A stretch of DNA of 64,000 nt, taken from contig JAKLFA010000003.1 in the NCBI GenBank assembly GCA_022711395.1, positions 162,509-226,508 on the forward strand. The letters run 5' to 3'. The position numbers were made by a program, and so were the translations under genes. This DNA is from Candidatus Omnitrophota bacterium. GTDB taxonomy: Bacteria > Omnitrophota > Gorgyraeia > Zapsychrales > JANLHA01. The stretch's first letter is position 1; each line of letters begins with the position of its first letter. The notes below the pieces were generated by a model. It made no database searches. It was not told where the DNA came from and worked only from the letters and a program-made list of their open reading frames with translations. Below are positions 1-64,000 of the stretch, one piece after another.

Positions 1-55
1 CAAACCCGGACAACCGGGGACACAAGGCCAAAACAACAAGGCCGGAAATAATATT

Positions 56-84
56 TGTGCCTGCCGTTTTCTTTTGTTATAATG
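56..84 (+). promoter_or_regulatory. Putative sigma70 promoter with extended -10 (TGtTATAAT at 76-84) and a weak -35 (TTGTGC, 17-bp spacer). It would drive the MelB-like transporter through a ~130-nt leader.
   Basis: Direct reading of the TGn-TATAAT motif and its spacing. No other strong promoter lies upstream of the 217 start. Confidence 0.3.
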
Positions 85-216
85 CACAGCTCAAAGTCAT
101 CCACAGATGATCTTTTCTTAATATAGAGAAATCAAGGGGTTTGGGCTCTAAGGAAGGTCCGAGCGTTTTTGGTTTCGCAGTGTTCTGGCATTTTAAAATC
201 AAACCGGAGGTAATGA

Positions 217-1743
217 ATGGAACAGGCAGCTGCTCGGCCAACCCACCATGAAACGGCCCGCGAAGACCGTATCTCTCTTTTTCAAAAACTCGCTTACAGC
301 ATGGGCGCCTTCGCCAACACCGCCCAATCGGCATTTACCGGACAGATGGTCATGATCTTGAACCTCGGCCTGGGGATCAACCCGGCCCTGGTCGGTTTTA
401 TAGGATTTCTTCCCCGTATCGTGGACGCGATCTCAGACCCGGTCACGGGATATTTCTCGGACAACCTGCGCACGCCCTGGGGACGACGCAGGCCGCTGAT
501 CCTTTTTGGAGCGATCACCGGCGGCATCCTCTTCGCCCTGATGTTCCAGCTTTATAAAGGGCACACGGAAACGTTTTATTTCGCTTACTTTTTGACATTC
601 CAGGTCCTGTTCTTTTTATGCTTCACATGCTTTTCCATTCCATGGATCGCCCTGGGCTATGAAATGACGCCCGACTATCATGAACGCACGCGCCTGCAGG
701 CGGCCAGCAGTTTTGCCGGACAGCTGCCGTGGTTCATCGCTCCCTGGAGCTGGATGATCATGCACAACCCGAAATGGTTTACCGACGGCGTGCACGGGGT
801 CCGGGTCCTTGCGATCATTATCGGAGGCTGTCTTATTCTGGGAGGGATCCTGCCGGCGATCTTCAATAAGGAATTCTTCACCGAACTGCCCAAGCCCGAT
901 GTCAGCGGAGCGTGGAACGTCACGAGAAAATTCTTTAAAGGCGTCGGGACCTCGTTCCAATGCGGACCGTTCGTCAAGCTCTGCGTTTCCACACTGTTGA
1001 TCTTCGGCGGGTTCATGCTCGCTTCATCCTTTACCGCTTACATCGTGTTCTTTTATGTGTTCCAGAATTCGCCTTCGGTCGATATGGCCTACGCCAACGG
1101 CGGAAAATTGCTGGGCTGGTACGGCTCGTTCAGCGCCCTCTGCAGTCTGGGCGTTATTTCCCTGACCGCCTGGCTTTCCAAACGCCTCGGAAAACGCAAC
1201 ACCTTCTTTATCACCATCCCGATCTCGATCGTGGGTTACGCCTTGAAATGGATCGGATATAATCCGAACTTTCCTTATCTTTTGATGATCACCGCTCCGT
1301 TCGTGACCTTCGGACTGGGGTCGCTTTTTACCCTGATGAACTCAATGGTCGCCGACGTCTGCGACCTGGACGAACTGACCTCCGGAGAACGGCGCGAAGG
1401 AACGTTCAGCGCTGTTTACTGGTGGATGGTCAAGCTCGGGGTCGCGCTGGCCTCGCTGATCGCCGGGTTCCTTTTTAATCTCATCGGGTTCAAAGAATCC
1501 CTTGGCCTGGGACAATCCGTCAACACCCTGTTCTGGATGAGAATCTGCGACATCGGTATTCCGATCGTGACCTCGTTTGTCGCGATCTTTGTCATTCTGT
1601 CCTTTGATATCTCAGAGAACAAGGCCTATGACATCAGAAAACAGGTCGAAGAACGCCGCAAAGAAGACCGCCGCAAGGCCGAACGCCGCAATGAAGAGCG
1701 GCGCGCGGAAGAACGACGTAGGACGGACCGGCGCGAACAATAG
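217..1743 (+). CDS. Glycoside-pentoside-hexuronide (GPH, MelB-like) family sugar:cation symporter of the MFS superfamily. It carries an unusual Arg/Glu-rich C-terminal tail.
   Basis: 508-aa ORF with about 12 predicted hydrophobic helices. The N-terminal conserved stretch (ISDPVTGYFSDNLRTPWGRRRP) is typical of GPH transporters. A terminator hairpin follows. Confidence 0.75.
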   Translation: MEQAAARPTHHETAREDRISLFQKLAYSMGAFANTAQSAFTGQMVMILNLGLGINPALVGFIGFLPRIVDAISDPVTGYFSDNLRTPWGRRRPLILFGAITGGILFALMFQLYKGHTETFYFAYFLTFQVLFFLCFTCFSIPWIALGYEMTPDYHERTRLQAASSFAGQLPWFIAPWSWMIMHNPKWFTDGVHGVRVLAIIIGGCLILGGILPAIFNKEFFTELPKPDVSGAWNVTRKFFKGVGTSFQCGPFVKLCVSTLLIFGGFMLASSFTAYIVFFYVFQNSPSVDMAYANGGKLLGWYGSFSALCSLGVISLTAWLSKRLGKRNTFFITIPISIVGYALKWIGYNPNFPYLLMITAPFVTFGLGSLFTLMNSMVADVCDLDELTSGERREGTFSAVYWWMVKLGVALASLIAGFLFNLIGFKESLGLGQSVNTLFWMRICDIGIPIVTSFVAIFVILSFDISENKAYDIRKQVEERRKEDRRKAERRNEERRAEERRRTDRREQ

Positions 1744-1766
1744 TCCATAGCGCATACAAAACATAA

Positions 1767-1800
1767 GGGGACGCTTTTAAAAAGCGTCCCCTTTTCTTTT
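1767..1800 (+). terminator. Rho-independent terminator (GGGGACGCTTT-loop-AAGCGTCCCC followed by a T-run).
   Basis: Perfect GC-rich inverted repeat immediately followed by TTTTCTTTT, 24 nt after the transporter stop. Confidence 0.7.
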
Positions 1801-1956
1801 GCGGACCTTTTTCCTTTCCTTCAAAGAACGCTCATCCTGATCCCCTATCCTGCCTGTTGAAAACAAATCCATTGAATTTGCTTTTCCCCTGTGTTTAAAT
1901 AGCGTTATCGACACTGTTGGCCCATCAACCTTTTCCACGCGGAGTTTCAGCAAACT

Positions 1957-2898
1957 ATGGCAAAGAACGCCTCTCCTAAGACCATCAATTCCAAACCGGT
2001 CATTATCTTTCCGTACCTGGGATACGAGAACAACAAAAAATGCGAGTGGTATTTCTGGTGGACGGTCGACCGCTGCAAGGAGATCGATCCCAGGCCGATC
2101 GTTGTGCTTCCCCGGGACACGGTCATCCGTCAGGACGCGGCGTCCTTTATCAAGGACGCGCGCTACGCGGACCTGGAAGTGGTGCAGACCTGGTCGGTCG
2201 ACACCTGCCAGACCTGGCTCGCCGGCTGGGGCCACGTGCTCGATCATTACCCGGAAGTCGAACGGATCGTTCAGATCCCCGGGGACATCGATTATGTGGA
2301 TGAGGACGTGGAATTCTATGACAATTTGCGGGCGTTCATCCAGACCACGACTTCGGATATCGTGATCGGCGACTTTCGCACGGGCGATCAATACAGCGCC
2401 AAAAGCCTGGTCGACACCTACGGCACGTATTCGCTTCTGGCCAACTGGTTCCCGGAAGTTTCTCAGAGCATCCGATCGATCCCTCTCAACAGGCCGCGGT
2501 CCGAATTCTTGAACATCAAGACCTCTGTTCTGCGGGAACTGATCATCACCAACCGGTGTTTTGCCTACGAGCAGACGCTGAATTTTTTGATCAAGTGCTG
2601 GGACAATGAAAGAACACAGTGGAAATACAACATTTCAAAAACATTTTTAGGCACGCTCTCCGACAATAAATCCTTCCGGAACTACCGCGCCTGCATCGAC
2701 CAGATCGAGAGGACCGAGCGGATGCTTTCCCTCTTGTGGCGGGAGATCAAACAGCCGAAAAAAAATGACCGCTTAAGCAATAAAGAATTTGAGCAGCAGT
2801 ATACGGTCTTCAGCGACGAATACGATAAGCTTTACACAAAATCCAAAGGCATCATGGAAACGGCCCGCACCACCCTGCGCGCGCTGCTTGGCGTATAA
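1957..2898 (+). CDS. Hypothetical protein (313 aa) with no recognisable family. Trp/Cys-rich N-terminal region and a DxD-like acidic patch (DIDYVDEDVEF).
   Basis: Long ORF with coding-like composition. An RBS-like AG-rich stretch lies upstream. No motif I can assign. Confidence 0.55.
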   Translation: MAKNASPKTINSKPVIIFPYLGYENNKKCEWYFWWTVDRCKEIDPRPIVVLPRDTVIRQDAASFIKDARYADLEVVQTWSVDTCQTWLAGWGHVLDHYPEVERIVQIPGDIDYVDEDVEFYDNLRAFIQTTTSDIVIGDFRTGDQYSAKSLVDTYGTYSLLANWFPEVSQSIRSIPLNRPRSEFLNIKTSVLRELIITNRCFAYEQTLNFLIKCWDNERTQWKYNISKTFLGTLSDNKSFRNYRACIDQIERTERMLSLLWREIKQPKKNDRLSNKEFEQQYTVFSDEYDKLYTKSKGIMETARTTLRALLGV

Positions 2899-2917
2899 AA
2901 AAAGACAGAGGATCGAT

Positions 2918-3370
2918 ATGAAAAAGACCATCGGTAAAAGATCGTTGTGGGTCATGGCCTGCTTGATCTTCGCGGGCGTTATGGCTGCTGAAGCCGCCGT
3001 TCAAACAAAGGAAGAGCTGATCGCGGATTTTATCAAGGCCGTGAATTCCGACAATCCCCAGGAGGTCAAGGCCCTGATCCATCCCCGCTGCCTGGAACTG
3101 ATCAACGATGATACGCAACCGTATTTCGAAAGCCTGATCGCCAACGACCTTCGCCACACCATTCCTGAAGACGCCCGCATCCATTACACACCCTTCACAG
3201 GGCAGGACAGCCTTCTGTTCGCCGCGATGGGGGATTTCCCAGTCCGGCCCACCGAACAGGTCACCATCGAATATAACGAATCCGAGTGGTCTTCGGTGTC
3301 AATGATCCGCTGGATCGTTAAGGATGGCGCAGGCTGGCACTTCGTCATCCTCCGCCCGAAATTGAAATGA
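2918..3370 (+). CDS. Small secreted hypothetical protein (about 150 aa) with an N-terminal signal peptide (MKKTIGKRSLWVMACLIFAGVMAAEAAV).
   Basis: ATG at 2918 preceded by GAGGA. Positively charged n-region, hydrophobic core and AxA-like cleavage site. The ORF-track start at 2789 is likely an upstream in-frame extension. Confidence 0.6.
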   Translation: MKKTIGKRSLWVMACLIFAGVMAAEAAVQTKEELIADFIKAVNSDNPQEVKALIHPRCLELINDDTQPYFESLIANDLRHTIPEDARIHYTPFTGQDSLLFAAMGDFPVRPTEQVTIEYNESEWSSVSMIRWIVKDGAGWHFVILRPKLK

Positions 3371-3416
3371 TAAAATCGATCAGGGGGGCCGTGCTCTGTC
3401 TATCCCGGCCCCGGGG

Positions 3417-4811
3417 TCATGGTTTAATGACCCGGATGGTCAAAAGCCTCTCCAAAAGAGATTTCTTCCATGTCCCTTCACCAAGCGAAAGGTCGCTGAC
3501 CACAACGCGGTTGATGACATGAAAGACTTCCGGCCGGCATTTGTGGCCGCTTTCTCCGCCGGAACACGCTTCCCGATAGCCCCATGGCGCATGGATAGCA
3601 AAGGCGCGTCCGTCAACGGAACCCAGATACAGCATGATGTGGCCCTTCATATACAGCGTGGTGATGCCGGCAACGGCCTCATGCTTTAACGCGTTGACCT
3701 TAAGCTGGGGCCCGGTCTGGTCCGAGAACTGAGCGATCAGCGCGCCGACCTTGGCCTGCGCGCCGGAATTGCGCGGCATCATGATCCCGGCGGTTGAAAA
3801 AATTTCCTGAATAAAACGCGAACAATCCTGTTCTCCATACATCCCGCCCCAGCCGTAAGGGCTGTTGAGCATCTTAAAGGCCTGCTCAATGATCGTCCTT
3901 TGCGTGTATGGCAGAAATCCGATGCTGACCTCATCTTTTTTCAAATATCCGGGCACGTCCCTAAGCTTGCCGTCGTCATTGCGCGTGGGGACCGTGACCT
4001 CAACGCTGTTATCGTGTTCGCTGACCAGAGGCAGAACAACTCCCATGCGGATATGATCGTAATGGTCGGTAAGCTGCGCGTTTAGGAAAATATCCGCCTT
4101 AGGGACAGTCACGACGACGATTCCGTCTCTGGCGGAGTAACGTTTGATATCCTCAAGCCCGGCCAAGGCGACGTCCTGGGTCCGGACCCATCCGCCGCTA
4201 AGCTCTGTCTTTCCGTAGAGCCACTCTCCGTCACGGCTTTGATGCAGGATCACGACCGCGGTCCCAACGTCCAGGGCGCTGTTCTGAAGCTCATCAAAAT
4301 CCACATCCCCTTGCTGCGCATAAAGCGCCTCCATCGTCGGCAAAAGGCGCTGGTCCGCGTAATGGACCGCCAGGCCGTAACGCGGCTCCACCTTCCTGGG
4401 GATGGCCTTCAGATCCATGGCCTCGACAAGCGGATCGAAAAAATCCGCGCCGGCTTTTTTGTCCGATCTCAAAAAAAGCGCCTGTTTGCGGACAGAATCC
4501 AACAGCTCCCCGATCGACGCAGCCACCTCCTTGCCCTTGACCGGCACCTCAAGGCGCGTGATGTCCTCAACGCTCTTTTGCTCCCGGATCTGCGCGTTAA
4601 GGTCATCGATCTTTTGCGCGGTCAGGATCACCGCGTCGGGATCTTCGATCTTCGAGATCCAAAACCCCGCCGTCTTCATCGCGCGTGTCGTGTTGGGCAG
4701 GACGCTTGGCGCGCGCAGCTCGACCCTTTGCGGAACATGGCAGCAGCCGTTTACGGTCACAAAAAAGATCACGGAAAAAAAGACTTTTAGAATGGTTGTG
4801 TGTGTTTTCAT
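3417..4811 (-). CDS. NlpC/P60-family cell-wall endopeptidase lipoprotein with N-terminal SH3b-like region. YkfC-like gamma-D-glutamyl-L-diamino-acid endopeptidase.
   Basis: The C-terminal catalytic region carries the NlpC/P60 Cys motif (GMYGEQDCSRFIQEIF) and His (HIMLYLG). A lipobox-like VNGCC follows the signal peptide. The start at MKTHTT overlaps the upstream gene stop (ATGA). Confidence 0.8.
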   Translation of the reverse strand: MKTHTTILKVFFSVIFFVTVNGCCHVPQRVELRAPSVLPNTTRAMKTAGFWISKIEDPDAVILTAQKIDDLNAQIREQKSVEDITRLEVPVKGKEVAASIGELLDSVRKQALFLRSDKKAGADFFDPLVEAMDLKAIPRKVEPRYGLAVHYADQRLLPTMEALYAQQGDVDFDELQNSALDVGTAVVILHQSRDGEWLYGKTELSGGWVRTQDVALAGLEDIKRYSARDGIVVVTVPKADIFLNAQLTDHYDHIRMGVVLPLVSEHDNSVEVTVPTRNDDGKLRDVPGYLKKDEVSIGFLPYTQRTIIEQAFKMLNSPYGWGGMYGEQDCSRFIQEIFSTAGIMMPRNSGAQAKVGALIAQFSDQTGPQLKVNALKHEAVAGITTLYMKGHIMLYLGSVDGRAFAIHAPWGYREACSGGESGHKCRPEVFHVINRVVVSDLSLGEGTWKKSLLERLLTIRVIKP

Positions 4812-5977
4812 GGCACGATCCAATGGCACAGTTGGCCGGTTAAAATTCCCAGATATGTCCCGATAATATTTCCCAATACCGCCAGCAAGAGCCCCACCGG
4901 CGCCAGGCTTGGCTGATAGACCGCTGCCACCATCGGCGCTGAAGCGACACCTCCGATATTCGCCTGGCTCGCGGTCGCCACCAGATACAAGGGCGCGCGC
5001 AACACCTTCGCGCCTGCCAGCATAAAAACCGCGTGCACCAGCACGATGGAGAATCCGGCGAAGATCAGAATGACCGAACTTTCAAAGTTGACAAGGTTCG
5101 CTTTCGCGCCGATCGATGTGAGCACAAAATACAGGATCCATGTGCCGATCTTCGAAGCGCCATAACGTTCTAAATTCCGCAGCCGCGTGAATGACAGCCC
5201 GATGCCCATACACGAAACAATAATGATCGCCCACGCGTAAGTGGAGATGATCCCTTGGACTTCAGGAAGCCGCTGGGCCATAAAACCGGCGGCCAGACTT
5301 CCCCCCGCGGCGATCGCAAAGATCGCGCCAAGACGCTTTAAGTCCCACCCCTTAAAACTTTGAGGAGCGAAATTTTCGGTCTTGCGATTAAATTCATCTA
5401 AAAGGTCCGTGCGAGCGCGGCTCCAAGGGTCAAAGGTCTTTTGCCATCCCACCATGAGAACCAGAAACGCCATCCACACATACGGCACCACCGTGTCGAC
5501 CACGACCATCGGAAGAAAGACTTCGCCCGGCGTTGAAAGGGCCTCTTTGACCGCGATCATATTGGCGCTTCCCCCCATCCACGACGCTGACAGCGCGCCA
5601 AACCCGGACCAGAATTCCGGGCCTACGATATCTTTTAGAACCGCAAAGACCAGCACCGTGCCCGTCATGATGCCAGCGCTTCCGATCAGGAACATCCCTA
5701 GCGCGATCTTACCCAGATGCAGGATCGCCTTGATGTCAACGCACGTTAAAAGCAGCACCAGGCTCGCCGGCAGAAAATATGTGGTGATCAGCGAATAGAC
5801 GGGATTTTTGGCATCAAGCAGCCCCAGGGTCGAGGCCAGCATGGGTAAAAAATAGATCCAGAAGACCGAAGGAAAGAACGAAAAATATTTTTTATAAACG
5901 TTCGTCTGCGAAGCGGACAAAACCAGCACTTCGATAGCAATAAGCGCAAAAATAATAAAAAACGGATCGCGGATCAT
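4808..5977 (-). CDS. DUF819-family integral membrane protein.
   Basis: 389-aa polytopic membrane ORF with N-terminal features typical of the DUF819/YjcL-like family. Translationally coupled to the flanking genes. Confidence 0.6.
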   Translation of the reverse strand: MIRDPFFIIFALIAIEVLVLSASQTNVYKKYFSFFPSVFWIYFLPMLASTLGLLDAKNPVYSLITTYFLPASLVLLLTCVDIKAILHLGKIALGMFLIGSAGIMTGTVLVFAVLKDIVGPEFWSGFGALSASWMGGSANMIAVKEALSTPGEVFLPMVVVDTVVPYVWMAFLVLMVGWQKTFDPWSRARTDLLDEFNRKTENFAPQSFKGWDLKRLGAIFAIAAGGSLAAGFMAQRLPEVQGIISTYAWAIIIVSCMGIGLSFTRLRNLERYGASKIGTWILYFVLTSIGAKANLVNFESSVILIFAGFSIVLVHAVFMLAGAKVLRAPLYLVATASQANIGGVASAPMVAAVYQPSLAPVGLLLAVLGNIIGTYLGILTGQLCHWIVP

Positions 5978-7224
5978 GTCTCGTTATTCATCCATCCTTT
6001 CCCGTTCAAGATGCGGGCGATCAGCATGCTGACCACATTGTCGCCGGTGGCATTGACCATCGTGGCCGGCGGGTCCACGAGCGTCCCGATCATGGTGATC
6101 AGAGGAAGCGCCTGGATGGGAAAGCCGTAAAGGGTCACGATCATCAGTTCCCCCAGCATCCCGCCGCTGGGAATCCCGCTGATCACAACGCCCGAGAGGA
6201 TCGCCACCCCGATCGCCGACAAAATGGCCTGCGGGCCCGAAAAGCTCACGCCGAAGATCCCGAACAAGAACGCGATCTTCAAAACCGCCGCCAGACATGA
6301 TCCGTCCATGTGGATCGTAGCGCCGATCGGGATCGTCATCTCGCGGATGTCCCTGGGCGTGCCGATCTTTTCAGCCGCCTTTAAATTAACAGGGATCGTC
6401 GCGATACTGCTACCCGTGGCCCACGCTGTTAAGGCCGGCGGAAAGATGTTCGCCCAGAATTTTTTGACCGCTTTTAAGCCCCCCGCCAAATACGCATACA
6501 CTGAAAATCCGATCACGCAATAGCCGATCGCCACCGGATAATAGAGAACAAGCGCCCTGACATACGACCCGAACAGCTGGCTGCCGAAGGTGCCGGTCAG
6601 ATACGCGAAATACGCGCCCAGCCCGACAGGCGCGTAGAGCATCACGAACGACATGGCCTTCTCAATGACCGCCTTCGCCGAAAGAAGGAACTGCACGAAC
6701 GGTTTTCCTTTTTCGCCGGAGGTGGAGGCGGCAACGCCGATCAGGATCGAGAACATGATCAAGGCCAGCATGTTCTTTTTGCTCAATAATTCGTTAAAGT
6801 CCGATACGGTCAGGGCCTTGACGATCTGCTGCGCGACACTGATCTGCTGCGGCTGATACTCAGGCAAGGCCTGAAGCTGCAGCCCCTCCTGCACCACAGG
6901 AAACACTTTGACCGCCGCGATCATCAATAAGGACGACACAAGCCCCGTTGCCACAAAGATCAAAAGCATGAGCCCCAGGATCTTTCCCAGCCGCTTGACA
7001 TCCGGCATGGCCGCGACCGCCGATGAGATCGAAAAGAACACCATCGGGACCGCGATCACAAACAGCATGTTCAGGAAAACATCACCAAGGGGTTTCAAGA
7101 GGACCGCCCGCTCTTGTAAGGCCATTCCGATCAGGGAACCCGCCGCGATCGAAGCGATCAGGATGAGCGAGAACCCGTAATTTTTTAAAAACGCCGCCTT
7201 CGGTTTATTCATTTTTTCCTCCAC
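5974..7224 (-). CDS. Dicarboxylate/amino-acid:cation symporter (DAACS family; GltP/SstT-like).
   Basis: 416-aa membrane protein with the conserved DAACS N-terminal helices and reentrant-loop-like serine-rich segments. First gene of a three-gene minus-strand operon with the DUF819 and NlpC/P60 genes. Confidence 0.8.
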   Translation of the reverse strand: MEEKMNKPKAAFLKNYGFSLILIASIAAGSLIGMALQERAVLLKPLGDVFLNMLFVIAVPMVFFSISSAVAAMPDVKRLGKILGLMLLIFVATGLVSSLLMIAAVKVFPVVQEGLQLQALPEYQPQQISVAQQIVKALTVSDFNELLSKKNMLALIMFSILIGVAASTSGEKGKPFVQFLLSAKAVIEKAMSFVMLYAPVGLGAYFAYLTGTFGSQLFGSYVRALVLYYPVAIGYCVIGFSVYAYLAGGLKAVKKFWANIFPPALTAWATGSSIATIPVNLKAAEKIGTPRDIREMTIPIGATIHMDGSCLAAVLKIAFLFGIFGVSFSGPQAILSAIGVAILSGVVISGIPSGGMLGELMIVTLYGFPIQALPLITMIGTLVDPPATMVNATGDNVVSMLIARILNGKGWMNNET

Positions 7225-7292
7225 GCTTACCTGTCACCTTATGATTGCTTCGCAACTTGCAATGAGAACGGAAATCTTAAAATCCGTTATCT

Positions 7293-7330
7293 GTTTTCCG
7301 TTCTCCGCTTTCTGTTCTCCGTGTTCTCCG
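7293..7330 (-). repeat. Four tandem copies of the octamer GTTCTCCG (one variant GTTTTCCG). They sit directly after the M15 peptidase stop and upstream of the DAACS symporter.
   Basis: Direct reading: GTTTTCCG 7293-7300; GTTCTCCG 7300-7307, 7314-7321, 7323-7330. Confidence 0.5.
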
Positions 7331-8122
7331 TTAAGGCGCGTCAAACCGCCAGTGCCACGGCTCATAGGTGATGCCGGCCTGTCCCGTCTTGGGATACGAC
7401 AGCACAAACCCGAACTCGCCGGCACGTTTTAAAAGCCACTGATATTCCGGCAGGTCCTCGAATTCTTTCGTATTATACTCGCCGTTGATGCCGAAGACAT
7501 TGATAAAATCGACCGCCTGATGTCTGGGGGCGCCGTGCTCGCTGTAACCGGGAAGAGCGACGAACCTGACCGTCTCCCGGATGGAATAGTCATGATTCTT
7601 GAGATAATACACAAACAGATACAGCTGATAGGCGCTGGAGCGGTATCCGGACTCGATCAACAGGCGTTTGCCGATGTCTTGTTCCATCGCCTCCATCATT
7701 TTCAAATATTGGTCATAGACAGGTTGGGGCAGATACTGAACCCCGATCTCGCGCGAGGCGCCGTTCTCGATATGAACGTAATGCATGCGCTGCCCGGCGA
7801 TCTTGACCAGTTTTTCCTCGCCGGTCGCCATGCCGCGGAACGGGATCTTGACGTTAAGCTCTTTGGCATCGAGATTTTGGAATTCCTTGAGAAAGCGGGC
7901 CTCTTCTTCGTTAAGCGGGGCATACAATTCGTCAAAGGTCAGTGTCGCCAGCGTCTCTTCCTTTTCTCTGGCTTTGGTCAGGGGCTCCAATTTCTCCAGC
8001 AGCGTCTTGACCATCGCGATGTCCTTAGGCGGAAGTCCATCGAGTTTAAGCTCTGCCAGGGCCGGCGAGCTCAAAAGAAAAACCAAACAGCACGCCGTTT
8101 CAAATAGAAAAAGTTTTTTCAT
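7331..8122 (-). CDS. Secreted peptidase M15B (VanY/LdcB-like D-Ala-D-Ala / LD-carboxypeptidase family).
   Basis: Signal peptide (MKKLFLFETACCLVFLLSSPALA). The SGYRS and LPGYSEHGAPRHQAVDF motifs match the zinc-binding SxHxxGxAxD signature of VanY-type peptidases. Confidence 0.7.
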   Translation of the reverse strand: MKKLFLFETACCLVFLLSSPALAELKLDGLPPKDIAMVKTLLEKLEPLTKAREKEETLATLTFDELYAPLNEEEARFLKEFQNLDAKELNVKIPFRGMATGEEKLVKIAGQRMHYVHIENGASREIGVQYLPQPVYDQYLKMMEAMEQDIGKRLLIESGYRSSAYQLYLFVYYLKNHDYSIRETVRFVALPGYSEHGAPRHQAVDFINVFGINGEYNTKEFEDLPEYQWLLKRAGEFGFVLSYPKTGQAGITYEPWHWRFDAP

Positions 8123-8132
8123 TGTTTTTTCC

Positions 8133-9212
8133 TTATGTCTTGAGATCCGGGATCACCCCGATCCCCCGTTTGATCTTTTTTAATTCATAAACGCCGTTGG
8201 GTTTAAGATGCGCCTGTTTCAAAATATCGCCTTTGATAAAAAATGGCGTATCGAGATCAATGTAATTGAACGCCCCGCTCCCGCCGGCAAAATGCGCTGC
8301 TGCCGCCGCCGACAGCGGGCTTTCCATCATGGAGCCCAGCATCAGTTCGATGTTGTTCTTGACGGCGAGCCGCACGATCTTTTGCGCTTCCAGGATGCCG
8401 GTCTTCATGAATTTGATGTTGATCGCATCCACGGCCTTTGTGCGGATGGCCTTTGAAGCGTCCTCTAAACTGGCGGCACTTTCATCCGCGCAAACCTTCA
8501 CTCTGGATTCGCGCGTGATCTTTGCTAAACCGTCCCAATCCGCTTTCGGAACAGGCTGCTCGATCAGGACTGGATGGATACGAAGTTTTTCAAGGTCGTT
8601 CAAAAAAAACAGCGCTTCATGCGCGCTCAAGGCCTGATTGGCATCCAGGATGATCTTGGCTTTCGGGGCGATCTCACAGACCGCGGCGACCCGCTTGATA
8701 TCCAAGTCCAGGTCCCGCCCGATCTTGATCTTAAAAACGCGAAAACCCTGCGCGTAAAATGCCCGCGCGGATTTTTTGGTCTGCGCCAGGCCCGAGATAA
8801 CGATGGTGATGTCCGTGACGACCCGGCTCAAGGCCTGGCCGAAATATTTCCACAACGGCAGGCCGCGGCTCTGGGTATATGCATCCAGCAGGGCCATCTC
8901 AACGGCGGCAAGAGCGGATCTGTTTTTGCTGAATTTTTTTGAGGCGGCCTCTGATAACGGCCGATACCCGGCGATCTCTTTGCCGATCATTTGAGAGGCG
9001 AATTTTTGAAGGTTGGCTTTGGTCTGCGCAACTGTTTCACCCGTGATGTGCGTGGCCACCGCCGCCTCGCCAAAACCCGTGATCCCGCCTTCGCAGTCAA
9101 TGCGGAGCAGAACATTCTCGAGAGAATCGTGTTTCCCGGATGCGATACGGAACGGATAGATCAAAGGAGCGTTCAGATCACAGACCGTGACATTTGAAAT
9201 ACGCTTCGGCAT
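8133..9212 (-). CDS. L-Ala-D/L-Glu dipeptide epimerase (enolase superfamily, MLE subgroup; YkfB/YcjG-like).
   Basis: KxK motif (FKIKIG), metal-ligand acidic residues (DANQA, EQP, CADE) and overall length of 359 aa. Adjacent to the murein peptidases. Confidence 0.75.
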   Translation of the reverse strand: MPKRISNVTVCDLNAPLIYPFRIASGKHDSLENVLLRIDCEGGITGFGEAAVATHITGETVAQTKANLQKFASQMIGKEIAGYRPLSEAASKKFSKNRSALAAVEMALLDAYTQSRGLPLWKYFGQALSRVVTDITIVISGLAQTKKSARAFYAQGFRVFKIKIGRDLDLDIKRVAAVCEIAPKAKIILDANQALSAHEALFFLNDLEKLRIHPVLIEQPVPKADWDGLAKITRESRVKVCADESAASLEDASKAIRTKAVDAINIKFMKTGILEAQKIVRLAVKNNIELMLGSMMESPLSAAAAAHFAGGSGAFNYIDLDTPFFIKGDILKQAHLKPNGVYELKKIKRGIGVIPDLKT

Positions 9213-9269
9213 GGAATTATTATAAAGGGTGGAGCGTGGAGCGTAAAGCGTAAAGGGGAAACCTTTATG

Positions 9270-9761
9270 CTATTCCAGCACCTGAAGAAAACCCGGATGG
9301 GTCAGGATCTCAGGGGGCATATAACTTTTTAGTTTTCTCCGGATCAGGCGGTTCAAGTCATTGCCGGATTGGTCTTTAGACGATCCGAATTGCAAAGACG
9401 CCATATTGATCATGACCATGCTCAACAGCCATTCCTTCTGTTTTTGATCGACCACTTTTTCCTGAAGGACAATATCGGCATAGGTCCTGGCGATCGCTTC
9501 CTGCATGTAGAATTCGATACGGGGATACTCGGCCGACTCGATCTCACGGACCGTCTGCTGCAGCGACTTCGTATCCACATCACGGACCAGTTCTTTAAAG
9601 GCGGCGATCCTCTCCCGCTCTTGGGCCGTCAAAGGCCCGCGAAGATCGACCGCCGCGCTCCTGGACTCCGCCCTCATGGCCGCGCGCCCCTCAGGCACAT
9701 CCTGGGCGTGAGCGAGAGATGCTGTCATCAAAAAACCAAGCAAAAAGATCCGTAACTTCAT
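9270..9761 (-). CDS. Secreted hypothetical protein (about 160 aa) with a signal peptide.
   Basis: MKLRIFLLGFLMTASLAHAQ signal sequence. A GAGGTG RBS lies upstream of the ATG at 9761. No recognised domain. Confidence 0.55.
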   Translation of the reverse strand: MKLRIFLLGFLMTASLAHAQDVPEGRAAMRAESRSAAVDLRGPLTAQERERIAAFKELVRDVDTKSLQQTVREIESAEYPRIEFYMQEAIARTYADIVLQEKVVDQKQKEWLLSMVMINMASLQFGSSKDQSGNDLNRLIRRKLKSYMPPEILTHPGFLQVLE

Positions 9762-9832
9762 TTTGTTCACCTCGTGATTTTGTTTTTTCATAATTAAGAC
9801 CTCCGCCCAAAACGCCGGCTCGGCATCGATAT

Positions 9833-10564
9833 TTACTTTTTATAGACAGTGATGATGATCCCCGGCGGCAGAAAGAACAACAGCCATTCCAGGCACGCGA
9901 CCATCCATGACGGAAAATACTGGTACAAAAAGAACGAATTGTAGCGCCCCGCTTTCCTGAAAAGCGGCAAAGACAGCGTTTTGACAAACCCGCTTTCCCG
10001 GCAGAACCGGTCCATTTGCGCGGGAGCGTATCCTTCAGATTCGATCTCCTTTGTCTTAAAATGGTCCCGGGCATAGATTTCATGCCACACAAAAAACCCT
10101 CCGGGCTTAAGCGCCGAGTGGATCCTCCGCAGGGCCGCGGTAACCTCATCGGCGGATGCGAAATGCAAGAACACGACCAGCGCGGTGATCACGTCATATT
10201 CATTAGAGCTGTTCAAATTCAGGAGGTCCTCATTCTTATAAATGATGGCGGGATTCATTTTTTGAGCGCTCTCGATCCTCAGGCGCGAAAGGTCGATCCC
10301 GTGAATATTGGAAGGATCGTTGATGAGCTCAGCCATGAACCTGGAGTGCCCGCCCGCCCCGCAGCCGACATCCAGGATTTTCAGCTTTGTGATATCGATC
10401 CCGTTCCGGCGGAAATAATTGAAAATTTTATAGAACGCCTTGCGGATCTTTTCATTGGAATAAAAACCGACAGGATTGATCAGGCTGTAACGATTATTGT
10501 AGATATGAACGTCTTTTTCCCGCCCGTCATAACGCTCTTCAACGACTTCCTTATACGATTTCAT
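9833..10564 (-). CDS. Class I SAM-dependent methyltransferase.
   Basis: Motif I (LDVGCGAGGHS) and a downstream acidic motif (IHGIDLS) typical of the Rossmann-fold MTase family. Confidence 0.8.
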   Translation of the reverse strand: MKSYKEVVEERYDGREKDVHIYNNRYSLINPVGFYSNEKIRKAFYKIFNYFRRNGIDITKLKILDVGCGAGGHSRFMAELINDPSNIHGIDLSRLRIESAQKMNPAIIYKNEDLLNLNSSNEYDVITALVVFLHFASADEVTAALRRIHSALKPGGFFVWHEIYARDHFKTKEIESEGYAPAQMDRFCRESGFVKTLSLPLFRKAGRYNSFFLYQYFPSWMVACLEWLLFFLPPGIIITVYKK

Positions 10565-10593
10565 TCCTTGGCCCCTCCTGTTAAAACATGCCC

Positions 10594-11526
10594 TTATGGC
10601 GTGGATGCCGGAAGCGCGGGGATGAACTGCAGCGCACCGATCTTCTGCCCAAGAAGTTCAGAAAAAATTTCAGCCCCGACGTCATTTAAGTGATCCAGGT
10701 CCTTGTATAATTTATGATCGCTGAACTGAGGATAACCGTTCAGATCAAAATCGAAAAACGGCACGGACATCTCTTCCAGATACCGGATAAGGTCTTGGGG
10801 AATGTCATACGCCCCTGTGCTGTAGCGCGGAGAACACACAACAACGACCTTGATTCCGCGCTCTTTCGCCAGTTGAATGAACTGTTTGTAATAATCGACC
10901 AGTAATGGGTCCCGCTCACCGGCCTCTTTCCTGTCCGGCTCCTCCAGGGGGACCGGCCGCATGACCGAACGCTGCGGAAAATACCCGTTGCTGGCGCCGG
11001 GCCTGTTTTTCCAGATGTTGAACATCATGACCGAATGGAGCTTGGAATTATACGGATAGAGCCGGGAAAAGAAAAACAGCGGTTCCAGCCGGCTCCTTTT
11101 TTTCAGCAGCTCCCAAACGGACGGGCTGCTCCGGAACGGATAGAGCGGATACAGCTTGGAATACGGATCTTCGGATTTATTGATCGTCTGCACGGAAAAA
11201 TCATAAATGATCAGAGACGGCGTGTAGTGTTCCAGGACGAGCCGAAGGAGCGCGTAATCATAAAGACTGCTGGAGCCCTTGAACCCGGCATTGAAAGCTT
11301 CGCCCCCTAAGCTCTTCCCCAAAACATCCGGCACGTATTGGCCTTCCGCCCGGGATGATCCGAACACAAGGATCGGCGCCTTTTTTTCCAACAGCCCGTT
11401 GATCTGGCCTCCGGTGTCCCCGTCCCGGGTCTTGAAAAAATAATGGTCCGCCAGGCGCCCGAGAGAGCGGTCAAGCGCGAACATGATCAGAAACAAAATT
11501 ATGATTTTAAAAAGAAATTTCTTCAT
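10594..11526 (-). CDS. DltD-like / SGNH-type accessory protein, partner of the MBOAT O-acyltransferase.
   Basis: N-terminal signal anchor and a GSS block (VFGSSRAEG) resembling the DltD GSSE motif. Sits 5 bp downstream of the MBOAT gene, as in dltBD- and algIJ-type loci. Confidence 0.55.
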   Translation of the reverse strand: MKKFLFKIIILFLIMFALDRSLGRLADHYFFKTRDGDTGGQINGLLEKKAPILVFGSSRAEGQYVPDVLGKSLGGEAFNAGFKGSSSLYDYALLRLVLEHYTPSLIIYDFSVQTINKSEDPYSKLYPLYPFRSSPSVWELLKKRSRLEPLFFFSRLYPYNSKLHSVMMFNIWKNRPGASNGYFPQRSVMRPVPLEEPDRKEAGERDPLLVDYYKQFIQLAKERGIKVVVVCSPRYSTGAYDIPQDLIRYLEEMSVPFFDFDLNGYPQFSDHKLYKDLDHLNDVGAEIFSELLGQKIGALQFIPALPASTP

Positions 11527-11531
11527 CAGCT

Positions 11532-12965
11532 TTAAAATTGAAAGTAAATAAACTGGGACGCGTGATCAAATACGCCGACTGTCAGGATCGAGAGGGCCAT
11601 AAGGACGTAAAAGCCCCATCGGACCACAAGTTTCTGCCGGCCCAAAAATTGATCAACATCCTGTCCGCGCGACCAGAAATCAAACCCAACCAAGAACACG
11701 ATCCCCATCACACCATACATAATATCCCGGAACCCGCCCAGAAAAAGCGGACCCGGATCAGAGAAGATCTTCTTTAAGATCAAAATGGCGTCCGAAAGGT
11801 TCGCCGCTCGAAAGAACACCCATCCCAGACACACGAGAAAGAACGTGAAGACCGTCCTGATGAACGCGTGAAAGCGGGGATGCCTGGCCAGTCCGCTAGC
11901 CGCCGCGACCCGTTCACGGAGCGGTTGCGTGAGGACCGAGCATGTGAAATAAAATCCGTGCAAAGCTCCCCACGCGACATACGTCCAGTTGGCCCCGTGC
12001 CAGAGCCCGCTGATCAGAAAGGTCAGGAACAGATTGATATGCCAGCGCGCGGCCGGAACCCGGCTGCCTCCCAGAGGAATATAAACGTAGTCCCTGAACC
12101 ACGTTGAAAGCGAGATGTGCCACCGTTTCCAAAACTCGGCGACGCTCTTGGAAAAATACGGCCGGTTGAAATTGCGCATCAGATCGAATCCCATCACCTT
12201 GGCCGATCCAATGGCGATGTCCGAATACCCGGAAAAATCACAATAGATCTGGAACGCGAAAAAAACCGTTGCCAGCAGCAGCGTCACTCCATTATGCTGC
12301 GAAACGTTCCCGTAAACGGCCTCAACATAAAACAGCAGCCGGTCGGCGACCACGACTTTCTTGAAAAATCCCCACAGCATCAATTTCAGCCCGTCGCGGA
12401 CCCGCTCATAACTAAAGTCGTATTTTCCATAAAATTGCGGAAGCAGGTTCTGCGGCCTCTCGATCGGGCCGGCGACCAGCTGGGGAAAGAACGAAACATA
12501 AAGCGCGAAGATCCCCAGATGCCGCTCTGGCTTCATGTCGCCCCGGTAAACATCGATCGAATAGCTCAGCGTCTGAAACGTGTAAAACGATATCCCGACC
12601 GGCAGCAGGGCCTTGAAGGCCGGCGCGTTATAAAAAATGTTGAACTGCGCGAGCGCCGCCCTCGCCGAATCGCTGAAAAAATTGAAATATTTGAACAAAA
12701 ATAATAACCCGAGGTTGACGACCAGGCTGATCAGCAGATATTTTTTACGCCCGGCCTTCGTGGGCTCCTTCGCCATCAACAGGCCCATCACATAATCGAT
12801 CAGCGTGGAAAAGATCAGAAGCAGGACATACTCCGCCTTCCAGCACATATAAAAATAATAACTGGCGCACAAAAGAAGGACCCACCGGAATCGATACGGG
12901 CACAAAAAATACAAAAGAACGACGATCGGAAAAAAAATGATGAATTGTGGTGAATTGAATAACAT
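11532..12965 (-). CDS. MBOAT-family membrane O-acyltransferase (DltB/AlgI-like).
   Basis: 477-aa polytopic protein with the MBOAT conserved His region (ISGLWHGANWTYVAWGALHG). Confidence 0.85.
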   Translation of the reverse strand: MLFNSPQFIIFFPIVVLLYFLCPYRFRWVLLLCASYYFYMCWKAEYVLLLIFSTLIDYVMGLLMAKEPTKAGRKKYLLISLVVNLGLLFLFKYFNFFSDSARAALAQFNIFYNAPAFKALLPVGISFYTFQTLSYSIDVYRGDMKPERHLGIFALYVSFFPQLVAGPIERPQNLLPQFYGKYDFSYERVRDGLKLMLWGFFKKVVVADRLLFYVEAVYGNVSQHNGVTLLLATVFFAFQIYCDFSGYSDIAIGSAKVMGFDLMRNFNRPYFSKSVAEFWKRWHISLSTWFRDYVYIPLGGSRVPAARWHINLFLTFLISGLWHGANWTYVAWGALHGFYFTCSVLTQPLRERVAAASGLARHPRFHAFIRTVFTFFLVCLGWVFFRAANLSDAILILKKIFSDPGPLFLGGFRDIMYGVMGIVFLVGFDFWSRGQDVDQFLGRQKLVVRWGFYVLMALSILTVGVFDHASQFIYFQF

Positions 12966-13000
12966 ATGAATTCAAAACGGCTTCGGCGGTTCTCCCCTGC

Positions 13001-14095
13001 TTAACCCTTATTGGAACGGTTTTTCATTTTTTCGACAATGCCTGCTTTATAGCAGCTATAACAGAATTCGGGCAGCTCATTCGACCGGATCTGTTCGCGC
13101 AGCCGCTGATATCCCCTGGAATACCATATCGTGCGGAAGTCTTCCTGATCGAGGTTCCCGAAATTACAGATATCGGCGTTCGCCACCCGGCAGCACGGGA
13201 TAACATAGCCCCGGGTATCAATGTAGCTCCCAAGCCAGGGCCAGGGGCAGGGATTTTTTTCATCATAAAGGTCGTTGGATATTTTCAGGTCGATCCCGTT
13301 CTCCCGCGCGATATCCCGGATCTCGCCCATAAAAGACTCCGTTTGGGCGACCCGGCGTTTTGTCGTCTCGGGATCGAACGTGTTTTGGCCGTAATTGACA
13401 ACGATCAGCTGCAAAAAGAAATCCTTCACGCCGATCTTTTTCGCCAACTCAAGCGTCGGCTTGATCTGGTCTTTATGCTCCTCAAAGGCGACCATCGACA
13501 GAATGACCTTGGATTTCAGCGGCTCCGTCTTCGCCACGCGCTCGATATTCTCCGTGACCTTCTCGAAATTGGCTCCGACCCGTATTTTCTCAAAAACTTC
13601 TTTTGTGGCGCCGTCAAAACTGAAATTAACGCTCAACTGGGGGTTCTGCGTCAATATGTCACGGATCTCCTCGGTCATGACCGTGCCGTTTGAAACGATC
13701 TCAATATAGACATCTTGACCGGCGAGCTCTTTGATGATGGCAGGCAGTTCTTTGTTCAGGAACGGTTCTCCCATCCCCTGCAGTTTGATCCGGCTCGCTT
13801 CTGAAAAATGCTTGATGTATTTCCTGAAATTCGCCAGGCTCAAGGACTCTTTGGGCTTGCTCCAATGCGTGACCTGGCAATGGCCGCAGCGCAGATTACA
13901 AAAATTGGTGGGTTCTATATCGACCGCGATCGGCCTGCCCCAGGGCCGGACCAGTTTCAGCTTATATGACAGGATGGTCAGGATCGAGTTGAGCGCCTTG
14001 CGCGGATGGCGCAAACTGATGCCGATCAGGCGCCGTTCTTCCAGCAAGCGTTTAAAAATTTTCATAAAACTTCCGTGGGTTTCAGCTGCAGGCAT
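13001..14095 (-). CDS. Radical SAM protein with a C-terminal SPASM-type auxiliary Fe-S cluster domain.
   Basis: CNLRCGHC (CxxxCxxC) radical-SAM motif. The C-terminal Cys-rich segment (CPWPW...CCRVANADICNFGN...CYSCY) is typical of SPASM/twitch domains. An alternative start at ATG 14065 is possible. Confidence 0.8.
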   Translation of the reverse strand: MPAAETHGSFMKIFKRLLEERRLIGISLRHPRKALNSILTILSYKLKLVRPWGRPIAVDIEPTNFCNLRCGHCQVTHWSKPKESLSLANFRKYIKHFSEASRIKLQGMGEPFLNKELPAIIKELAGQDVYIEIVSNGTVMTEEIRDILTQNPQLSVNFSFDGATKEVFEKIRVGANFEKVTENIERVAKTEPLKSKVILSMVAFEEHKDQIKPTLELAKKIGVKDFFLQLIVVNYGQNTFDPETTKRRVAQTESFMGEIRDIARENGIDLKISNDLYDEKNPCPWPWLGSYIDTRGYVIPCCRVANADICNFGNLDQEDFRTIWYSRGYQRLREQIRSNELPEFCYSCYKAGIVEKMKNRSNKG

Positions 14096-14131
14096 CCATG
14101 GACCATGGCTGAATTCGCTGAATGCCTGGAT

Positions 14132-15277
14132 TTATATTTTCGCCTGAAGCGCTTTTAACGCCTCAGACATCTTGAACGCGCTTTCCTTCAAGCCGTACTG
14201 ATGGCGGACCTTCAAAACATTGCCGCGCCAGGAAGAGATCCTGTCTTTGTCCGCAAGCACGGCCTTGATCCGGCCGGCCACATCATCAATGTTTAACGAT
14301 GACGCGGTCCCGATCTGGTTCTGCTCAACAAAATCCCTCAGGCCGCCGCAGTCATCCAGGGCGAAGATCGGCAGTCCGGCGTTCAAATAATGATACACCT
14401 TGGAAACAAAGGAGATCTCTCCCTTCACGCTGGCCAAGGCCATATCATACTGCGTCAGGACCCGCATCAGTTCATTAAAAGACAGATATCCTTTAAACCG
14501 TATCTGGGGCCCCAGATACGGCGTCAGCCGGAGCGTCGGATAATATCCCCTGGGGCCGTAAAAGTCCACTTCGATCTGTTTTCCGAAAGCGGGGTCCTGC
14601 TTGATCAGCCGCTGACAGGCGCGGGCGAAGATCTCAGGCTGCGTGCGGAAATTCAAGGACCCCGCGTAGGCGATCCTCACCGGCAGGCCGGCCTTCTTCT
14701 GCTCTGGGATGTCCAGAAGGTCCGTGATCCCATTGGGCATCGGCAGGACCGTTTCGATCCCGTAAAAAGCGCTCGTGTTCTTTTGTATCTGTTCTGTGGC
14801 GCCGAAGACAAGGTCCGCCCTTTTAACAATGACCGGGTCGATATCGCAGGTGTCATCCACCAGATGCAGCACGAGCGGGCACCCGTGTTTTTCCGCTAAT
14901 TGATAGGCCAAAACGGCGTTATCGATCGCCGGAACAACGGCATAGACGATCCCTTTTTTGTCAAATTGAGCCTGATCGACCGCCTCCTGTATCCAGGACC
15001 GCCTCAGATTATTACGGATATTGAGGGTCTTTTTAAGATCATACATCAACCAACCCTGATCGCTTTTAAAACGCTGAATATTGATGGATCCGGGAAGGAC
15101 GTTCAAGAGCGCGGGGTCTTGCTGGAAATTTAGAACAACACTGCGGTAATTCTCGCCGGTGACAACATCGATATCCCAGCCCATTTCAGAGAGATACTTC
15201 ACAAGATACGTCCGATTGACCCCGTCCGCGCGGCCTAGAGGAGCAAAATAGTATGAGACCAGATATAATTTACACAT
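14132..15277 (-). CDS. Glycosyltransferase family 4 (GT-B fold, RfaG-like).
   Basis: N-terminal YYFAP...GG motif, a C-terminal donor-binding region with the EX7E-like pattern, and length of 381 aa. First gene of the minus-strand glycan-modification operon. Confidence 0.8.
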   Translation of the reverse strand: MCKLYLVSYYFAPLGRADGVNRTYLVKYLSEMGWDIDVVTGENYRSVVLNFQQDPALLNVLPGSINIQRFKSDQGWLMYDLKKTLNIRNNLRRSWIQEAVDQAQFDKKGIVYAVVPAIDNAVLAYQLAEKHGCPLVLHLVDDTCDIDPVIVKRADLVFGATEQIQKNTSAFYGIETVLPMPNGITDLLDIPEQKKAGLPVRIAYAGSLNFRTQPEIFARACQRLIKQDPAFGKQIEVDFYGPRGYYPTLRLTPYLGPQIRFKGYLSFNELMRVLTQYDMALASVKGEISFVSKVYHYLNAGLPIFALDDCGGLRDFVEQNQIGTASSLNIDDVAGRIKAVLADKDRISSWRGNVLKVRHQYGLKESAFKMSEALKALQAKI

Positions 15278-15404
15278 TTATATGTCCGTTGGGAGAGTGC
15301 CCAGCTTATAAAAAGTATAAATAGAATGACCTATTGTAATCATACATAAATAGAAAAATCAACTAGTTTCGAGGCACGATGCAAAGAATTCCCCACGTGT
15401 TAAT

Positions 15405-15436
15405 TTAAAAGGGCATCTCTAGAAGATGCCCTTTTA
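15405..15436. terminator. Bidirectional rho-independent terminator (AAAA-GGGCATCT-ctaga-AGATGCCC-TTTT).
   Basis: Perfect 8-bp stem flanked by an A-run and a T-run. Lies between the convergent-facing phoU 3' end and the GT4 operon promoter region. Confidence 0.65.
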
Positions 15437-15466
15437 TGCCTTAAAGAACATTCGCTGTCCGGACTT

Positions 15467-16141
15467 TTACTTGTCCTGCAGCCGTTCAGGATGGTGTTTG
15501 ACGACCTTGGCCTGGATCATATAGATCACATCTTCTGCGATATTGGTCGTGTGATCGCAGATCCGTTCAAGAAAACGGGCGATGAGCAACAACTGCACGG
15601 CCCGCGGAGCCGTAGAGCCGTCCTTGACCATGTAATCCTCGATCAGCTCCTTTTGAATAATATTCCTCAACTGGTCCGCCTCAGAGTCCGACATCAGGAC
15701 CTGGCGGGCCAGATCCATATCGTTATTGACGAACGCGTCAATGGCGCCCTTGATCATCTTTTGCGCGACCTGCGCGAGCTTGGGGATGTCGATCAGCGGC
15801 TTTAACAGCGGTTTATCAACGATCTCCAGGGTGCGCTGGGCAATATCCACAGCGATATCCGCAATGCGTTCAAGCTCATTGTTGATCTTCATCCCCGTCG
15901 TGATAAAACGAAGGTCTTTGGCCATCGGCTGATAACGCGCGATCAGGTCAATGCATTTTTCATCAATGATCAATTCAAGCTGATCGATCATCGTGTCCTG
16001 ATCAATGACTGCCTGGGCCAGTTCTCGGTCCCGGGCCTTGAGCGCCTCAACGGATTTATAGATCGCCTCCTCAGCGAAGGCCCCCATCCTGAGAATATCA
16101 TTGTTCAGATCGTTCAGTTCATGATCAAAATGACGTTCCAT
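15467..16141 (-). CDS. phoU: Phosphate signalling complex protein PhoU.
   Basis: Two PhoU repeats, each with the conserved E/DxxxD motif; 224 aa. Last gene of the pst operon. Confidence 0.9.
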   Translation of the reverse strand: MERHFDHELNDLNNDILRMGAFAEEAIYKSVEALKARDRELAQAVIDQDTMIDQLELIIDEKCIDLIARYQPMAKDLRFITTGMKINNELERIADIAVDIAQRTLEIVDKPLLKPLIDIPKLAQVAQKMIKGAIDAFVNNDMDLARQVLMSDSEADQLRNIIQKELIEDYMVKDGSTAPRAVQLLLIARFLERICDHTTNIAEDVIYMIQAKVVKHHPERLQDK

Positions 16142-16156
16142 TGCACCCTCCGATTC

Positions 16157-16909
16157 TTAACCGTAACGCCCGGTTATATATTCCTCTGTGCGCCGGTCCT
16201 TCGGCGCGGTGAAAATCTCACTGGTCTTACCGAATTCGATCAGTTCACCCAAAAGCATAAACCCGGTGTCATCCGAAACCCGCGCCGCCTGCTGCATGTT
16301 GTGCGTCACGATGATGATCGAATAATTGCTCTTAAGCTCCCGCATCAACTCCTCTATGCGCGCCGTGGCCTGAGGGTCGAGCGTCGAACAGGGCTCGTCC
16401 ATCAGGAGCACCTCAGGCTGGACAGCGATCAGCCGCGCGATGCACAGCCTTTGTTTTTGCTCAAGGGACAGCAGCAAAGCCGAGGAATTCAATTTATCCT
16501 TCAATTCGTCCCACAGCAGAACGCTTTTCAAACTTTTCTCAACAATGATATCCAGCTGCTCCCTTTTCGTTTCGCCGTGGATCTTTTTCCCAAAAACGAT
16601 ATTCTCATAGATCGACAGCGGAAAAGGGTTGGGCCGCTGAAAAACCATGCCGACCTTTTTGCGCAAGGTCACCAGGTCCGTCCGGCCGTTCAGGATATCC
16701 TCTCCATCAATGAGGACTTCCCCGTCCGTGCGCACTCCATCGACAAAATCGTTCATCCGGTTAAAGACCCTCAGAAGGGTCGATTTGCCGCACCCGGAAG
16801 GCCCGATGATGGCCGTGATCCGCTTATCCTCAAATGACGCGTGAACATCTTTGAGGGCGTGAAACTGACTATACCACAAATTCAATTTTTTCGTTACGAT
16901 CTTTGACAT
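16157..16909 (-). CDS. pstB: Phosphate ABC transporter ATP-binding protein PstB (copy 2).
   Basis: Walker A (GPSGCGKST), ABC signature (LSLEQKQRL) and Walker B. The PstB-specific C-terminus is present. Confidence 0.9.
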   Translation of the reverse strand: MSKIVTKKLNLWYSQFHALKDVHASFEDKRITAIIGPSGCGKSTLLRVFNRMNDFVDGVRTDGEVLIDGEDILNGRTDLVTLRKKVGMVFQRPNPFPLSIYENIVFGKKIHGETKREQLDIIVEKSLKSVLLWDELKDKLNSSALLLSLEQKQRLCIARLIAVQPEVLLMDEPCSTLDPQATARIEELMRELKSNYSIIIVTHNMQQAARVSDDTGFMLLGELIEFGKTSEIFTAPKDRRTEEYITGRYG

Positions 16910-17661
16910 TATCCGAACTTCCCCAGAATATAATCCTCCGTGCGTTTATCATGCGGAGCGGTAAAAATTTTCTCTGTCTGATCAAGCTCGATCAATTCGC
17001 CGTTTAAAAAGAACGCGGTCCTGTCCCCCACCCGGGCGGCCTGCTTGACGTTGTTGGTGACCAAGACGATCGTGTAGCGGCTCTTAAGCTTAAGCATCGC
17101 GTCTTCGACCTTGGCGGTTGAGATCGGGTCAAGGCCGGAACACGGCTCATCGAACAGGATCACCTCCGGCTCAACGGCCAGAGTCCTGGCGATGCACAGC
17201 CGCTGCTGCTGGCCGCCGGACAATTTGAACGCGGATTCCTGAAGCCGGTCTTTCACTTCCTCCCAAAGGTAAGCCTCCTCAAGCGCCGCCTGGACCCTTC
17301 CTTCGAGTTTCTTTTTGTTCTTCTCACCGTGCATCCGCACCCCATACGCCACATTATCATAGATCGACAGCGGCAGCGATAACGGCAGAGCGAACACCAT
17401 CCCGACCCTTTTTCGCAAAGCTTCAACATCAAGCCTTAAAAGATCGACTCCGTCGATCCGGATCTCTCCCTCCACCCGGAAACTCAGGTTCAGCGCGTTC
17501 AGCCGGTTCAGCATCCTTAAAAAAGTCGTCTTGCCGCTGTTGGAAGGCCCGATGATGCTCAAGATCTCATTGGGCGCAATCGCCAGCGTCACCTTCTTTA
17601 ACGCCTGAAGATGCCCGAACCAGACACTCAAATCCTTTATATCAAATTTTGGATCTACCAT
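16909..17661 (-). CDS. pstB: Phosphate ABC transporter ATP-binding protein PstB (copy 1).
   Basis: Walker A (GPSNSGKTT), signature (LSGGQQQRL) and Walker B. Overlaps the downstream pstB by 1 nt. Confidence 0.9.
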   Translation of the reverse strand: MVDPKFDIKDLSVWFGHLQALKKVTLAIAPNEILSIIGPSNSGKTTFLRMLNRLNALNLSFRVEGEIRIDGVDLLRLDVEALRKRVGMVFALPLSLPLSIYDNVAYGVRMHGEKNKKKLEGRVQAALEEAYLWEEVKDRLQESAFKLSGGQQQRLCIARTLAVEPEVILFDEPCSGLDPISTAKVEDAMLKLKSRYTIVLVTNNVKQAARVGDRTAFFLNGELIELDQTEKIFTAPHDKRTEDYILGKFG

Positions 17662-18503
17662 TTCTTCTTTTTCCTGAACTTCGAACGGATGACGATCGCG
17701 ACAAGGTTCATCGACAAGACCAAAGCCAGTAGAACAAAAGCCGTCCCATAGCGGACCTTTTCATCCACATTGGGGACCTGGGTCGAGATGACATACAGAT
17801 GATAAGGCAAGGCCATGGCCTGATCAAAGATCGAAGCCGGCAACTGCGGCAGATAGAACGCGGCGACGGTAAAAAGGATCGGCGCCGTCTCTCCGGCCGC
17901 CCGCCCAAGCCCCAAGATGGTCCCGGTCAAGATCCCGGGGACAGCGTTGGGCAGAACGATATTCCGGATCGTCTGCCACTTGCTGACTCCCAGCGATAAA
18001 CTCACTTCCCGGAAAGACGCCGGAACACTTTCCAGCGCCTCGACCGAGGTCGTAATGATAACGGGCAGGATCATGATCCCCAGCGTCAAGGACCCGGAAA
18101 GGATCGAAGCCCCGAACTTGAAAAATACAACAAAAAGCGCGAACCCGAACAATCCGTAGACAACCGACGGAACGCCCGCGAGGTTGACGATCGCCAGCTT
18201 GATGATCCGCGTCAACAGGTTGTCTTTGGCATACTCCGTCAAATACACCGCGGCCAAAAGGCCGATCGGCAGGGCGAACAGGATCGCGCCGCTGACCAAA
18301 TAGAACGTTCCCACGATGGCCGGGAATATCCCTCCCGCGCGCATCCCCTGCTGCGGAACCTCGGATAAAAACTGCCAGTTGATCGCCGGCAGCCCTTTCT
18401 GAATGATAATAACGACGATCAACCCGACCGGAACCACGATCAGGAGCGTCGATAAAAGCAGGAAGAAGAACGCGATCTTTTGCGTGCGGTAAGGATTTCT
18501 CAT
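17655..18503 (-). CDS. pstA: Phosphate ABC transporter permease PstA.
   Basis: Six-TM permease with the EAA-like loop. Its position after pstC and 4-nt and 7-nt overlaps with the neighbouring genes support the call. Confidence 0.9.
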   Translation of the reverse strand: MRNPYRTQKIAFFFLLLSTLLIVVPVGLIVVIIIQKGLPAINWQFLSEVPQQGMRAGGIFPAIVGTFYLVSGAILFALPIGLLAAVYLTEYAKDNLLTRIIKLAIVNLAGVPSVVYGLFGFALFVVFFKFGASILSGSLTLGIMILPVIITTSVEALESVPASFREVSLSLGVSKWQTIRNIVLPNAVPGILTGTILGLGRAAGETAPILFTVAAFYLPQLPASIFDQAMALPYHLYVISTQVPNVDEKVRYGTAFVLLALVLSMNLVAIVIRSKFRKKKKW

Positions 18504-19366
18504 CTCTGCCTCTTATGTAAAAACAGGTCCGCGGTCACGTTGATCATAAAACTGATCATAAACAGCACGATCCCGATTGCAAAAAGCGCGAAATAGTGTT
18601 CGCCGCCCACCACCGCCTCGCCCATCTCAGCCGCGACCGTCGCTGTTAACGTCCGCACCGGAACTAAAATTGTTTTCGGAATGACCGCGGCATTCCCGGT
18701 GATCATCATGACCGCCATGGTCTCGCCGATCACGCGGCCGATCCCCAGCATCACGGCAGCCAGAATCCCGCTGGATGAGGCCGGCAGCATGACGCGCCAG
18801 ATGGTCTGCCACTGCGTCGCGCCCAAGGCGAACGCGCCTTCTTTGTAATTTTTTGGGACTGAATACAGCGCGTCTTCCGCGACCGAAACGATCGTCGGCA
18901 TAGCCATGAACGCCAGCATGATCGACCCTGAAAGCGCCGTTAATCCCGTCGGTAAATTGAAAACGTTTTTGACCAGCGGAACAAGCGTCACCATGCCGAC
19001 AAATCCCAAAACAACACTGGGGATCGCGGCCAGCAATTCCACGCCCGCCTTGAGGACCTCTTTGGCCCACGCGGGAGCGATCTCAGCGATGTAAATGGCG
19101 CTTCCGACCCCGATAGGGATCGAGATGATCGCGGCGCCGATCGTGACCAGGATCGAGCCGAGGATCAACGGAAGGATGCCCAACTGAGGCGGTTCGGAAA
19201 TGGGATACCACTTGTGTCCTGCCAGAAAATCCGAAAGGCTGACCGTTTTAAATACGGCAAGCCCTTCTTTCATCAAAAAAAGGAAGATCAGCGCGACAAA
19301 AAATATCGACGCCACCCCGCAGGTGAGGATCAATTTTTCAACAATGAATTCTTTTGCTTTTCTCAT
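18500..19366 (-). CDS. pstC: Phosphate ABC transporter permease PstC.
   Basis: Permease with conserved PstC motifs, placed directly after pstS. Confidence 0.9.
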   Translation of the reverse strand: MRKAKEFIVEKLILTCGVASIFFVALIFLFLMKEGLAVFKTVSLSDFLAGHKWYPISEPPQLGILPLILGSILVTIGAAIISIPIGVGSAIYIAEIAPAWAKEVLKAGVELLAAIPSVVLGFVGMVTLVPLVKNVFNLPTGLTALSGSIMLAFMAMPTIVSVAEDALYSVPKNYKEGAFALGATQWQTIWRVMLPASSSGILAAVMLGIGRVIGETMAVMMITGNAAVIPKTILVPVRTLTATVAAEMGEAVVGGEHYFALFAIGIVLFMISFMINVTADLFLHKRQR

Positions 19367-19369
19367 ACA

Positions 19370-20224
19370 TCACTTTGTTAAGGGCACAAAATCCGTGACC
19401 CTGACAATGTCCTGCCCTTCTGGCGAAAGGGCGAAATTAACAAAACTTTCCACCAAACCCGACGGAACGCCTTTTGTATACAAAAAGAGCGGGCGCGATA
19501 TCGGATAATCCCCTTTCATGACATTTTCGATCACCGGCATGATATAGGGGTCCTTGTCCGTTTTTGCGATCGCAATGGGCTTTTGCTGAGCTGAAATATA
19601 TCCCATGCCGTAATACCCGATCGCGGCCGAATTCCCGGCGACCTCATCGGCGACCGCCTGGGACGATGAAAGCATCAAAGCGCCCGGCGCGAATTCTTCC
19701 TGAGAGTCAGGATCGTTCTTCCTTAAGACGTGTTCTTTAAAATACACATGCGTTCCGGAATTGACTTCGCGCGAAAGGATAACGATCGCTTCGTCCTTGC
19801 CGCCCAGCTCTTTCCAGTTCACGATCTTTCCGGTAAAGATCGCGGCAAGCTGATCCAGCGTTAACTGATCAACCGGATTGGCCGGATTGACCACGACGGC
19901 CAGGCCGTCTAAGGCGATCATAATTTCATTCGGGTTGATCCCTCTTTTTTGGGCCAAAGCAATTTCTTTCTCTTTAATATTGCGAGAACTCATCGCAATG
20001 TCGCATGTCCCGCTGATCAGGCTTGAAAGCCCGGTGCCTGATCCGCCGCCGGTCACCGCGACAAAGGCGCCGGGATTTTGCTGCATGTATTTTTCCGCCC
20101 AGGCCTGGACCAGATTGACCATGGTATCCGACCCCTTGACCTGAATAGAATTTTTTCTGGTCGCGGAACACCCGATCAACGCAAGCATGAATATCGCAAT
20201 GACAACGAGTCTCTTTTGAAACAT
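19370..20224 (-). CDS. pstS: Phosphate-binding protein PstS (periplasmic lipoprotein).
   Basis: Signal peptide with lipobox (LIGCS), the PstS phosphate-binding motifs (GGGSGTG, SSRNIK) and operon position. Confidence 0.9.
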   Translation of the reverse strand: MFQKRLVVIAIFMLALIGCSATRKNSIQVKGSDTMVNLVQAWAEKYMQQNPGAFVAVTGGGSGTGLSSLISGTCDIAMSSRNIKEKEIALAQKRGINPNEIMIALDGLAVVVNPANPVDQLTLDQLAAIFTGKIVNWKELGGKDEAIVILSREVNSGTHVYFKEHVLRKNDPDSQEEFAPGALMLSSSQAVADEVAGNSAAIGYYGMGYISAQQKPIAIAKTDKDPYIMPVIENVMKGDYPISRPLFLYTKGVPSGLVESFVNFALSPEGQDIVRVTDFVPLTK

Positions 20225-20304
20225 ATCCCCTCCTCATTTGCTTATACAGTATCTCTTGCTCAAACTAAAAACAAATTAAACCAATGTTAAATGGATGTAA
20301 AATC

Positions 20305-21003
20305 TCAAAACGACAATTTAAATTTCGCCCCCAGAACATTGGCGTCTTTCCATCCGGCAGAACCTTTAGAGCTCTGCAGCATGTAATAAAGCTCTGCTTT
20401 GAAATTTTCGGCAATCTTCATGCCCAGGCCGGAAGAAACCCTGTTTTGATTGAACGGGTCATCTTTCGTGAACTGGATAAATACCTCGTCAGAAAAAAAC
20501 GGCTGGATGTCAAACCGCGTAAACTTCCAGGGCAACTTAACAGTCAATTTATTACGATACCTGCCCTTGTCCTGCCGATCATCAAACTGCTGATACTCCA
20601 GGCGGCTGCGGTCCTCGACCTTAAACCCGGCCAGGTCACCCGAAACGGCCGCTGTCAAATACGGCTCATTTTCAGGGCTCCAATCCCCATTCGATTTTGT
20701 ACGGATATAGCGAAAACCAAACCCGAGATTCCAATGCTTGTTCAATTTGTAAACCAGGCCAAGGTCATAGTGCTGGTAATAGAATTCACTGATGTCCCCG
20801 CCCCAGCGGAATTCCTGTTCAAACGCGGCCTTCCAGGCATCAGAAATCTTTATTTCTTCAACGTTGGTATTCCAAAATTGGACATCGCCATCCTCGTAGG
20901 CAAAGGCTGGGCCCATGGGGACAAGCGCCGTCAACAGAACAATGAACAGGGCTTTTTTCATGCGTGTTCTCCTTTGAATGTTGTTGTATTTCTGCACAGT
21001 CAA
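20305..21003 (-). CDS. Small outer-membrane beta-barrel protein (DUF2490-like) embedded in the pho operon. Candidate Pi-regulated porin.
   Basis: Signal peptide, alternating amphipathic beta-strand pattern, C-terminal aromatic residue (KLSF), 232 aa. Lies between phoR and pstS on the same strand. Confidence 0.55.
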   Translation of the reverse strand: MTVQKYNNIQRRTRMKKALFIVLLTALVPMGPAFAYEDGDVQFWNTNVEEIKISDAWKAAFEQEFRWGGDISEFYYQHYDLGLVYKLNKHWNLGFGFRYIRTKSNGDWSPENEPYLTAAVSGDLAGFKVEDRSRLEYQQFDDRQDKGRYRNKLTVKLPWKFTRFDIQPFFSDEVFIQFTKDDPFNQNRVSSGLGMKIAENFKAELYYMLQSSKGSAGWKDANVLGAKFKLSF

Positions 21004-21044
21004 AAAGATTTTAATTGCGCATGATTAAATCGATCTCAAGAAAA

Positions 21045-21064
21045 AGTAAAATGTGCGTAAAATC
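21045..21064 (-). promoter_or_regulatory. Candidate Pho-box-like PhoB site. Two direct ATTTTAC heptamers separated by 4 bp (ATTTTAC-GCAC-ATTTTAC, minus strand), upstream of the barrel and pst genes.
   Basis: A 7+4+7 direct-repeat architecture with 11-bp periodicity, as in Pho boxes. It lies 13 bp after the phoR stop and about 45 bp before the barrel-gene start. The sequence differs from the E. coli CTGTCAT consensus. Confidence 0.3.
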
Positions 21065-21076
21065 TCGGAAAAGATT

Positions 21077-22861
21077 CTATGCTTTCGGAAGGGTGAACCA
21101 AAACTTGGAACCGGTGCCCTCGACGCTTTCCACGCCGACTTCTCCCCGGTGCTTTTCGACAATATGTTTGACGATCGAAAGCCCAAGCCCTGTGCCGCCC
21201 AGCTCGCGGGAACGGGCCCGGTCAACGCGGTAAAAACGTTCAAAAAGCCGGGGGAGATCTTTTTCCGGTATGCCGATGCCAGTGTCCTCAACGCAAATCT
21301 TAACGTGGGAACCCAAATCCTGACACGAGATGGTCAAGACGCCGTTATCCGTATTGAATTTTATTGCGTTATCGATCAGGTTGCTCAAGACCTGCGTCAA
21401 TTTGTCCATATCGCCGGCAACATAAAGGCCCGGCGGCAATTCATTCCGGACCGTCAATTTCATTTTCTGCCATTGGGACTGCGCCTCCGTCAAGGCCGCG
21501 TCCGCCAGCCGGGACAGGTCCACTTTTTCCCGGCGGAAAACGATTTCCTTTGACTCAAGGCATGCCAAAGACAACAGATCGTTGACCAGCGTGTTGAGCC
21601 GTTCGACCTGACCTTCAATGATCTTTAAAAAATTGCGGTTGTTCTGCCGGTCTTCCAGGGCGCCGGCCAAAAGCGTCTCAATGAACCCTTTGATGGTCGT
21701 CAACGGCGTCTTGAGCTCATGGGACACATTGGCGACAAAATCCTTTCGCATCGTTTCCAGGCGCTTGATTTCCGTGATGTCATGAATCACGGCAAGGCAG
21801 CCGCTGATCGATCCCCCCTCAAAAACAGGAGCCGCGTTGATCTGAAATATTTTACGGACCGGCAGCACAAAAGGGATCTCACGGGACACGGGCTTCCCCT
21901 CGCGCAAAACAGCGTTCATCAATTCGACCATATCATTATTGCGGACAACCTCCAGAAACGGGCGCCCGACAATATCCTTGTCGGGGATCCCGAAGATCCT
22001 TTCAAACGCCGGATTGATAGAAAGCACCTTTCCGGACCTATCGATCACCACAACACCTTCGACCATGCCATGGAACACCGCCTCCAGCTGCTGATTGCGC
22101 GCATCGGCTTCTTTTGTTTTTTCTTCCGTGCGCTGGGCCATGGTGTTTAACGTAGAGGCGAGCTCCGCGATCTCGTCCTGCGAGGTCGAAATGATCCGCC
22201 GGCTGTAATCCCCGCCGGATAATTTGCGTGAAACCTGGATCATGCGTTTGATCGGCCGGACCGCCCGCGCGATAAAATACACCCCAAGAACGAGCGCGAG
22301 ACAAAACGCGACCAGGACCCCGGCAGCGATCGTTTTCCTGGCTGTGCCCAGGATTTTTTCAACTTGTGTGGGTATCAGCGCCAGCCTCACGGCCCCGATG
22401 ATTTCGCCATGGCCTCTCAGCGGAAGCGCGACATACAGCATGTCTTTCTTTAAGGTGACCGAATAGCGGACCTCGGCGCCCGTGCTCCCCGACAGGGCCG
22501 CCCGGATCTCAGGACGTTTTGCGTGGTTTTCCATCTGACCGATCTGCGCCGGCGTCTCCTGCGAATCCGCCAGGACCCTGCCCTGGCTGGAAACGATCGT
22601 GATCCTGCAGTCTGTTCTATCCTTCAGCCGGTCCACCAGCGCCGCCAGCCGGGGGATGTCTTCTCTAATAAGGCTCTCGGCGGAAATCTGGTCCGCAATC
22701 AAACCGGCCTGCGTCATTAAGGAGGCCTTGATCTCCTGCATGGCATTCTTTTCGAAATTTTTTTCCAGAAAAAACGCGACAAACCCGAATGAAATAAAAA
22801 TGATGAGCAGGTAAGACAGTGTTAATTTTAGAGTGAGGCTGCGCACGGTTTTCATAAACAA
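21077..22861 (-). CDS. phoR: Phosphate regulon sensor histidine kinase PhoR (TM, HAMP, PAS, HisKA, HATPase).
   Basis: N-terminal TM segments, a PAS region, H-box ([12 protein letters not shown]), N and G boxes ([15 protein letters not shown]). Lies downstream of phoB. Confidence 0.85.
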
Positions 22862-22870
22862 TGAGCCCTT

Positions 22871-23563
22871 TTACCCTTCATGATCAAACCGGTATCCGTA
22901 GTTCTTGACCGTAACAATATGATCCGCGGCGGAACGGAGCTTCTTGCGCAAGGTCGTGACATGGACATCAACGGTGCGTGTCTGAATTTCAACGGCATGA
23001 TCAACACCCCAGACAACGTCTAAGAGATGCTCCCGGGAAAGGACCCGTCCATTCGCCTTGATCAGGGCTTTCAGCAGTTCAAATTCTTTAGAGGTCAGTT
23101 CCACGGCCTTGTTCTTTACGCTCACCTGGATCTTAGAGAAATCGACCTCCAGATCACTGATCCGCATCACTTCCGGCAGCTGTCCCTGCCTTTTGCTTCG
23201 GCGCAAAACAGCCTTGATCCGGGCCAACAGCTCCCGAAGGCTGAAGGGCTTGGTCACATAATCATCCGCTCCCAATTCCAGCCCGACGATCTTATCCGCT
23301 TCCTGGCTCTTGGCAGTGAGCATAATGATGGGAATCGCCGCGGTCTTGCTGTGCCGGCGAAGCTCCTTACAAACCTCAAATCCGTCCATTCCCGGAAGCA
23401 TGAGATCAAGAAGGATGAGGTCCGGATGGTCCCGCGTGGCGGCTTCAACCGCCTGGGAACCATTGCTGACAGATGCCGTGCGGTAACCTTCTTTCTGAAG
23501 GTTATACTCAAGCATTTTCACAATATCATGTTCGTCTTCAACGATCAGGATGAGCTGTTTCAT
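22871..23563 (-). CDS. phoB: Phosphate regulon response regulator PhoB (OmpR family).
   Basis: REC domain (DD..D54..K) plus a winged-helix C-terminal domain, 230 aa, 9 bp upstream of phoR. Confidence 0.85.
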   Translation of the reverse strand: MKQLILIVEDEHDIVKMLEYNLQKEGYRTASVSNGSQAVEAATRDHPDLILLDLMLPGMDGFEVCKELRRHSKTAAIPIIMLTAKSQEADKIVGLELGADDYVTKPFSLRELLARIKAVLRRSKRQGQLPEVMRISDLEVDFSKIQVSVKNKAVELTSKEFELLKALIKANGRVLSREHLLDVVWGVDHAVEIQTRTVDVHVTTLRKKLRSAADHIVTVKNYGYRFDHEG

Positions 23564-23691
23564 GCAAAAAAATGCCTCAAAAAAATTTACGGTTAAGCTA
23601 TTTTAACAGACATCTGCCGATCGACCAAATAATACTCCCAATTCACTGAAAAAGATTTCCCCCTCTTTCATGTCAAAATCCTCAACCGCTC

Positions 23692-23723
23692 AAAAAAAGG
23701 GGGAGGCATGATCCGCCTCCCCG
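23692..23723 (-). terminator. Rho-independent terminator downstream of tpsA (GGGGAGGC-ggatcat-GCCTCCCC followed by a T-run on the minus strand).
   Basis: GC-rich perfect stem followed by seven T (read on the minus strand), about 75 nt after the tpsA stop. Confidence 0.65.
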
Positions 23724-23796
23724 TTATCTTTGCTGACCATGTCCTCAGCTGTTTCACAGAACAAAGCACCGGCCGGATTTCATAAATCTCTCCGCG

Positions 23797-26700
23797 CTAC
23801 TCTTCTGTTTCATCGGGAAAACTGCCCGTATTCCCACCCTGCTGCGTGCGGTCCTCAATGAGCTTAAATACCGAAAACATATCAATAGAGCTGCTCCCGG
23901 CTCCCGGGCCCATGGCATAAACGTCGCCCGGGGAAGACGCCCCGGACGCCTCGCCGGAACCCCCGGAAGAAGTTTCCTGCGTTCCATTCACCGCTTGCTG
24001 CAGGCTCGTCAAGGACCTGACCACAGTATCGATGTCCGCGCTGCCTGGAGCAGAGGCGATCGTCAACGTGCCGTTGGCATAATTTACCGCGTATCCCAAT
24101 AAGGACGTGTAGCCGCTGGGCGTGATCGTATACGTTCCAATCGCCATGGCCCCCTGGGACGTGCCTCCATACGACACGCTCCCGCTCAAGGCCTGCGCCG
24201 AGGTGTCGCCGTTTTGAAGGCCGGTCATGCCCACCCCATTCCCTCCGGAATACGCCAGACCGTCATAAGTCTTGCTGTCATTGGAGGCCGTTACCGTAAC
24301 GGCCGGCTGCTCGCGGTAAACCGCGTAATGACCGGCTCCTAAGGCCGTTGAGAAATTTGACGCGCTTTCATCGCTGTTGTATCGGAACTTCCCGCTTCCC
24401 GAGCCGATCAGCGCCGTCAGCCCCGTGCTGTCGCTGACGTCACCGGAATACAATGTCGCCCTCCCGCCTGCGCCGACCGTAACGCTTCCGCCGCTGACAA
24501 TAATATTTCCGCCGGTGGATGTTCCGGCCGCGGTATTTTTTCCGGCATTCAACACAATCGCGGAATTCCCCGTGTTTGTTGTTTCGATGGCCCCGGCCAG
24601 TGTCAAATCCCCTGTCAATGTCGCCGCGCTTACTGTTCCGGTCGAATTGACGGCGGCCAGCGTCATGGCGTTGCTGTCGATAATGCTGATATCATTGCCT
24701 GAAACAACGGACACCGCGCCGGTAAAATCATTGCTGGTATTATTTAGCGTGATCTGTCCCGCCCCCGCCGTTAAACTGGTTGTCCCTCCAATGTCCAGCG
24801 AGCCTGTCCCCGCGATGTTTCCGGTTGAACTCAGCACAAGGGATCCGGTGCCTGTGGAGGCAATGGAACTTCCTGCCGTGCTCAGATTGATGCCGTTCGT
24901 GCCGGTGTCCTTAACGCCGGTGATGGAAATTGTTCCGTTCTGGGAACTGACTGTGCCACCTGATATGGCTGTCCCGTCAGAAGAGCCGTAGGCCTGTCCT
25001 GAGATCGTGATCGTTCCCTCACCTGTCGTCGATACTGTCCCGCCGATATGCACGCCGCGGGCATACTCCACAGCGTTCGAGCCCTGCCCATTGATGATGA
25101 TGTTACCGCCCAACGCGTTGATCGTCCCATTAATCGCGGCCCCGCGCATCAAGGAGTTGGACTCATAACTTGTCAGATTGATCCCCATCGCCCTGGTCGT
25201 TGCGGGAGTGGCCCCGCCCCCGATCGTCACATACCCGCCGTTGGTTTCGATCGATGATCCCGATGAAAGCCAAAATCCTCCAGCCGCCCCCGCACTGCCG
25301 GGATTGATCAAGACGTTTAATTTATTCGAGGTGGAGCTGATCGCACTTGGGTTATTGTTCGCCAGATTGCTTGATAATCCGGAAGCGATATACCCGGATG
25401 AGCTGTCGGCAGTCGTAATATACGAGGTTGCCTTGAGCGTCAGTGTCGCATCTGACCCGCTGGTCTTAGAAATATCGCCATTGACCAATACCCGGCCGTT
25501 GCCGGCCTCGACCGTGAGGTCTTCCACCATCGTGATCGTGTCGGTGATATCGATCTTCGCGTTATTTTTTAATATCGTATCATCATTAAACGTCACCGCT
25601 CCGCCAACAGTAATATCCCCGGCTGTCGCGTTGCCGATCGTGACGCTGGAAAAACCGTTCGCAAAATTCGTTGAAAAATAACTCGCCGCAATATCCAACG
25701 TGCCGGCGCCGGTCGTACCAATATTGATTGCCCGGCTTGTATAGGGTTCGATAGTCAGGGTGCCGCTGCCGGAGATTGTGTGATTGGCGCCAATACTGAG
25801 AAGATTGGTCTTAAGAATCGTGTTCCCCGTCCCGGCATTAAAACTATGGGCATTAGCACCGGCATAGATATCCACATAATTGGGGGACTCTACAGTAATG
25901 TCTCCGCCGTTGGTCGTTGTCATGTTCTGGGAAATTCCAACACCTTTGGCAGTGTTGACTGTGTTGTGGCCATAAAGGGTGATTCCACCCGCCCCAGCGG
26001 TGATACGGGTATATCTCGAGCTAAGCTGCGAACTGGAAAGCCCGTGATAGTTCGTATTTGAACTTGTGCCGCTGATATTCACCGTACCGGCGTTGATGTC
26101 TAAATAACTGCCGGACGGAGCGCCGTCCAACCACGCGGACAACTCGATGCCCGCATAAGAAGAAGACTCTCCGATCATGGTGAGTGTGCCGCTGCCGGCA
26201 TCCAGCGTTCCGCTATGGGAATAATTGATCCCCATCCCTGTTCCGGCGCCGGCCGTGCTTTTACCTTTTATAAAAATATTACCGCCGCCTGATTGAATCG
26301 TTGTCCCGGCTGTCGCCGCATTATTCAATCTTCCTATACTGACCCCGCTGTAAGTAGCGGTTGCTGTCGCAAAACCATCCGGCCTGCCGTCGCTGTTGTC
26401 GTCAGCCCCGCCCGCCATCACAATATCACCGCCGTTGGTGTCAACCACAGTGCCATCGTAAAGAAAAATGTAGCCGTTATTATTCACGTCTGCATCCGCC
26501 CACAAGACCGTATCCAATGCCCCTGTTGAGGATTCAATTGAACTGCCGGCATCCATAATGATCGAGCCGGTTGTTTTCACCGTCAGCGAGGCGTCATTGC
26601 CATAAGCGTTTGTGATGGATTTACTAGCCTGTAAAGTAAAATCCGTCGCTGCATTGGTCTGCGTCAACGTTGTCGCCGCCGCACCCAGCGTGATATCGCC

Positions 26701-29244
26701 GGCATAGGTCTGAAGTCCTTCGGTTGTTACCGCTCCGCCGTTGATCGCGATCCCATTGTCAGCAGATGACGTGACGTTCAGTGACGCCAGGGCCTTGCTG
26801 GTCCCGACCGCGCCGGAAAACGTCACCGTTCCCGCCCCGGCGTCGATCGTGACCGGGGACGCGGCAAGATTTGTTTCTTTGACATAATGAGCAAGCGTGC
26901 CGGTGGAAGCCGCGAGGTCATTCCATTGGCCTTCGGTCCCGGTAAACTGCAGGGCCGATTCATAATCCAATCCTCCTGACACCGGGCGTGTCTGCGAAGG
27001 GCTTCCGCCGTAGTTATTCGGTTCTCCGCTGCTCCAATTCGTGAATGCCCCATCGATCGCCGCCCCTCCGCCGGAATCGCTCTGCGTAAAAAACTGCCGG
27101 CCTTTTTCGCCATCCTCGGTTCCTTCCGGCCCGGCCACCCAGCGCCACACCGCGTTGGTGCTTGGGGTCAGCCCGACCACGCGCCGCCCCCCCAGCCAGG
27201 ACGGTTCGTAATTCACGGTCCTGCCCGCGATCGCGTTTTCCAAACGGGAGGTGATCGTTGCTAAATAGGTATCGTCGACCTCGCTGCCGTCACCTTCCGA
27301 TCCAAGCTCTGCGTTTCCTAATGCTTGGGTCCATGTTCCCGTATACGCCACATCGGTATAACTATTCCCGGAATTCAGCAGGCCGTAAAACCTGACGTTG
27401 CCGCCATTGGTCGTAATAATCAAACCGTCGGTATTTCCGACCAGCATCTCCCCTTTAACATTAACGGCCCCGCCGTTGGTCGAGATCGTCCGTGTGCCTG
27501 ATCCTGCCACATACACGTCCCCGCCGACCATGGTCGTCACGCCGTTCAAATCGATCGTGCTGCCGTCACCAAAATTCACGTAACCGCCGTTGGTGGTAAT
27601 GTCCTCGTTAAGCAAAATAATGCCGTCACCGTCATGTGCGCCGTTATCGTTATCTGCCAGCACATCCACGTTCAACTTGCCTGTCCCTCCGTCATTGCTG
27701 ATCCCCGCGTTGATCGTGATCGTTTTTGCCGCCTGCAATGTCAACGTGACATCTGTATCACCGGATCCCTTGGAGATCGCGCTGCTGACGGTAATGTTCC
27801 CGTTCTGGGTCCCGGCGCCGGCGGTCGTGACATTGACGCTGGTTCCCCCTTCCAGCAAACCGTTGATCGTTGTGTTTAAAATGGTTGAATCGTTGCCGGT
27901 GGCGACCCATGTCCCTGAAGAAAAACTTCCGCCGGAAGTCGCCGTGGTGATGGTGACATTATACGGATCGAACAACCAGATCCCGGCATCTCCGTGAGGG
28001 GCGATCGCTCCGCCTGTCACGCCAGCCGTGTCCAGCCAATGACCGGAGGTTTCGATCCGCCCGCCGTCGCCGCCGTTCATCCCGCCTCTGGCTAAAAATG
28101 TTCCGTAAGCCCGCGTGACCGAATCAGGATCCGTAACATCTGACCACGCGACAACAGTTCCGCCGTCGCCGCTCTCCGTGGCGCTCGCGTCAAGCAAAGC
28201 CCCGTTTGAAATCACAACGCCGGTCGCCTCATAGATTTCAGGATCGGAACCCTGCCAGCCTCCGCCCGCATAGATCTCTCCGCCGCCTGTCGATCCTCTT
28301 GCCAAAACCTCAGCGCCTTCTTCAACAAGGACCCTCTCCCCCGTCGCCACAACTTTCCCGCCGATGGATCCTTCCGATGACACATCCACAGTGCCCGCGA
28401 TCGTTACCTGCCCGTTTTCCCCAGCGGCCAGAAAGATCCTTCCGCCCTGCTCGCTGATCCCTTTCGCCTCAAGAACGCCATCGTTATTGACGACCGCGTT
28501 CGTTAATTCATCTTTCGCCAGGGCGGTCATCACAATCAACCCGCCGTCGGCTTTAATCAGCTGCTTGTTCTCGGCCAAAGCATCGACAGCGCCTTCCTCA
28601 ACATTGTAATTGATCAGCTGATCTCCAAAAAAATCCAGGCTGACCTTGTCGCCCGCAGCCATCAAAACACTTCCCTCGGAAGAACTGATCTGTCCCTCAT
28701 TACGGACAACGGGGCTCAATAACGCGACATACCCGCCTTCCCCGGAAAGGATCTGCCCCTGATTCAGGACCATGCCCGCGGCCCCGGCGTTTTCAAAAAT
28801 AAAATTCCCGTTCAGAAAATTTTCATCGGATATATTTAAAGAAGAAGCGACCAGACCGCCCACATTGACCTGAGCGGAGGGACCGAAAATGATCCCGGCG
28901 GAATTTAAGAGAAAGACCTGCCCGTTGGCGCTCAGGTTTCCGAAGATCTGGCTGGGATTCTGATCAAAGATACGGTTAAGGGCAACGCTCGAGGAGGCGG
29001 GCTGTATAAATTGAACAGCGGCATCCTGCCCGATATTGAACGTGTTCCAGTCGGCGATCATCCGGTCCGTATACTGGTTGACGGTCATGCCGGACCCGCT
29101 TTGGCTGATATCACCGCTTCCGGATACGATCGTCCCTCCGGTGGGAAGTTCTTGAACATCAACAGCCAGGGCAGGCAGCCCGCTCACGTGGAGAAAAAAA
29201 CACAGCGCCAGACCGGCGCGAAAAAAACGCCCAAAGGATTTCAC
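23797..29244 (-). CDS. Two-partner-secretion exoprotein TpsA (about 1815 aa). It has an N-terminal TPS secretion domain, a long Gly/Thr/Asn-rich beta-helical repeat region, an embedded C-type-lectin-like segment and a C-terminal MBG-like domain.
   Basis: Hemagglutination-activity (TPS) domain signature (NQYTDRMIADWNTFNIGQDAAVQF...NPSQIFG...NSAGIIFG). Probable GTG start at 29244 with an AAAGGAGA RBS 6 nt upstream; the ORF-track start at 29403 would overlap tpsB. It lies 17 nt downstream of tpsB. Confidence 0.85.
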   Translation of the reverse strand: MKSFGRFFRAGLALCFFLHVSGLPALAVDVQELPTGGTIVSGSGDISQSGSGMTVNQYTDRMIADWNTFNIGQDAAVQFIQPASSSVALNRIFDQNPSQIFGNLSANGQVFLLNSAGIIFGPSAQVNVGGLVASSLNISDENFLNGNFIFENAGAAGMVLNQGQILSGEGGYVALLSPVVRNEGQISSSEGSVLMAAGDKVSLDFFGDQLINYNVEEGAVDALAENKQLIKADGGLIVMTALAKDELTNAVVNNDGVLEAKGISEQGGRIFLAAGENGQVTIAGTVDVSSEGSIGGKVVATGERVLVEEGAEVLARGSTGGGEIYAGGGWQGSDPEIYEATGVVISNGALLDASATESGDGGTVVAWSDVTDPDSVTRAYGTFLARGGMNGGDGGRIETSGHWLDTAGVTGGAIAPHGDAGIWLFDPYNVTITTATSGGSFSSGTWVATGNDSTILNTTINGLLEGGTSVNVTTAGAGTQNGNITVSSAISKGSGDTDVTLTLQAAKTITINAGISNDGGTGKLNVDVLADNDNGAHDGDGIILLNEDITTNGGYVNFGDGSTIDLNGVTTMVGGDVYVAGSGTRTISTNGGAVNVKGEMLVGNTDGLIITTNGGNVRFYGLLNSGNSYTDVAYTGTWTQALGNAELGSEGDGSEVDDTYLATITSRLENAIAGRTVNYEPSWLGGRRVVGLTPSTNAVWRWVAGPEGTEDGEKGRQFFTQSDSGGGAAIDGAFTNWSSGEPNNYGGSPSQTRPVSGGLDYESALQFTGTEGQWNDLAASTGTLAHYVKETNLAASPVTIDAGAGTVTFSGAVGTSKALASLNVTSSADNGIAINGGAVTTEGLQTYAGDITLGAAATTLTQTNAATDFTLQASKSITNAYGNDASLTVKTTGSIIMDAGSSIESSTGALDTVLWADADVNNNGYIFLYDGTVVDTNGGDIVMAGGADDNSDGRPDGFATATATYSGVSIGRLNNAATAGTTIQSGGGNIFIKGKSTAGAGTGMGINYSHSGTLDAGSGTLTMIGESSSYAGIELSAWLDGAPSGSYLDINAGTVNISGTSSNTNYHGLSSSQLSSRYTRITAGAGGITLYGHNTVNTAKGVGISQNMTTTNGGDITVESPNYVDIYAGANAHSFNAGTGNTILKTNLLSIGANHTISGSGTLTIEPYTSRAINIGTTGAGTLDIAASYFSTNFANGFSSVTIGNATAGDITVGGAVTFNDDTILKNNAKIDITDTITMVEDLTVEAGNGRVLVNGDISKTSGSDATLTLKATSYITTADSSSGYIASGLSSNLANNNPSAISSTSNKLNVLINPGSAGAAGGFWLSSGSSIETNGGYVTIGGGATPATTRAMGINLTSYESNSLMRGAAINGTINALGGNIIINGQGSNAVEYARGVHIGGTVSTTGEGTITISGQAYGSSDGTAISGGTVSSQNGTISITGVKDTGTNGINLSTAGSSIASTGTGSLVLSSTGNIAGTGSLDIGGTTSLTAGAGQITLNNTSNDFTGAVSVVSGNDISIIDSNAMTLAAVNSTGTVSAATLTGDLTLAGAIETTNTGNSAIVLNAGKNTAAGTSTGGNIIVSGGSVTVGAGGRATLYSGDVSDSTGLTALIGSGSGKFRYNSDESASNFSTALGAGHYAVYREQPAVTVTASNDSKTYDGLAYSGGNGVGMTGLQNGDTSAQALSGSVSYGGTSQGAMAIGTYTITPSGYTSLLGYAVNYANGTLTIASAPGSADIDTVVRSLTSLQQAVNGTQETSSGGSGEASGASSPGDVYAMGPGAGSSSIDMFSVFKLIEDRTQQGGNTGSFPDETEE

Positions 29245-29260
29245 GGGTCTCTCCTTTTCA

Positions 29261-30979
29261 TTAGAACCAGATTGTGGCCTGGGCCCAAACCCGGCCGCTT
29301 TCATCCTGATTATCAGAATTGTTGTCGAACGCGTCCCGTCCGGGATTCTTTCCCAGCGCGTGAGCATACGAGAACTGCAGGCGATACGATCCCTGCTTTT
29401 CAAAATTCACACCGGCGCCCACGCCGGACAGCCAATAGTGGTTCCGGCCCGAAATATTCGTCACGGAATTGGACCACGTCCCTTCATGGAGCCTCACCTG
29501 GCCGGCATCAACAAAACCCACCAGCTGTGTCTTGAACGCGGTCTTTAAAGGCAGATCGTAGCGGTTTTCAAACGTCAGGATATGGCCCGTGTCACCGGAA
29601 GCCTCTCCGATCGGATACGCGCGCACGCCCGTGGGCCCTCCCAGAATGATTTTTTGTGATGAATCAAGATTTCCGTCGGCGAACTGCCCCCTGGCAGAAA
29701 AGAAGAGCGACGTGTTTTTCGTCGCCCGCTGCAGGCGCGCCAGGGCATACGTTGCCCGTGAAAAATTTCCGCTCACGCGCGCCCCTGAATCATCCCCAGA
29801 GCTCCCATCCGTGATATTCACGCTTCCGGCGTAAAACGACATCAGAGCGCTGGTCAGCCCCCCTCGGAAAAACTCATCATAAAAATTCCCCGTTAAATTC
29901 AGGTTCGCGGCGGAAACGCTGCGGTCACTGGTCACGTCTCCGGCGGATTTGTCTTCCAGCAAATACTGCTCATATCCTGATCCGATCCAGACGCTGGCCC
30001 TTCGTGTCCGCTTGACCGGATACTTAAGGTTCGTCCCGAAGGTGTGAGCGGAACCCTTGGCCTGCAGGTCTTTTAGCTTTCCGCCTAGCTCATAACGCAG
30101 CCCATTATACGAAAAATCCGCGATCGCGCCACGGGACCCGACAGGAAGCGAAAGATCCGCCCGGCCCTGATTCAGATCATCGGCGTTGATGTAGGTCATC
30201 CTCAAAAGATCGCCTTTTCCTAACGAATCAATAAGGGCCACCTGCCCGGTCCGGCGGAATCTGCCGGTATACCGGTTGCCGAAATTGTCGCCTGACACCG
30301 TTGCGGCGACCCACCGCCCTTCCTTGGAAAGCAGCGATAGGCGCGACGTCCCGGGGACCTCTCCTTTATCCAGATAAGCCCTGGCTGAGACGCCGGGAAG
30401 GTCGTTCATCAATAAGACCGCCCGCTCCACATCCTTGAGCATCACGGTCTCGCCTTCGGCAATAGACTGCCTCGCGATCCGTTCAAGAAACGTTTTGTTG
30501 ATCCGGTGATCGCCATCGATCGAAACGCCGACCTTGCCATCCAGGCGCCCCACGCTGACCGCGATGATAACATTTCCTTCGGTCACGTCCTGCTGAGGAA
30601 GATACGCCCGCGCCAGAAGATAGCCTTTCGTTTCTCTTAAATATAGGGTGATCTTCTGCGCCAAGCGCTGCAGGTCAGCGAACGAAACCTCATTCCCCAC
30701 GCAGGGCGCAGCTATCTTCTCAAGCTCTTTCAGGGAAACGACCTTTTCATAGCCTGTAAATTCGAAACTTTTAACGCGGACTTTGATCCCGGGATCGGCG
30801 GTCATCTCCGGGGGAGCTTCGATCTCAGCGGACGAAGACGCCGGCGGTGTTCTTTGAAGATCGACCTGTTCCTGCTGGCGTAATATCGATCCGGAATCCG
30901 GAGGGGCGGCCAAAACAGGAAAACAAAAACTAAAAAGAGAAATTAAAACGGAACAGAGAAGGAGATTTTTTATTTTCAT
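29261..30979 (-). CDS. Two-partner-secretion outer-membrane transporter TpsB (ShlB/FhaC/HecB family, POTRA + Omp85-like barrel).
   Basis: Signal peptide, POTRA-like N-terminal region, and a C-terminal barrel with conserved motif (RAYPIGEASGDTG...). 572 aa. Immediately upstream of tpsA. Confidence 0.85.
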   Translation of the reverse strand: MKIKNLLLCSVLISLFSFCFPVLAAPPDSGSILRQQEQVDLQRTPPASSSAEIEAPPEMTADPGIKVRVKSFEFTGYEKVVSLKELEKIAAPCVGNEVSFADLQRLAQKITLYLRETKGYLLARAYLPQQDVTEGNVIIAVSVGRLDGKVGVSIDGDHRINKTFLERIARQSIAEGETVMLKDVERAVLLMNDLPGVSARAYLDKGEVPGTSRLSLLSKEGRWVAATVSGDNFGNRYTGRFRRTGQVALIDSLGKGDLLRMTYINADDLNQGRADLSLPVGSRGAIADFSYNGLRYELGGKLKDLQAKGSAHTFGTNLKYPVKRTRRASVWIGSGYEQYLLEDKSAGDVTSDRSVSAANLNLTGNFYDEFFRGGLTSALMSFYAGSVNITDGSSGDDSGARVSGNFSRATYALARLQRATKNTSLFFSARGQFADGNLDSSQKIILGGPTGVRAYPIGEASGDTGHILTFENRYDLPLKTAFKTQLVGFVDAGQVRLHEGTWSNSVTNISGRNHYWLSGVGAGVNFEKQGSYRLQFSYAHALGKNPGRDAFDNNSDNQDESGRVWAQATIWF

Positions 30980-31231
30980 GATTAAATTTTATATAACATA
31001 TTATTTTTAAACAATATAAATATAAAAAATTTAATCGGGCCGCCTCAAGAAAGCCGGCGTTCTCAAATATAAGACGGTCGCCGGCTCGCCTGCGGCGTCT
31101 TGCCAGCCCAAAGGGCTGCTCCAACCGGATTTCGCTCGCAAAGCTCGCGGAATCATTGCCATTCAAAATAAATAGTGGAAGCAATGCTTGGAACCGGATC
31201 CGCTTTCAGCGGATTGCCGGTTCCAAGTGTT

Positions 31232-31290
31232 GGGGCTACCAGTCACAAAAAAACCCGCATCTTTCGATGCGGGTTGTGACTGGTAGCCCC
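31232..31290 (-). terminator. Extended hairpin plus terminator after tRNA-Glu. The inner stem (CCCGCATC-GAAA-GATGCGGG) is followed by a T-run. The 17-bp outer stem pairs the tRNA 3' end (GGGGCTACCAGTCACAA) with an inverted copy.
   Basis: Perfect nested inverted repeats read directly from the sequence. The T7 run follows the inner stem on the minus strand. Confidence 0.55.
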
Positions 31291-31358
31291 AACCGGATTT
31301 GAACCGGTGTTTAAAGACTGAGAATCTTCCGTCCTGGACCAGGCTAGACGATGGGGCC
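31281..31358 (-). tRNA. tRNA-Glu (anticodon CUC), CCA-encoded.
   Basis: Manual cloverleaf. Acceptor GGCCCCA/TGGGGCT; D-arm TCGTCTAG...GGAC, typical of tRNA-Glu; anticodon stem GAAGA/TCTTT; loop TTCTCAG; T-arm ACCGG-TTCAAAT-CCGGT. Confidence 0.8.
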
Positions 31359-31636
31359 AAAACCTAAAAAATGTATATTAAAAAATTCCAATAAACAAAT
31401 TACAAAACCCAAACAATCCCAAACATCAAATTGCAATAAACACTGGCTTAAGGTTTGTTTGCTGTGTATTGTTCATTGTTTGTGATTTGTTGCTTGTATA
31501 TTGTGATTTTCCTGAGTCTGTGTCCAACAAATTTATGATAAATCTTACCATATTTCCCTTTTTGGTCAATAAAAATATCCGGACCAATTTTTACGGAAAA
31601 GGCGCCCATGCCAACCCTTTTTTATGATATATTCTT

Positions 31637-31650
31637 TATGAATATTCATA
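31637..31650 (+). promoter_or_regulatory. Perfect 14-bp palindrome TATGAATATTCATA. It lies 19 bp upstream of the FIST gene start, overlapping the likely -10 region. Candidate operator for a dimeric regulator.
   Basis: Exact self-complementarity and position relative to the AAGGA RBS and the ATG at 31669. Confidence 0.35.
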
Positions 31651-31668
31651 TAATTGAAGGATATCCAT

Positions 31669-32859
31669 ATGGCCCTTTCCGTGGGGATCGGTTTCAATAA
31701 TGACAAGAACTCAAATCTGGCGGCCGCAGCCGCGATCGAGCAGGCAAAACGCAAGATCCATGTCAACCGCATCGACCTGATCCTGGTTTTGGCTACCCCC
31801 CATTATTCACCGGAAAACATCATACAGGCGATCGGAGACCGCCTTGATTCTCCGCGGGTCATCGGTTGCTCGACCGAAGCTATCATCATTGATCGTGTGA
31901 TCCATAAACGGGGTGTCGCGGTCGCGCTGTTCCACTCCAATCAAATGAAATTTGAGACCGGCTCGGTCCAGCATTTGAACCTGCAGAACCCCCAGCAAGC
32001 TGCCGCATCCCTGATCCATTCCTGCAAATCGGAGTACGGAGAAAAGGAGCGCCGTCTGTTCTTCGTGTTCACGGAAGGCGCCCCCAACAACATCCCGGCC
32101 ATCCATCATCACCTGCGCAAAGAGCTCAAAAACGAACCGGAAATGCCGATCCTGGGGTCTTCCGCCACCAATATGGTCGCTCCTGACAGTTCCTTTCTTT
32201 TTCATAACAATGAAACGGTCAAAAAAGCCGCCACGGTTTTTGTCCTTGGCGGGAAAGCGACCGTCAAGACGGTCACCCGGCACGGCTGGCATCCCATCGG
32301 CCGCCCGAGATTTGTGGATAAGAGCAGCCATCACATCATCCATTCGATCGATGGTCGTCCGGCGATTGAACTCTACAAAACATTTTTTCCCGAGCAATAT
32401 CATTTATTAAAAGACCCTTCTTCTTCGCTGAACCTTTATTATCCTTTGGGCATCGCCAGCGGGAAGCGGGGCACCTTCTTTATCCGAAATATCATAGATG
32501 TCCTTGACGACGGCAGTATCGTCTGCAATGATAATGTGGATTCCGGTTCCCAGGTCCATATCATGCTGGGCAACAAAGATTCCTGCCTGCAGGTCACCAA
32601 AGAAGCCATCCAAGAGTTCAAAGGCTTTTTTTCTGACCAGCCAACAGGCCTGGCCCTGGTCATCGTGTCCGAAAAGCATCACCGGATCCTGGGGCGTTCC
32701 TTTGAACGGGAGCTCGCTTTTGTCAAACGCGCCGCTGGAGAAAATATCCCTGTTTTTGGATTTGTCAGTTACGGAGAGATTTTTGACACGGGAGACGCTT
32801 GCCAGCAGACTCTCAATTCAAGACAAAACAATAATTTAACCTTAATCGGGATAAAATAA
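31669..32859 (+). CDS. FIST-domain sensory protein (FIST_N + FIST_C).
   Basis: Typical FIST N-terminus (MALSVGIGF...) and conserved architecture. Probable start is the ATG at 31669 with an AAGGA RBS; the ORF-track start at 31654 is upstream. First gene of a three-gene signalling operon. Confidence 0.7.
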   Translation: MALSVGIGFNNDKNSNLAAAAAIEQAKRKIHVNRIDLILVLATPHYSPENIIQAIGDRLDSPRVIGCSTEAIIIDRVIHKRGVAVALFHSNQMKFETGSVQHLNLQNPQQAAASLIHSCKSEYGEKERRLFFVFTEGAPNNIPAIHHHLRKELKNEPEMPILGSSATNMVAPDSSFLFHNNETVKKAATVFVLGGKATVKTVTRHGWHPIGRPRFVDKSSHHIIHSIDGRPAIELYKTFFPEQYHLLKDPSSSLNLYYPLGIASGKRGTFFIRNIIDVLDDGSIVCNDNVDSGSQVHIMLGNKDSCLQVTKEAIQEFKGFFSDQPTGLALVIVSEKHHRILGRSFERELAFVKRAAGENIPVFGFVSYGEIFDTGDACQQTLNSRQNNNLTLIGIK

Positions 32860-32867
32860 AATTACCT

Positions 32868-34343
32868 ATGTTGTGGGCCGTTCTGATAACCCTTTTTCTC
32901 TGCCTGATCGCCGGAGGGGCGTTTGTCGCCATTCATCAAAGAAGTAAGATCAACGCCCTTTCTGAGGCGGTCCAGCGGTTCAAGGATTCCTTTGATGAGA
33001 TCGATGAACAGGCCAAGCTGATCATCAAGACCGACCTTGAGCTTAACCGCACCCAGGAGGAACTGGATAAGCGCCTCAAAGGGCTCGACGCTCTTCAGGC
33101 GATCTCACGGCTGGTCAGCACGACTTTGGATGAACATGAGATCTTTGAGCTTCTGGGCGAGCCCCTTGTCGCTGACATGGGCCTGGAACAATATTATTTC
33201 CTGATCCTGAACAGCGAAGGCTCCCTGAATTGCGCCGCCCATCTGGGTTCCACGGCAGAGGAAGCGAAGCGCATCCTCTCTTTGGTCGGAAACAACCTAA
33301 CGCTCATTGACCAGCTCAAAAGCCGGCAGACCATTTCGTCCATTAATGCCACGGATGAAGAGCGCTCTTTTTTCACAAGACACTTAAAAACACGGCATTT
33401 TATCATCACACCGATCATGGCCAAGAACACCATGCTGGGCATTCTGATCGCCACCAGCCATTCGACGACATACGCCGTTTCGGAAGGGGATGAAGAGATC
33501 TCATCGATCCTGGCGGACCAGATCGGCCAGGCCATCCAGAACGCCAGGCTGTTCGAGGAGGTCTATCACTCACGCCAAAAACTGGAGATCATGGTGCAGG
33601 AGCGCACCCGGCAGCTCCAGGAAGCCCTTTCCAACGTCCAGCAGGTCAGTAAAATGAAATCCGAATTTATTTCCGCGGTCTCGCACGAGCTGCGCACCCC
33701 CCTGACCTCGATCAAAGGGTACGCTTCGCTGTTAAGTTCCGGTAAACTGGGCGATATTCCTGACACCGTGCGCCAGCGCCTGGAAAAGATCAATCATCAT
33801 TCCGACAGCCTGGTGCAGCTGATCAACAATCTGCTGGATATTTCCCGTATTGAATCCGGAAAGACCAGCATGAACCGTAAGAAAATGCCGATCGTTCCGG
33901 TCATTGAGAACGTCCAGGACCTTCTCATGCCGCAGCTTAAAGACAAGAACGTCCAGCTTATCATCCAGATCCGTCAGCCCCTTCCGGAGCTTCTGATCGA
34001 CCAAAGCCAGATCGAACGCGTCTTTATCAATCTGGTCGGCAATGCCATCAAATTCACCCCTTCCCAGGGAACGATCACCGTCAGCGGAGAACCCAGGGAA
34101 AGTGACGCGCTCTTTAAGGTCACGGACACCGGGATCGGCCTCAAAGAAGACGAACGCCGCAAGCTGTTCAATGAATTTTACCGTGTCGACAATGAGATCA
34201 ACCAGAACGTGAAAGGCTCAGGCCTCGGCCTTTCCCTGGCGAGGAAGATCATTGAGGCGCATAACGGCCAGATCTGGGTCGAAAGCGTTTACAAAAAAGG
34301 TTCCACCTTCGCCTTCACGATCCCGCTTGATGATCAAAAATAA
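32868..34343 (+). CDS. Sensor histidine kinase with an N-terminal TM helix, coiled coil, GAF domain, HisKA and HATPase_c.
   Basis: H-box (SHELRTPLTSIKGY), N box (NLVGNAIKF), G1 (DTGIGL) and G2 (GSGLGLSLA). A GAF-like region lies between the coiled coil and HisKA. Confidence 0.85.
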   Translation: MLWAVLITLFLCLIAGGAFVAIHQRSKINALSEAVQRFKDSFDEIDEQAKLIIKTDLELNRTQEELDKRLKGLDALQAISRLVSTTLDEHEIFELLGEPLVADMGLEQYYFLILNSEGSLNCAAHLGSTAEEAKRILSLVGNNLTLIDQLKSRQTISSINATDEERSFFTRHLKTRHFIITPIMAKNTMLGILIATSHSTTYAVSEGDEEISSILADQIGQAIQNARLFEEVYHSRQKLEIMVQERTRQLQEALSNVQQVSKMKSEFISAVSHELRTPLTSIKGYASLLSSGKLGDIPDTVRQRLEKINHHSDSLVQLINNLLDISRIESGKTSMNRKKMPIVPVIENVQDLLMPQLKDKNVQLIIQIRQPLPELLIDQSQIERVFINLVGNAIKFTPSQGTITVSGEPRESDALFKVTDTGIGLKEDERRKLFNEFYRVDNEINQNVKGSGLGLSLARKIIEAHNGQIWVESVYKKGSTFAFTIPLDDQK

Positions 34344-34354
34344 AGGAGTTTGGA

Positions 34355-35287
34355 ATGCCGAAAGAACGCATTTTAACGATCGACGATGACCCGGATATCC
34401 TGGACGTCCTCGATCTGACCTTATCCGAACACTACGATGTCCTGCAGGCCCCTAACGGAAAAGAAGGACTGTCGATCCTGCAAAGCAAGACCCCCAATCT
34501 GGTGATCTGCGACTACATGATGCCAGTCATGAACGGTAAAGATTTCTGCAAAGCGGTCAAAAAAGATGTCCTGTTGCGCCACATCCCGATCATCATGCTC
34601 ACCGGCAAAGGCGAGGTCCATGACATGATCGGGGGGATCGAAGCGGGTGCGGACGATTATATCGTTAAGCCCTTCGAACCCGAAGCCCTGCTGGCGCGGA
34701 TCCGAATGATCTTGCGCCGCACCGAACAGAGCCTGGACGCCAACCCGTTGACCCATCTTCCCGGAAACACCTCCATTACCGAAAAACTGCAGGAATGCAT
34801 TGACAGCAAATCGCCTTTTGCCGTCGGGTATGCCGACCTTGATAAATTCAAGATCTACAATGACAAATACGGGTTCGAAAAAGGCGATGAGGTGATCCGT
34901 GAGACGGCACGCATCCTGATCAAGAACGTCCGGCAGCTCGCCGGAGAGGACGCGTTTATCGGGCACATCGGAGGCGATGATTTTGTTTTTATCACCAAAG
35001 ACAGCGTCATCGATGACGTCTGCCGGGCCATCATCCATGAGTTCGACACCAACAGCCCGATGTTCTATTCGCAAGAGGACCGCGAAGCAAAATTCATCAT
35101 CGGAAAGGACCGGCTCGGCAACGAGACCCGCGCCGGACTTCTGTCCATCTCGATCGGGATCGTCAGCAACGCTCACACCGAGATCTCCCATATCGCTCAA
35201 GTGAGCGAAATAGGGGCAGACCTCAAGAAATATGCCAAGACATTTGATAGAAGTGTTTTTGTGAGGGACAAGCGTAAAGCGCTATAG
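34355..35287 (+). CDS. Response regulator with REC domain fused to a GGDEF-type diguanylate cyclase domain bearing a non-canonical GGDDF motif.
   Basis: REC motifs (DDD...D53...K). GGDEF domain start (LTHLPGN) and the active-site pentapeptide read as GGDDF (nt 34970-34984). Confidence 0.8.
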   Translation: MPKERILTIDDDPDILDVLDLTLSEHYDVLQAPNGKEGLSILQSKTPNLVICDYMMPVMNGKDFCKAVKKDVLLRHIPIIMLTGKGEVHDMIGGIEAGADDYIVKPFEPEALLARIRMILRRTEQSLDANPLTHLPGNTSITEKLQECIDSKSPFAVGYADLDKFKIYNDKYGFEKGDEVIRETARILIKNVRQLAGEDAFIGHIGGDDFVFITKDSVIDDVCRAIIHEFDTNSPMFYSQEDREAKFIIGKDRLGNETRAGLLSISIGIVSNAHTEISHIAQVSEIGADLKKYAKTFDRSVFVRDKRKAL

Positions 35288-35292
35288 CACGA

Positions 35293-35538
35293 TCACGGAA
35301 AAGGCCCTTTGGAACCAAAGGTGACCCCATTATACGCCGCCGGCAACCCATAGGTTTCTTTCAGAGTGTAATTCATATATTCATCTGAGAGGTTCTTGGC
35401 TTTGATCAAAAAGCCTTTTTTAGGATGGAATGCCAACAGGACCACAAGCACGACCGTGGTCAACAGGATCATATACTCAAACGCGGCTTGCGCTTCTCTT
35501 CCGGATAAGGAATATTTTTGAAATACCCCAAAACGCAT
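35293..35538 (-). CDS. Small Flp/class-III-signal-peptide pilin-like protein (81 aa).
   Basis: N-terminus SGREAQAAFEYMILLTTVVLVVLLAF resembles the G-x4-EY-x-L(I) prepilin motif of Flp/archaeal-type pilins, followed by a single hydrophobic helix. Confidence 0.4.
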   Translation of the reverse strand: MRFGVFQKYSLSGREAQAAFEYMILLTTVVLVVLLAFHPKKGFLIKAKNLSDEYMNYTLKETYGLPAAYNGVTFGSKGPFP

Positions 35539-35627
35539 AGCAGAAACTCCTCTTTCTTTAAGTATATCATCCCCTGCTTAAGCCGCAACCGGTTTTGTGT
35601 GTTCTTCTTATGTAATAATTAAAGATC

Positions 35628-36341
35628 TCAGGACAGCCCCAATGATTTCATTTCCCGCACAAGTTCTTTGGGATCGTGGGCCCCAAAAAAATAACTGGCC
35701 GTTGCCAGGATATTGGCCCCCGCCTTAACCGCCTGCGGGGCGGTAAGGCCATTGATCCCGCCGTCGACAGAAATGTCACCGGAGAACGTTCTGGAGAGTT
35801 TTTCGATCTTTGACAGCGCCACAGGCATGAATTGCTGGTGGGCGAAACCGGGGTTCACGGACATGACCAGGACCCCGTCCAATTCCGCGGCCAAAGGCCC
35901 CAGCTCAACAGGTGTGCCCGGATTAAAGACCAAAAATGCTTTTTTTCCTGAATTCTTGATGGCCTCAATATCCGGACGCAGGGCGTCATACTCGATTCGG
36001 TCCACTTCCTTGGGAAAATCGCCGTAACTGGCGCACTGAGGACGGCGGCGGCCATAGCATTCGGCGTGGACCATGATCGCGTCCGCTCCGGCTTTAGCGA
36101 ATTCTTCAATATGATCAGAAGGATGGTCAACCATAAGGTGCGCATCGATCGGGAGTTTGGTCAGAGGCCTGATCGCTTTAACGATCAACGGGCCGACCGT
36201 GATCGGAGCGACAAAATGGCCGTCCATCACATCCACGTGAATACGGTCGGCGCCGCTCGATTCGATCTTTTTGATCTCTTCGGATAGACGGGAAAAATCT
36301 GAACACAAGATACTAACGCTGATCTGGATGGGTTTAGTCAT
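35628..36341 (-). CDS. rpe: Ribulose-phosphate 3-epimerase.
   Basis: Conserved RPE motifs (HVDVMDGHFVP-like HVDVMDGHFVAPIT, DAHLMV, GGIN). Probable start is MTKPIQ (ATG at 36341); the ORF-track TTG at 36410 is an upstream extension. Confidence 0.85.
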   Translation of the reverse strand: MTKPIQISVSILCSDFSRLSEEIKKIESSGADRIHVDVMDGHFVAPITVGPLIVKAIRPLTKLPIDAHLMVDHPSDHIEEFAKAGADAIMVHAECYGRRRPQCASYGDFPKEVDRIEYDALRPDIEAIKNSGKKAFLVFNPGTPVELGPLAAELDGVLVMSVNPGFAHQQFMPVALSKIEKLSRTFSGDISVDGGINGLTAPQAVKAGANILATASYFFGAHDPKELVREMKSLGLS

Positions 36342-36351
36342 AATTTTAAAT

Positions 36352-36490
36352 GACACGGACACATGGCACAGGAAAAAACAAAAAATCAAGATAAACCAAA
36401 ATCTAAACAAAAAAGTTGTTTTTTAATTTCTCTGTTTTTTTGATCTTGATTTTGACTCTCGAATTTCTCCTTGTGTCCTGTGTCGTGTGT
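36352..36490. repeat. Nested imperfect inverted repeats forming a large (about 140 nt) potential stem-loop between tRNA-Leu and rpe. Outer arms are GACACGGACACATGGCACAGG / CCTTGTGTCCTGTGTCGTGTGTC. Inner arms are AAAATCAAGAT / ATCTTGATTTT.
   Basis: Direct reading of complementary arms. The inner 11-bp arms are perfect; the outer arms are about 75% complementary. Confidence 0.4.
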
Positions 36491-36503
36491 CTTTTTTAAT
36501 TAA

Positions 36504-36720
<217 letters not shown>

Positions 36721-36783
36721 CCGCGTAAAATACCAGAAACTCCCCTTGCTGTCAATACGCTTTCCTTTACGCTCTACGCTGTC

Positions 36784-38385
36784 TTAACTGCCCAAAGCTG
36801 CCTTGATAAAATCCCTGAACAATGGATGAGCCTTATCCGGTTTGGATTTGAACTCCGGATGGAACTGACAAGCCACAAACCAGGGATGATCTTTGATCTC
36901 AAAGATCTCAACCAGGTCCTTTTGAGGGTTCTCTCCCGCGATCACGGCCCCTTGTTTCTCCATGGCCTTGCGGTATTTGGGGTTAAATTCGTAGCGATGA
37001 CGATGCCGTTCGCTGATCGTTTCTTTCTTGTAAGCCTGAAACGCATTTGAATCCTTGATGATCCGGCACTGATACGCACCGAGGCGCATGGTCGCCCCCA
37101 TATCCTTCACGGCTTTTTGTTCCTCCAGAAGGCTGATGACCGGAAATTCGGTCTTGGGATCAAATTCAGTGGAATTGGCGTTCTTCATGCCGCAGACATT
37201 GCGGGCGAACTCGATCGTCGCCAGCTGCATCCCCAGGCAGATCCCGAAGAACGGGACCTTGTTCTCCCGGGCGAAACGGATCGCCGCGATCTTGCCTTCG
37301 ATCCCCCGGTTGCCGAAGCCTCCGGGGATCAAGATGCCTTTGGAATCGCCCAAGACCTTCGAAAGGTCTTTCGCCTCTTCCAATTCTTCAGAATCGATCT
37401 TGTTGATCACGACGCCGGCATCATTGGCGATGCCGCCGTGGGTCAACGCTTCATAGATCGATTTGTAGGCATCCGGCAACGTGATATATTTCCCGACAAC
37501 GGAAATCTTGACCTCCTGGGACGGGTGCTTGACGCGCTCCACAACATAATCGGCCCATTTTTCTAAACCTTTATCTTCCTTCTTTATGTTCAATTTTCGG
37601 AAAATGAGGTCATCCAGTCCCTGCTTTTTAAAACAGATCGGCACCTCATAAATGGTCTTCACATCGATCGCCTCAATGACCGCGTCACGGTCAACATTGC
37701 AGAAAAGGGAGATCTTTTCTTTCTGTTCCAGGGTAATGTGCTTTTCGGTGCGGCAAAGCAGGATGTCCGGCAGGATACCGATCTCGCGCAAACGTCCGAC
37801 GCTGTGCTGGGTCGGCTTTGTTTTATGCTCACCGGCCGCTTTGATATAAGGCAGAAGCGTCACATGGATGTTCAAAGCATATCCGTCCCCCAGCTCCCAG
37901 CGCATCTGCCGGATCGCCTCCAAAAACGGAAGGCTTTCAATGTCGCCCACCGTGCCGCCGATCTCAACGATCGTGACGTCGATATCCTTGTTCTTGGGGA
38001 CGGCCCTGATGGAATCCTTGATCTCGTTGGTGATATGCGGAATGATCTGGATCGTCTTGCCCAGATAATCACCCCGGCGCTCTTTGGTGATCACGGAATA
38101 ATAGATCTTACCCGTCGTGATATTGCTTTCCTTGGAGCAGACGCTGTTGGTGAACCTTTCATAATGCCCGAGGTCCAGGTCCGTCTCCGCCCCGTCATCG
38201 GTGACATACACTTCACCGTGCTGAAAAGGGCTCATCGTGCCGGGGTCAACGTTCAAATACGGATCGCATTTGATAAAAGCGACCTTGAGCCCCCGTTCTT
38301 CCAGCAGCTTGCCGATGGATGCCGCCGCCAATCCTTTTCCTAAACTTGAAACAACGCCGCCTGTCACAAAGATGTATTTGCTCAT
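36784..38385 (-). CDS. pyrG: CTP synthase.
   Basis: Highly conserved N-terminus ([18 protein letters not shown]) and the C-terminal GATase domain (GICLGMQ...H...E). Confidence 0.95.
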
Positions 38386-38461
38386 AGTAAAAACCCCGTT
38401 CGTTGTTCAGTGGTTTTTCTTGTCCTATGAATCCAGGCGGGCACTGCCGCCTGTCCAACGT

Positions 38462-39838
38462 TTAACTTTCAAGCAAATATTTGCTCTGGTTCACTGGGAC
38501 CTTGACTGGATATTTCCCCGAAAAACAGGCATGGCAGAACTGCGTCCCGTCGTTCATGACCGAAAGCATGCCTTCAAGGCTTAAATAGCCCAATGAATCG
38601 ACCTTGATGAACTTCGCGATCTCCTCCACGGATTTGCTGGAAGCGATCAATTCCTTCTTGCTCGGAAAATCGATCCCGTAAAAACACGGCCACTGGATCG
38701 GCGGACAGCTGATCCGCATGTGGATCTCCTTGATGCCCGCGTTGCGCAGCTCTTCAATACGGCTGCGGCTGGTGGTCCCCCGCACGATCGAGTCCTCAAC
38801 GACCACGACCCGCTTCCCTTTCAAAACATCACGGATCGGGTTAAGCTTTACGCGAACCCTGGCCTCCCGGATGAACTGGCTCGGCTGAATGAACGTCCGG
38901 CCGATATAATGATTGCGGATCAAGCCCGTCTCAAACGGCAGGCCCATCTCCTGGGCGTAGCCTAAGGCCGCGTAATTGCCTGAATCAGGAATGGCGATGA
39001 CAAAATCCGCGTTCTTGACCGGATGTTCCTTGGCCAGTTGAGCGCCCAGTCGTTTACGGGTCAAATAGACATTATCATTAAAAATATGGCTGTCCGGGCG
39101 GGCAAAATAAATGTTCTCAAAAACGCAATGGGCGTGTTTCTCGGCCCCGTTCTTTCCATAACGGCAGGTCTTTAGTTTATCCTTGTTGATGATCACCATT
39201 TCGCCGGGCTCGACCTCTCGGATAAACTCCGCCTTGATCAGGTCAAAAGCGCAGCTTTCACTGGCCAAAACATACCCGTCACCCGAACGGCCCAGGCATA
39301 AGGGCCGGAATCCTTGCGGGTCACGCGCGCCCACGATCGTGTCCCCAACCAAAAAAACGAGCGAAAACGCCCCTTCCAGCTGGCGCAGGACATTAGTGAA
39401 CATTTTTTCCAGGTCATTGGTCTTTTCTTTGGCTAAAAGATGAACGATCAGCTCGGAGTCCATGGTCGTCTGAAAAAGAGAACCTTCTTCTTCCAGCCGG
39501 CTGAACAGTTCCGCCGTATTGGTCAGATTGCCATTATGAGCGATCGCGATCGGACGTCCCCGGTGCCGGACCAAAAACGGCTGAATATTCTTCACGTTGC
39601 TGGAACCGGTCGTTGAATAACGGCAATGCCCGATAGCGGCATACCCTTTGAGCTTGATCAGGTCCTGATCGGTCAGGGCATCAGAGGCAAGCCCCGGGCT
39701 TTTGATCAGATGCACTTCCTGCCCGTCGAAAGACGCGACGCCCGCCGCCTCTTCCCCCCGGTGTTGAAGCGCATAGAGCCCCAAATAAATGGCTCTGCTT
39801 GCTTCAGGATGATTGGAAACTCCGATAATTCCGCACAT
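38462..39838 (-). CDS. purF: Amidophosphoribosyltransferase.
   Basis: N-terminal MCGIIG (Ntn Cys1), PRTase motif (VVVVEDSIVRGTT) and a C-terminal Cys cluster. Start is the ATG at 39838, 2 nt after the carB stop; the ORF-track start at 39871 is upstream. Confidence 0.9.
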   Translation of the reverse strand: MCGIIGVSNHPEASRAIYLGLYALQHRGEEAAGVASFDGQEVHLIKSPGLASDALTDQDLIKLKGYAAIGHCRYSTTGSSNVKNIQPFLVRHRGRPIAIAHNGNLTNTAELFSRLEEEGSLFQTTMDSELIVHLLAKEKTNDLEKMFTNVLRQLEGAFSLVFLVGDTIVGARDPQGFRPLCLGRSGDGYVLASESCAFDLIKAEFIREVEPGEMVIINKDKLKTCRYGKNGAEKHAHCVFENIYFARPDSHIFNDNVYLTRKRLGAQLAKEHPVKNADFVIAIPDSGNYAALGYAQEMGLPFETGLIRNHYIGRTFIQPSQFIREARVRVKLNPIRDVLKGKRVVVVEDSIVRGTTSRSRIEELRNAGIKEIHMRISCPPIQWPCFYGIDFPSKKELIASSKSVEEIAKFIKVDSLGYLSLEGMLSVMNDGTQFCHACFSGKYPVKVPVNQSKYLLES

Positions 39839-39840
39839 AG

Positions 39841-42800
39841 TTATTTTTTGTAATATTCCTGCAAAGAACAAACCGACCAGCCGTTCTTCAAACTGACGTC
39901 CAAAGCGTTAACGGCGGCCCAGGCTCCCTGCAGGGTCGTGATACATGGAATATTATGTAAAATCGCAGCCGCCCGCATCGCGCGCATATCCGACTGACTG
40001 CGTTCCCCAGATGGTGTATTGATGATCAAGTCGATCTTGTCCTCTTCGATCAATTTCAAAAGATCCTTCCGCCCTTCGCCGCATTTCTCGACCAATTTGA
40101 CCTTCACGCCGTTGGAGCGAAGGACTTTGGCGGTTCCCTTGGTGGCCATCAAAGCAAAGCCCAGATCTTCCAGTTTCTTGGCCAGAAAAATAATGTGCCT
40201 CTTGTCTTCATCGTTAACGCTTAAAAATATGGTTCCTTTGAGTGGAAGGCCCTGACCTGCGCAGATCTGGGACTTGGCGAACGCTTCACCATATGATAAC
40301 GCGATTCCCATGACTTCGCCAGTGGATTTCATCTCCGGCCCCAAGACAATGTCCACCCCGGAAAACCTCGAAAACGGAAGGACGGACTCTTTGATGGAAA
40401 AATGGCGCGGATCCTCTCTTTTCAATTCGAAATCCGACAGTTTTTTTCCGACCATGATCTTGGCGGCGATCCTGGCGACGGGATTGCCGGTGGCCTTGGC
40501 AACGAACGGCACCGTGCGCGAAGCGCGCGGATTGACCTCCAGAATATAAACATGGCTGCCCTTGATCGCGTATTGGATATTCATCAGTCCGACGACCTTC
40601 AGCCCCAGGGCGATATCGCGGGTATGCTGACGGATTCGCTCGATCACATGTTCGCTGATCGTCGGCGGCGGGATCACGCAGGCCGAATCGCCCGAATGGA
40701 TCCCCGCGTTCTCGATATGTTCCATGATCCCGGCCACGAAGACATCCTCGCCGTCACAGATCGCGTCCACGTCCACCTCGACCGCCTCTTCCACGAACTT
40801 ATCGATCAGGATCGGATGCCCCTGCGAAACCTCTTTCGCCTCATCAATGAACGATAACAACGTCTTCTCATCATACACGATCTTCATCGCGCGGCCACCC
40901 AGCACGTAGGACGGGCGCGCCAGGACCGGAAACCCGATCGAACGGGCGACCTTCAGGGCCTCTTCGGTCGAAATAGCGCTTCCGTTGGCGGGCTGTTCAA
41001 TGCCGAGCTTGGTAATAAATTTCGAAAATCGTTCCCGGTTCTCCGCCAGGTCGATGGAGTCAACCGATGTCCCGACGATCGGAACACCCGCCTGCTCCAG
41101 CCTCTGGGCCAGATTCAACGGCGTCTGCCCACCGTACTGAACGATCACGCCGTCCGGCTTTTCGACATCCACAATGTTCATCACGTCCTCAAAGGTCAGC
41201 GGCTCAAAATACAAACGGTCCGATGTGTCATAATCGGTCGAGACCGTTTCGGGATTGGAGTTGACCATGATCGTCTCGTAACCTAATTCTTTCATCGCAA
41301 AGGCAGCGTGACAGCAGCAATAATCAAACTCGATCCCCTGACCGATACGGTTGGGCCCGCCGCCTAAGATCATGATCTTCTTACGCTTTCCGAGCTTCGC
41401 GTCCATCTTCCGGTTCTCGATGACCGACTCGTCTTCCGTCTCATACGTTGAATAATAATACGGCGTGTAGGCCTCAAATTCGGCAGCGCAGGTATCAACC
41501 TGCTTAAAGGTCGCAACGATCCCCAGGTCTTTTCTCTTCTTTCGGAACTGCGGCTCGGACATGTTCAAAAACTTGGCCAGCTGCGCGTCGCTAAAACCCC
41601 ATTCCTTGGCTTGACGGACCGTTTCTTTTGAAAGATCCTTGTTTTGTTCGATCTCGGCCAGCATTTCCTTTTCAAAATTCAAAAGCTGCTCCATATGGGC
41701 GATGAACCACACGTCGATCTTGCTGACACGCGCGACTTCTTCAACGCTCATGCCCTTCTGAAGCGCATATTTGACATAAAAAATGCGGGAGGCGTTAGGT
41801 TCCATCAAACGCTTCTGGATCTTTTCATCCGGAATATCCTGAAAGTTGACTTTATTATCCAAACCGATATGGCCGATCTCAAGGCCCCTTAAGGCCTTTT
41901 GCAGGGCCTCTTTGAACGTGCGTCCGATGGCCATGGTTTCCCCGACGGATTTCATCTGGACTCCCAGAACGTCCTGGGCTTCGGGGAATTTTTCAAATGT
42001 AAAACGCGGCGCTTTCACGACACAGTAATCGATCGTCGGCTCAAAGCTGGCCGGCGTTTCGCGGGTGATGTCGTTCTGGATCTCATCCAGCGAATACCCG
42101 ACCGAAAGCTTGGCCGCGAATTTCGCGATCGGAAAACCCGTAGCTTTACTCGCCAGCGCCGAGCTTCTGGACACACGGGGGTTCATCTCAATAACGACCA
42201 TGCGACCGTTTTGGGGGTCGACCGCGAACTGAATGTTGGAACCGCCGGTCTCCACACCGATCTCCCGGATCAGGGCCAGCGAAGCGTTCCGCATATTTTG
42301 ATATTCGGCGTCGGTCAGCGTCTGCTGCGGCGCGACCGTGATGCTGTCACCGGTATGGACGCCCATCGGGTCAAGGTTCTCGATCGAGCAGACGATCACG
42401 ACATTGTCCTTATTGTCACGCATGACCTCCAGCTCAAATTCCTTCCAGCCTTCGATCGACTCTTCGATCAGGATTTCATGAATGATGCTGCTGGCCAGCC
42501 CCAGCTCGGCCATCCTGGCAAAATCTTCTTTTGAACGCACGATCCCGCCGCCGGTCCCTCCCAAAGTAAATGATGAACGGATAATAAGAGGGAATCCGAT
42601 CTCTTCGGCAGCCTTCCAGGCCTCATCCATATTATAAGCGAACGCGCTCCTGGGAAGGTCCAGACCGATCTTTTGCACGGCCTTCTTAAAATGTTCCCGG
42701 TCCTCGGCCTTTTTGATCACATCATAATCAGCGCCGATCAGCTTAACATTATGCTTCTGAAGGATCCCCTGTTCGTAAAGGGCGATCGCGGCATTCAACC

Positions 42801-43092
42801 CCGTCTGGCCGCCCAGCGTCGGTAATACCGCGTCAGGCTTTTCTTTTTCGATAACCTTCTCAAGAAACTCCGGGGTCAACGGTTCAATATAGGTGCGGTC
42901 GGCGGTCTCCGGATCCGTCATGATCGTGGCGGGATTGGAATTGACCAGAACCACCTCAAAGCCTTCCTGGCGAAGGGCCTTGCAGGCCTGGGTCCCGGAA
43001 TAATCGAACTCGCACGCCTGGCCGATCACGATGGGGCCTGAACCGATCAGTAAAATTTTATGGATGTCTGTGCGTTTAGGCATACTGATCAA
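39841..43092 (-). CDS. carB: Carbamoyl-phosphate synthase large subunit.
   Basis: 1083 aa with a duplicated ATP-grasp architecture and an MGS-like C-terminal domain. Confidence 0.95.
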
Positions 43093-43130
43093 CCTTATAA
43101 AGTCACTATGGCACTACGGCACTCAGCGCC

Positions 43131-44237
43131 TTAGCGTCTTTTCGACTCTGCCATAAGTTTAATAAAATCTTCAAACAAATACTGCGCGTCATGCGGTCCC
43201 GGCGCAGCCTCCGGATGATGCTGGACCGAATAGATCGGAAATTTTTTGTGCCGGATGCCTTCGATCGTCTGGTCATTCAGATTTTTATTGATGATCTCGA
43301 TCTGTTCCTTATCCAGAGAATCAATGTCCACGCAGAACCCGTGGTTTTGCGACGTGATCCCGATGCGTTCGTCCCTTGAATCCAGGACAGGATGATTGGC
43401 GCCGTGATGACCGAATTTCAATTTAAAGGTGCGCCCCCCCAGGGCCAGCCCCATGATCTGATTCCCCAAACAGATCCCGAAGATCGGCAATTTTCCGACC
43501 GCTTTTTTAGCTTCAGAAATAACATACGGGACCGCCGCCGGATCTCCCGGCCCGTTCGAAATAAAAAGCCCGTCCGGCTTATAGGCCATGATCTCCTCAA
43601 ATGTCGTGCCCGCCGGCACCACCTGGCATTCGCAGCCAAGCCGCGCGAAGATCCGTAAAATATTGAATTTCACACCGCAATCGATCACCGCGACCCGAAA
43701 ACGGGGGCGGTCCTTGAACTCTCCTTCGGCCGGCCACAGATACGGTTTTTTACAGATCACTTCTTTAACCCAATCCGCGCCTTCCATGGATGGGACCTTT
43801 TTCATTTTTTGAGCCAGGCTTTTCGGATCCAGGTCTTCTGTTGAAATGATCGCGCGCATGGCCCCCCGCTCACGAAGATGGCGCGTTAAAGCGCGCGTAT
43901 CGATCCCCTCGACCGCCATGACCTTATAACGGTTCAAATAATCAATGAGGCTCTCCGTGGCCCTGAAATTAGAATGATAACGGCAGAACTCCTTGACAAG
44001 GAATCCTTTAACATGGACACCACCGGATTCAACGTCTGTTTCATTTACGCCGTAATTGCCGATCAAAGGATAGGTCATGGTGACGATCTGACCGGCATAG
44101 CTGGGGTCGGTGAGGATTTCCTGATAACCGCTCATCGCGGTATTAAAGACAACTTCGCCTGAAGTTTCGCCTGTCGTGGCAAGCGTTTGACCGTAATAAC
44201 AAGTTCCGTCTTCTAAGTAAACAACTGCGTTTTTCAT
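43131..44237 (-). CDS. carA: Carbamoyl-phosphate synthase small subunit (glutamine amidotransferase).
   Basis: CarA N-terminal domain plus a GATase triad (GICLGNQ, H, E). 368 aa, upstream of carB. Confidence 0.95.
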   Translation of the reverse strand: MKNAVVYLEDGTCYYGQTLATTGETSGEVVFNTAMSGYQEILTDPSYAGQIVTMTYPLIGNYGVNETDVESGGVHVKGFLVKEFCRYHSNFRATESLIDYLNRYKVMAVEGIDTRALTRHLRERGAMRAIISTEDLDPKSLAQKMKKVPSMEGADWVKEVICKKPYLWPAEGEFKDRPRFRVAVIDCGVKFNILRIFARLGCECQVVPAGTTFEEIMAYKPDGLFISNGPGDPAAVPYVISEAKKAVGKLPIFGICLGNQIMGLALGGRTFKLKFGHHGANHPVLDSRDERIGITSQNHGFCVDIDSLDKEQIEIINKNLNDQTIEGIRHKKFPIYSVQHHPEAAPGPHDAQYLFEDFIKLMAESKRR

Positions 44238-44403
44238 AAATTTTCTATAAAAAAAGCCCTCCCAAAGCCAAAGACTTTTGAGGGCTCCAATGCCCTAAAA
44301 CCCGCACTACTATAACGATAGAGTTTGTCTTTGTCAAGGATTTTCCCTGCTGAGGGCTTGTCCTTTATCGTCGAGAATTCACAAAATCCTGATCCGCCGC
44401 GTG

Positions 44404-44901
44404 TTACTGGGATAATCCCTGAAGAAGCACCAGAGCGCGCCGAAAATTCTCTTCATTCCGCTCTTTTTGGAAGATCAAAAGGCTTTTTTCCGCGTTCTGA
44501 ACAGCCTGTTCTTTCTTGCCCTGCAGTCCATTGGCAATGGCCAGAAGGTAATAGACCTCACCCTGGTCCGGCGCCACCCTCAAGGCCGCGCTATATGTCT
44601 GTGCTGCGTTATCAAAATCATTCAAATGCATATAGGTCTGGCCAAGGATCAAATAGGCCTGCAAATCCTGCGGGTCGCTCTGGATCGCCATTAATAAGCT
44701 TTTTACCGCTTCGGGGGCATTGGCCTCCTGCAAGTATTTGACCCCTTGGGCAAGGTATTCCTGATTGCCCGAAGCCTGTCCTGACGGTGTTACTGCTTGC
44801 TGTTGAAGAGCCTGCGATGGGGGAAGTTGAGGTTGGGGTTTTTGGTTCTGGCATCCCGTCAGCACAAAAACAACTGCGATCCCTAAAATAAACCTTCTCA
44901 T
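44404..44901 (-). CDS. TPR-repeat lipoprotein (165 aa). It lies immediately downstream of the giant gene.
   Basis: Signal peptide with lipobox (VLTGC), a Gln/Pro-rich linker and three TPR-like helical repeats. Confidence 0.7.
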   Translation of the reverse strand: MRRFILGIAVVFVLTGCQNQKPQPQLPPSQALQQQAVTPSGQASGNQEYLAQGVKYLQEANAPEAVKSLLMAIQSDPQDLQAYLILGQTYMHLNDFDNAAQTYSAALRVAPDQGEVYYLLAIANGLQGKKEQAVQNAEKSLLIFQKERNEENFRRALVLLQGLSQ

Positions 44902-45057
44902 ACAGACTCCTTATGTTCGAGGATTAAAATTTAGTTTATTATACTATAGAAAATAAATATAGCAATCTTTAGAACGCATCTTCTCTTGTTTTTATTTAAT
45001 ATGTAACCGTTTGAAAACAAATGGTTTGAATGTCTTTTGCCCCCCAAGAACCAACGG

Positions 45058-48000
45058 TTACGGCGTCTGGCCCAGAAAATGCATGACATTGGCGTGAGGA
45101 AGAACATTGACCACAACTGGTGAGAGCCCGGTCAGCTCTTCTTTCAAGAGCAGCTCCGGCGCATCAAGCGATTCTGTCCAGCGCCGCCATAATTGATCGG
45201 TCACTGCGGAAGTTTCAACATCGATATCCGTAAGATCGATACCACCTGTCGGCGCCCCTTCGCCTGGCAAGACGGCGGAGTTCGTCCCCCTTTCCCCTGT
45301 CCTCCTTCCCCCTTCTGTTTTTTTCGCCTGCTCCGCCAGCGACTGGGCAGCGATCTGCCTCATAAAAAATTTAAATCTTTTTCCATGCGTAAAAATACTT
45401 TCTTCTTTTTCGGAAATAAAGAACACTCCACTCAAATTCTTCAGCCCTCCAGAATCGACCAAATGCTCAAGAAAATGCGCAGCCTCATGAACGACCGTCT
45501 CCGTTGCCTGATGCCGGCCGCTTAAACTTGCTATCCCTTCAGCCAGTGTGTCAGCGTTAAGGTACATGGTCACTTCGCCGGCCATATTAATAGAAAACAG
45601 CCCGCTAAAAGGAAGCCGTTTCCCGCGACCGGAGACGATCTTGACGTCCTGAAGCCCCAAAGGCCCCGCCACCTCCCGCCCGATCCGCAAAAGAGCCTTC
45701 AACGGTTCCGTGCCCGGATCGATCACATGATCTTCAGGGTTAATGCTCTGGCTTTCTTCCATGTCCGCCGCGACCTGGGCCCTTTTTTGAGCATGAGGGT
45801 CATGGGAACGCAGCGATCGTTCATAATCACGTCCTGTTTTTTGAGCGGCCAGACGTGCGCGCCGTTCATCGATCTTGGCCTGGGTCTTGATCCGCCTTTG
45901 CAAATAGCTGTTCACCTGCGGCCGGCCCTGTTCATCCGGAACAAACGCTTCGATCAGGACAAGGACGCGGGTCAGGACATCATCCGTTCGGTCGCAAAGG
46001 TCCCTCATGGATTCCAATCGATCATAATCGAAAGAATCCGCCGCGGCCCCCTTAAAAAGCTCCTGATTGATCTGCCCGATCACATCAAACATGTGGATAT
46101 TCCCGTCCAGCATAAGCCCAGGATTGTTTTGCGGTTCAACCGAGTTCCAATAATGCTCCGCCGGATTGACCTCCCAGTCCCTGGGAACCTCATCTAGCGT
46201 GAATGTTGTCTCCTTGCTTAATCCCCTGGAGACAAGAGCGCGATAGAAAGCGACCGCGACACTCTTTTGGATCTCCGGCAGGACCACATCCTCCTCCATG
46301 AACGAACTGCGGTTCTGGATCAGGCGTAACGGCGCATCAATTTGAATGACCAGCCCGATCTGTTTGGCATACCGCCGCAATTTTTGCGGGACCAGATCAA
46401 GAAAATGTTCTTTTTCTTTCAAGCTGTCGATCCGCAAACCCCGGCGGTCAACGACCTGCATCGGCATATCAGGATCCGCCGTGGCCCATACACGGACAGA
46501 ACCCTCCACGGTCCTTCCTTCGTCAAGAGATCGCACGCGCAATCCCGCTGAGGCCAGAGCCTCTTTTCCTCTGACCGCCAAAACGTCCGCGTCCTGAAGC
46601 GTTCCATCCTCTGCTGCCGGCTTCAAGAACCGGATGTTGAATTCCCCTCCTGCGGACATCCCGGCGTGCATCTTCCAGGCCCTGCGGGCGATCATCTGCT
46701 CAAGTTCCGGCAAACTTTTTCCGGGAGCGCGCATCCGCCGAATCCCAACACCTTTTTTAACAGACGAAGACGGGATCTTGGTGATCTCCACCAGCACGAG
46801 CTTGCGCCGTTCATAATCCACTTCGACATCAAAAACAAAACTCTCAACCCCGTTGTTCATGATGATCTGGACCTGGTCCATGCCGGCATACATCGTGAAT
46901 TTTCCTGTTCCAAAAAATCCGACCACCTGAGAATCCTGCCCGGCCTCCGCCTTATTCGATTGAGGGATCAAAAGCGCCAGGGCCTTGCCCAACGGAGGCC
47001 CGGCCCCGTCATCCCAGATCTCTTCGACATACATCCCGCTGCGCTCATCCACATAATATTCGATCTCAAGGTTCCTGGCGCCGGCATCCGTGGAATTCTG
47101 AGCGATCTCAGCGGCATAGGCCCCCGCCTCCCTCTGGACCTCGACCAATTTAAAGATCTCCTCGGTCAACTTGGCGCTTCCTGTCTGGCGTGAGACCGCT
47201 TCGCTGTTCGCAATAATATCGTCGATCGTATAAAGATCTGTGTCCTGCTCGGCCCTCCTGGGCTTGGAGCGGTTATACATCGCCAACTGGTCCAGCGTCA
47301 CATCGATCGAATGGAACTCTCCCGGAAAGACCTCGATCTTCTTCTTCGCGATCGGCTCCGTGTCGCTGACAAGAAAAACAAAAAAATCATTTAGGATCCC
47401 CAGCGACCCCCTGTCCGCCTCAGGGTCGGTCAACGCACGGAACAATTCATCCTGTTCAAAACCTTCGAATGCCCGGCTCATTTCTTCAATGTAACGAGGA
47501 TATTGGAGCATTTTTTCAAGCTGTCCGGCAAATCTGGCAGGGTCCACCCCTTCCTCATTGACCAGCAACTGCAGTATTTGAACGACCTTGGAAACATGCT
47601 CCGCGCCGCTGCCCTGGATCTTTCCGATCAATGCCTGGACCGGGGCCATGGCTGATAACAACGGTTCGGTCCTCGGATACCATCCATAGGACAGAGCTAA
47701 AAAGAATTCTTCTGTTAGAACCGCTGAATTGACCTCATGATCAGCGCCGGCCAGCGCCATCAATCCGGCAAAGAAATTTCTATAAAGGTCTGCCCGCGCC
47801 TTTCTGCCCTCCTGTTCGAACCGTCCCTGGATCTTCTGCCATACAGTAGACCCGTCGGGAAGAACTCTGTCAAGGGCCTGCACAAAAGCCCCCATGCGTT
47901 CAGCCATTTTGGAAAAAGGCTCATAACCCAACTCCACCGGCTCTCCTCCTTCCGCACGGTCGATCTGCTTCTTAAGCTGTTCCTGGATCCTCCGGCTCTC

Positions 48001-51000
48001 CGATACATAAAGATGAAAAATTCCCGGCGCCATCTCTCTTTGAAGGCGATCCGGAACACGTTCCAAAAGCGGCCCATACACCGCCTGGGCCCGACCGATC
48101 CATTCAGCCCGATGAGCAGCGACAAGCCTATTCCATGCTTCCAGCGTCTTTCCCCCGATCCGGGGCCGGCTGACCGGGGCCCGCCCCAGAACAAAAAGCC
48201 TGGGATCGATAAGGCTCAACCGGTTCATCGCCGTGGCCGGACTTCCATGCTCCTGCTTCCACCTGAAATCGATCGAATCCTTTTCCCCGGAAGGCGGAAC
48301 AAGGGCGGGGGATTTAACGAACTCACTGAACGGGATCTGATACAAGAGCCCGTCCGGGGTCAGCAAAAGATGAACATCTCCGCTCGGTGAATATGTGCGC
48401 TGCTCATCAAGAAGGACGATCGTGAAATACGTTTCCTTGCCTATCGTATGCCTGACCGGCCCCACCAAAGACTTGACCGTGCCCGGAAAGATCTCCGCAG
48501 TCAAAAAATCCTCAAGATTTGCCTCCGCCGCCTGACCGGTCAGCGGATTAAAAAAGATCCTGGCGGCAACGCGGTCATCGATCGAATCGAACTTGACCGG
48601 GATCCGCGCCTGCCCGATGAATTCCAGCTCAAACTCTCCGGGGTCCGCGAGCTCATGGTCCTTCGATTCAGAAATGATCTGCCCATTTTCCCCCATCCGA
48701 AAGAACCTGTACATGCGTCCCTGATAGCCGTTTGAAAGAAGCGATACCGGCTGCATGGAATACTGAATGAACAATCCTCCTCCCAGATGGCGGATGTTTT
48801 CACTGACCGGGGCCGCGACCGTATCTGAAATCTTTTTAGGATTCAATATGAAATCCACGTCTCGAACGCTTCCGTTTTTTTTCTCGATCCCTTCAAAATA
48901 TCTTGGAACAGAAGAGTCGGAATACCCGGAAAAATCTCCCTGATAAATCAGCTTTCCTGTTAATTGATCATAAACGCTGAGCTGCCAATACAGGCCGGGG
49001 TCATCTTGCAGGACCTTGGCGCCGTTCTCGATATCAGAGGGAAGGGCCTCCTGGCTGGCAACAACAAAAACACGATCACCCTCCTTGGCTGTTCCCACAA
49101 GATAGCGTGGACGCCCGCTCATCATGGGCACATCTAAATTGGCGCGGTCTAACGGATCGCGTTTAACGCCAAACACATGGACCGCAATATTGGACCAGGA
49201 CTCTTCACCAATGTAATTCAGATATCCCGCTCCGTTACGCATCATGGAAATTCGTTCGCCTTGCCCGGCAGATTCTCTCATCTGTGTTTGGTCGATAGAA
49301 TGATTTTTACAATCATACGCCCAGACCGTGCCCTGAAACGACTCCCCCGGGATACTCGCATCGTTCACAATAAAGAAACCTGTTTCCGAATCAGGATGTT
49401 CTATCAGCTTCGTTTTCAGGCCATTGGTTTCGATCTTGTTTTTGACCGCTCCGGTTCTGATGTCGATCACGTCCCACGACTGCCTGTCCGAGCCAAAAGG
49501 CTCCCCTATATTTAAGATCGGCGCCATTCCGTCACGCACCACCAGCGTGTTGCCGAACAAATACCTCTCCGAACTAAACCTGTAATTGACAAAAAGGTCC
49601 AGCGGAAAAAATCTATGCGCCTTTTGCTGGTCAGGGTCCACGAATTCATCACGGCTAAAACTCCGGAAGACGATCTCATCCCGCGCGGACTCGACGACAA
49701 CGCCTTTCTCAAAAAAATACGCGTTCCGATGCCGGCCCAAATACTTTCCGGTCTTCTGCGGCCCCCCGGCCTCACTGGATATATAATTGATCATGTCCAC
49801 AAAACTCCCGAACGTCGATTCTTTCTGCCTTGCCAATTCCTTAAGAGAAGGGTTCCTGGCTTCCCCTGCCACGGGCCTGAAGATCTTCACCGAAGGCTCC
49901 TTCAAAAATCCCTCAATGGCCGCGGCATCCGGCCCGACGGGCTGAACATCAGACGGACCCGGCCCCTCCGATCCCCCGGTCTTTTTTTGAAGCCGGCTTC
50001 TCTGTCCTCCCATTTCATAACTTGTCGTCAAATCTTCTTCTTTAGTGATCTGGATGGACAAACGTTCCAGCAGAGATGCCAGACGGATCTGCTCATCATC
50101 AGAAAGCGCTCCGTCGCGTTCTCTTTTTTCTATCAAATCTAAAACCACATCCATCCACTGTTTAGGAACAAGGATCACCGTTCCTGTTTCGATCATCGGG
50201 ATCTGCGCGTCCTTAGCCCCAAGCTGCAATTGTTTCATGCTGTCTTCATTAAAATCAACGGCCATCAACGTCAGTTCGGTCTCGCGCCCGTTCACGCGCT
50301 GCGATACGGAAATGATGTCTTTGGAAACCGCCCTGGCCTGCAGACTTTTTAAGGCCGTTGCGCCGTCCTGCCAGTCAAACAGGAATTCATTCAAATACAC
50401 AGCCGTCACGCCTTGCGGCAAAGCCACCTGCGAGAACTGGACATCGTCCGGGAAGAACAAATATTTCGGATCGCCTGAAAGCTTTAAGACCACCCGCCCG
50501 ATCAGCTCTTTGACCCGGCCCCTCATCATCTGCAGCACCTGTTGATTGTGAGGGTTATCTCCCGCAAGTTCCTGAAGACCGTTAATTAAAGAGTTGATCA
50601 GCCGTAATTTATCGATATCCGTCATCCGGTCCTGCGTGATGCTGAGGATCTGCCTCACCACCTGTTCGATGCCGGCCGCCATCGCCTGCTGCCCGCTCTC
50701 TGAAGACGGAAAAATGATCTTGTCCCGCGCCTGCTGGACCTGCAACAACCGGCCCATTTCAAGCATCAGCCGTCCTTTAAAGATCCCCTGAGGATGGATG
50801 CCGGAAGGGACCTCGATCTCCTTAATGATCTCTCCGTTGCGAGAAAAGGCGACAACGCTGCGTTCCTCCGGCATGTCCTCATGCGCCAAAGCAAGATAAT
50901 CGAGCTCATTCTGAATATGCTCCGCCGTCAGCTGCGAGGCCGCCTGTTTGTCCCCGCCTTCCGCCGGAATGAACATGCGTGATAGCGTCGCGACGTTCAT

Positions 51001-53088
51001 GCCCTTGCCGTTGTCCACGATCCTGATCGAATGGGCGTCCAGCCCGACCCGGATATGGCGCCCTCCGAATGCGTCGCGTTCATCGCCGAAACCGAAGATC
51101 AGCCTGCGGCGGTCCCAGCCGTTGACATGGTCCTTTAGCCCATTCAATTCCAGGTCAATGCGCACATCCCTGACGAACCTGAAGCGGTCCTTGATGGACC
51201 CTGCGATCTGCTCCAGGACGCTGGACCCGTCCGGCGTTTTTTCAGCGGACAGGTCTCGCGCAGCCGAAACCTCCACCACGGTCCCCTGCTCCGCGCTTTC
51301 ACCGGCCTTTGAAAAAAACTCCTGCTCCGTCATCGCAGAGACCTGCACATACCACTGCCCATGGTCGTCACGGACGATCTGAAGATGGTTTGCCGTGCCG
51401 TCCGATGTCTTCGAATACACATCAATACGGTCTCTGCCGCTTTTATCAAGCCAGCTTAAGATCTGCTTAACGCCTTTGCCGAACTGTCCGATCCAGTGAT
51501 CCGAGCTTGCGCGCAACGCGTCGATACTGTTGGCGACCGCCTCCAGGACGCTCTGCGACTTGGCGTTCGCGTTTTGCCCCAGGACCGTCACGTTCAAACG
51601 GGGGTCTTTATAAGCATAACCACCGTCCGATCTGTTGATAAGGTCTACCGTTTCGGCTGAATATCCCCGCCGGGTCAACTCAAGAAGAATGCCGTTATAA
51701 TAAGCGGTCCGGGACCCTGCGGAGAACACATCATCCTCCTCCATGATCCCCAAATGCCGAAGCACGGCCTCAAGCCGCTCGTCATCCAGTTCCCGGTTCG
51801 CCAGGCGCTGCTGCGCGACCAAAAAATGTTCCAGGTCCACGCCTTGAAAAATACCGTCGCTCGATCTGTATTCCGTCGCCTGCAGCCGGGACTTGACCGC
51901 CCTGGCCAGAATATCCTCATCCCCCGCGATCCCAGTGCCCGTCGATGTCCCATCACGATAAAAACGGTAATGCCCGCTCAAAATGGCCGAGTTTCCTTCA
52001 AAACGGATATCGGCAGAAGCCGCCGGAACCTCTTCAATGGCCGGCTTCAAGTTTGTGCTGGAAAACCCGATCCCTCCGGAAAAATATTTTCGCGGAATGA
52101 TCTGCTGACTTAACGGGTCCTCTTCTTCCCGTATATAGTTGTAGACCCCTTTTTTAAATGACGCGACATACTGCTCGTAGATCCTTTGAGAGGCCTCTGG
52201 CTCATCATGCTCAACGCCACGCAGCTTGCCCTTGCTGCCGTAAACGCGCATCAGCATGCTTTCCCGAAGGGTATTCCGGTACCACGTCGCGAGGATCAGC
52301 GCGTAATAGATCTGCCGCAGGCGGGAAAAACTTTTTCCCGCGTTGACTTCCTGCTCAATCGCGGGAAGGATGATCTGCCGGTAAACTTCCTCCGCCTCCG
52401 CCGATATCGGATTTTTTTCCTCAACGCCGTTACTGGTCATGGCCAAATAATCCTTTTCGAGCATGACCTTGAGCCTGGCCTTGCTGATCACGGCTGTCTG
52501 CCCATGGACGGCGACCTGGGCCTTGTCCGGCATGATCCAGACCTTGTGGAAGGTTTCCAAAGGCGCGTCAGATTTTCCGAACTTTTTGGCGATCTGCGAC
52601 CGGACCGTTGACCAGAACTCCTGGCCCAGTTCTTTTTCAGGATATAGCAGCGAAGCGGAAAGCTGTTTCAAAAGATAGTCCTGCGCCAGAAGGTCCCGGC
52701 CCATTTCTGTCTGCCCAAAATCCGGCGCGATGATCCGGTGTTCCTCATAAGGAGACAGGTTGACCCAAAAATCCTCTTCCGGGATCGCCAATCCTGTCAG
52801 GAAAAAACGGATCAACGCCTCCCCTTCTTCTTTCAGTGCCTCCTGAGAAATGTCCTGACTGCCGGTGTCCACAATAAAATTAAATTCAAACGGCTTTTCG
52901 ATATCAAACTGCAGACCCTTTAAAAGTACCGGACTAAACGGCTGGCTGAATGAGACCATTTCCCCGATGACCGGCAAAGCCGGCATAGGTTGGGCCCAAG
53001 AACAGGTAGGATAGATCGAATAAAATACAAAATTTGCCAAAAATAAGCAAAAAAATGATTTTTTTATATACTTTTTTGTGTCGGCCAT
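45058..53088 (-). CDS. Giant 2676-aa exported protein with an N-terminal Sec signal peptide. It carries an N-box/G1/G2 motif set typical of the GHKL/Bergerat ATP-binding fold (aa about 1994-2065), a second degenerate GHKL-like motif set (aa about 515-700) and a C-terminal HExxH zincin-like motif (HEAAHFLEH, aa 2534-2542). Otherwise uncharacterised.
   Basis: Single uninterrupted 8031-nt ORF starting at the ATG at 53088. Signal peptide MADTKKYIKKSFFCLFLANFVFYSIYPTCSWA. Motifs read from the translation (listed under findings). Confidence 0.8.
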   Translation of the reverse strand: MADTKKYIKKSFFCLFLANFVFYSIYPTCSWAQPMPALPVIGEMVSFSQPFSPVLLKGLQFDIEKPFEFNFIVDTGSQDISQEALKEEGEALIRFFLTGLAIPEEDFWVNLSPYEEHRIIAPDFGQTEMGRDLLAQDYLLKQLSASLLYPEKELGQEFWSTVRSQIAKKFGKSDAPLETFHKVWIMPDKAQVAVHGQTAVISKARLKVMLEKDYLAMTSNGVEEKNPISAEAEEVYRQIILPAIEQEVNAGKSFSRLRQIYYALILATWYRNTLRESMLMRVYGSKGKLRGVEHDEPEASQRIYEQYVASFKKGVYNYIREEEDPLSQQIIPRKYFSGGIGFSSTNLKPAIEEVPAASADIRFEGNSAILSGHYRFYRDGTSTGTGIAGDEDILARAVKSRLQATEYRSSDGIFQGVDLEHFLVAQQRLANRELDDERLEAVLRHLGIMEEDDVFSAGSRTAYYNGILLELTRRGYSAETVDLINRSDGGYAYKDPRLNVTVLGQNANAKSQSVLEAVANSIDALRASSDHWIGQFGKGVKQILSWLDKSGRDRIDVYSKTSDGTANHLQIVRDDHGQWYVQVSAMTEQEFFSKAGESAEQGTVVEVSAARDLSAEKTPDGSSVLEQIAGSIKDRFRFVRDVRIDLELNGLKDHVNGWDRRRLIFGFGDERDAFGGRHIRVGLDAHSIRIVDNGKGMNVATLSRMFIPAEGGDKQAASQLTAEHIQNELDYLALAHEDMPEERSVVAFSRNGEIIKEIEVPSGIHPQGIFKGRLMLEMGRLLQVQQARDKIIFPSSESGQQAMAAGIEQVVRQILSITQDRMTDIDKLRLINSLINGLQELAGDNPHNQQVLQMMRGRVKELIGRVVLKLSGDPKYLFFPDDVQFSQVALPQGVTAVYLNEFLFDWQDGATALKSLQARAVSKDIISVSQRVNGRETELTLMAVDFNEDSMKQLQLGAKDAQIPMIETGTVILVPKQWMDVVLDLIEKRERDGALSDDEQIRLASLLERLSIQITKEEDLTTSYEMGGQRSRLQKKTGGSEGPGPSDVQPVGPDAAAIEGFLKEPSVKIFRPVAGEARNPSLKELARQKESTFGSFVDMINYISSEAGGPQKTGKYLGRHRNAYFFEKGVVVESARDEIVFRSFSRDEFVDPDQQKAHRFFPLDLFVNYRFSSERYLFGNTLVVRDGMAPILNIGEPFGSDRQSWDVIDIRTGAVKNKIETNGLKTKLIEHPDSETGFFIVNDASIPGESFQGTVWAYDCKNHSIDQTQMRESAGQGERISMMRNGAGYLNYIGEESWSNIAVHVFGVKRDPLDRANLDVPMMSGRPRYLVGTAKEGDRVFVVASQEALPSDIENGAKVLQDDPGLYWQLSVYDQLTGKLIYQGDFSGYSDSSVPRYFEGIEKKNGSVRDVDFILNPKKISDTVAAPVSENIRHLGGGLFIQYSMQPVSLLSNGYQGRMYRFFRMGENGQIISESKDHELADPGEFELEFIGQARIPVKFDSIDDRVAARIFFNPLTGQAAEANLEDFLTAEIFPGTVKSLVGPVRHTIGKETYFTIVLLDEQRTYSPSGDVHLLLTPDGLLYQIPFSEFVKSPALVPPSGEKDSIDFRWKQEHGSPATAMNRLSLIDPRLFVLGRAPVSRPRIGGKTLEAWNRLVAAHRAEWIGRAQAVYGPLLERVPDRLQREMAPGIFHLYVSESRRIQEQLKKQIDRAEGGEPVELGYEPFSKMAERMGAFVQALDRVLPDGSTVWQKIQGRFEQEGRKARADLYRNFFAGLMALAGADHEVNSAVLTEEFFLALSYGWYPRTEPLLSAMAPVQALIGKIQGSGAEHVSKVVQILQLLVNEEGVDPARFAGQLEKMLQYPRYIEEMSRAFEGFEQDELFRALTDPEADRGSLGILNDFFVFLVSDTEPIAKKKIEVFPGEFHSIDVTLDQLAMYNRSKPRRAEQDTDLYTIDDIIANSEAVSRQTGSAKLTEEIFKLVEVQREAGAYAAEIAQNSTDAGARNLEIEYYVDERSGMYVEEIWDDGAGPPLGKALALLIPQSNKAEAGQDSQVVGFFGTGKFTMYAGMDQVQIIMNNGVESFVFDVEVDYERRKLVLVEITKIPSSSVKKGVGIRRMRAPGKSLPELEQMIARRAWKMHAGMSAGGEFNIRFLKPAAEDGTLQDADVLAVRGKEALASAGLRVRSLDEGRTVEGSVRVWATADPDMPMQVVDRRGLRIDSLKEKEHFLDLVPQKLRRYAKQIGLVIQIDAPLRLIQNRSSFMEEDVVLPEIQKSVAVAFYRALVSRGLSKETTFTLDEVPRDWEVNPAEHYWNSVEPQNNPGLMLDGNIHMFDVIGQINQELFKGAAADSFDYDRLESMRDLCDRTDDVLTRVLVLIEAFVPDEQGRPQVNSYLQRRIKTQAKIDERRARLAAQKTGRDYERSLRSHDPHAQKRAQVAADMEESQSINPEDHVIDPGTEPLKALLRIGREVAGPLGLQDVKIVSGRGKRLPFSGLFSINMAGEVTMYLNADTLAEGIASLSGRHQATETVVHEAAHFLEHLVDSGGLKNLSGVFFISEKEESIFTHGKRFKFFMRQIAAQSLAEQAKKTEGGRRTGERGTNSAVLPGEGAPTGGIDLTDIDVETSAVTDQLWRRWTESLDAPELLLKEELTGLSPVVVNVLPHANVMHFLGQTP

Positions 53089-53183
53089 AATATAAATATA
53101 TATGATGATATAAGTATTTTGCCAAAAAACATGACTGGTTTTTTTATTTGCACTTTTATTCTTTTTTGAGTAAAGTATCTGGC

Positions 53184-54533
53184 ATGACTTTCTGGATCCT
53201 TGGATTTTTCACCCTGCTTCTTTATATTGGTTTTCAAGTTGCTCATCAAGCCAAAGACCCTTCTCAATTTTATGTGGCTGGAGCCGGAAACCCCGTTTGG
53301 CTCACCACAGCGAGTCTTTTAGCGACTATCCTGGGAAGCTCCGCGATCTTGGGCACGATCTCATTAAGTTCAAAAATAGGCTGGGCGGCGATATGGCTGA
53401 TGGGTTCTGCCAGTTTGGGTCTGTTCGCCCTGGTCCCACTTTCAAAATATGTCCGCCGCCACGGCCGCTTCACGCTGCCTGAACTGTTTGAAAAATTCTT
53501 CGGCAGACAGGCCTTCATTGTCTCCTCTGCCATCATCCCGATCGCCTGGACCGGCGTCATCGCGGCTCAGGTCATCGGAGGCGGAAAGATCTTAAGCGCG
53601 GCAACCCCGTTAAGCTACCCGGCCGGATGCATCTGCTCAGGAACAGTCTTCATCGTCTACACCCTTTTAGGAGGGCAGGTCTCAATCCTTAAAACGGATT
53701 TCTGGCAGGCCATTCTGATCGTGGCGGGGCTTTCCACCGGCGCGTTCTTCGCGCTCCAGTCTTTTCCAGCCCCCATGACAAGCCTGCAGGCGCCGTCCTT
53801 TCCGTTCAACGCACAGTTTACTCCGATGGACCTGGGCGTGCTCATTATGACGTATGCCTCAATGTTTCTGGTCGGGCCGGACATTTACTCAAGGCTTTTT
53901 TGCGCTAAGGACGAACGGGCGGCGGCCCAAAGCGTTCTGTGCGCGGCGGTCCTTCTGATCCCGGTCGGGATCCTTCTGACCACGATCGGGGTCATTTCAC
54001 AAGCCTTGTTTCCATCGGCAGAAATACACAATTTCCACTCATTGATCCAAACCCTGAGGCTGGTGCTGCCTCCCTGGGCCTTCGTCCTTATGATCCTGGC
54101 CCTGTTGTCGGCGGTCATGTCATCGGCGGACACGACACTCTTGACATCCGCCACGATCTTCAATGGGCTTTTCCATAATTTGACACAGCGCGAATCGGTC
54201 CGGTCAGCGCGAATCTGGATCGCCGTTTTTGGAGCAGGCTCGACCCTTATCGCCCTCTTCTTAAAAAGCATCATTGATTCGCTGCTTTTGGCCTTTTCCT
54301 GTTTTTCGGGAGCGTTCTTTGTGCCTGCTGTGGCGGGGCTGTTGGGGGCGCGTTTCTCAGAACAGCGGATCATCAAAGCCATGATCGCCGGAGGGGTCCT
54401 GGCCCTGGCCGGAAAGATCGTCTCCATCCTGTTCCATCAGAACGCCGGACATCTTTTGATCTTTTCGGCCTTTATCATGAACGCTCTGGTCCTTTTTCTG
54501 CCGGTGCCGTCAACAAAAAAACCGCTGCCGTGA
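53184..54533 (+). CDS. Sodium:solute symporter (SSS family).
   Basis: About 13-TM protein with a conserved SSS N-terminal region (FYVAGAG...W). Probable ATG start at 53184; the ORF-track TTG at 53148 is upstream. Divergent from the giant gene. Confidence 0.7.
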   Translation: MTFWILGFFTLLLYIGFQVAHQAKDPSQFYVAGAGNPVWLTTASLLATILGSSAILGTISLSSKIGWAAIWLMGSASLGLFALVPLSKYVRRHGRFTLPELFEKFFGRQAFIVSSAIIPIAWTGVIAAQVIGGGKILSAATPLSYPAGCICSGTVFIVYTLLGGQVSILKTDFWQAILIVAGLSTGAFFALQSFPAPMTSLQAPSFPFNAQFTPMDLGVLIMTYASMFLVGPDIYSRLFCAKDERAAAQSVLCAAVLLIPVGILLTTIGVISQALFPSAEIHNFHSLIQTLRLVLPPWAFVLMILALLSAVMSSADTTLLTSATIFNGLFHNLTQRESVRSARIWIAVFGAGSTLIALFLKSIIDSLLLAFSCFSGAFFVPAVAGLLGARFSEQRIIKAMIAGGVLALAGKIVSILFHQNAGHLLIFSAFIMNALVLFLPVPSTKKPLP

Positions 54534-54551
54534 CCGGCCAGCGGTTTTTTC
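54514..54551. terminator. Bidirectional rho-independent terminator (A-run - ACCGCTG-ccgtgaccggc-CAGCGGT - T-run) between the convergent SSS and gltD genes.
   Basis: 7-bp perfect stem flanked by A6 and T6. Confidence 0.6.
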
Positions 54552-54571
54552 ATCAAAGGGTCTTTCAAGCC

Positions 54572-56002
54572 TTAAATTTTCGCTTTCAGGAATTTGTCAA
54601 CGCCTTCCGCGGCAAGCCGACCCTCTTTGATCGCCCAGACGACCAGGGATTGCCCGCGGCGCAGATCACCGGCGGCAAAAATACCGGGCACGCTGGTCAT
54701 GAAATTCTTATCGGCTTTGACATTTCCTCGCTCATCCAGCTCCAGGCCGAGCTCTGCCACGGCCCCCTCTCGGACCGGCCCCAAAAAACCCATGGCCAAA
54801 AAGACATAATCACATTCGATTTCAAACTCGGACCCCTCAATCTCTTTCATGGGACGTCGTCCGGTCTTCGGGTCTTTTTCGCCAAATTCAAGACGGATGG
54901 CATGTAGCTTCTTCAACACTCCGTTCTCTCCGCTCAATTTCTTGGTCATCACGCAGAAATCCTGTTCAACGCCTTCTTCGTGTGAAGTGGACTTGCGTTC
55001 AACGAAGGCCCACTGCGGCCAGGGGTTGTCCGCCGCCCGCTCTTTGGGAGGACGCGGCAGGATCTCGAACTGCTTGACGCTCACCGCTCCCTGACGGTTA
55101 GAGGTCCCCACGCAGTCGGAACCCGTGTCTCCGCCGCCGATGACCACGACCTTTTTACCCTTCACATCAATGCGTTCGCCGTGGAATTTAAGGCCGCTGT
55201 TGACCCGGTTCTGCTGAGCTAAAAATTCCATGGCGAAATATACCCCTTTAAGTTCGCGTCCGGGAACATTCAAATCCCTTGGCGCTTCCGCTCCGCCGGA
55301 AAGAACAACGGCATGATGTTTCTTTTTAAGTTCGGACAGCAGAACATCTTTACCAACATGAACGCCCGTCTTGAACTCCACGCCTTCCTTTTTCATGATA
55401 TCAACACGGCGGTCAATGACCCTTTTGCTTAACTTAAAATCAGGAATGCCGAAACGCAGCAATCCTCCCGGGCGTTCGTTCTTTTCATAAAGCGTGACCT
55501 TATGACCGCTCTTGTTGAGCTGATCAGCGCACGCCAGACCAGCCGGTCCGGAACCAACGACCGCCACGGTCTTGCCGGTGCGCGTCTTCGGAGGACGCGG
55601 CTTGACCCATCCTTTTTCATAAGCCCGCTCAATGATCATCAGCTCTATGTTCTTGATCGTCACCGCCGGAAAATTATACCCGAGCACGCAGGCGTTCTCG
55701 CATGGGGCGGGGCAGATCCTCCCGGTGAATTCAGGAAAATTATTCGTTTTGAATAACCGCTCAATGGCCTCTTCCCACCGGTCATGATAAACAAGATCGT
55801 TCCATTCGGGGATCAGATTGTCGACCGGACATCCGGACTGACAAAACGGGATCCCGCAGTCCATGCACCGTGCGCCCTGGGCCTGAATCTCGTCATTCTT
55901 CAGGAATTGAATGAATTCATCCCAATGCTTGAGACGGTCTTCGACCGGCTCCTTGCCAATGTCCTGACGGTCGTGTTTTAAAAATCCCTTCACTTCACCC
56001 AT
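54572..56002 (-). CDS. gltD: Glutamate synthase small (beta) subunit, NADPH-dependent.
   Basis: N-terminal 4Fe-4S Cys cluster (CMDCGIPFCQSGCP), FAD/NAD Rossmann motifs (VAVVGSGPAGL, VVVIGGGDTG). ATG at 56002 preceded by AAAGAGGA; the ORF-track TTG at 56020 is upstream. Confidence 0.9.
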   Translation of the reverse strand: MGEVKGFLKHDRQDIGKEPVEDRLKHWDEFIQFLKNDEIQAQGARCMDCGIPFCQSGCPVDNLIPEWNDLVYHDRWEEAIERLFKTNNFPEFTGRICPAPCENACVLGYNFPAVTIKNIELMIIERAYEKGWVKPRPPKTRTGKTVAVVGSGPAGLACADQLNKSGHKVTLYEKNERPGGLLRFGIPDFKLSKRVIDRRVDIMKKEGVEFKTGVHVGKDVLLSELKKKHHAVVLSGGAEAPRDLNVPGRELKGVYFAMEFLAQQNRVNSGLKFHGERIDVKGKKVVVIGGGDTGSDCVGTSNRQGAVSVKQFEILPRPPKERAADNPWPQWAFVERKSTSHEEGVEQDFCVMTKKLSGENGVLKKLHAIRLEFGEKDPKTGRRPMKEIEGSEFEIECDYVFLAMGFLGPVREGAVAELGLELDERGNVKADKNFMTSVPGIFAAGDLRRGQSLVVWAIKEGRLAAEGVDKFLKAKI

Positions 56003-56050
56003 AATATCGTCCTCTTTCAAAAAGGGCGCTTCTTAAGCCCCTGTTTAGCT

Positions 56051-59000
56051 TTATTCCCATTGTGAATCGCTGACGGCCACGCCTTCTTCTTCAACGGCCA
56101 GGGCCGCTTTGCCCTGTTCAATAACGCGCCGATAGTCCCGCGGATACACTTTTACGAACTGCGGCAGGACCTCATCCCAGTGATCGAGCACGGAACGCGC
56201 GATCGAGCTGCCTGTATACTGATAATGCGACCGTATCAGCTGCAGCAGCTCCCTGGCGTCCTCGGCGGACTCTACCGGAAAGAGATCGGCCATGCCGTCA
56301 TTGAAGCGGGTGCGAAAATCCCCTTCTTTGTCCCAGACATAAGCGATGCCTCCGCTCATACCCGCGCCGAAGTTGCGTCCGGTCGGGCCCAATACGACCA
56401 CCCGTCCTCCGGTCATATATTCACAGCAATGGTCCCCAGCTCCTTCGACCACCGCCATGGCCCCGCTGTTACGGACACAAAACCTTTCACCGGCGACCCC
56501 TCTGAAATAGGCTTCACCGCAGATCGCTCCGTAAAGAAGGACGTTACCCACCAGGATGTTGTGTTCAGGAACGAACGCCGCGTTCTTAGGCGGATAAACG
56601 ATGATCTTCCCGCCGGAGAGACCCTTGCCAAGATAATCGTTGGCGTCACCCTCCAGAGTGAACGTAACCCCCCGGGCCAAGAACGCGCCGAAGCTCTGGC
56701 CAGCCGATCCGGTAAAATGGATTTTGATCGTGTCTTCCGGAAGTCCCTGCATGCCGTACATCCGGGCGATATAAGAGCTCAGCATCGTTCCGACCGTGCG
56801 GTTGACATTGCTGATCTCGGAATCAAAGCTCACCGGGCGATGCGTCTCGATCGCCTTTTTGCAATGCTTGATCAATTCGTTATCAAGGGCCCTTTCCAGG
56901 CCGTGCTGCTGTTTCTCCCCGCAGGAGATCGCGATGTGACTGTGGACATCAGGTTTATGCAGCACATAGGTCAGATCGATCCCCTTTGTCTTCCAATGAT
57001 CGATCGCTTCCTGCGTTTCCAGCATATCGACCCGTCCGATCATTTCTTTAAATGTTCGAAAACCCAATTCCGCCATGATCTCGCGAACCTCTTCGGCCAC
57101 GAACATGAAATAATTGACGACATGTTCTGGTTTGCCTTCGAACTTCTTACGCAGTTGCGGGTCCTGTGTCGCGATGCCCACGGAACAGGCGTTCAAATGG
57201 CATTTGCGAAGCATCATGCATCCCATGGCGACCAGCGCAACGGTGGCAAACCCGAATTCATCGGCGCCCAGCATCGCCGTAATGACCACGTCCCGTCCCG
57301 TGCGGATCAATCCGTCCGCCTGGACCCGGATGCGGCCCCGGAGGTCGTTCATGACCAAAACCTGCTGCGCTTCAGCCAGCCCGAGCTCCATGGGCAGCCC
57401 GGCGTATTTGATCGATGTCTGAGGAGATGCCCCTGTCCCGCCTTCGCATCCGCTGATCACCACGTGATCCGCCTTCCCCTTGGAAACGCCGGCGGCAACC
57501 GTTCCGACGCCGACTTCTGAAACCAGCTTCACGCTGATATCCGCGTTGGCGTTGGCGTTCTTCAGATCATGAATAAGCTGCGCCAGGTCTTCGATCGAAT
57601 AAATATCATGATGCGGCGGCGGCGAGATCAACCCCACGCCCGGCGTGGTCAACCGCGTCTTGGCGATCTCAGAACTCACCTTATGCCCGGGCAACTGCCC
57701 GCCTTCGCCGGGTTTTGCTCCCTGCGCCATCTTGATCTGGATCTGATCGGCGTTCACCAAATATTCGATCGTCACACCAAAACGGCCTTGCGCGACCTGT
57801 TTGATCCGGCTGCGCCGGAAATCGCCGTTCGGGTCACGTTTAAAACGCTCCGGATCTTCACCACCCTCGCCGGTATTGGAATATCCTCCCAGACGGTTCA
57901 TCGCGATGGCCAGACACTCATGGGCCTCCCGCGAGATCGAGCCATACGACATCCCGCCGGTAGCGAACCGCTTGACGATCTCAGAGGCCGGTTCGACCTC
58001 TTCGATCGGAATGGATTTTTTCTTTTTGAATTTCAGAAGCCCACGGATCGTCGTAAGGTTCGTTTCATAATTATTCAAATACTGCGCGAACTGGCGATAC
58101 GCCTCCTTATTGTTCGTCCGAACCGCATAATGAAGTCTTTCAATAGTAAAAGGATTGATCTGATGCTGCTCGTCGTTCTTGCGCCAATGATAAAACCCGC
58201 CGCTGTCCAGAACACCGGCATCCGGGCTCACCTCATCCCCGTAGACCGCTTCATGCCGCATCAGGGCCTCCTGAGCGAGGTCTTCGATCCCGATTCCTCC
58301 GATGCGAGAAACCGTCGCCGTAAAATAACGCCCGATCAACTCCTCGGACAGTCCAACCGCCTCGAAGATCTGGGCGCCGCAATAAGACTGGACCGTCGAG
58401 ATCCCCATTTTAGAAATGATCTTGAAAAGCCCTTTGCGAGTGCTCTTTAAGAAGTTCTTGACCGCGTCCGCGTGGGTCATGCCTTCCGGCAAAAGCCCTC
58501 TGGCAATATGGTCCGCGATGATCTCACCGATCAAATACGGATTGATCGCGTTGCACCCATAACCGATCAAAAGGGCGAAATGATGCATTTCACGCGCTTC
58601 CCCCGTCTCAACGACCAGGCTCACCTTGGTCCGGGTCTGCCGGCGCACCAAATGCTGATGCAGCCCCGAGCAAGCCAAAAGCGCCGGGATAGGGGCGTTC
58701 TTTTTATCCATCGCGCGGTCGGACAAGATCAAAATGCTGCATCCTTCTTCGATCGCCTTATCCGCCTGGGCAAAAAGGTCTTCCAGGGCCGGTTCCAAAC
58801 CTTTCTTTCCTAAAGCGGCTTCAAAGGTCATCGACAGCGTCCTGGATTGAAAATCAGGATCTTTAAGATCACGGATCTTTTCAAGTTCCCTGTTGGTCAA
58901 CAGCGGCCTTTTCAAACGGATCCGCCGGGCATGCGCGTCCATCTCTTCCAAAAGGTTCGCCTCGGCCCCAAGCACGACCTGCTCGGACATAACGTTTTCC

Positions 59001-60607
59001 TCACGGATCGGATCAATCGGAGGATTGGTCACCTGCGCGAAAAGCTGTTTAAAATAATTATATAAAAGCTGTGACTTCTTCGAAAGGACGGCCAAAGAGG
59101 TATCAGCGCCCATCGAACCTGTGGCCTCTTCGCCATTGACGATCATCGGAAAAATGATCATTTTAAGGTCTTCAAGGGTATAGCCAAACGCCCGCTGCCG
59201 CTGCAAAAGCGTCTTTAAGTCCGGTTCATGGTACCTCTTTGGATCCGGCAGGCTTTCCAGGTCCACAATATTCTTTTTCAGCCACTCGCCGTAAGGTTTT
59301 GCGGCTGAGCACTCTTTCTTAAGCTCCGCGTCGTCTACGATACGGCCCTGCTGCGTGTCGATCAAAAAGATCTTTCCGGGGCGCAGGCGTTCTTTGGCCC
59401 TGACCTGTTCCGGCGCGACCGGAAGAACGCCGGTCTCGGAAGCCATAATGACAACATCATCGCGGGTGACCGTGATCCGTGACGGGCGAAGGCCGTTACG
59501 GTCCAAGATCGCTCCGATATAGCGCCCATCAGTAAACGCGATGGATGCCGGGCCGTCCCATGGCTCCATCAGGCACGAATGATATTCATAAAAATCCTTT
59601 TTTTCCTGGGGCATACTCTCGTGGCCGGCCCAGGCCTCGGGGACCATCATCATCAACGCGTGAGGCAGGCTCCGGCCGGACAAGACCAAAAATTCCAGGG
59701 CGTTGTCAAAAGTCGCCGAGTCACTGACGTGCGGGACCACGACCGGCAGGGCCTTTTTTAATTCTTCATCGCTGAAGACCTGAGAAACAAAATTCTTCTC
59801 CCTCGCCCGCATCCAATTGAAATTGCCTCTTAATGTGTTGATCTCGCCGTTATGCGCGATCATCCGAAATGGGTGCGCCAGCGCCCAGGTCGGAAACGTG
59901 TTGGTGCTGTAGCGTGAATGCACCATCGCCAGGCCTGTTTCAAAATCCGGGTCCGCCAGGTCCGTAAAAAAACTGTCCACCTGGTCGGCCAATAGCTGCC
60001 CTTTATAAACGATCGTCTTCGCTGACAAACTGCAAAAATAAAAAGAACGTTTTTCTCTCAAGATCGATTCTTCGATCTTGTTGAACAGACTCTTGCGGAT
60101 CACATAAAGCTTCAGCTCAAACCGCTCCCGGGGGGTCTTCTCGCCCCGGCCGATAAAGATCTGCCGGAAGATCGGCATGCCGGAGCGGGCAACAGGCCCT
60201 ATCTTTTCCGGGTCGATGGGAACGTCCCGCCAGCCCAGAAAAACCTGCCCCTCCTGCCGGACCGCGCGCTCGATCCACTCCTGGATCGTATTGCGAGATT
60301 CCAGATTTCGGGGAAGGAATGTCATCCCGACGCCGTAATCCCCCTCACAGGGAAGATCGATGTTCAGCTTCGCGCATTCCTTGCGGAAAAATTTATCCGG
60401 CATCTGGACCAGGATCCCGGCCCCATCGCCAGTCAGAGGATCAGAACCGGTGGCGCCGCGGTGATTGAGGTTTTCAAGGATCTTGATGCCATCTCGGACC
60501 ATTTTATGCGTTTTATGTCCCTTCATATGACAAATAAAACCGACCCCGCAGCTGTCATGTTCGAAGAACGGATCATAAAGCCCTTGTTTTTCTGGATACT
60601 GATTCAT
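56051..60607 (-). CDS. gltB: Glutamate synthase large (alpha) subunit.
   Basis: 1518 aa. N-terminal Ntn amidotransferase Cys1 (CGVGF), central FMN/3Fe-4S domain and a C-terminal GXGXG beta-helix. Confidence 0.95.
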   Translation of the reverse strand: MNQYPEKQGLYDPFFEHDSCGVGFICHMKGHKTHKMVRDGIKILENLNHRGATGSDPLTGDGAGILVQMPDKFFRKECAKLNIDLPCEGDYGVGMTFLPRNLESRNTIQEWIERAVRQEGQVFLGWRDVPIDPEKIGPVARSGMPIFRQIFIGRGEKTPRERFELKLYVIRKSLFNKIEESILREKRSFYFCSLSAKTIVYKGQLLADQVDSFFTDLADPDFETGLAMVHSRYSTNTFPTWALAHPFRMIAHNGEINTLRGNFNWMRAREKNFVSQVFSDEELKKALPVVVPHVSDSATFDNALEFLVLSGRSLPHALMMMVPEAWAGHESMPQEKKDFYEYHSCLMEPWDGPASIAFTDGRYIGAILDRNGLRPSRITVTRDDVVIMASETGVLPVAPEQVRAKERLRPGKIFLIDTQQGRIVDDAELKKECSAAKPYGEWLKKNIVDLESLPDPKRYHEPDLKTLLQRQRAFGYTLEDLKMIIFPMIVNGEEATGSMGADTSLAVLSKKSQLLYNYFKQLFAQVTNPPIDPIREENVMSEQVVLGAEANLLEEMDAHARRIRLKRPLLTNRELEKIRDLKDPDFQSRTLSMTFEAALGKKGLEPALEDLFAQADKAIEEGCSILILSDRAMDKKNAPIPALLACSGLHQHLVRRQTRTKVSLVVETGEAREMHHFALLIGYGCNAINPYLIGEIIADHIARGLLPEGMTHADAVKNFLKSTRKGLFKIISKMGISTVQSYCGAQIFEAVGLSEELIGRYFTATVSRIGGIGIEDLAQEALMRHEAVYGDEVSPDAGVLDSGGFYHWRKNDEQHQINPFTIERLHYAVRTNNKEAYRQFAQYLNNYETNLTTIRGLLKFKKKKSIPIEEVEPASEIVKRFATGGMSYGSISREAHECLAIAMNRLGGYSNTGEGGEDPERFKRDPNGDFRRSRIKQVAQGRFGVTIEYLVNADQIQIKMAQGAKPGEGGQLPGHKVSSEIAKTRLTTPGVGLISPPPHHDIYSIEDLAQLIHDLKNANANADISVKLVSEVGVGTVAAGVSKGKADHVVISGCEGGTGASPQTSIKYAGLPMELGLAEAQQVLVMNDLRGRIRVQADGLIRTGRDVVITAMLGADEFGFATVALVAMGCMMLRKCHLNACSVGIATQDPQLRKKFEGKPEHVVNYFMFVAEEVREIMAELGFRTFKEMIGRVDMLETQEAIDHWKTKGIDLTYVLHKPDVHSHIAISCGEKQQHGLERALDNELIKHCKKAIETHRPVSFDSEISNVNRTVGTMLSSYIARMYGMQGLPEDTIKIHFTGSAGQSFGAFLARGVTFTLEGDANDYLGKGLSGGKIIVYPPKNAAFVPEHNILVGNVLLYGAICGEAYFRGVAGERFCVRNSGAMAVVEGAGDHCCEYMTGGRVVVLGPTGRNFGAGMSGGIAYVWDKEGDFRTRFNDGMADLFPVESAEDARELLQLIRSHYQYTGSSIARSVLDHWDEVLPQFVKVYPRDYRRVIEQGKAALAVEEEGVAVSDSQWE

Positions 60608-60619
60608 AAATAACCTCTT

Positions 60620-62299
60620 TTAATATTCCCTGTATTTATTAGTAATCGGCAGCCGCCAATCCTTACCGAACGCCCTGGGCGTTATCTTAACACCCGGCGG
60701 AGCCTGGCGGCGTTTATATTCACTCTGATCTACAAGCCGAAGCACCCTCTGCACGGTCTGTGGCTCCTTGATATGTTTTAAGATCTGTTTAAAAGAACGG
60801 TGCCGTTCAATATAATCCATCAGGATCTCATCCAAGACATCATACGGCGGCAGCGAATCCTGGTCAGTCTGGTTGGCTTTAAGCTCCGCCGAAGGCGCGC
60901 GGTCCAGAACAGACTGAGGGATGACCTGCCCACCTTCGATAGCATTACGGTACCGGGAAAGTTCATAAACGCGAGTCTTATAGATGTCTTTAATGACCGC
61001 GAAACCGCCTGACATGTCCCCGTAAAGCGTGCAATATCCGACCGCCATTTCGCTCTTATTGCCTGTCGTTAAGACCAGCCACCCCTGTTTATTGGACAAG
61101 GCCATCAAATAATTCCCTCGAATGCGGGCCTGTAAATTTTCTTCGGCAACGCCTTCAGGCAATCCCTTAAAAACGTCTTTCAACGCCACGCGATAAGCAT
61201 CAAACGTCGGATTGAGCGGGATCTCATGAAAACCGATCTTAAGATTTTCCGCAACCCGCCGGGCATCAGCGTATGTTCCAGCGCTCGTGTATTGGGATGG
61301 CATCGAAACGCCGACCACGTTTTCCCGTCCGATCGCATCCGCCGCAATACAGGCCACCAGGGACGAATCGATCCCGCCGCTTAAACCGACCACGACCTTC
61401 TTAAAACCGTTCTTAAGGACATAATCCCTCGTTCCCAGCACAAGCGCCTGGTAAATGCGCTCGATCTTTTCGCTTGCAGGGCGGACCTGAGCTGAGACCC
61501 CCGGCTTTTTTCCTTCCTTGCCGGAAAAAAGAGCGGCCACGTTCTTGTCGCGTTTCTTTTTGGAAACGACTGACGAGTCCACATCAAGCACAAGAAGGTC
61601 TTCTTCAAATAAACGGGCCGATGCCAGGACGTTCCCTTTGGGAGAATACGCGCAGCTGCCGCCGTCAAAAACGATCTCATCCTGGCCGCCCACGAGATTC
61701 ACATAAAACACGAACGCCTGCGCCTCTTTTGCCCGCCGGGCCAAAAGTTTCTGGCGGATCTCAAGCTTGCCGATATCATACGGTGAGCCGGACATGTTCA
61801 GCAAGATATCCGCACCCCGCTTGGCCTGCTCGATATGCGTTCCATCATCCGGCCAAATATCCTCACAAATGCTCAGGCCAATGCGGAGCTTCCCGAATTG
61901 GAACACCGGATTGTTCTCCCCCCGCACAAAATACCTTCGGTCATCAAAGACCCCGTAATTGGGCAAATGCTGCTTATGATAAATTCCGGCTATTTTTCCG
62001 TCGCTCAAAACAGCCGCGGCATTAAAGATCCGCCCGCTGCTGTCGCGGTCGACAAAGCCGACCACGGCGTTTATTCCGCGCGAATGGCGTTTCAAAGAGC
62101 GCAAAACCTTTATATTGTCCGCAATAAAATGCGGCTTTAAAACCAAGTCTTCCGGAGGATATCCGCACAACGTCATCTCCGGAAAGACCACACAATCAAC
62201 GCCCAAGCGTTTAGCACGTTCAATATTGGCGATTATTTTCTCACTATTACCTTTTAGATCGCCAACCGTTGTATTGATTTGAGCAAGCGCAATCCGCAT
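60620..62299 (-). CDS. nadE: Glutamine-dependent NAD+ synthetase (N-terminal CN-hydrolase domain + NAD synthetase domain).
   Basis: The nitrilase-type domain has E, K and C (CEDIWP). The C-terminal part has the PP-loop SGGIDS motif. 559 aa. Confidence 0.9.
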   Translation of the reverse strand: MRIALAQINTTVGDLKGNSEKIIANIERAKRLGVDCVVFPEMTLCGYPPEDLVLKPHFIADNIKVLRSLKRHSRGINAVVGFVDRDSSGRIFNAAAVLSDGKIAGIYHKQHLPNYGVFDDRRYFVRGENNPVFQFGKLRIGLSICEDIWPDDGTHIEQAKRGADILLNMSGSPYDIGKLEIRQKLLARRAKEAQAFVFYVNLVGGQDEIVFDGGSCAYSPKGNVLASARLFEEDLLVLDVDSSVVSKKKRDKNVAALFSGKEGKKPGVSAQVRPASEKIERIYQALVLGTRDYVLKNGFKKVVVGLSGGIDSSLVACIAADAIGRENVVGVSMPSQYTSAGTYADARRVAENLKIGFHEIPLNPTFDAYRVALKDVFKGLPEGVAEENLQARIRGNYLMALSNKQGWLVLTTGNKSEMAVGYCTLYGDMSGGFAVIKDIYKTRVYELSRYRNAIEGGQVIPQSVLDRAPSAELKANQTDQDSLPPYDVLDEILMDYIERHRSFKQILKHIKEPQTVQRVLRLVDQSEYKRRQAPPGVKITPRAFGKDWRLPITNKYREY

Positions 62300-62323
62300 A
62301 ACCCGTGCACCCTCTCAGCGCTT

Positions 62324-63019
62324 TTATATTAGATTAAGTAGATTATTATATATATTTTCTGATAATTGACAAAACTTTTCTTGGCTTTCAGCAAAATTTT
62401 TCACAAGGGATTGTTTTCGGTCACGATCCTCCTTGTTTTTTCCCAAAAAATACGCGTCCGCCCAAGCCTTGACCATATCCAGCGAAACTTCCATATGGCA
62501 TTGAAATCCATAGACTTTCGAACCTAACCGGAAGGCCTGATTGCGGCATTGGCTCCCTTCTAAAAGAAGCTCCGCCCCTTTAGGCAGATCAAACGTGTCG
62601 CCATGCCATTCAAAGTATTGTTCCTCCCGGTCAATGCCGAAAAACAACGGATCCTTACGGCCGGCCTCTGTTAAAACAAGCGTCCTAAACCCTATTTCTT
62701 CAACCGGCGAACGATAAACTTTTGCCCCGCAGGCCTTGGCAATAAGCTGCGCGCCAAGGCATAGGCCAAAGACCGGCACATCCTGTTCGATCAGGCCTTT
62801 TATGAATTCCGTTTCCGAACGCAAAAAAGAGAATTTCTCCTCCTCATAAACGTTCATCGGCCCCCCCAGGATCACGGCAAGTTCAATGTCATGCAGGTCC
62901 CGAGGAAGCGGTTCGCCCTGACTTAATTCAACCGTACGGCTAGAAAACCCTTTTTGGGTAAAAAAATGCCCTAGCGTGCCCGGACCTTCAATAGGAATAT
63001 TTTTTAAGTAAAGGATCAT
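62324..63019 (-). CDS. Class I glutamine amidotransferase-like protein (standalone GATase1 domain).
   Basis: Conserved nucleophile elbow (GLCLGAQ) and a His/Glu pair near the C-terminus. 24 bp upstream of nadE. Confidence 0.7.
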   Translation of the reverse strand: MILYLKNIPIEGPGTLGHFFTQKGFSSRTVELSQGEPLPRDLHDIELAVILGGPMNVYEEEKFSFLRSETEFIKGLIEQDVPVFGLCLGAQLIAKACGAKVYRSPVEEIGFRTLVLTEAGRKDPLFFGIDREEQYFEWHGDTFDLPKGAELLLEGSQCRNQAFRLGSKVYGFQCHMEVSLDMVKAWADAYFLGKNKEDRDRKQSLVKNFAESQEKFCQLSENIYNNLLNLI

Positions 63020-63273
63020 TGCGCCCTCTCAAGTTTAATAAAAAAGCGCAGCACGTAAAGAAGTTGTCACGCTTTACGGCTACGCTTAAATATCTTTACG
63101 CTTTTCTTTTCAGGGGGTGGGGGTGGGCTGCTGGGAGCCCACCCCACCAAAGGGATGCATCCCACACACTACATCCCATACCTTTAAGACAAGCGCACAC
63201 AATTATGCATTCGTCATAACCAAGATGTGCTGTCAAGGCTGTACAGATGCGCTCATGTGCGCCCGTACAGGAT

Positions 63274-64000
63274 TTAATACATAAACAGCATCTCGGCGTA
63301 AGACGGCACCGGCCAGAGGTCTTTAGGAACCAAACCTTCCAGCTCGTCGATCGGCTTGCGCACGGCCTTCATGGCAGCCTTGATCTTCGCGGAATCTGCT
63401 TTGGCAACAGCCTGATCCAATTTTTCAGTCAATGCCAAGGCCTCTTCAACGAGTCCTGTAACACTTTCAAGGAGCTTCCGCTGACCGGCCGCTTTGACCT
63501 TGCTTACAGCCTCAACGGATTTGATGGATTCAGCCAGCTCTTCTTGATAGGCCACAATAACCGGAACATACATGGTCTTGACCATATCTGAGGCCAACCG
63601 TCCCTCATAATCCAAGATCGTGTTATAGGTTTCAGAATAGACTTCATAACGGCTCAACAGCTCCGTCTTGTTTAACACACTATGACGGGCAAACAGATCA
63701 ATGACCTCTTTGCTCTTCATGAACGGCAAAGCTTCCGGTGTTGTCTTAAGATTGGGAAGGCCGCGTTTCTCGGCTTCCTTCACCCACTCTTCCGTATAGT
63801 TGTCACCGTTAAAAAGGATCCTCTTGTGCTTTTTGACGATCTTCTGCAAAAGCTTCTGAACAGCATCGTTAAAATCCTTTTTGCTGACCTTTTCAAGCTC
63901 ATCGCAGATCTCTGCCAAAGAATCGGCAACAATGATGTTCAATATCGTGTTCGGTCCGGAAAGGCTCTGATTCGAACCTGCGGCGCGGAACTCGAACTTG
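63274..64000 (-). CDS. C-terminal portion of a probable type III glutamine synthetase (GlnN-like). The ORF runs off the window edge and the N-terminus is not in the window.
   Basis: The in-frame ORF continues without a stop to position 64000 (...KFEFRAAGSNQSLSGPNTILNIIVAD...). The C-terminal helical region resembles GSIII C-terminal domains, and the neighbouring genes are nitrogen-assimilation genes. The ORF-track start at 63942 is a TTG inside this frame. Confidence 0.45.
   Translation of the reverse strand, partial: KFEFRAAGSNQSLSGPNTILNIIVADSLAEICDELEKVSKKDFNDAVQKLLQKIVKKHKRILFNGDNYTEEWVKEAEKRGLPNLKTTPEALPFMKSKEVIDLFARHSVLNKTELLSRYEVYSETYNTILDYEGRLASDMVKTMYVPVIVAYQEELAESIKSVEAVSKVKAAGQRKLLESVTGLVEEALALTEKLDQAVAKADSAKIKAAMKAVRKPIDELEGLVPKDLWPVPSYAEMLFMY

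Follow-up and report, generated by a model that had tools for sequence, protein, structure and literature searches.

A predicted cysteine-free C-type lectin-like domain with conserved Ca2+-site ligands inside a TpsA exoprotein of Candidatus Omnitrophota

The window, by which we mean the whole 64-kb stretch of DNA analysed here, carries a two-partner secretion pair, the features of which are collected in Table 1. The exoprotein gene, tpsA, is entered at NCBI as HSA30551.1, a 'filamentous hemagglutinin N-terminal domain-containing protein' from a Candidatus Omnitrophota MAG. Read mechanically, the ORF spans 23797-29403(-) and comprises 1868 codons from an upstream TTG at 29403, while gene callers place the start either at ATG 29304 (1835 aa) or at the GTG used in Table 1. 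Residue numbers are those of the mechanical ORF throughout, from which 33 (ATG start) or 53 (GTG start) must be subtracted to obtain the real numbering. The TPS domain and the DUF5649 repeat are the only Pfam families on the protein, and the NCBIfam model adhes_NPXG matches it at 2e-22. Directly upstream lies tpsB, which ends 16 nt ahead of the tpsA GTG start and scores 3.2e-15 against POTRA_2 and 5.2e-13 against ShlB; the same B-then-A gene order is found in the related locus L003. The initial annotation had taken the host protein for a TpsA, and the Pfam TPS domain, the NCBIfam match and the adjacent TpsB with its POTRA_2 and ShlB domains bear this out. On this sequence evidence we identify the ORF as a genuine TpsA exoprotein (type Vb) with its TpsB next to it. 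Only two cysteines occur in the ORF, at residue 9, which precedes the likely start, and at residue 68, inside the signal peptide. Mature TpsA contains none, a composition that would fit secretion in an unfolded state.

Table 1. Features of the tpsBA locus in window coordinates, with residue numbers of the mechanical ORF
Feature	Coordinates	Strand	Remarks
tpsB, outer-membrane transporter of the two-partner secretion pair	29261..30979	(-)	POTRA_2 plus ShlB/FhaC barrel
tpsA	23797..29244	(-)	1815-aa exoprotein counted from GTG 29244
Predicted Sec signal peptide VKSFGRFFRAGLALCFFLHVSGLPALA	29164..29244	(-)	Residues 54-80; read from sequence; cleavage site inferred
TPS secretion domain	28387..29148	(-)	Residues 86-339; Pfam PF05860, E 4.4e-35, 122 bits vs cut-off 33.5
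Complete C-type lectin-like domain (CTLD)	26869..27363	(-)	Residues ~681-845; AF2, Foldseek, profiles
Subfamily-specific 34-residue insert between WRW and FTNW ('VAGPEGTEDGEKGRQFFTQSDSGGGAAIDGA')	27037..27138	(-)	Conservation and model
E794-P795-N796, EPN motif, predicted Ca2+ site-2 ligands	27016..27024	(-)	Aligns to EPN of MBP-C, MBP, CD23
Variable loop NYGGSPSQTRPVSGGLDY between EPN and conserved Glu	26962..27015	(-)	18 residues here; low model confidence
E815, third predicted Ca2+ site-2 ligand	26959..26961	(-)	Alignment
W827-N828-D829, WND motif, last two predicted Ca2+ site-2 ligands	26917..26925	(-)	Alignment
DUF5649 repeat, C-terminal part of TpsA	24706..24861	(-)	Residues 1515-1566; Pfam PF18886, 4.3e-10

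Within tpsA, the initial annotation had marked a C-type-lectin-like domain at 26899-27327. The plus strand of this interval is full of stops, which places the feature on the minus strand, where the translation reads ...DDTYLATITSRLENAIAGRTVNYEPSWLGGRR...AVWRWVAGPEG...GAFTNWSSGEPNNYGG...YESALQFTGTEGQWNDLAAS. The motif string, the position (ORF residues 693-835) and the absence of cysteine from the stretch all agree with what had been described. The domain is present, but the marked interval is too short, because beta1 and alpha1 ('SYTDVAYTGTWTQALGNA') lie upstream of it and beta5 ('HYVKETN') downstream; the true extent is that of Table 1. The elements follow one another in the order beta1, alpha1 (TWxxAxxxA), alpha2 (TSRLENAIA), WLGG, WRW, long-loop region, EPN, E, WND and beta5. 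The core motifs TWTQALGNA, WLGG and WRW are all present, and their W, G and W are invariant in alignments A1 and A2. In the AF2 model the 34-residue insert is folded as a helix plus a beta-hairpin; its G-P-E is nearly invariant among relatives, in which the median insert length is 32-34 residues. The loop between EPN and the conserved Glu is hypervariable in length across the family (4-30 residues), and the model has pLDDT below 50 there (construct positions 263-269). We looked for a second CTLD elsewhere in the 64-kb window and found none.

Profile searches with this copy by itself were silent: Pfam Lectin_C gave no match at E<=1 on either the full protein or a 163-aa segment, and none at E<=0.01 when the copy was scanned alongside its relatives, and NCBIfam assigned no lectin family to the TpsA protein. 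Single-sequence phmmer against the PDB returned weak matches (E 0.14-5) on the FTNWxxGEPNN stretch, all of them to CTLDs. A word-indexed homologue search found two proteins; an exhaustive phmmer search then gave 388 relatives at E<=1e-3 among 1.84 billion representative proteins. Pfam Lectin_C is matched by 43 of 54 aligned relatives (best 1.3e-14), and the family profile (A1) recovers 148 CTLD sequences from the PDB, led by CD23 at 5.8e-15 and including MBP-A/C, ASGR and DC-SIGN. A profile built from the TPS-linked copies alone still reaches MBP-C, MBP, ASGR and SP-D (1.5e-5 to 7e-4), and in these matches EPN, E and WND line up. Conversely, an independent profile from distant relatives (49 non-TPS proteins, <42% identity) scores 108 bits on ORF residues 711-844. 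When a word-indexed search was run with the A1 profile, no protein longer than 248 aa came back; those retrieved carry Lectin_C, some of them together with PEP-CTERM, and are uninformative on the combination of TPS and Lectin_C. No FGE-sulfatase match was seen among the 54 and 24 members scanned, in which Lectin_C was the sole lectin-fold family, and a CTLD of the FGE-sulfatase type is ruled out on these grounds. The own sequence being below threshold, the link to Lectin_C is made transitively, through the relatives, the family profile against the PDB and the distant-relative profile. Accordingly, the Lectin_C search that had been proposed as a check came out negative for this copy and positive for its relatives and its family profile. 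We judge the CTLD match at the sequence level to be far beyond chance.

Structure prediction points the same way. AF2 gave pLDDT 87.1 and pTM 0.83 for a 144-aa construct (residues 702-845), and pLDDT 91.0 and pTM 0.90 for a 453-aa construct with flanks (residues 543-995). The Foldseek top 50 from the PDB consist exclusively of CTLDs. TM values were about 0.5 for the construct 702-845, because it leaves out beta1 and alpha1; with both included in the 453-aa construct, TM normalised to target is 0.68-0.81. The models contain two helices, two antiparallel sheets and a long-loop region, with the N- and C-terminal strands paired. The structural model that the initial annotation had called for thus folds as a CTLD and not as coils of a beta-helix. 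On both sides of the domain the flanks are beta-rich, with short, regularly spaced strands at pLDDT above 90; no beta-helix structure appears among the Foldseek top 50 for the construct 543-995, all of which are CTLDs. Taken together, homology and modelling identify the segment as a genuine CTLD, some 165 residues long, within a beta-rich passenger. Its lateral display from a beta-helix is suggested by the secondary-structure pattern and the pTM, not by measured geometry. We have also considered that the motifs might resemble a CTLD by chance, inside ordinary beta-helix repeats, as the silence of Pfam Lectin_C on this copy at E<=1 and the weak single-sequence PDB matches (E 0.14-5) might suggest. 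However, the 108-bit score of the independent profile, the 148 solved CTLDs reached by the family profile, and AF2 models with two helices and CTLD topology, which in Foldseek match CTLDs only, refute such a resemblance, and we regard its probability as negligible.

The combination of TPS and CTLD recurs in at least 66 protein clusters (50% identity), with the domain about 640 residues into TpsA. A TPS N-terminus is present in 67 of the 150 best representatives, and the CTLD starts at a median of residue 637. In the related loci L001-L003 both domains lie within one ORF, L003 having TpsB upstream. Most TPS-linked CTLD copies fall below Pfam thresholds. The frequency of Cys is 0.07% in TPS carriers versus 1.2% in other carriers of the CTLD, a 'non-TPS' comparison group that includes some N-terminally truncated TpsA fragments. 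The CTLD family also extends to many surface proteins that lack TPS, in Gram-positive bacteria, Bacteroidota and archaea, with up to nine copies per protein. In our literature searches we found no paper that describes a CTLD as part of a TPS, FHA or TpsA protein, and a 2017 review of two-partner secretion lists no CTLD-type domain among the TpsA described (PMC5422565). To call the architecture non-standard for a TpsA therefore holds for the literature, with the qualification that, at 66 or more clusters, it is no one-off.

All five ligands of the principal Ca2+ site (E-P-N, E and W-N-D) are present in the domain. EPN is kept in 61/66 TPS-linked copies, the third-ligand Glu in 64/66 and WND in 65/66, with W and D invariant in alignment A1; occasional QPD variants occur among the TPS-linked copies, as in galactose-type lectins. 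This conservation, seen in the alignments, indicates selection on the putative sugar site. We take E815 to be equivalent to MBP-A Glu193 (MBP-A numbering applied to the HMMER alignments); the next two residues are Ser-Ala in place of the Asp-Cys of canonical CTLDs. Auxiliary Ca2+ site 1 comprises the positions of MBP-A Asp161, Glu165, Asp/Asn188 and Asp194. At the Asp161-equivalent, 59/66 TPS-linked copies including this one have Arg, and at the Asp194-equivalent 44/66 have Ser or Thr, Ser in this case. With Arg and Ser in place of two Asp, the auxiliary site is lacking here, but it is not needed for membership in the Ca2+-dependent CRDs, since several animal CRDs do without it. Both canonical disulfides (C1-C4 and C2-C3) are absent as well, with Ala at the C1 and C2 positions, and the C2-C3 pair occurs in 0/66 TPS-linked copies. 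Given that the disulfides and the auxiliary site are missing, the geometry of the loops and the affinity for Ca2+ may not be the same as in animal CTLDs. In animal CTLDs, EPN marks the mannose/GlcNAc/fucose/glucose type, and many proteins with the CTLD fold bind protein, ice or CaCO3, not sugar. Nevertheless, a carbohydrate target can reasonably be inferred from the conserved EPN, E and WND ligands.

We therefore favour, at a probability of roughly 0.7, a reading in which the CTLD of this TpsA adhesin serves as a Ca2+-dependent lectin module of the mannose/GlcNAc/fucose type for adhesion to a glycan-bearing surface. It builds on the fold, the homology, the ligand conservation, the TpsA/TpsB context and the recurrence established above. 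TpsA would be exported by Sec and stay unfolded in the periplasm, as TpsA substrates do (PMC5422565). Its TPS domain would be recognised by the adjacent TpsB and the protein threaded through the outer membrane, to fold outside the cell. As the N- and C-terminal strands of a CTLD lie side by side, the domain could loop out from the shaft between two of its coils, and we propose that it folds without disulfides because the entire mature protein is Cys-free. The principal site (Glu794, Asn796, Glu815, Asn828 and Asp829) would bind one Ca2+, which in turn would ligate two vicinal equatorial hydroxyls of a terminal sugar, predicted from the EPN signature to be mannose, GlcNAc, glucose or fucose. 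Which glycan is accepted might be tuned by the adjacent loop of variable length and by the GPEG insert typical of the subfamily. As a result, the cell or the released protein would adhere to a glycan-bearing surface such as another microbe's envelope, an S-layer or a biofilm polysaccharide.

The same sugar chemistry could instead be directed at the producer itself, the CTLD binding its own surface glycans (LPS, O-antigen or capsule) and so keeping TpsA on the producing cell. The conserved sugar-site ligands are equally compatible with a self ligand. In HMW1 and HxuA a disulfide-bonded loop locks the protein in the TpsB pore (PMC5422565), and TpsA, whose mature form has no Cys, lacks this C-terminal Cys-loop anchor; a lectin would then hold it at the surface. 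However, the window offers no link between the locus and any one cluster for glycan biosynthesis, the presence of the CTLD in many non-TPS surface proteins, at up to nine copies, resembles general multivalent adhesion, and the variable loop length beside the site suggests diversifying targets, and we consider retention on the producer quite unlikely. A ligand other than carbohydrate appears unlikely too. The CTLD fold would in that case form a protein-binding module, a structural Ca2+-dependent module, or a Ca2+-triggered folding element that pulls the chain from TpsB. Many CTLDs are not sugar binders (Zelensky & Gready 2005, cited in PMC8092209), the tip domains of intimin and invasin and the NK-receptor CTLDs being precedents for protein binding, and the disulfides and the auxiliary Ca2+ site have been lost here; moreover, TPS translocation is thought to be driven by extracellular folding (PMC5422565). 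Yet CTLDs that do not bind sugar typically lose EPN/QPD and WND, whereas here all five ligands are kept, as they are in >90% of the 66 TPS-linked copies, and the best sequence matches are to the true lectins MBP, ASGR, CD23, SP-D and MGL.

A further possibility is that the domain is the target of a diversity-generating retroelement (DGR), with a CLec fold as in phage Mtd and Treponema TvpA and a ligand specificity that changes through reverse transcriptase mutagenesis. DGR variable proteins do have a C-type-lectin fold and are common in uncultured host-dependent lineages. However, the CLec domains of DGRs lack the Ca2+/EPN/WND site that is intact here, and the profile matches are to Lectin_C, not to FGE-sulfatase/CLec. 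By blastn, the 64-kb window contains no template copy of the CTLD DNA, the best off-diagonal match being 16 nt and no repeat exceeding 16-20 nt, and for want of such a repeat we reject this highly improbable reading. The nearby ORFs scanned are metabolic or signalling genes. Further TpsA or TpsB proteins were sought among the other large ORFs, which turned out to be glutamate synthase, NAD synthase, carbamoyl-phosphate synthase and an unannotated 2676-aa protein.

The lectin reading bears on a phylum that, to our knowledge, has no isolates. Omnitrophota have been proposed to be largely epibiotic predators or parasites, a lifestyle deduced so far mainly from pili, Tad complexes and giant ORFs whose function is unknown, and the TpsA lectin is a candidate factor for cell-cell recognition among them. 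The usual picture of a TpsA adhesin is a long beta-helix with binding activities mapped to poorly defined loops; a discrete, well-understood module pinned to exact residues makes the target of this TpsA directly testable. Since the clade of at least 66 clusters is largely invisible to Pfam, metagenomic TpsA proteins are under-annotated. The domain further suggests that a C-type lectin of the canonical Ca2+/EPN kind can dispense with disulfides altogether, as would suit a route that needs unfolded, cysteine-poor substrates, and it offers CTLD engineers a natural comparison in which Arg replaces an auxiliary Ca2+. Speculatively, and with the odds against it, the TPS-linked Cys-free clade might be an unrecognised class of host- or prey-recognition proteins. 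The lectin would here select the microbial envelope to which the nanobacterium attaches (archaeal S-layer glycan, sheath or bacterial EPS), the hypervariable loop would set host range, and the change of Asp to Arg and the loss of disulfides would be adaptations of a metazoan-type fold to unfolded threading through TpsB.

Among the closest known systems, the animal Ca2+-dependent CRDs (Lectin_C, PF00059: MBP A/C, CD23, ASGR1, MGL, SP-D and DC-SIGN) have the same fold as the domain, with target TM 0.68-0.81. The two share the alpha1 TWxxA, a WIGL-type 'WLGG', WxW, 'xTNWxxGEPNN' and Glu plus WND. Their five principal Ca2+-site ligands align, the EPN type being that of mannose/GlcNAc/fucose binders. 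In contrast to the animal CRDs, the TpsA CTLD is without both conserved disulfides, with Ala for Cys1 and Cys2, has auxiliary site 1 replaced by Arg at MBP-A Asp161 and Ser at Asp194, and contains the 34-residue GPEG insert and an 18-residue EPN-to-Glu loop. It also sits in a bacterial beta-rich exoprotein, whereas animal CRDs are carried on a collagen or coiled-coil stalk. Its direct homologues are the bacterial and archaeal 'WRWVTGPEG' Lectin_C surface proteins, which are 30-45% identical and have the same GPEG insert and EPN/E/WND. This subfamily includes small Lectin_C plus PEP-CTERM proteins and multi-copy giant proteins. Unlike the TpsA CTLD, the non-TPS 'WRWVTGPEG' copies mostly keep Asp at both auxiliary-site positions, and 6/67 of them have the C2-C3 disulfide, versus none of the 66 TPS-linked copies; their proteins have no TPS domain, and Pfam detects the majority of them.

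FHA of Bordetella, EtpA of ETEC, HMW1 and HxuA resemble the present protein in their TPS domain and secretion by a TpsB. EtpA is a blood-group-A lectin. In the literature consulted, however, no CTLD is described for any of the four, and the glycan binding of EtpA and FHA is not assigned to one, whereas the present TpsA has a discrete predicted lectin domain, apparently independently folding, at about residue 630 of the mature protein. These four have a long beta-helical passenger, and their adhesion is ascribed to loops or extra-helical elements distributed over the shaft (PMC5422565). Intimin and invasin (type Ve) are further adhesins of the type V secretion class that carry a module of CTLD fold (PMC5422565). 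Their CTLD is at the distal tip, while that of TpsA is internal. The intimin and invasin CTLDs are not known to have the Ca2+/EPN/WND site; their ligands are proteins (Tir, integrins), and a disulfide is retained. In contrast, the TpsA CTLD is cysteine-free and keeps the predicted sugar and Ca2+ ligands.

Our analysis confirms the observation made in the initial annotation and supports its interpretation: the feature is a TpsA adhesin, the exoprotein of a two-partner secretion (TPS, type Vb) system, that carries a cryptic, cysteine-free, EPN-type C-type lectin-like domain (CTLD). Translated on the minus strand, positions 26899-27327 read '...DDTYLATITSRLENAIAGRTVNYEPSWLGGRRVVGLTPSTNAVWRWVAGPEGTEDGEKGRQFFTQSDSGGGAAIDGAFTNWSSGEPNNYGGSPSQTRPVSGGLDYESALQFTGTEGQWNDLAAS...' and contain the motif string originally described; a plus-strand reading was dropped, since stops interrupt that translation throughout. 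The segment falls inside an ORF at 23797-29403 (-), 1868 codons long when counted from the most upstream TTG, whose residue numbers are used here. In public gene calls the identical protein starts at ATG 29304 (1835 aa) or at GTG 29244 (1815 aa), and the 1815-aa form is NCBI HSA30551.1, a 'filamentous hemagglutinin N-terminal domain-containing protein' from a Candidatus Omnitrophota MAG. A start at GTG 29244 gives the product a typical signal peptide and lies 16 nt beyond the stop of the upstream gene. The mechanical ORF runs 53 codons (29245-29403 (-)) beyond this likely start, overlapping the 3' end of tpsB, so that the residue numbers first assigned to the domain (about 693-835) exceed those of the 1815-aa protein by 53 and those of the 1835-aa call by 33.

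The proposed identity of the host protein as a TpsA was borne out by its Pfam TPS match, by an NCBIfam match to adhes_NPXG (E 2e-22) and by the POTRA_2/ShlB gene directly upstream. No lectin family was assigned to it by Pfam, by NCBIfam or by the precomputed annotations of the public collection. Its C-terminal part (23797-24900 (-)) combines the DUF5649 repeat with a 'KTYDGLAYSGG...GTYTITPSG...NYANGTLTI' segment resembling MBG/YDG domains, and Pfam MBG_2 and YDG are found at the corresponding region of relatives. The tail is low-complexity Ser/Gly/acidic sequence in which no toxin, CdiA-CT domain or Cys anchor could be recognised.

Features of the tps locus and its surroundings (window positions unless residues are stated)
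Feature	Position	Strand	Remarks
Run of 224-288-aa ORFs	18500-19366, 17655-18503, 16909-17661, further; region 15467-23563	(-)	after PstS-like gene
PstS-like binding protein	19370-20224	(-)	
DUF2490 gene		(-)	called in identical public contigs
Cache/HAMP/PAS histidine kinase	21077-22861	(-)	
OmpR-type response regulator	22871-23563	(-)	directly downstream of tpsA
TPS secretion domain	TpsA residues 86-339		Pfam, E 4.4e-35
CTLD	26869-27363 (ORF residues ~681-845)	(-)	AF2 model of 543-995
Insert between WRW and FTNW			34 residues; nearly invariant G-P-E motif
DUF5649 repeat	TpsA residues 1515-1566		Pfam
tpsB	29261-30979	(-)	directly upstream of tpsA; POTRA_2 + ShlB/FhaC barrel
tRNA-Glu(CTC)	31281-31358	(-)	~300 nt upstream of tpsB
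FIST-domain protein, GAF histidine kinase, response regulator-GGDEF fusion	31654-35287	(+)	divergent from tpsB

The initial annotation had suggested a structural model, and the models we obtained match CTLDs only. An AF2 model of residues 702-845, built with an alignment of 54 domain relatives (A1), reached pLDDT 87.1 and pTM 0.83, and its top 50 Foldseek matches in the PDB were CTLDs without exception (probability 1.00), at a TM of only ~0.5. In a model of residues 543-995 (pLDDT 91.0, pTM 0.90), built with the TPS-linked copies and their flanks (A2), a long strand 'SYTDVAYTG' (beta1) and the helix 'TWTQALGNA', a canonical alpha1 with the W..A...[C] pattern, precede 'YLATITSRLENAIA' (alpha2). 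With beta1 and alpha1 included, the top 50 were again CTLDs only, with target-normalised TM of 0.68-0.81 and mannose-binding protein (MBP) C as the best match (1rdi; TM 0.81, rmsd 3.1 A). Thus the domain assignment stands but its boundaries do not, because these two elements place the start earlier than had been marked. Both flanks were modelled as confident short-strand arrays, as expected of the TpsA shaft. We regard the insertion of the CTLD in a beta-helix as a well-supported inference from the model and not a measurement, given that the top Foldseek PDB matches of residues 543-995 included no beta-helix structure.

Sequence comparison points to the same fold. A single-sequence phmmer search against PDB sequences retrieved C-type lectins only (MBP and SP-D, E 0.14-5), aligned at FTNWssGEPNN, which is weak but consistent support. 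Searched exhaustively with phmmer, 1.84 billion cluster representatives yielded 388 relatives at E<=1e-3, 105 of them at E<=1e-10, from which the matching segments were extracted and 54 aligned as A1. The proposed Lectin_C check was negative for the window's own copy, which has no Pfam Lectin_C match, but positive through its relatives: 43 of the 54 match Lectin_C individually (best 1.3e-14), and the A1 profile recovers 148 distinct CTLD sequences in the PDB at E<=0.01, with CD23 at the top (5.8e-15) and PLA2 receptor, Endo180, collectin placenta 1, MGL, MBP-A/C, ASGR1, DC-SIGN and langerin among them. The A2 profile, restricted to TPS-linked copies plus flanks, matches MBP-C, human MBP, ASGR1 and SP-D (E 1.5e-5 to 7e-4). 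A profile of 49 non-TPS relatives (<42% identity to the query), chosen as a test without circularity toward it, scores 108 bits on residues 711-844 of the window's TpsA. Chance resemblance is excluded by the PDB matches of the A1 profile, the CTLD-only Foldseek results and this independent profile. An FGE-sulfatase-type CTLD, for which a profile check had also been suggested, was unsupported by the family scans of relatives. The domain is homologous to the Ca2+-dependent carbohydrate-recognition domains of animals and is predicted to work like them.

In structures of MBP-A with oligomannose, the five side chains of the EPN, Glu and WND positions coordinate the principal Ca2+ and form hydrogen bonds with the two equatorial hydroxyls of mannose-type sugars; an EPN motif indicates specificity for Man/GlcNAc/Glc/Fuc, a QPD motif specificity for Gal. 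The EPN and WND hallmarks noted at the outset are genuine: HMMER aligns E794-P-N796 with the EPN motif of MBP-C, MBP and CD23, E815 with the Glu of their 'GE(N/D)C', and W827-N-D829 with their WND. When 66 TPS-linked copies and 67 others are aligned to the profile, EPN is kept in 61/66 and 61/67, respectively (a few copies have QPD, QPS or QPN instead), the Glu in 64/66 and 65/67, and WND in 65/66 and 62/67, and ligands kept so consistently speak for a functional site. The auxiliary Ca2+ site, whose positions we equate with MBP-A Asp161 (after WLGx) and Asp194, shows Arg at the former (Arg741 in the window's TpsA) in 59 of the 66 TPS-linked copies versus Asp in 45 of the 67 others (Fisher p = 5e-15), and Ser/Thr at the latter in 44/66 versus Asp in 33/67 (p = 1e-6 for Asp). 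The binding site is flanked by the insert between WRW and FTNW, which characterises the bacterial subfamily as a whole (median length 32-34 residues), and by the EPN-to-Glu loop, with 18 residues here and 4-30 in relatives. Only at this loop is the AF2 model of low confidence.

Two disulfides are the canonical complement of a CTLD. The cysteine-free pattern first reported for the domain extends to the whole mature TpsA, with Ala at C1, where it is invariant in A2, and at C2. The C2-C3 pair occurs in 0/66 TPS-linked versus 6/67 other copies (p = 0.03), and whole-protein Cys frequency is 0.07% in TPS carriers versus 1.2% in other carriers, a group that takes in some TpsA fragments truncated at the N-terminus. 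TpsA substrates are unfolded while crossing the periplasm, and the C-termini of HMW1 and HxuA are kept from passing TpsB by a disulfide-bonded loop (PMC5422565). The loss of cysteines would be consistent with unfolded transit of TpsA, a causal link that we infer.

The architecture had been called non-standard for a TpsA. This holds for the literature, as a full-text search of open-access papers found no description of a CTLD within TPS, FHA or TpsA proteins, but the arrangement is not a one-off: 67 of the 150 best representatives have a TPS-like N-terminus by local phmmer; in these the CTLD begins at residue 637 (median), and 5 of the 67 have two CTLDs. Domain and flanks align jointly (mean column identity 46%) and therefore form a conserved module. 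In the three closest loci among GTDB representative genomes, one from a Steroidobacteraceae MAG and two from 'Planctomycetales' MAGs, TPS and CTLD share a single ORF, and in one (L003) TpsB is encoded upstream. The TPS-linked clade is largely missed by standard annotation, with only 3/24 TPS-linked segments matching Lectin_C at E<=0.01 and Lectin_C shown by 0/6 full-length relatives where Pfam calls TPS. A TpsA with a cysteine-free EPN-type CTLD is thus recurrent in environmental bacteria and essentially unannotated. Anaerobic-digester biomass is the habitat from which related contigs derive. Other relatives make up a diverse set of surface proteins from Firmicutes, Bacteroidota, Planctomycetota, Actinomycetota and Poseidoniales archaea. 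The subfamily also occurs in giant non-TPS proteins in up to nine copies, the number carried by a partial ORF (>4865 aa; 3-14597 (+)) of a Rubripirellula MAG (L014), and as ~200-aa proteins with Lectin_C and a PEP-CTERM sorting signal.

Downstream of tpsA, the region 15467-23563 (-) is arranged like phoBR + pstSCAB, and the two-component system there is therefore probably a Pho regulator, not a regulator of the TPS operon. G+C is 0.56 in tpsA, 0.59 in the CTLD and 0.53 in the whole window; there could be a hint here that the TPS operon was acquired horizontally next to the tRNA. The signalling cluster divergent from tpsB might connect surface adhesion to c-di-GMP. Omnitrophota are known for large unannotated ORFs, and the window holds a 2676-aa ORF (45058-53088 (-)) almost devoid of recognisable domains, its only match being a sub-threshold HATPase_c_3 (GHKL ATPase) at residues 1993-2076 (24.7 bits; cut-off 25).

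Beside sugar binding, two other roles of the CTLD are live: it may have a ligand other than sugar or serve structure or folding alone, or it may bind glycans of the producing cell and so retain TpsA at the surface. A variable CLec domain of the diversity-generating retroelement type is excluded for the window, as the template search found no second copy of the CTLD-coding DNA within its 64 kb and the Ca2+ site is canonical. Most Omnitrophota have been proposed to live as predators or parasites attaching to other cells, with pili, Tad complexes and giant ORFs as the published attachment candidates; 'hemagglutinin', 'lectin' and 'two-partner' are absent from the main text of that study (PMC10066038). 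Given this proposed attachment and a candidate list that omits lectins and TPS, the lectin-bearing TpsA would be a plausible candidate attachment factor. On the other hand, full biosynthetic enzymes (GOGAT, CPSase and NAD synthase) are also encoded in the window, and host dependence is not demonstrated by it.

Compared with the Ca2+-dependent carbohydrate-recognition domains of animals, the window's domain has neither of two textbook features, the disulfides and an auxiliary Ca2+ site, and it falls below the Pfam threshold. It is most closely related to bacterial Lectin_C proteins of the 'WRWVTGPEG' subfamily, and the bacterial lectin family that this subfamily represents has been little studied although it is widespread. 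Among TpsA proteins, EtpA has blood-group-A lectin activity, but it is not described as carrying a CTLD. Adhesion by TpsA proteins has been ascribed to loops and extra-helical motifs, lectin-like domains being mentioned only for type Ve intimin/invasin (PMC5422565). The components, a TpsA adhesin and an EPN-type C-type lectin, are familiar; their combination and its adaptations are not, and the function is directly testable.

What the first reader, a model, noticed from the sequence alone, without database searches (positions are those of the whole stretch)
45058..53088. Giant 2676-aa signal-peptide protein combining GHKL-type ATP-binding-fold motifs with a C-terminal HExxH motif
This single 8-kb gene encodes a protein with a Sec-type signal peptide (n-region KKYIKK, 16-residue hydrophobic core, SWA-QP cleavage-like site). 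It contains one motif set in canonical order and spacing for a Bergerat fold (aa 1994-2065) and a second degenerate set (aa 515-700). Its C-terminal region carries HEAAHFLEH. I know of no characterised family that pairs an exported giant protein with a GHKL module and a zincin motif. The gene is flanked by a TPR lipoprotein gene and is divergent from an SSS transporter, with no secretion-system genes nearby. It is the strongest candidate in the window for an undescribed system, possibly a surface or periplasmic ATP- or nucleotide-binding scaffold with protease activity, a polymorphic effector, or a defence or sensor protein.
Basis: partly seen in the sequence, partly recalled or inferred. Interest (0 to 1): 0.85.

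Follow-up and report, generated by a model that had tools for sequence, protein, structure and literature searches.

The report
Exported Omnitrophota ATPase–protease mosaic protein
This 8-kb gene from an uncultured Omnitrophota bacterium encodes an exported protein with an Hsp90/MutL-type ATPase and a small zinc-protease-like domain, set between an N-terminal and a C-terminal module that thousands of other large Omnitrophota proteins share and no database describes.

Summary
ORF 45058-53088 (-) is intact and 2676 aa long, with about 20 colinear homologues.

- **First GHKL set (aa 516-697):** it is conserved, but its motifs run in a non-canonical order (N box, G2, sheet, G1). Its fold is unverified.
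- **Signal peptide:** the pattern is conserved across the family (AxA|Q).

The wider context is new. The genome is Omnitrophota.

- Residues 1-346 (signal peptide plus an orphan-fold module) recur at about 50% identity in roughly 2000 large Omnitrophota proteins.
- Those proteins carry very different cargo, such as glycolytic enzymes, kinases, receivers and methyltransferases.
- Most of them also end in a shared C-terminal domain of about 65-75 aa, which is degenerate in this protein.
- Neither module is in Pfam, NCBIfam, PDB or the papers searched.
- The proteins are cysteine-poor, like secreted proteins.

The cargo here, block A plus block B, is itself a conserved unit found in other contexts. 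Function is inferred: an exported ATP-driven clamp coupled to a zinc protease. Where it finally acts is unknown.

The parts
45058..53088 (-). Complete ORF, 2676 aa plus stop codon
   Evidence: P0001 is 100% identical over aa 35-2676, and about 20 homologues are colinear.
52993..53088 (-). Sec-type signal peptide, aa 1-32. It has a K-rich n-region, a 16-aa h-region, and SWA|Q.
   Evidence: One search gives the positions. The family-wide pattern is a K/R n-region, a hydrophobic core, then [A/V/S]x[A]|Q just before LPxPG. No SignalP run was possible.
52051..52992 (-). Conserved N-module, aa 33-346, of orphan fold. It is shared by about 2000 large Omnitrophota proteins.
51682..52050 (-). Poorly conserved linker, aa 347-469
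   Evidence: Conservation drops after the FSGG motif. No family hit.
49864..51681 (-). Block A, aa 470-1075. A GHKL-related region with motifs out of the usual order: N box E516/N520/D523, GQFGxG 534-539, GT 602-603, then D692xG694xG696-M and a PxxGxK motif.
   Evidence: Invariant residues in alignment A3. Profile against PDB: HtpG G1 segment at E=5.8e-4, and the GyrB sheet after G2 at E=0.03-0.06. HATPase_c matches aa 676-711 at E=0.086. The fold was not modelled.
48232..49863 (-). Variable spacer, aa 1076-1619. This position holds a beta-propeller in some homologues.
   Evidence: Not aligned in homologues. No Pfam or PDB hit. WD40/Kelch domains occupy this position in P0195 and P0011.
47134..48231 (-). 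Block B lead-in, aa 1620-1985, weakly conserved
   Evidence: Conserved only within the subfamily. No family hit.
46213..47133 (-). GHL-type ATPase, aa 1986-2292. It comprises a Bergerat ATP-binding domain (E1994, N1998, D2001; D2026xGxG2030; S2044/K2046; G2057xxGxG2062, T2065) and a transducer-like domain.
45679..46212 (-). Helical connector, aa 2293-2470
   Evidence: AF2 secondary structure with pLDDT 70-90. Conserved in the subfamily.
45304..45678 (-). Zincin-like minimal metallopeptidase domain, aa 2471-2595. It carries H2534-E2535-xx-H2538 and H2568 (F2572).
45070..45252 (-). Divergent copy of the family-wide C-terminal domain, aa 2613-2673: GGIDL...GLSPVVVNVLP...LG
   Evidence: The family consensus is vGGIDLNPanLdLQikrdGkGiPLP..qPl..i.idGFvPVIINItPVtNLPlLLG. 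The domain alone scores about 85 bits in thousands of proteins. The query scores only 10.9 bits, at the same C-terminal position.

Best explanation
**Architecture (shown).** The gene encodes a member of a large family of modular proteins found almost only in Omnitrophota. Its parts, in order:
1. A Sec signal peptide with a conserved AxA|Q site.
2. A roughly 310-aa N-module with no recognisable fold.
3. Interchangeable cargo.
4. A roughly 65-75-aa C-terminal domain, degenerate in this protein.

**Cargo (shown).** The cargo here is an evolutionarily conserved two-part unit.
- Block A is a GHKL-related region with rearranged motifs.
- A variable spacer follows.
- Block B is a canonical Hsp90/MutL/MORC-type ATPase with its transducer domain, a helical connector, and a minimal zincin of the HtpX/projannalysin type.

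**Mechanism (inferred).**
- The signal peptide sends the whole 2640-aa chain across the cytoplasmic membrane. There are no further transmembrane segments, and cysteine is depleted about ten-fold, as in secreted proteins.
- The shared N- and C-modules act as family-wide handles for sorting, anchoring or onward delivery.
- The cargo works as a nucleotide-driven clamp, with the GHL ATPase closing on ATP as in Hsp90 or MutL, that positions or gates a zinc endopeptidase acting on protein substrates.
- The family's cargo is mostly ATP-, NAD- or SAM-dependent enzymes of cytoplasmic type. I therefore favour action in a nucleotide-containing compartment outside the producer's cytoplasm, meaning on or in a partner or prey cell. 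This step is untested.

**Confidence by step.** About 0.9 for the architecture and family membership. About 0.7 for export. About 0.4 for the clamp-plus-protease mechanism. About 0.3 for action in a partner cell.
For: **Taxon.** PyrG is 100% identical to an NCBI Omnitrophota MAG protein.

**Family and N-module.**
- 1962 homologues were found, and aa 5-345 recurs at about 50% identity with very different Pfam content.
- At least 584 loci occur in GTDB species genomes, nearly all Omnitrophota, with several per genome.

**Signal peptide and export.**
- The signal-peptide pattern is conserved.
- The Kyte-Doolittle hydropathy scan found no further transmembrane segment.
- Cysteine is 0.15% in the query and 0.08% at the family median. 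Housekeeping proteins in the window have 1.1-2.3%, and the secreted TpsA has 0.11%.
- The same contrast holds in three other genomes.

**C-domain.**
- 118 of 136 N-module proteins also carry the C-domain.
- The domain alone scores about 85 bits in thousands of proteins.

**Cargo unit.** Blocks A and B co-occur in the same order in proteins with other N-termini and in proteins without a signal peptide.

**Published context.** Omnitrophota are reported as ultra-small and possibly predatory or parasitic, with long signal-peptide or transmembrane proteins rich in HATPase and metabolic domains.
Against: - No signal-peptide predictor or experiment was available, so cleavage and localisation rest on sequence rules.
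- An exported ATPase has no obvious ATP supply. This is the weakest link.
- The query's h-region is only moderately hydrophobic and its C-domain is degenerate.
- The N-module model is of medium quality (pLDDT 67.8), so 'orphan fold' could reflect model error.
- The block A fold was not modelled.
- Pfam scores are below gathering thresholds (24.7 against 25 for HATPase_c_3; 13.7-16.1 against 25.6 for SprT-like).
- No conserved neighbouring gene points to a transport or maturation machine.
- Protease and ATPase activities are untested.
Confidence: 0.55

Rival explanations
1. The protein is a resident of the cell envelope or surface coat. It stays in the producer's periplasm or on its surface, anchored through the N- and/or C-modules. 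The GHKL domains bind nucleotide or another ligand without turnover, or are structural, while the zincin processes envelope or surface proteins.
For: - It has a signal peptide and no other transmembrane segment.
- The C-domain contains a hydrophobic PVIINItPV..LPlLLG stretch that could dock into a membrane or partner.
- The family also includes M48 peptidase fusions.
Against: - All catalytic GHKL residues, including the general-base Glu and the Mg-binding Asn, are invariant. That argues for real ATP chemistry.
- The family's cargo is dominated by cofactor-dependent cytoplasmic enzymes, which would be idle in a periplasm.
Confidence: 0.25
2. The protein faces the cytoplasm. The N-terminal hydrophobic stretch would be an uncleaved tether or not a membrane signal at all, and the family would be membrane-proximal multi-enzyme scaffolds working inside the cell.
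For: - The cargo domains need ATP, NAD or SAM.
- A 2026 preprint reads many long Omnitrophota proteins as membrane-anchored with cytoplasmic domains.
- JGI called the gene from M35, without the signal peptide.
Against: - The positively charged n-region ahead of the single hydrophobic segment predicts an N-in, C-out orientation.
- An AxA|Q site is conserved just before the first conserved motif.
- Cysteine is depleted about ten-fold relative to cytoplasmic neighbours in four genomes.
Confidence: 0.12
3. The gene is an anti-phage or conflict system, with a MORC/sacsin-like GHKL sensor coupled to a protease effector.
Against: - PADLOC gives no match.
- The neighbours are housekeeping genes (purF, carAB, gltBD, nadE) and are not conserved.
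- There is no partner gene.
- The signal peptide and family context point elsewhere.
Confidence: 0.04
4. The ORF is an artefact: an assembly chimera, a fused ORF or a decaying pseudogene.
For: The contig comes from a metagenome. The gene is unusually long, and its C-domain is degenerate.
Against: - The frame is uninterrupted over 8 kb with uniform composition.
- An identical protein is recorded independently (P0001).
- Twenty homologues are colinear over both blocks and both termini.
- The catalytic residues are invariant.
Confidence: 0.02

Closest known systems
Hsp90 family (GRP94, TRAP1, HtpG) N-terminal plus middle domains
   Different: Sequence identity is about 11-13%, and the Pfam HSP90 family does not match. 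No Hsp90 C-terminal dimerisation domain was identified. The domain is embedded in an exported 2676-aa mosaic and followed by a zincin.
MutL/MLH1, MORC2/3, SMCHD1 and sacsin SR1 (GHL ATPases)
   Different: The sacsin model scores 24.2 bits against a cutoff of 50, so this is not a member. No endonuclease, CW, HEPN or DnaJ modules are present. Blocks A and B are not clear repeats of each other (hhalign probability 22%).
Minigluzincins and M48 peptidases (projannalysin 4jix, HtpX 3cqb)
   Different: No Pfam peptidase family passes threshold. The candidate third ligand is His2568 rather than the Glu of classical gluzincins. The domain is soluble and fused to an ATPase.
Secreted-protein families with a constant sorting module and variable cargo (TpsA TPS domain, T9SS C-terminal domain, polymorphic toxins)
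   Same: A signal peptide plus conserved terminal modules flank highly variable cargo. There are many paralogues per genome, and cysteine is depleted as in the window's own TpsA.
   Different: The N- and C-modules match none of these families in Pfam or NCBIfam. Both ends are conserved at once. No dedicated transporter or immunity gene lies nearby. The cargo consists of metabolic and signalling enzymes, not toxins.
Giant proteins of Omnitrophota (West-Roberts 2023 preprint; Seymour 2023; 2026 preprint 10.64898/2026.06.07.730766)
   Same: They come from the same phylum. They are long proteins with signal peptides or transmembrane helices, and HATPase_c, methyltransferase, phosphoglucomutase and receiver domains are listed among their commonest content. 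Block A plus block B also occurs inside proteins of 4-7.7 kaa.
   Different: Those studies treat proteins of 10 kaa and above (20 kb ORFs), with SecA-DEAD, C39 or dockerin classes and T2SS or pilus neighbours. In the text I could search, they do not mention the shared N-module, the C-domain or the A/B unit.

Membership tests
GHKL / Bergerat-fold ATPase superfamily (block B, aa 1986-2150) | N box (ExxxNxxD), G1 box (DxGxG) and G2 box (GxxGxG) in that order with normal spacing | tested here: met
   E1994/N1998/D2001, D2026xG2028xG2030 and G2057xxG2060xG2062 are all invariant in 12 homologues.
GHKL / Bergerat-fold ATPase superfamily (block B) | Predicted Bergerat fold | tested here: met
GHKL / Bergerat-fold ATPase superfamily (block B) | Score above the curated Pfam threshold | tested here: inconclusive
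   HATPase_c_3 scores 24.7 bits against a cutoff of 25 in the query. Five of 12 homologues match, best E=1.4e-6.
GHKL / Bergerat-fold ATPase superfamily (block B) | ATP binding and hydrolysis | not testable with these tools
   This needs purified protein.
GHL subgroup (GyrB/Hsp90/MutL/MORC) | Transducer (ribosomal S5 domain 2-like) domain directly after the ATP-binding domain | tested here: met
GHKL superfamily (block A, aa 516-712) | Canonical order of the N, G1 and G2 boxes | tested here: not met
   The order is N box (516-524), GQFGxG (534-539), sheet with GT (602-603), then DxGxGM (692-697).
GHKL superfamily (block A) | Bergerat fold | not tested
Only marginal profile hits exist (HtpG E=5.8e-4, GyrB E=0.03-0.06).
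Hsp90 family proper | Match to the HSP90 family model and a C-terminal dimerisation domain | tested here: not met
   Pfam HSP90 gives no hit at E<=1. Only the N and middle domains align.
Sacsin N-terminal ATP-binding domain (NF047352) | Score above the curated cutoff | tested here: not met
   24.2 bits against a cutoff of 50.
Zincin metallopeptidases | HExxH on a helix preceded by a beta-sheet | tested here: met
   H2534-E-x-x-H2538 is invariant. The model shows strands at 522-552 and then helix 563-586.
Zincin metallopeptidases | Third zinc ligand downstream | tested here: inconclusive
   Invariant H2568 at the start of the next helix is the candidate. Metal binding was not tested.
Zincin metallopeptidases | Membership of a curated peptidase family (SprT-like, M48 and others) | tested here: not met
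Sec signal peptide (SPase I type) | Positive n-region, hydrophobic h-region of 10-20 aa, and small residues at -3 and -1 | tested here: met
   KKYIKK, then a 16-aa core, then S-W-A|Q. The family-wide pattern is xYAQ, ARAQ or AQAQ. This is a rule-based check only; no SignalP run.
Lipoprotein (SPase II) | Lipobox L-[AS]-[GA]-C | tested here: not met
   In the query, C29 is preceded by Y-P-T. Most of the family N-termini listed have no Cys in the signal region.
Known C-terminal sorting signals (T9SS CTD, PEP-CTERM, LPXTG and others) | Match to the curated models | tested here: not met
   Four typical C-domains gave no NCBIfam hit and no Pfam hit to any sorting-signal family; one of the four had only chance-level Pfam hits (COMM_domain E=0.006, Aconitase_2_N E=0.07, both below cutoff).
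Polymorphic toxin / effector systems | Constant trafficking end, variable toxin end, and an adjacent immunity gene | tested here: not met
   Constant ends and a variable middle are present. However, the cargo is not toxin-like, and 80 loci share no recurrent neighbour.
Anti-phage defence systems | Match to PADLOC models or a defence-island context | tested here: not met
   PADLOC gives no hit. The context is housekeeping genes.

The most novel reading that the evidence does not exclude
The shared signal peptide, N-module and C-terminal domain may mark cargo of a previously unrecognised, Omnitrophota-specific protein sorting or delivery route. These ultra-small, probably predatory or parasitic bacteria would use it to export dozens of large proteins per genome. 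The exported set includes whole blocks of glycolytic, nucleotide-sugar and signalling enzymes as well as this ATPase-protease, and the destination would be the surface or the interior of partner cells. The present protein could be the route's chaperone-protease member.
Probability: 0.25. Interest if true: 0.9.

Novelty: new variant of a known kind. Interest (0 to 1): 0.66.

Why it matters
**For this gene.** It shows an Hsp90/MutL-type ATPase fused to a minimal zincin, paired with a second GHKL-like region whose motifs are rearranged. This conserved machine has not been described and gives a direct target for biochemistry.

**For the phylum.**
- The gene exposes a family-wide N-terminal module and C-terminal domain. 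Together with a signal peptide and cysteine depletion, they tag thousands of large Omnitrophota proteins that carry enzymes normally confined to the cytoplasm.
- If these tags define an export or delivery route, they would give a concrete, testable handle on how uncultured nanobacteria interact with or exploit other cells.
- They would also help explain why this phylum builds so many very long proteins.
- The two modules can be turned into profile models now, to annotate what are currently 'hypothetical proteins'.

Tried and rejected
- Aligning 52 full-length family proteins failed inside the tool. I used trimmed fragments instead.
- A word-indexed homology search with block B alone returned only one protein, because the prefilter was swamped. 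The exhaustive profile search replaced it.
- The AFDB fold library was not available.
- Blocks A and B are not clear internal repeats in the sacsin manner. hhalign gives 22% probability.
- The defence reading is rejected. PADLOC found nothing and the context is housekeeping.
- The repeat-adhesin reading is rejected. There are no tandem repeats, and the full-length Pfam and NCBIfam scans returned no adhesin family.
- The conserved-operon idea, including the TPR neighbour, is rejected. Three orthologous loci and 80 family loci share no neighbour.
- A link to the nearby TpsA/TpsB pair is rejected. The protein has no TPS domain and is 14 kb away.
- Low cysteine in the homologue without a signal peptide (P0193) is uninformative, because its whole low-GC genome is cysteine-poor.
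- The taxon of that homologue could not be established.
- Literature searches for the motif strings and for an Omnitrophota N-terminal module found nothing relevant.
- The V. archaeovorus proteomics paper is not held in the library.
- The spacer aa 1076-1619 has no detectable family.
Full report
**1. The observation**

The minus-strand ORF at 45058..53088 is real and uninterrupted: 2676 codons starting at ATG. Its composition matches its neighbours and it has no tandem repeats. An identical protein is on record from a JGI metagenome, called from M35 (P0001). About twenty homologues of 2.3-4.5 kaa are colinear with it, so an assembly chimera or decayed gene is very unlikely.

The window belongs to an Omnitrophota genome. 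Its CTP synthase is 100% identical to an NCBI 'Candidatus Omnitrophota bacterium' MAG protein, and nearly all named close relatives are Omnitrophota; one 90%-identical hit on a 3-kb contig is labelled Geobacteraceae.

**2. Anatomy**

BLAST mapping of 120 homologues, alignments and local HMMs divide the protein as follows.

- **aa 1-32:** signal peptide.
- **aa 33-346:** a very strongly conserved N-module.
- **aa 347-469:** a linker.
- **aa 470-1075:** block A.
- **aa 1076-1619:** a non-conserved spacer.
- **aa 1620-2600:** block B.
- **aa 2613-2673:** a short C-terminal domain.

**3. Block B: a GHL ATPase followed by a zincin**

- *Family scans.* Pfam HATPase_c_3 and the NCBIfam sacsin N-domain match aa 1992-2076 at E about 3e-5, just under or well under their cutoffs.
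- *Profile against PDB.* A 12-sequence profile hits 81 PDB sequences, all Hsp90-family N-domains. The best is E=1.2e-5, and the match runs from the N box through G1, the SxK lid motif, G2 and the next strand.
- *Invariant residues.* The catalytic and nucleotide-binding residues are invariant: E1994, N1998, D2001, D2026, G2028, G2030, S2044, K2046, G2057, G2060, G2062 and T2065.
- *Conclusion for the ATPase.* This is a GyrB/Hsp90/MutL-type ATPase with a transducer domain, not a kinase-type domain.

**4. Block A is conserved but rearranged**

- *Invariant residues.* E516, N520 and D523 form an Hsp90-like N box. G534-Q-F-G-x-G539 is an Hsp90-like G2 box only ten residues later. G602-T603 follow, then D692-x-G-x-G-M697 and P708..G712-x-K.
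- *Profile against PDB.* The G1 segment matches HtpG (E=5.8e-4). The stretch between G2 and G1 matches the GyrB sheet after G2 (E=0.03-0.06).
- *Order.* The order is therefore N, G2, sheet, G1. This is not a simple circular permutation of the canonical N, G1, G2, sheet.
- *Age and limits.* The same order is kept in distant homologues, so it is ancient and under selection. Calling it a functional ATP site remains an inference.
- *Relation to block B.* Blocks A and B are at best remote relatives of each other (hhalign probability 22%).

**5. Blocks A and B form a mobile unit**

An exhaustive profile search found about 100 cluster representatives with the whole of block B.

- Every one I checked also has block A upstream, separated by 600-1800 variable residues. 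That spacer is a WD40/Kelch propeller in some.
- The unit occurs in three settings:
  - in proteins with the query-type N-module;
  - inside Omnitrophota proteins of 3-7.7 kaa with other signal-peptide-like N-termini;
  - in proteins of 1.7-2.1 kaa with no signal peptide, N-module or C-domain.

**6. The family-wide termini**

- *Distribution of the N-module.* It recurs at 45-51% identity in nearly all of 1962 database hits. These are proteins of 1.5-4.5 kaa from Omnitrophota. It also occurs in at least 584 loci of GTDB species genomes, several per genome. Some of those MAGs are labelled Planctomycetales or Lysobacterales by their submitters.
- *Cargo in other members.* Precomputed Pfam content includes:
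  - triose-phosphate isomerase, GAPDH, PGK, enolase, phosphoglucomutase and PEP-utilising enzymes;
  - malate synthase/isocitrate lyase, UDP-glucose pyrophosphorylase and NDK;
  - response regulators, GGDEF, Ser/Thr kinases, UbiB and M48 peptidases;
  - methyltransferases, GNAT, SNF2, WD40, HEAT and LysM.
- *Signal peptide.* The N-termini share a K/R-rich start, a hydrophobic core of about 18 residues, and [A/V/S]-x-A|Q a few residues before the invariant LPxPG motif.
- *C-domain.* Most members end in a conserved domain with the consensus vGGIDLNPanLdLQikrdGkGiPLP..qPl..i.idGFvPVIINItPVtNLPlLLG, followed by a 12-61-aa tail. Of 136 N-module proteins in hand, 118 carry it. On its own it scores about 85 bits in thousands of proteins. 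The query's copy is degenerate, scoring 10.9 bits, but lies in the same place.
- *No database record.* Neither module is in Pfam-A, NCBIfam or PDB sequences.
- *No literature record.* Searches for the motif strings, and of three Omnitrophota giant-protein papers, found no description.

**7. Localisation**

- *Hydropathy.* The hydropathy scan finds no second transmembrane segment in the query.
- *Cysteine in the query.* The query has four cysteines in 2676 residues, two of them in the signal peptide (0.15%).
- *Cysteine comparison.* The family median is 0.08%. Seven housekeeping proteins of the same window have 1.1-2.3%, and the window's secreted TpsA has 0.11%. Three orthologues show the same contrast with their neighbours.
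- *Reading.* Together with the conserved cleavage-type site, this supports export across the cytoplasmic membrane. It is not proof.

**8. Genomic context**

- The neighbours are purF, carB, carA and a small TPR protein on one side. On the other are a divergent SSS transporter, gltD, gltB and nadE.
- The neighbours of three orthologues are unrelated housekeeping genes.
- Across 80 family loci, no gene recurs next to the family.
- PADLOC gives nothing.
- The gene therefore stands alone, and the defence-island and operon readings fail.

**9. Mechanism**

*Shown.* The protein has a signal-peptide-bearing modular architecture. It contains a bona fide GHL ATPase with intact catalytic residues, a zincin-like domain with intact ligands, and a conserved A/B unit, and it belongs to the N/C-tagged family.

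*Inferred from knowledge of GHL ATPases.* In Hsp90, MutL and MORC, ATP closes a lid and drives N-terminal dimerisation, and the transducer domain senses the gamma-phosphate. By analogy, the cargo is a nucleotide-driven clamp. With the fused zincin, it plausibly holds and cleaves protein substrates.

*Inferred from the family.* The N- and C-modules are sorting, anchoring or delivery handles. Much of the family's cargo needs ATP, NAD, SAM or acetyl-CoA. I therefore lean towards action in a nucleotide-containing compartment outside the producer's cytoplasm, such as a partner or prey cell. This fits the proposed predatory or parasitic lifestyle of the phylum. An envelope-resident role is nearly as likely, and a cytoplasmic role is not excluded.

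**10. Comparison and novelty**

- *Known kinds.* The components are a Sec signal peptide, a GHL ATPase and a zincin. However, the protein fails the curated thresholds of every named family. See the membership table.
- *Not described in what I could search.* The ATPase-zincin fusion, its pairing with a rearranged GHKL-like block, and above all the two family-wide terminal modules.
- *Rating.* I rate the finding a new variant of a known kind.
- *Chance of something larger.* There is a substantial chance (about 0.25) that the N/C cassette marks a new sorting or delivery system.

Noticed in passing
window 23797-30979 (-): This is a two-partner secretion pair. A 1868-aa TpsA-like protein carries a TPS domain (E=4e-35) and DUF5649 repeats. 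Upstream lies a 572-aa TpsB (POTRA_2 + ShlB). The two ORFs overlap as listed. TpsA has only 0.11% Cys.
   Followed up: partly
window 49864-51681 (-), aa 516-712: In block A the GHKL-type motifs are invariant but ordered N box, G2, sheet, G1. No simple circular permutation of the Bergerat fold produces that order. Distant homologues without a signal peptide keep the same order.
   Followed up: partly
P0189-P0213; L085:4324-9852: A group of 1.7-2.1-kaa proteins carries block A, a WD40/Kelch propeller and block B, ending right after the zincin. They have no signal peptide, N-module or C-domain. One sits in a 30.5% GC genome of unknown taxon (GCA_037445105.1) among housekeeping genes.
   Followed up: partly
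P0022-P0120: Family members fuse the N-module to several enzymes of central carbon metabolism: TIM, GAPDH, PGK, enolase, PGM, PPDK, PEPCK and malate synthase/isocitrate lyase. I did not check whether the genomes also keep stand-alone copies.
   Followed up: no
window 52987-53088 (-): JGI's gene call for the identical protein starts at M35 and drops the signal peptide. No clear Shine-Dalgarno sequence precedes either ATG, and the upstream region is very AT-rich.
   Followed up: partly
L008, L012, L017-L022 and others; P0264: Many contigs carrying the Omnitrophota-specific N-module are deposited as 'uncultured Planctomycetales', 'Lysobacterales' or 'bacterium'. A 90%-identical PyrG is labelled Geobacteraceae. 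These are probably mislabelled or mis-binned Omnitrophota sequences.
   Followed up: no
L001-L080: In 19 of 80 loci a long antisense ORF of about 160 aa overlaps the conserved N-module coding region. This is probably a by-product of the conserved sequence rather than a gene. Eighty loci yielded 105 N-module ORFs, so some loci hold tandem paralogues or split genes.
   Followed up: no
window 21077-22861 (-), 31654-34343 (+): Two sensor histidine kinases (Cache-HAMP-PAS-HisKA-HATPase_c and GAF-HisKA-HATPase_c) and a FIST-domain protein flank the TpsAB pair. tRNA-Glu (31281-31358) and tRNA-Leu (36504-36585) lie nearby.
   Followed up: no
   Followed up: yes

What the first reader, a model, noticed from the sequence alone, without database searches (positions are those of the whole stretch)
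46900..47109. Canonical N-box / G1 / G2 triad of the GHKL (MutL/Hsp90/MORC/sacsin-like) ATP-binding fold inside the giant protein
Residues 1994-2004 read EIAQNSTDAGA (N-box ExxxNxxDA; compare MutL ELVENSLDAGA). A G1 box at 2026-2030 reads DDGAG. A G2 box at 2057-2065 reads GFFGTGKFT. The spacings of about 32 and 31 aa match MutL and sacsin-type HATPase domains. This is sequence-level evidence for a nucleotide-binding Bergerat fold in a protein predicted to be exported, which is unusual.
Basis: seen in the sequence. Interest (0 to 1): 0.7.

Follow-up and report, generated by a model that had tools for sequence, protein, structure and literature searches.

The report
Twin Hsp90-like ATPase modules, one permuted
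The three motifs are real and mark the ATP pocket of a complete Hsp90/MORC-type ATPase module in a 2,676-residue, signal-peptide-bearing protein of an uncultured Omnitrophota bacterium, and the same protein carries a second copy of this module whose sequence segments are in a rearranged order.

Summary
Observation confirmed. EIAQNSTDAGA (aa 1994-2004), DDGAG (2026-2030) and GFFGTGKFT (2057-2065) lie on the minus-strand ORF 45058..53088. Their key residues are invariant in 20 homologs of 28-46% identity. The combination arose in 1 of 20,000 shuffles.

Beyond the finding:
- A second GHL module at aa ~505-830 has the motif order N-box, G2, GT, G1. Moving one segment in silico restores homology (hhalign 4.7% to 89.6%).
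- A conserved HExxH domain follows the C-terminal module.
- The protein belongs to an Omnitrophota superfamily of about 2,000 proteins. They share a Sec-type signal peptide, an unknown 300-aa N-domain and a C-terminal GGIDL...PVIINI tail around varied cytoplasmic-type enzymes.

ATP use and export are inferred, not shown.

The parts
45058..53088 (-). Giant ORF, 2,676 aa plus stop codon
   Evidence: An identical JGI protein, P0001, was called from Met35. Homologs align from about aa 5-14, which supports the upstream start.
52990..53088 (-). Sec-type signal peptide, aa 1-33: n-region MADTKKYIKKS, h-region FFCLFLANFVFYSIY, c-region PTCSWA|QP
   Evidence: This is the only hydrophobic segment of the protein. 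The same n/h/c pattern is present in 118 of 118 paralogs. No signal-peptide predictor was available, so cleavage is inferred.
52054..52986 (-). Omnitrophota-wide N-terminal 'bookend' domain, aa 35-345
   Evidence: Shared at 45-53% identity with about 1,960 large proteins that carry unrelated enzyme domains. It has no Pfam or PDB relative.
50599..51576 (-). Second, sequence-permuted GHL module, aa ~505-830. The conserved block runs on to about aa 1025 (w50014).
51517..51546 (-). N-box of the permuted module, LEAVANSIDA, aa 515-524
   Evidence: E516, N520 and D523 are invariant in 21 sequences.
51463..51489 (-). G2 box of the permuted module, GQFGKGVKQ, aa 534-542, only 10 aa after the N-box
   Evidence: It aligns to the Hsp90 segment IGQFGVGFYS.
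50998..51018 (-). G1 box of the permuted module, VDNGKGM, aa 691-697, lying downstream of G2 and of the GT box (aa 602-603)
   Evidence: It aligns to the HtpG segment IKDNGIGM plus the lid Lys.
48229..49866 (-). Variable middle region, aa ~1075-1620
   Evidence: No homolog aligns here. Some relatives carry WD40 or PQQ beta-propeller Pfam domains in the equivalent region.
47209..48231 (-). Conserved region preceding the C-terminal module, aa ~1620-1960
   Evidence: Conserved in homologs. Fold not determined.
46099..47166 (-). C-terminal GHL module, aa ~1975-2330: Bergerat ATP-binding domain (~1975-2160) plus transducer-like domain (~2160-2330)
47077..47109 (-). N-box, EIAQNSTDAGA, aa 1994-2004. 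Glu1994 is the putative general base and Asn1998 the putative Mg ligand.
   Evidence: Aligned to Hsp82 E33/N37/D40.
46999..47013 (-). G1 box, DDGAG, aa 2026-2030. Asp2026 is the putative adenine contact.
   Evidence: Aligned to Hsp82 D79-G83.
46894..46920 (-). G2 box, GFFGTGKFT, aa 2057-2065. This is the end of the ATP lid, which includes invariant Ser2044 and Lys2046.
   Evidence: Aligned to Hsp82 GQFGVGFYS. Model residues 88-99, which precede it, have pLDDT below 50, as is typical of lids.
46309..46311 (-). Arg2260 in the LIQNRSSF loop, candidate catalytic arginine of the transducer-like domain
   Evidence: Invariant (R301 of alignment A1). It lies in the loop before the long helix 307-331 of the model, as Arg380 does in Hsp90 (PMC9880540). 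A contact with ATP was not measured.
45289..46101 (-). Conserved C-terminal domain, aa 2330-2600, with invariant HEAAH (aa 2534-2538, w45475-45489) and His2568
   Evidence: There is only a weak SprT-like Pfam hit, E 0.059, and no PDB relative.
45061..45246 (-). C-terminal 'bookend' tail, aa 2615-2676: GGIDLT...LTGLSPVVVNVLPHANVMHFLG
   Evidence: GGI[DN][LFM] occurs within the last 150 aa in 108 of the 120 best-scoring relatives.

Best explanation
The triad is the nucleotide pocket of a complete GHL-type ATPase module of the gyrase/Hsp90/MutL class. The module has a Bergerat ATP-binding domain and a second, transducer-like domain that supplies an invariant arginine, Arg2260. Its nearest relatives in sequence and fold are Hsp90, sacsin and MORC.

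The protein has two such modules. The upstream one (aa ~505-830) contains every element exactly once. However, the beta-hairpin, G1 box and lid-Lys segment has been moved from between the N-box and G2 to behind the GT strand. The two modules and a following HExxH domain co-occur across the family.

Proposed mechanism:
- ATP-Mg binds through Asn1998, Asp2026 and the Gly-rich lid.
- The lid closes and Arg2260 docks.
- Glu1994 activates water for hydrolysis.
- As in other GHL enzymes, nucleotide binding drives association of two ATPase domains. Here these are most economically the two modules of one chain, forming an intramolecular pseudo-heterodimer. The resulting clamp or switch would act on a client or on the adjacent HExxH domain.

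Shown: the motifs, their conservation, the fold class, the permutation and the co-occurrence. Inferred: ATP binding and hydrolysis, pairing of the modules, the role of the HExxH domain, and the cellular compartment. My confidence differs by part: about 0.9 that this is a genuine GHL-type module, about 0.8 that the upstream module is a permuted copy, about 0.6 that it turns over ATP, and about 0.35 that the two modules pair within one chain.
For: - Motifs are exact and their key residues invariant. The shuffle test gave 1 match in 20,000.
- Pfam HATPase_c_3 scores E 2.6e-5; 6 of 20 members hit it.
- In NCBIfam, 8 of 20 members hit the sacsin N-terminal model and 6 of 20 hit 'HSP90 family protein', best 1.7e-8.
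- The family profile hits Hsp82/HSC82 at E 1e-6, aligning E33, N37, D79, the lid KSGTK and GQFGVG.
- hhalign against the C-module rises from 4.7% over 74 columns to 89.6% over 219 columns only when the G1 segment is placed before G2. Seven other segment orders stay near 4.7%.
- After un-permutation, the best PDB profile E-value improves from 3.7e-4 (partial match; 2 sequences at E <= 0.001) to 6e-6 (contiguous), with 100 sequences at E <= 0.01.
- After un-permutation, Pfam HATPase_c_3 hits rise from 0 of 21 to 14 of 21.
- The N-module, C-module and HExxH domain co-occur in nearly all long members among 286 representatives.
Against: - No ATP binding or hydrolysis was measured.
- I could not open the model coordinates, so pocket geometry is inferred from alignments.
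- All curated-family scores are below their cut-offs.
- The Thr of the GT box is Val in this module (GVGIRR).
- The protein begins with a conserved Sec-type signal peptide, so the module may work where ATP is scarce.
- Pairing of the two modules is an analogy to GHL dimerisation, not a result. Sacsin's Hsp90-like domains are thought not to dimerise (PMC9880540).
- The alignments are shallow, at 20-21 sequences.
Confidence: 0.6

Rival explanations
1. The module is a degenerate or repurposed GHKL fold. It works outside the cytoplasm without ATP turnover, as a scaffold or a binder of another ligand. The motifs would be retained for fold stability or ligand binding only.
For: A conserved signal peptide predicts export. 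The GT-box Thr is replaced by Val in this module. Scores to curated ATPase families are sub-threshold.
Against: The general-base Glu, the Mg-binding Asn, the adenine-binding Asp, all lid glycines, the lid Ser and Lys, and the transducer Arg are invariant at 28-46% identity. The second module keeps its own full set. This pattern is expected under selection for catalysis, not for fold alone.
Confidence: 0.2
2. The protein is not exported. The N-terminal hydrophobic stretch is an uncleaved anchor, or translation starts at Met35 as in the JGI gene call. The ATPase modules would then work in the producer's own cytoplasm.
For: JGI called the gene from Met35. No Shine-Dalgarno sequence is visible before either ATG. 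The cargo domains of the superfamily are overwhelmingly cytoplasmic-type, cofactor-dependent enzymes. Published topology predictions for long Omnitrophota proteins are described as unreliable (10.1101/2023.11.21.568195).
Against: Homologs align through the hydrophobic N-terminus. All 118 paralogs keep a hydrophobic core, 115 of 118 have Lys/Arg before that core, and 99 of 118 have a small-x-small site near the junction with the N-domain. The positive-inside rule would put the bulk of the protein outside. No other hydrophobic segment exists.
Confidence: 0.2
3. It is a DNA-acting GHKL enzyme of the MutL, MORC or topoisomerase type, as the first reader's MutL comparison suggests.
Against: TIGR00585 scores 11.8 bits against a cut-off of 180. 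No MutL C-terminal, TOPRIM, CW or other DNA-binding domain is detected. Sequence profiles prefer Hsp90 and sacsin. There are no PADLOC hits and no restriction or defence neighbours. A signal peptide is present.
Confidence: 0.05
4. It is a histidine-kinase-type catalytic (CA) domain used for phosphotransfer signalling.
For: HATPase_c-type Pfam hits. A genuine histidine kinase in the same window scores the same on HATPase_c_3, 24.5 bits.
Confidence: 0.03

Closest known systems
Hsp90 family (HtpG, Hsp82, TRAP1, GRP94): N-terminal ATPase domain plus the first part of the middle domain
   Different: There is no Pfam HSP90 (PF00183) hit and no C-terminal dimerisation domain. The lid is shorter, 31 aa from G1 to G2 against about 39. 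The module sits internally in a 2,676-aa secreted-type protein. It occurs twice per chain, with one copy permuted.
Sacsin repeating regions (SRR / Hsp90-like domains) and bacterial 'sacsin N-terminal ATP-binding-like' proteins (NCBIfam NF047352)
   Different: The score of 24.2 bits is far below the curated cut-off of 50. There are no HEPN, DnaJ or XPCB domains. Sacsin's repeats are all in canonical order. Sacsin is cytosolic.
MORC / SMCHD1 GHKL-plus-S5 ATPase modules, including prokaryotic MORC-like (HATPase_c_3) proteins
   Different: No MORC-specific S5, coiled-coil or CW domains are detected. There is no restriction-modification or defence context. The candidate catalytic residue is Arg, as in Hsp90, rather than the conserved Lys of MORC, MutL and GyrB. 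That last point is from my own knowledge and was not tested here.
Long and giant multi-enzyme proteins of Omnitrophota (West-Roberts et al. 2023, bioRxiv 10.1101/2023.11.21.568195; 2026 preprint 10.64898/2026.06.07.730766)
   Same: Same phylum. These are long proteins with signal peptides or TM segments that carry cytoplasmic-type domains. HATPase_c is listed among their most frequent Pfam domains.
   Different: In the sections I read, those surveys treat proteins of about 10 kaa or more and count Pfam hits. They do not describe this 2-5 kaa family, the twin GHL modules, the permutation, or the shared N-domain and C-tail bookends.

Membership tests
GHKL superfamily (Bergerat fold) | Motif I / N-box ExxxNxxD on a helix | tested here: met
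   EIAQNSTDA, aa 1994-2002. E, N and D are invariant. The motif lies on helix 32-42 of the model.
GHKL superfamily (Bergerat fold) | Motif II / G1 DxGxG at the end of a beta-strand | tested here: met
   DDGAG, aa 2026-2030, after strand 61-67 of the model.
GHKL superfamily (Bergerat fold) | Motif III / G2 GxxGxG closing a flexible ATP lid | tested here: met
   GFFGTG, aa 2057-2062, invariant. The preceding model residues 88-99 have pLDDT below 50.
GHKL superfamily (Bergerat fold) | Motif IV / GT box Thr | tested here: not met
   The C-terminal module has G-V (GVGIRR; GV[T/G][V/I]RR in homologs) at the equivalent strand. The upstream module keeps an invariant G602-T603.
GHKL superfamily (Bergerat fold) | Alpha/beta sandwich fold matching solved GHKL domains | tested here: met
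GHKL superfamily (Bergerat fold) | Binds and hydrolyses ATP-Mg | not testable with these tools
   Needs biochemistry.
GHL subclass (GyrB / Hsp90 / MutL / MORC: GHKL plus transducer domain) | A second domain follows the GHKL domain and contributes a conserved basic residue to the active site | tested here: inconclusive
Hsp90 family | Passes the Pfam HSP90 or NCBIfam HtpG/HSP90 thresholds and has a C-terminal dimerisation domain | tested here: not met
   No PF00183 hit at E <= 1. PRK14083 is hit by only 6 of 20 members and not by the query at E <= 0.01. No C-terminal domain homology was found.
MutL | TIGR00585 equivalog score and MutL C-terminal endonuclease/dimerisation domain | tested here: not met
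   11.8 bits against a cut-off of 180. No MutL_C hit.
Sacsin-type ATP-binding domain (NF047352) | Curated cut-off of 50 bits | tested here: not met
   24.2 bits, E 3.5e-5. Eight of 20 members hit at E <= 0.01.
Histidine kinase CA domain | Adjacent HisKA/DHp phospho-acceptor domain, and closest fold match to kinase CA domains | tested here: not met
Sec-dependent secreted proteins | N-terminal signal peptide with n, h and c regions and a small-x-small cleavage site | tested here: inconclusive
   The pattern is present (KKYIKK / FFCLFLANFVFYSIY / SWA|Q) and conserved in paralogs. No trained predictor or experiment was available.
Zincin-like metallopeptidases (C-terminal domain) | HExxH plus a third ligand in a recognisable zincin fold | tested here: inconclusive
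   HExxH and a downstream His are invariant. Only a weak SprT-like hit exists, E 0.059, with no PDB relative. The fold was not predicted.

The most novel reading that the evidence does not exclude
The protein is an intramolecular, heterodimeric Hsp90-like machine. One canonical and one naturally segment-permuted Bergerat domain close on each other in an ATP-dependent way. It operates outside the producer's cytoplasm, for example after delivery to the surface or interior of a host or prey cell where ATP is available. It would be one member of a very large Omnitrophota effector or 'exo-enzyme' superfamily, defined by a signal peptide, an unknown 300-aa N-domain and a GGIDL...PVIINI C-terminal tail that together act as an export or sorting cassette for cytoplasmic-type enzymes.
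Probability: 0.15. Interest if true: 0.85.

Novelty: new variant of a known kind. Interest (0 to 1): 0.6.

Why it matters
GHKL ATPases are well understood as dimerising ATP switches. A family with two modules in one chain would be a natural experiment on how connectivity and dimerisation constrain this fold. That is especially so because one module has a rewired segment order, which I did not find described in the held literature.

The protein also gives a concrete, small (2.7 kaa) entry point into a puzzle of Omnitrophota biology. About two thousand signal-peptide-bearing proteins carry ATP-, NAD- or sugar-phosphate-dependent enzymes between the same N- and C-terminal bookends. Finding out where these proteins go would bear on the proposed predatory or parasitic lifestyle of these uncultured nanobacteria.

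Tried and rejected
- Chance motif: rejected by the shuffle test and by conservation.
- MutL membership: rejected.
- Histidine-kinase CA domain: rejected.
- Defence-system role: PADLOC gave no hit.
- Conserved operon partners: none found. The query and two homologs sit among unrelated housekeeping genes.
- Other members of the family in this window: none (tblastn).
- C-terminal HExxH region: the profile search against PDB sequences gave only spurious S100 hits.
- N-terminal bookend domain: neither the PDB profile search nor Pfam gave a hit.
- Variable middle region, aa 1075-1620: no homolog aligns and there is no Pfam hit. Its fold is undetermined.
- The afdb50 structure library was unavailable.
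- A literature search for Omnitrophota fusions of signal peptides with glycolytic enzymes gave nothing relevant.
- The Pfam HATPase_c_3 score alone does not discriminate. A real histidine kinase in the window scores the same.
Full report
**1. The observation.**

The region 46900-47109 lies inside a 2,676-codon ORF on the minus strand, window 45058..53088.
- EIAQNSTDAGA is aa 1994-2004 (w47077-47109).
- DDGAG is aa 2026-2030 (w46999-47013).
- GFFGTGKFT is aa 2057-2065 (w46894-46920). This overshoots the stated start by 6 nt.

The combined pattern with these spacings appears once in the protein and in 1 of 20,000 shuffles of it.

**2. Is it a GHKL domain?**

*Single-sequence searches.* These are borderline.
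- Pfam HATPase_c_3 gives E 2.6e-5 and 24.7 bits against a cut-off of 25.
- NCBIfam 'sacsin N-terminal ATP-binding-like' gives E 3.5e-5, and MutL TIGR00585 only 11.8 bits against 180.
- A genuine histidine kinase elsewhere in the window scores the same on HATPase_c_3. That hit shows superfamily membership only.

*Homologs.* A database search found about 20 relatives from Candidatus Omnitrophica/Omnitrophota metagenomes. They share aa ~1-1070 and ~1620-2676 at 24-37% identity.

*Conservation.* I aligned aa 1960-2330 with 19 relatives of 28-46% identity. The following residues are invariant:
- E1994, N1998, D2001, D2026, G2030, G2057, G2060 and G2062.
- Lid residues S2044 and K2046.
- R2260.

*Family profile against known families.*
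- The profile hits the yeast HSC82/Hsp82 N-domain at E 1e-6 to 1e-5. It aligns the N-box with E33/N37/D40, G1 with D79-G83, the lid with KSGTK and G2 with GQFGVGFYS.
- Six of 20 members hit HATPase_c_3 individually.
- Eight hit the sacsin model and six an 'HSP90 family protein' model, best 1.7e-8.

*Fold.*
- An AlphaFold2 model of aa 1960-2330 has mean pLDDT 79.9 and pTM 0.77. Its only internal low-confidence stretch within the ATPase module is the expected lid.
- Foldseek ranks closed, nucleotide-bound Hsp90 structures first, at E about 1e-12 and TM 0.58.

*Conclusion.* The motifs belong to a two-domain GHL module: a Bergerat domain plus a transducer-like domain. R2260 sits in the loop before the long helix, where Hsp90 has its catalytic Arg380 (PMC9880540).

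*Caveats.*
- I could not open the coordinates, so pocket geometry is inferred from these alignments.
- The GT-box Thr is Val here.

**3. A second, permuted module.**

*The motif order.* Scanning the protein showed a second motif set: LEAVANSIDA (515-524), GQFGKG (534-539) and IVDNGKGM (690-697). All are invariant in 21 sequences, as is a GT box at 602-603. The order is therefore N-box, G2, GT, G1 and then lid Lys, instead of N-box, G1, lid, G2, GT.

*Fold of the upstream module.*
- An AlphaFold2 model of aa 495-1030 is confident, with pLDDT 83.9 and pTM 0.84.

*In-silico test of the rearrangement.* I cut the alignment into four segments: A (495-530), B (531-668), C (669-720) and D (721-830). 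I then re-joined them in different orders.
- In native order ABCD, the profile aligns to the C-terminal module at hhalign probability 4.7% over 74 columns.
- In order ACBD it aligns at 89.6%, E 1.9e-6, over 219 contiguous columns running from the N-box into the transducer domain.
- Of nine orders tried, only those placing C directly before B improve. ACBD gives 89.6% and CBAD 75%; the others stay near 4.7%.
- Against PDB sequences, the native profile's best hit is a partial one at 3.7e-4. The un-permuted profile gives 100 hits at E <= 0.01, including HtpG at 6e-6 and GyrB at 2.4e-5 over positions 20-211.
- Against Pfam, HATPase_c_3 hits go from 0 of 21 to 14 of 21, and HATPase_c hits from 6 of 21 to 17 of 21.

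*Conclusion.* I conclude that the upstream module is a GHL module in which the beta-hairpin, G1 box and lid-Lys segment has been transposed. A full-text search found no paper describing a permuted GHKL fold. That is weak negative evidence.

**4. The rest of the protein.**

- *C-terminal domain.* After the C-terminal module comes a conserved region with invariant HExxH (2534-2538) and His2568. It has only a weak SprT-like hit and no PDB relative. It may be a small zincin-like domain.
- *Middle region.* Aa 1075-1620 has no aligned homolog.
- *N-terminus.* It reads MADTKKYIKKS-FFCLFLANFVFYSIY-PTCSWA|QP and is the only hydrophobic segment of the protein. All 118 paralogs examined keep a hydrophobic core. 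Of these, 115 have Lys/Arg before the core and 99 have a small-x-small site near the junction.
- *Shared N-domain.* Aa 35-345 is shared at about 50% identity with roughly 1,960 large Omnitrophota proteins. Their other domains are wildly different: triose-phosphate isomerase, GAPDH, PGK, enolase, phosphoglucomutase, PEP-utilising enzymes, kinases, methyltransferases, GGDEF, receiver domains and HATPase_c.
- *Shared C-tail.* Of the best 120 such proteins, 108 also end in a common tail, GGIDL...GFxPVIINIxPVxNLPLLLG. The query has it at aa 2615-2676.
- *Status of the N-domain.* It has no Pfam or PDB relative.

A nucleotide-dependent fold behind a signal peptide is therefore systematic in this superfamily rather than a peculiarity of this gene.

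**5. Distribution and context.**

- An exhaustive profile search of 1.84 billion representatives finds only 286 proteins at E <= 1e-3. Nearly all long ones carry N-module, C-module and HExxH domain in that order.
- Genome hits are mostly Candidatus Omnitrophota MAGs, and one MAG has two copies.
- Neighbours are unrelated housekeeping genes in the window (carA, carB, purF, pyrG, gltBD) and in two homolog loci.
- PADLOC finds nothing.

**6. Mechanism.**

*Shown:* an intact, conserved catalytic constellation in two GHL modules of one chain, plus a conserved HExxH domain.

*Inferred from established GHL enzymology* (PMC12733681; PMC9880540): ATP-Mg binding, lid closure, docking of the transducer Arg, and nucleotide-driven association of two ATPase domains.

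Because two modules always co-occur, the simplest model is an intramolecular pseudo-heterodimeric clamp or switch, perhaps acting on a client or on the HExxH domain.

*Open problem:* the source of ATP if the protein is truly exported. The possibilities are:
- delivery to a host or prey cell;
- an ATP-independent role;
- a wrong topology inference.

Published surveys of long Omnitrophota proteins note both the frequency of HATPase_c and the unreliability of topology predictions.

**7. Verdict.**

The closest relatives are Hsp90, sacsin and MORC rather than MutL, and no curated family threshold is passed. I file it as a new variant of a known kind.

Noticed in passing
window 52054-53088 (aa 1-345) and 45061-45246 (aa 2615-2676), minus strand: An Omnitrophota 'bookend' superfamily. 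About 1,960 large proteins share a Sec-type signal peptide, a highly conserved 300-aa N-domain (53 invariant columns in 25 paralogs) with no Pfam or PDB relative, and a C-terminal GGIDL...PVIINI...LLLG tail. Unrelated cytoplasmic-type enzyme domains lie between them. It looks like an export or sorting cassette.
   Followed up: partly
window 45289-46101, minus strand (aa 2330-2600): A conserved domain with invariant HExxH (aa 2534-2538) and a downstream invariant His2568. It immediately follows the C-terminal GHL module in nearly all family members. It may be a small zincin-like peptidase, but no significant database relative was found.
   Followed up: partly
window 23797-30979, minus strand: A two-partner secretion pair: a 1,868-aa TpsA-like protein (TPS secretion domain, E 4e-35) directly downstream of a 572-aa ShlB/FhaC-type TpsB transporter (POTRA_2 plus ShlB). 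The two ORFs as listed overlap by about 140 nt.
   Followed up: no
window 52986-53088, minus strand: The start codon is ambiguous. JGI called this gene from Met35, which removes the signal peptide. Homolog alignments support Met1. No Shine-Dalgarno sequence is visible before either ATG, and the first ~100 nt are markedly AT-rich.
   Followed up: partly
window 48229-49866, minus strand (aa 1075-1620): The segment between the two GHL modules is not conserved with any relative and has no Pfam hit. In some relatives the equivalent position holds WD40 or PQQ beta-propeller domains.
   Followed up: no
L004 and L005 (contigs JBGAJA010000001.1 and JBGAJA010000002.1): One Omnitrophota MAG (MAG_AAO_H125.54) encodes two paralogs of the twin-GHL protein on different contigs, at 47% and 46% identity to the query module.
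   Followed up: no
window 21077-22861 and 31654-34343: Ordinary sensor histidine kinases (Cache-HAMP-PAS-HisKA-HATPase_c and GAF-HisKA-HATPase_c) and a FIST-domain protein. They served as an in-window calibration of the HATPase_c_3 score.
   Followed up: no
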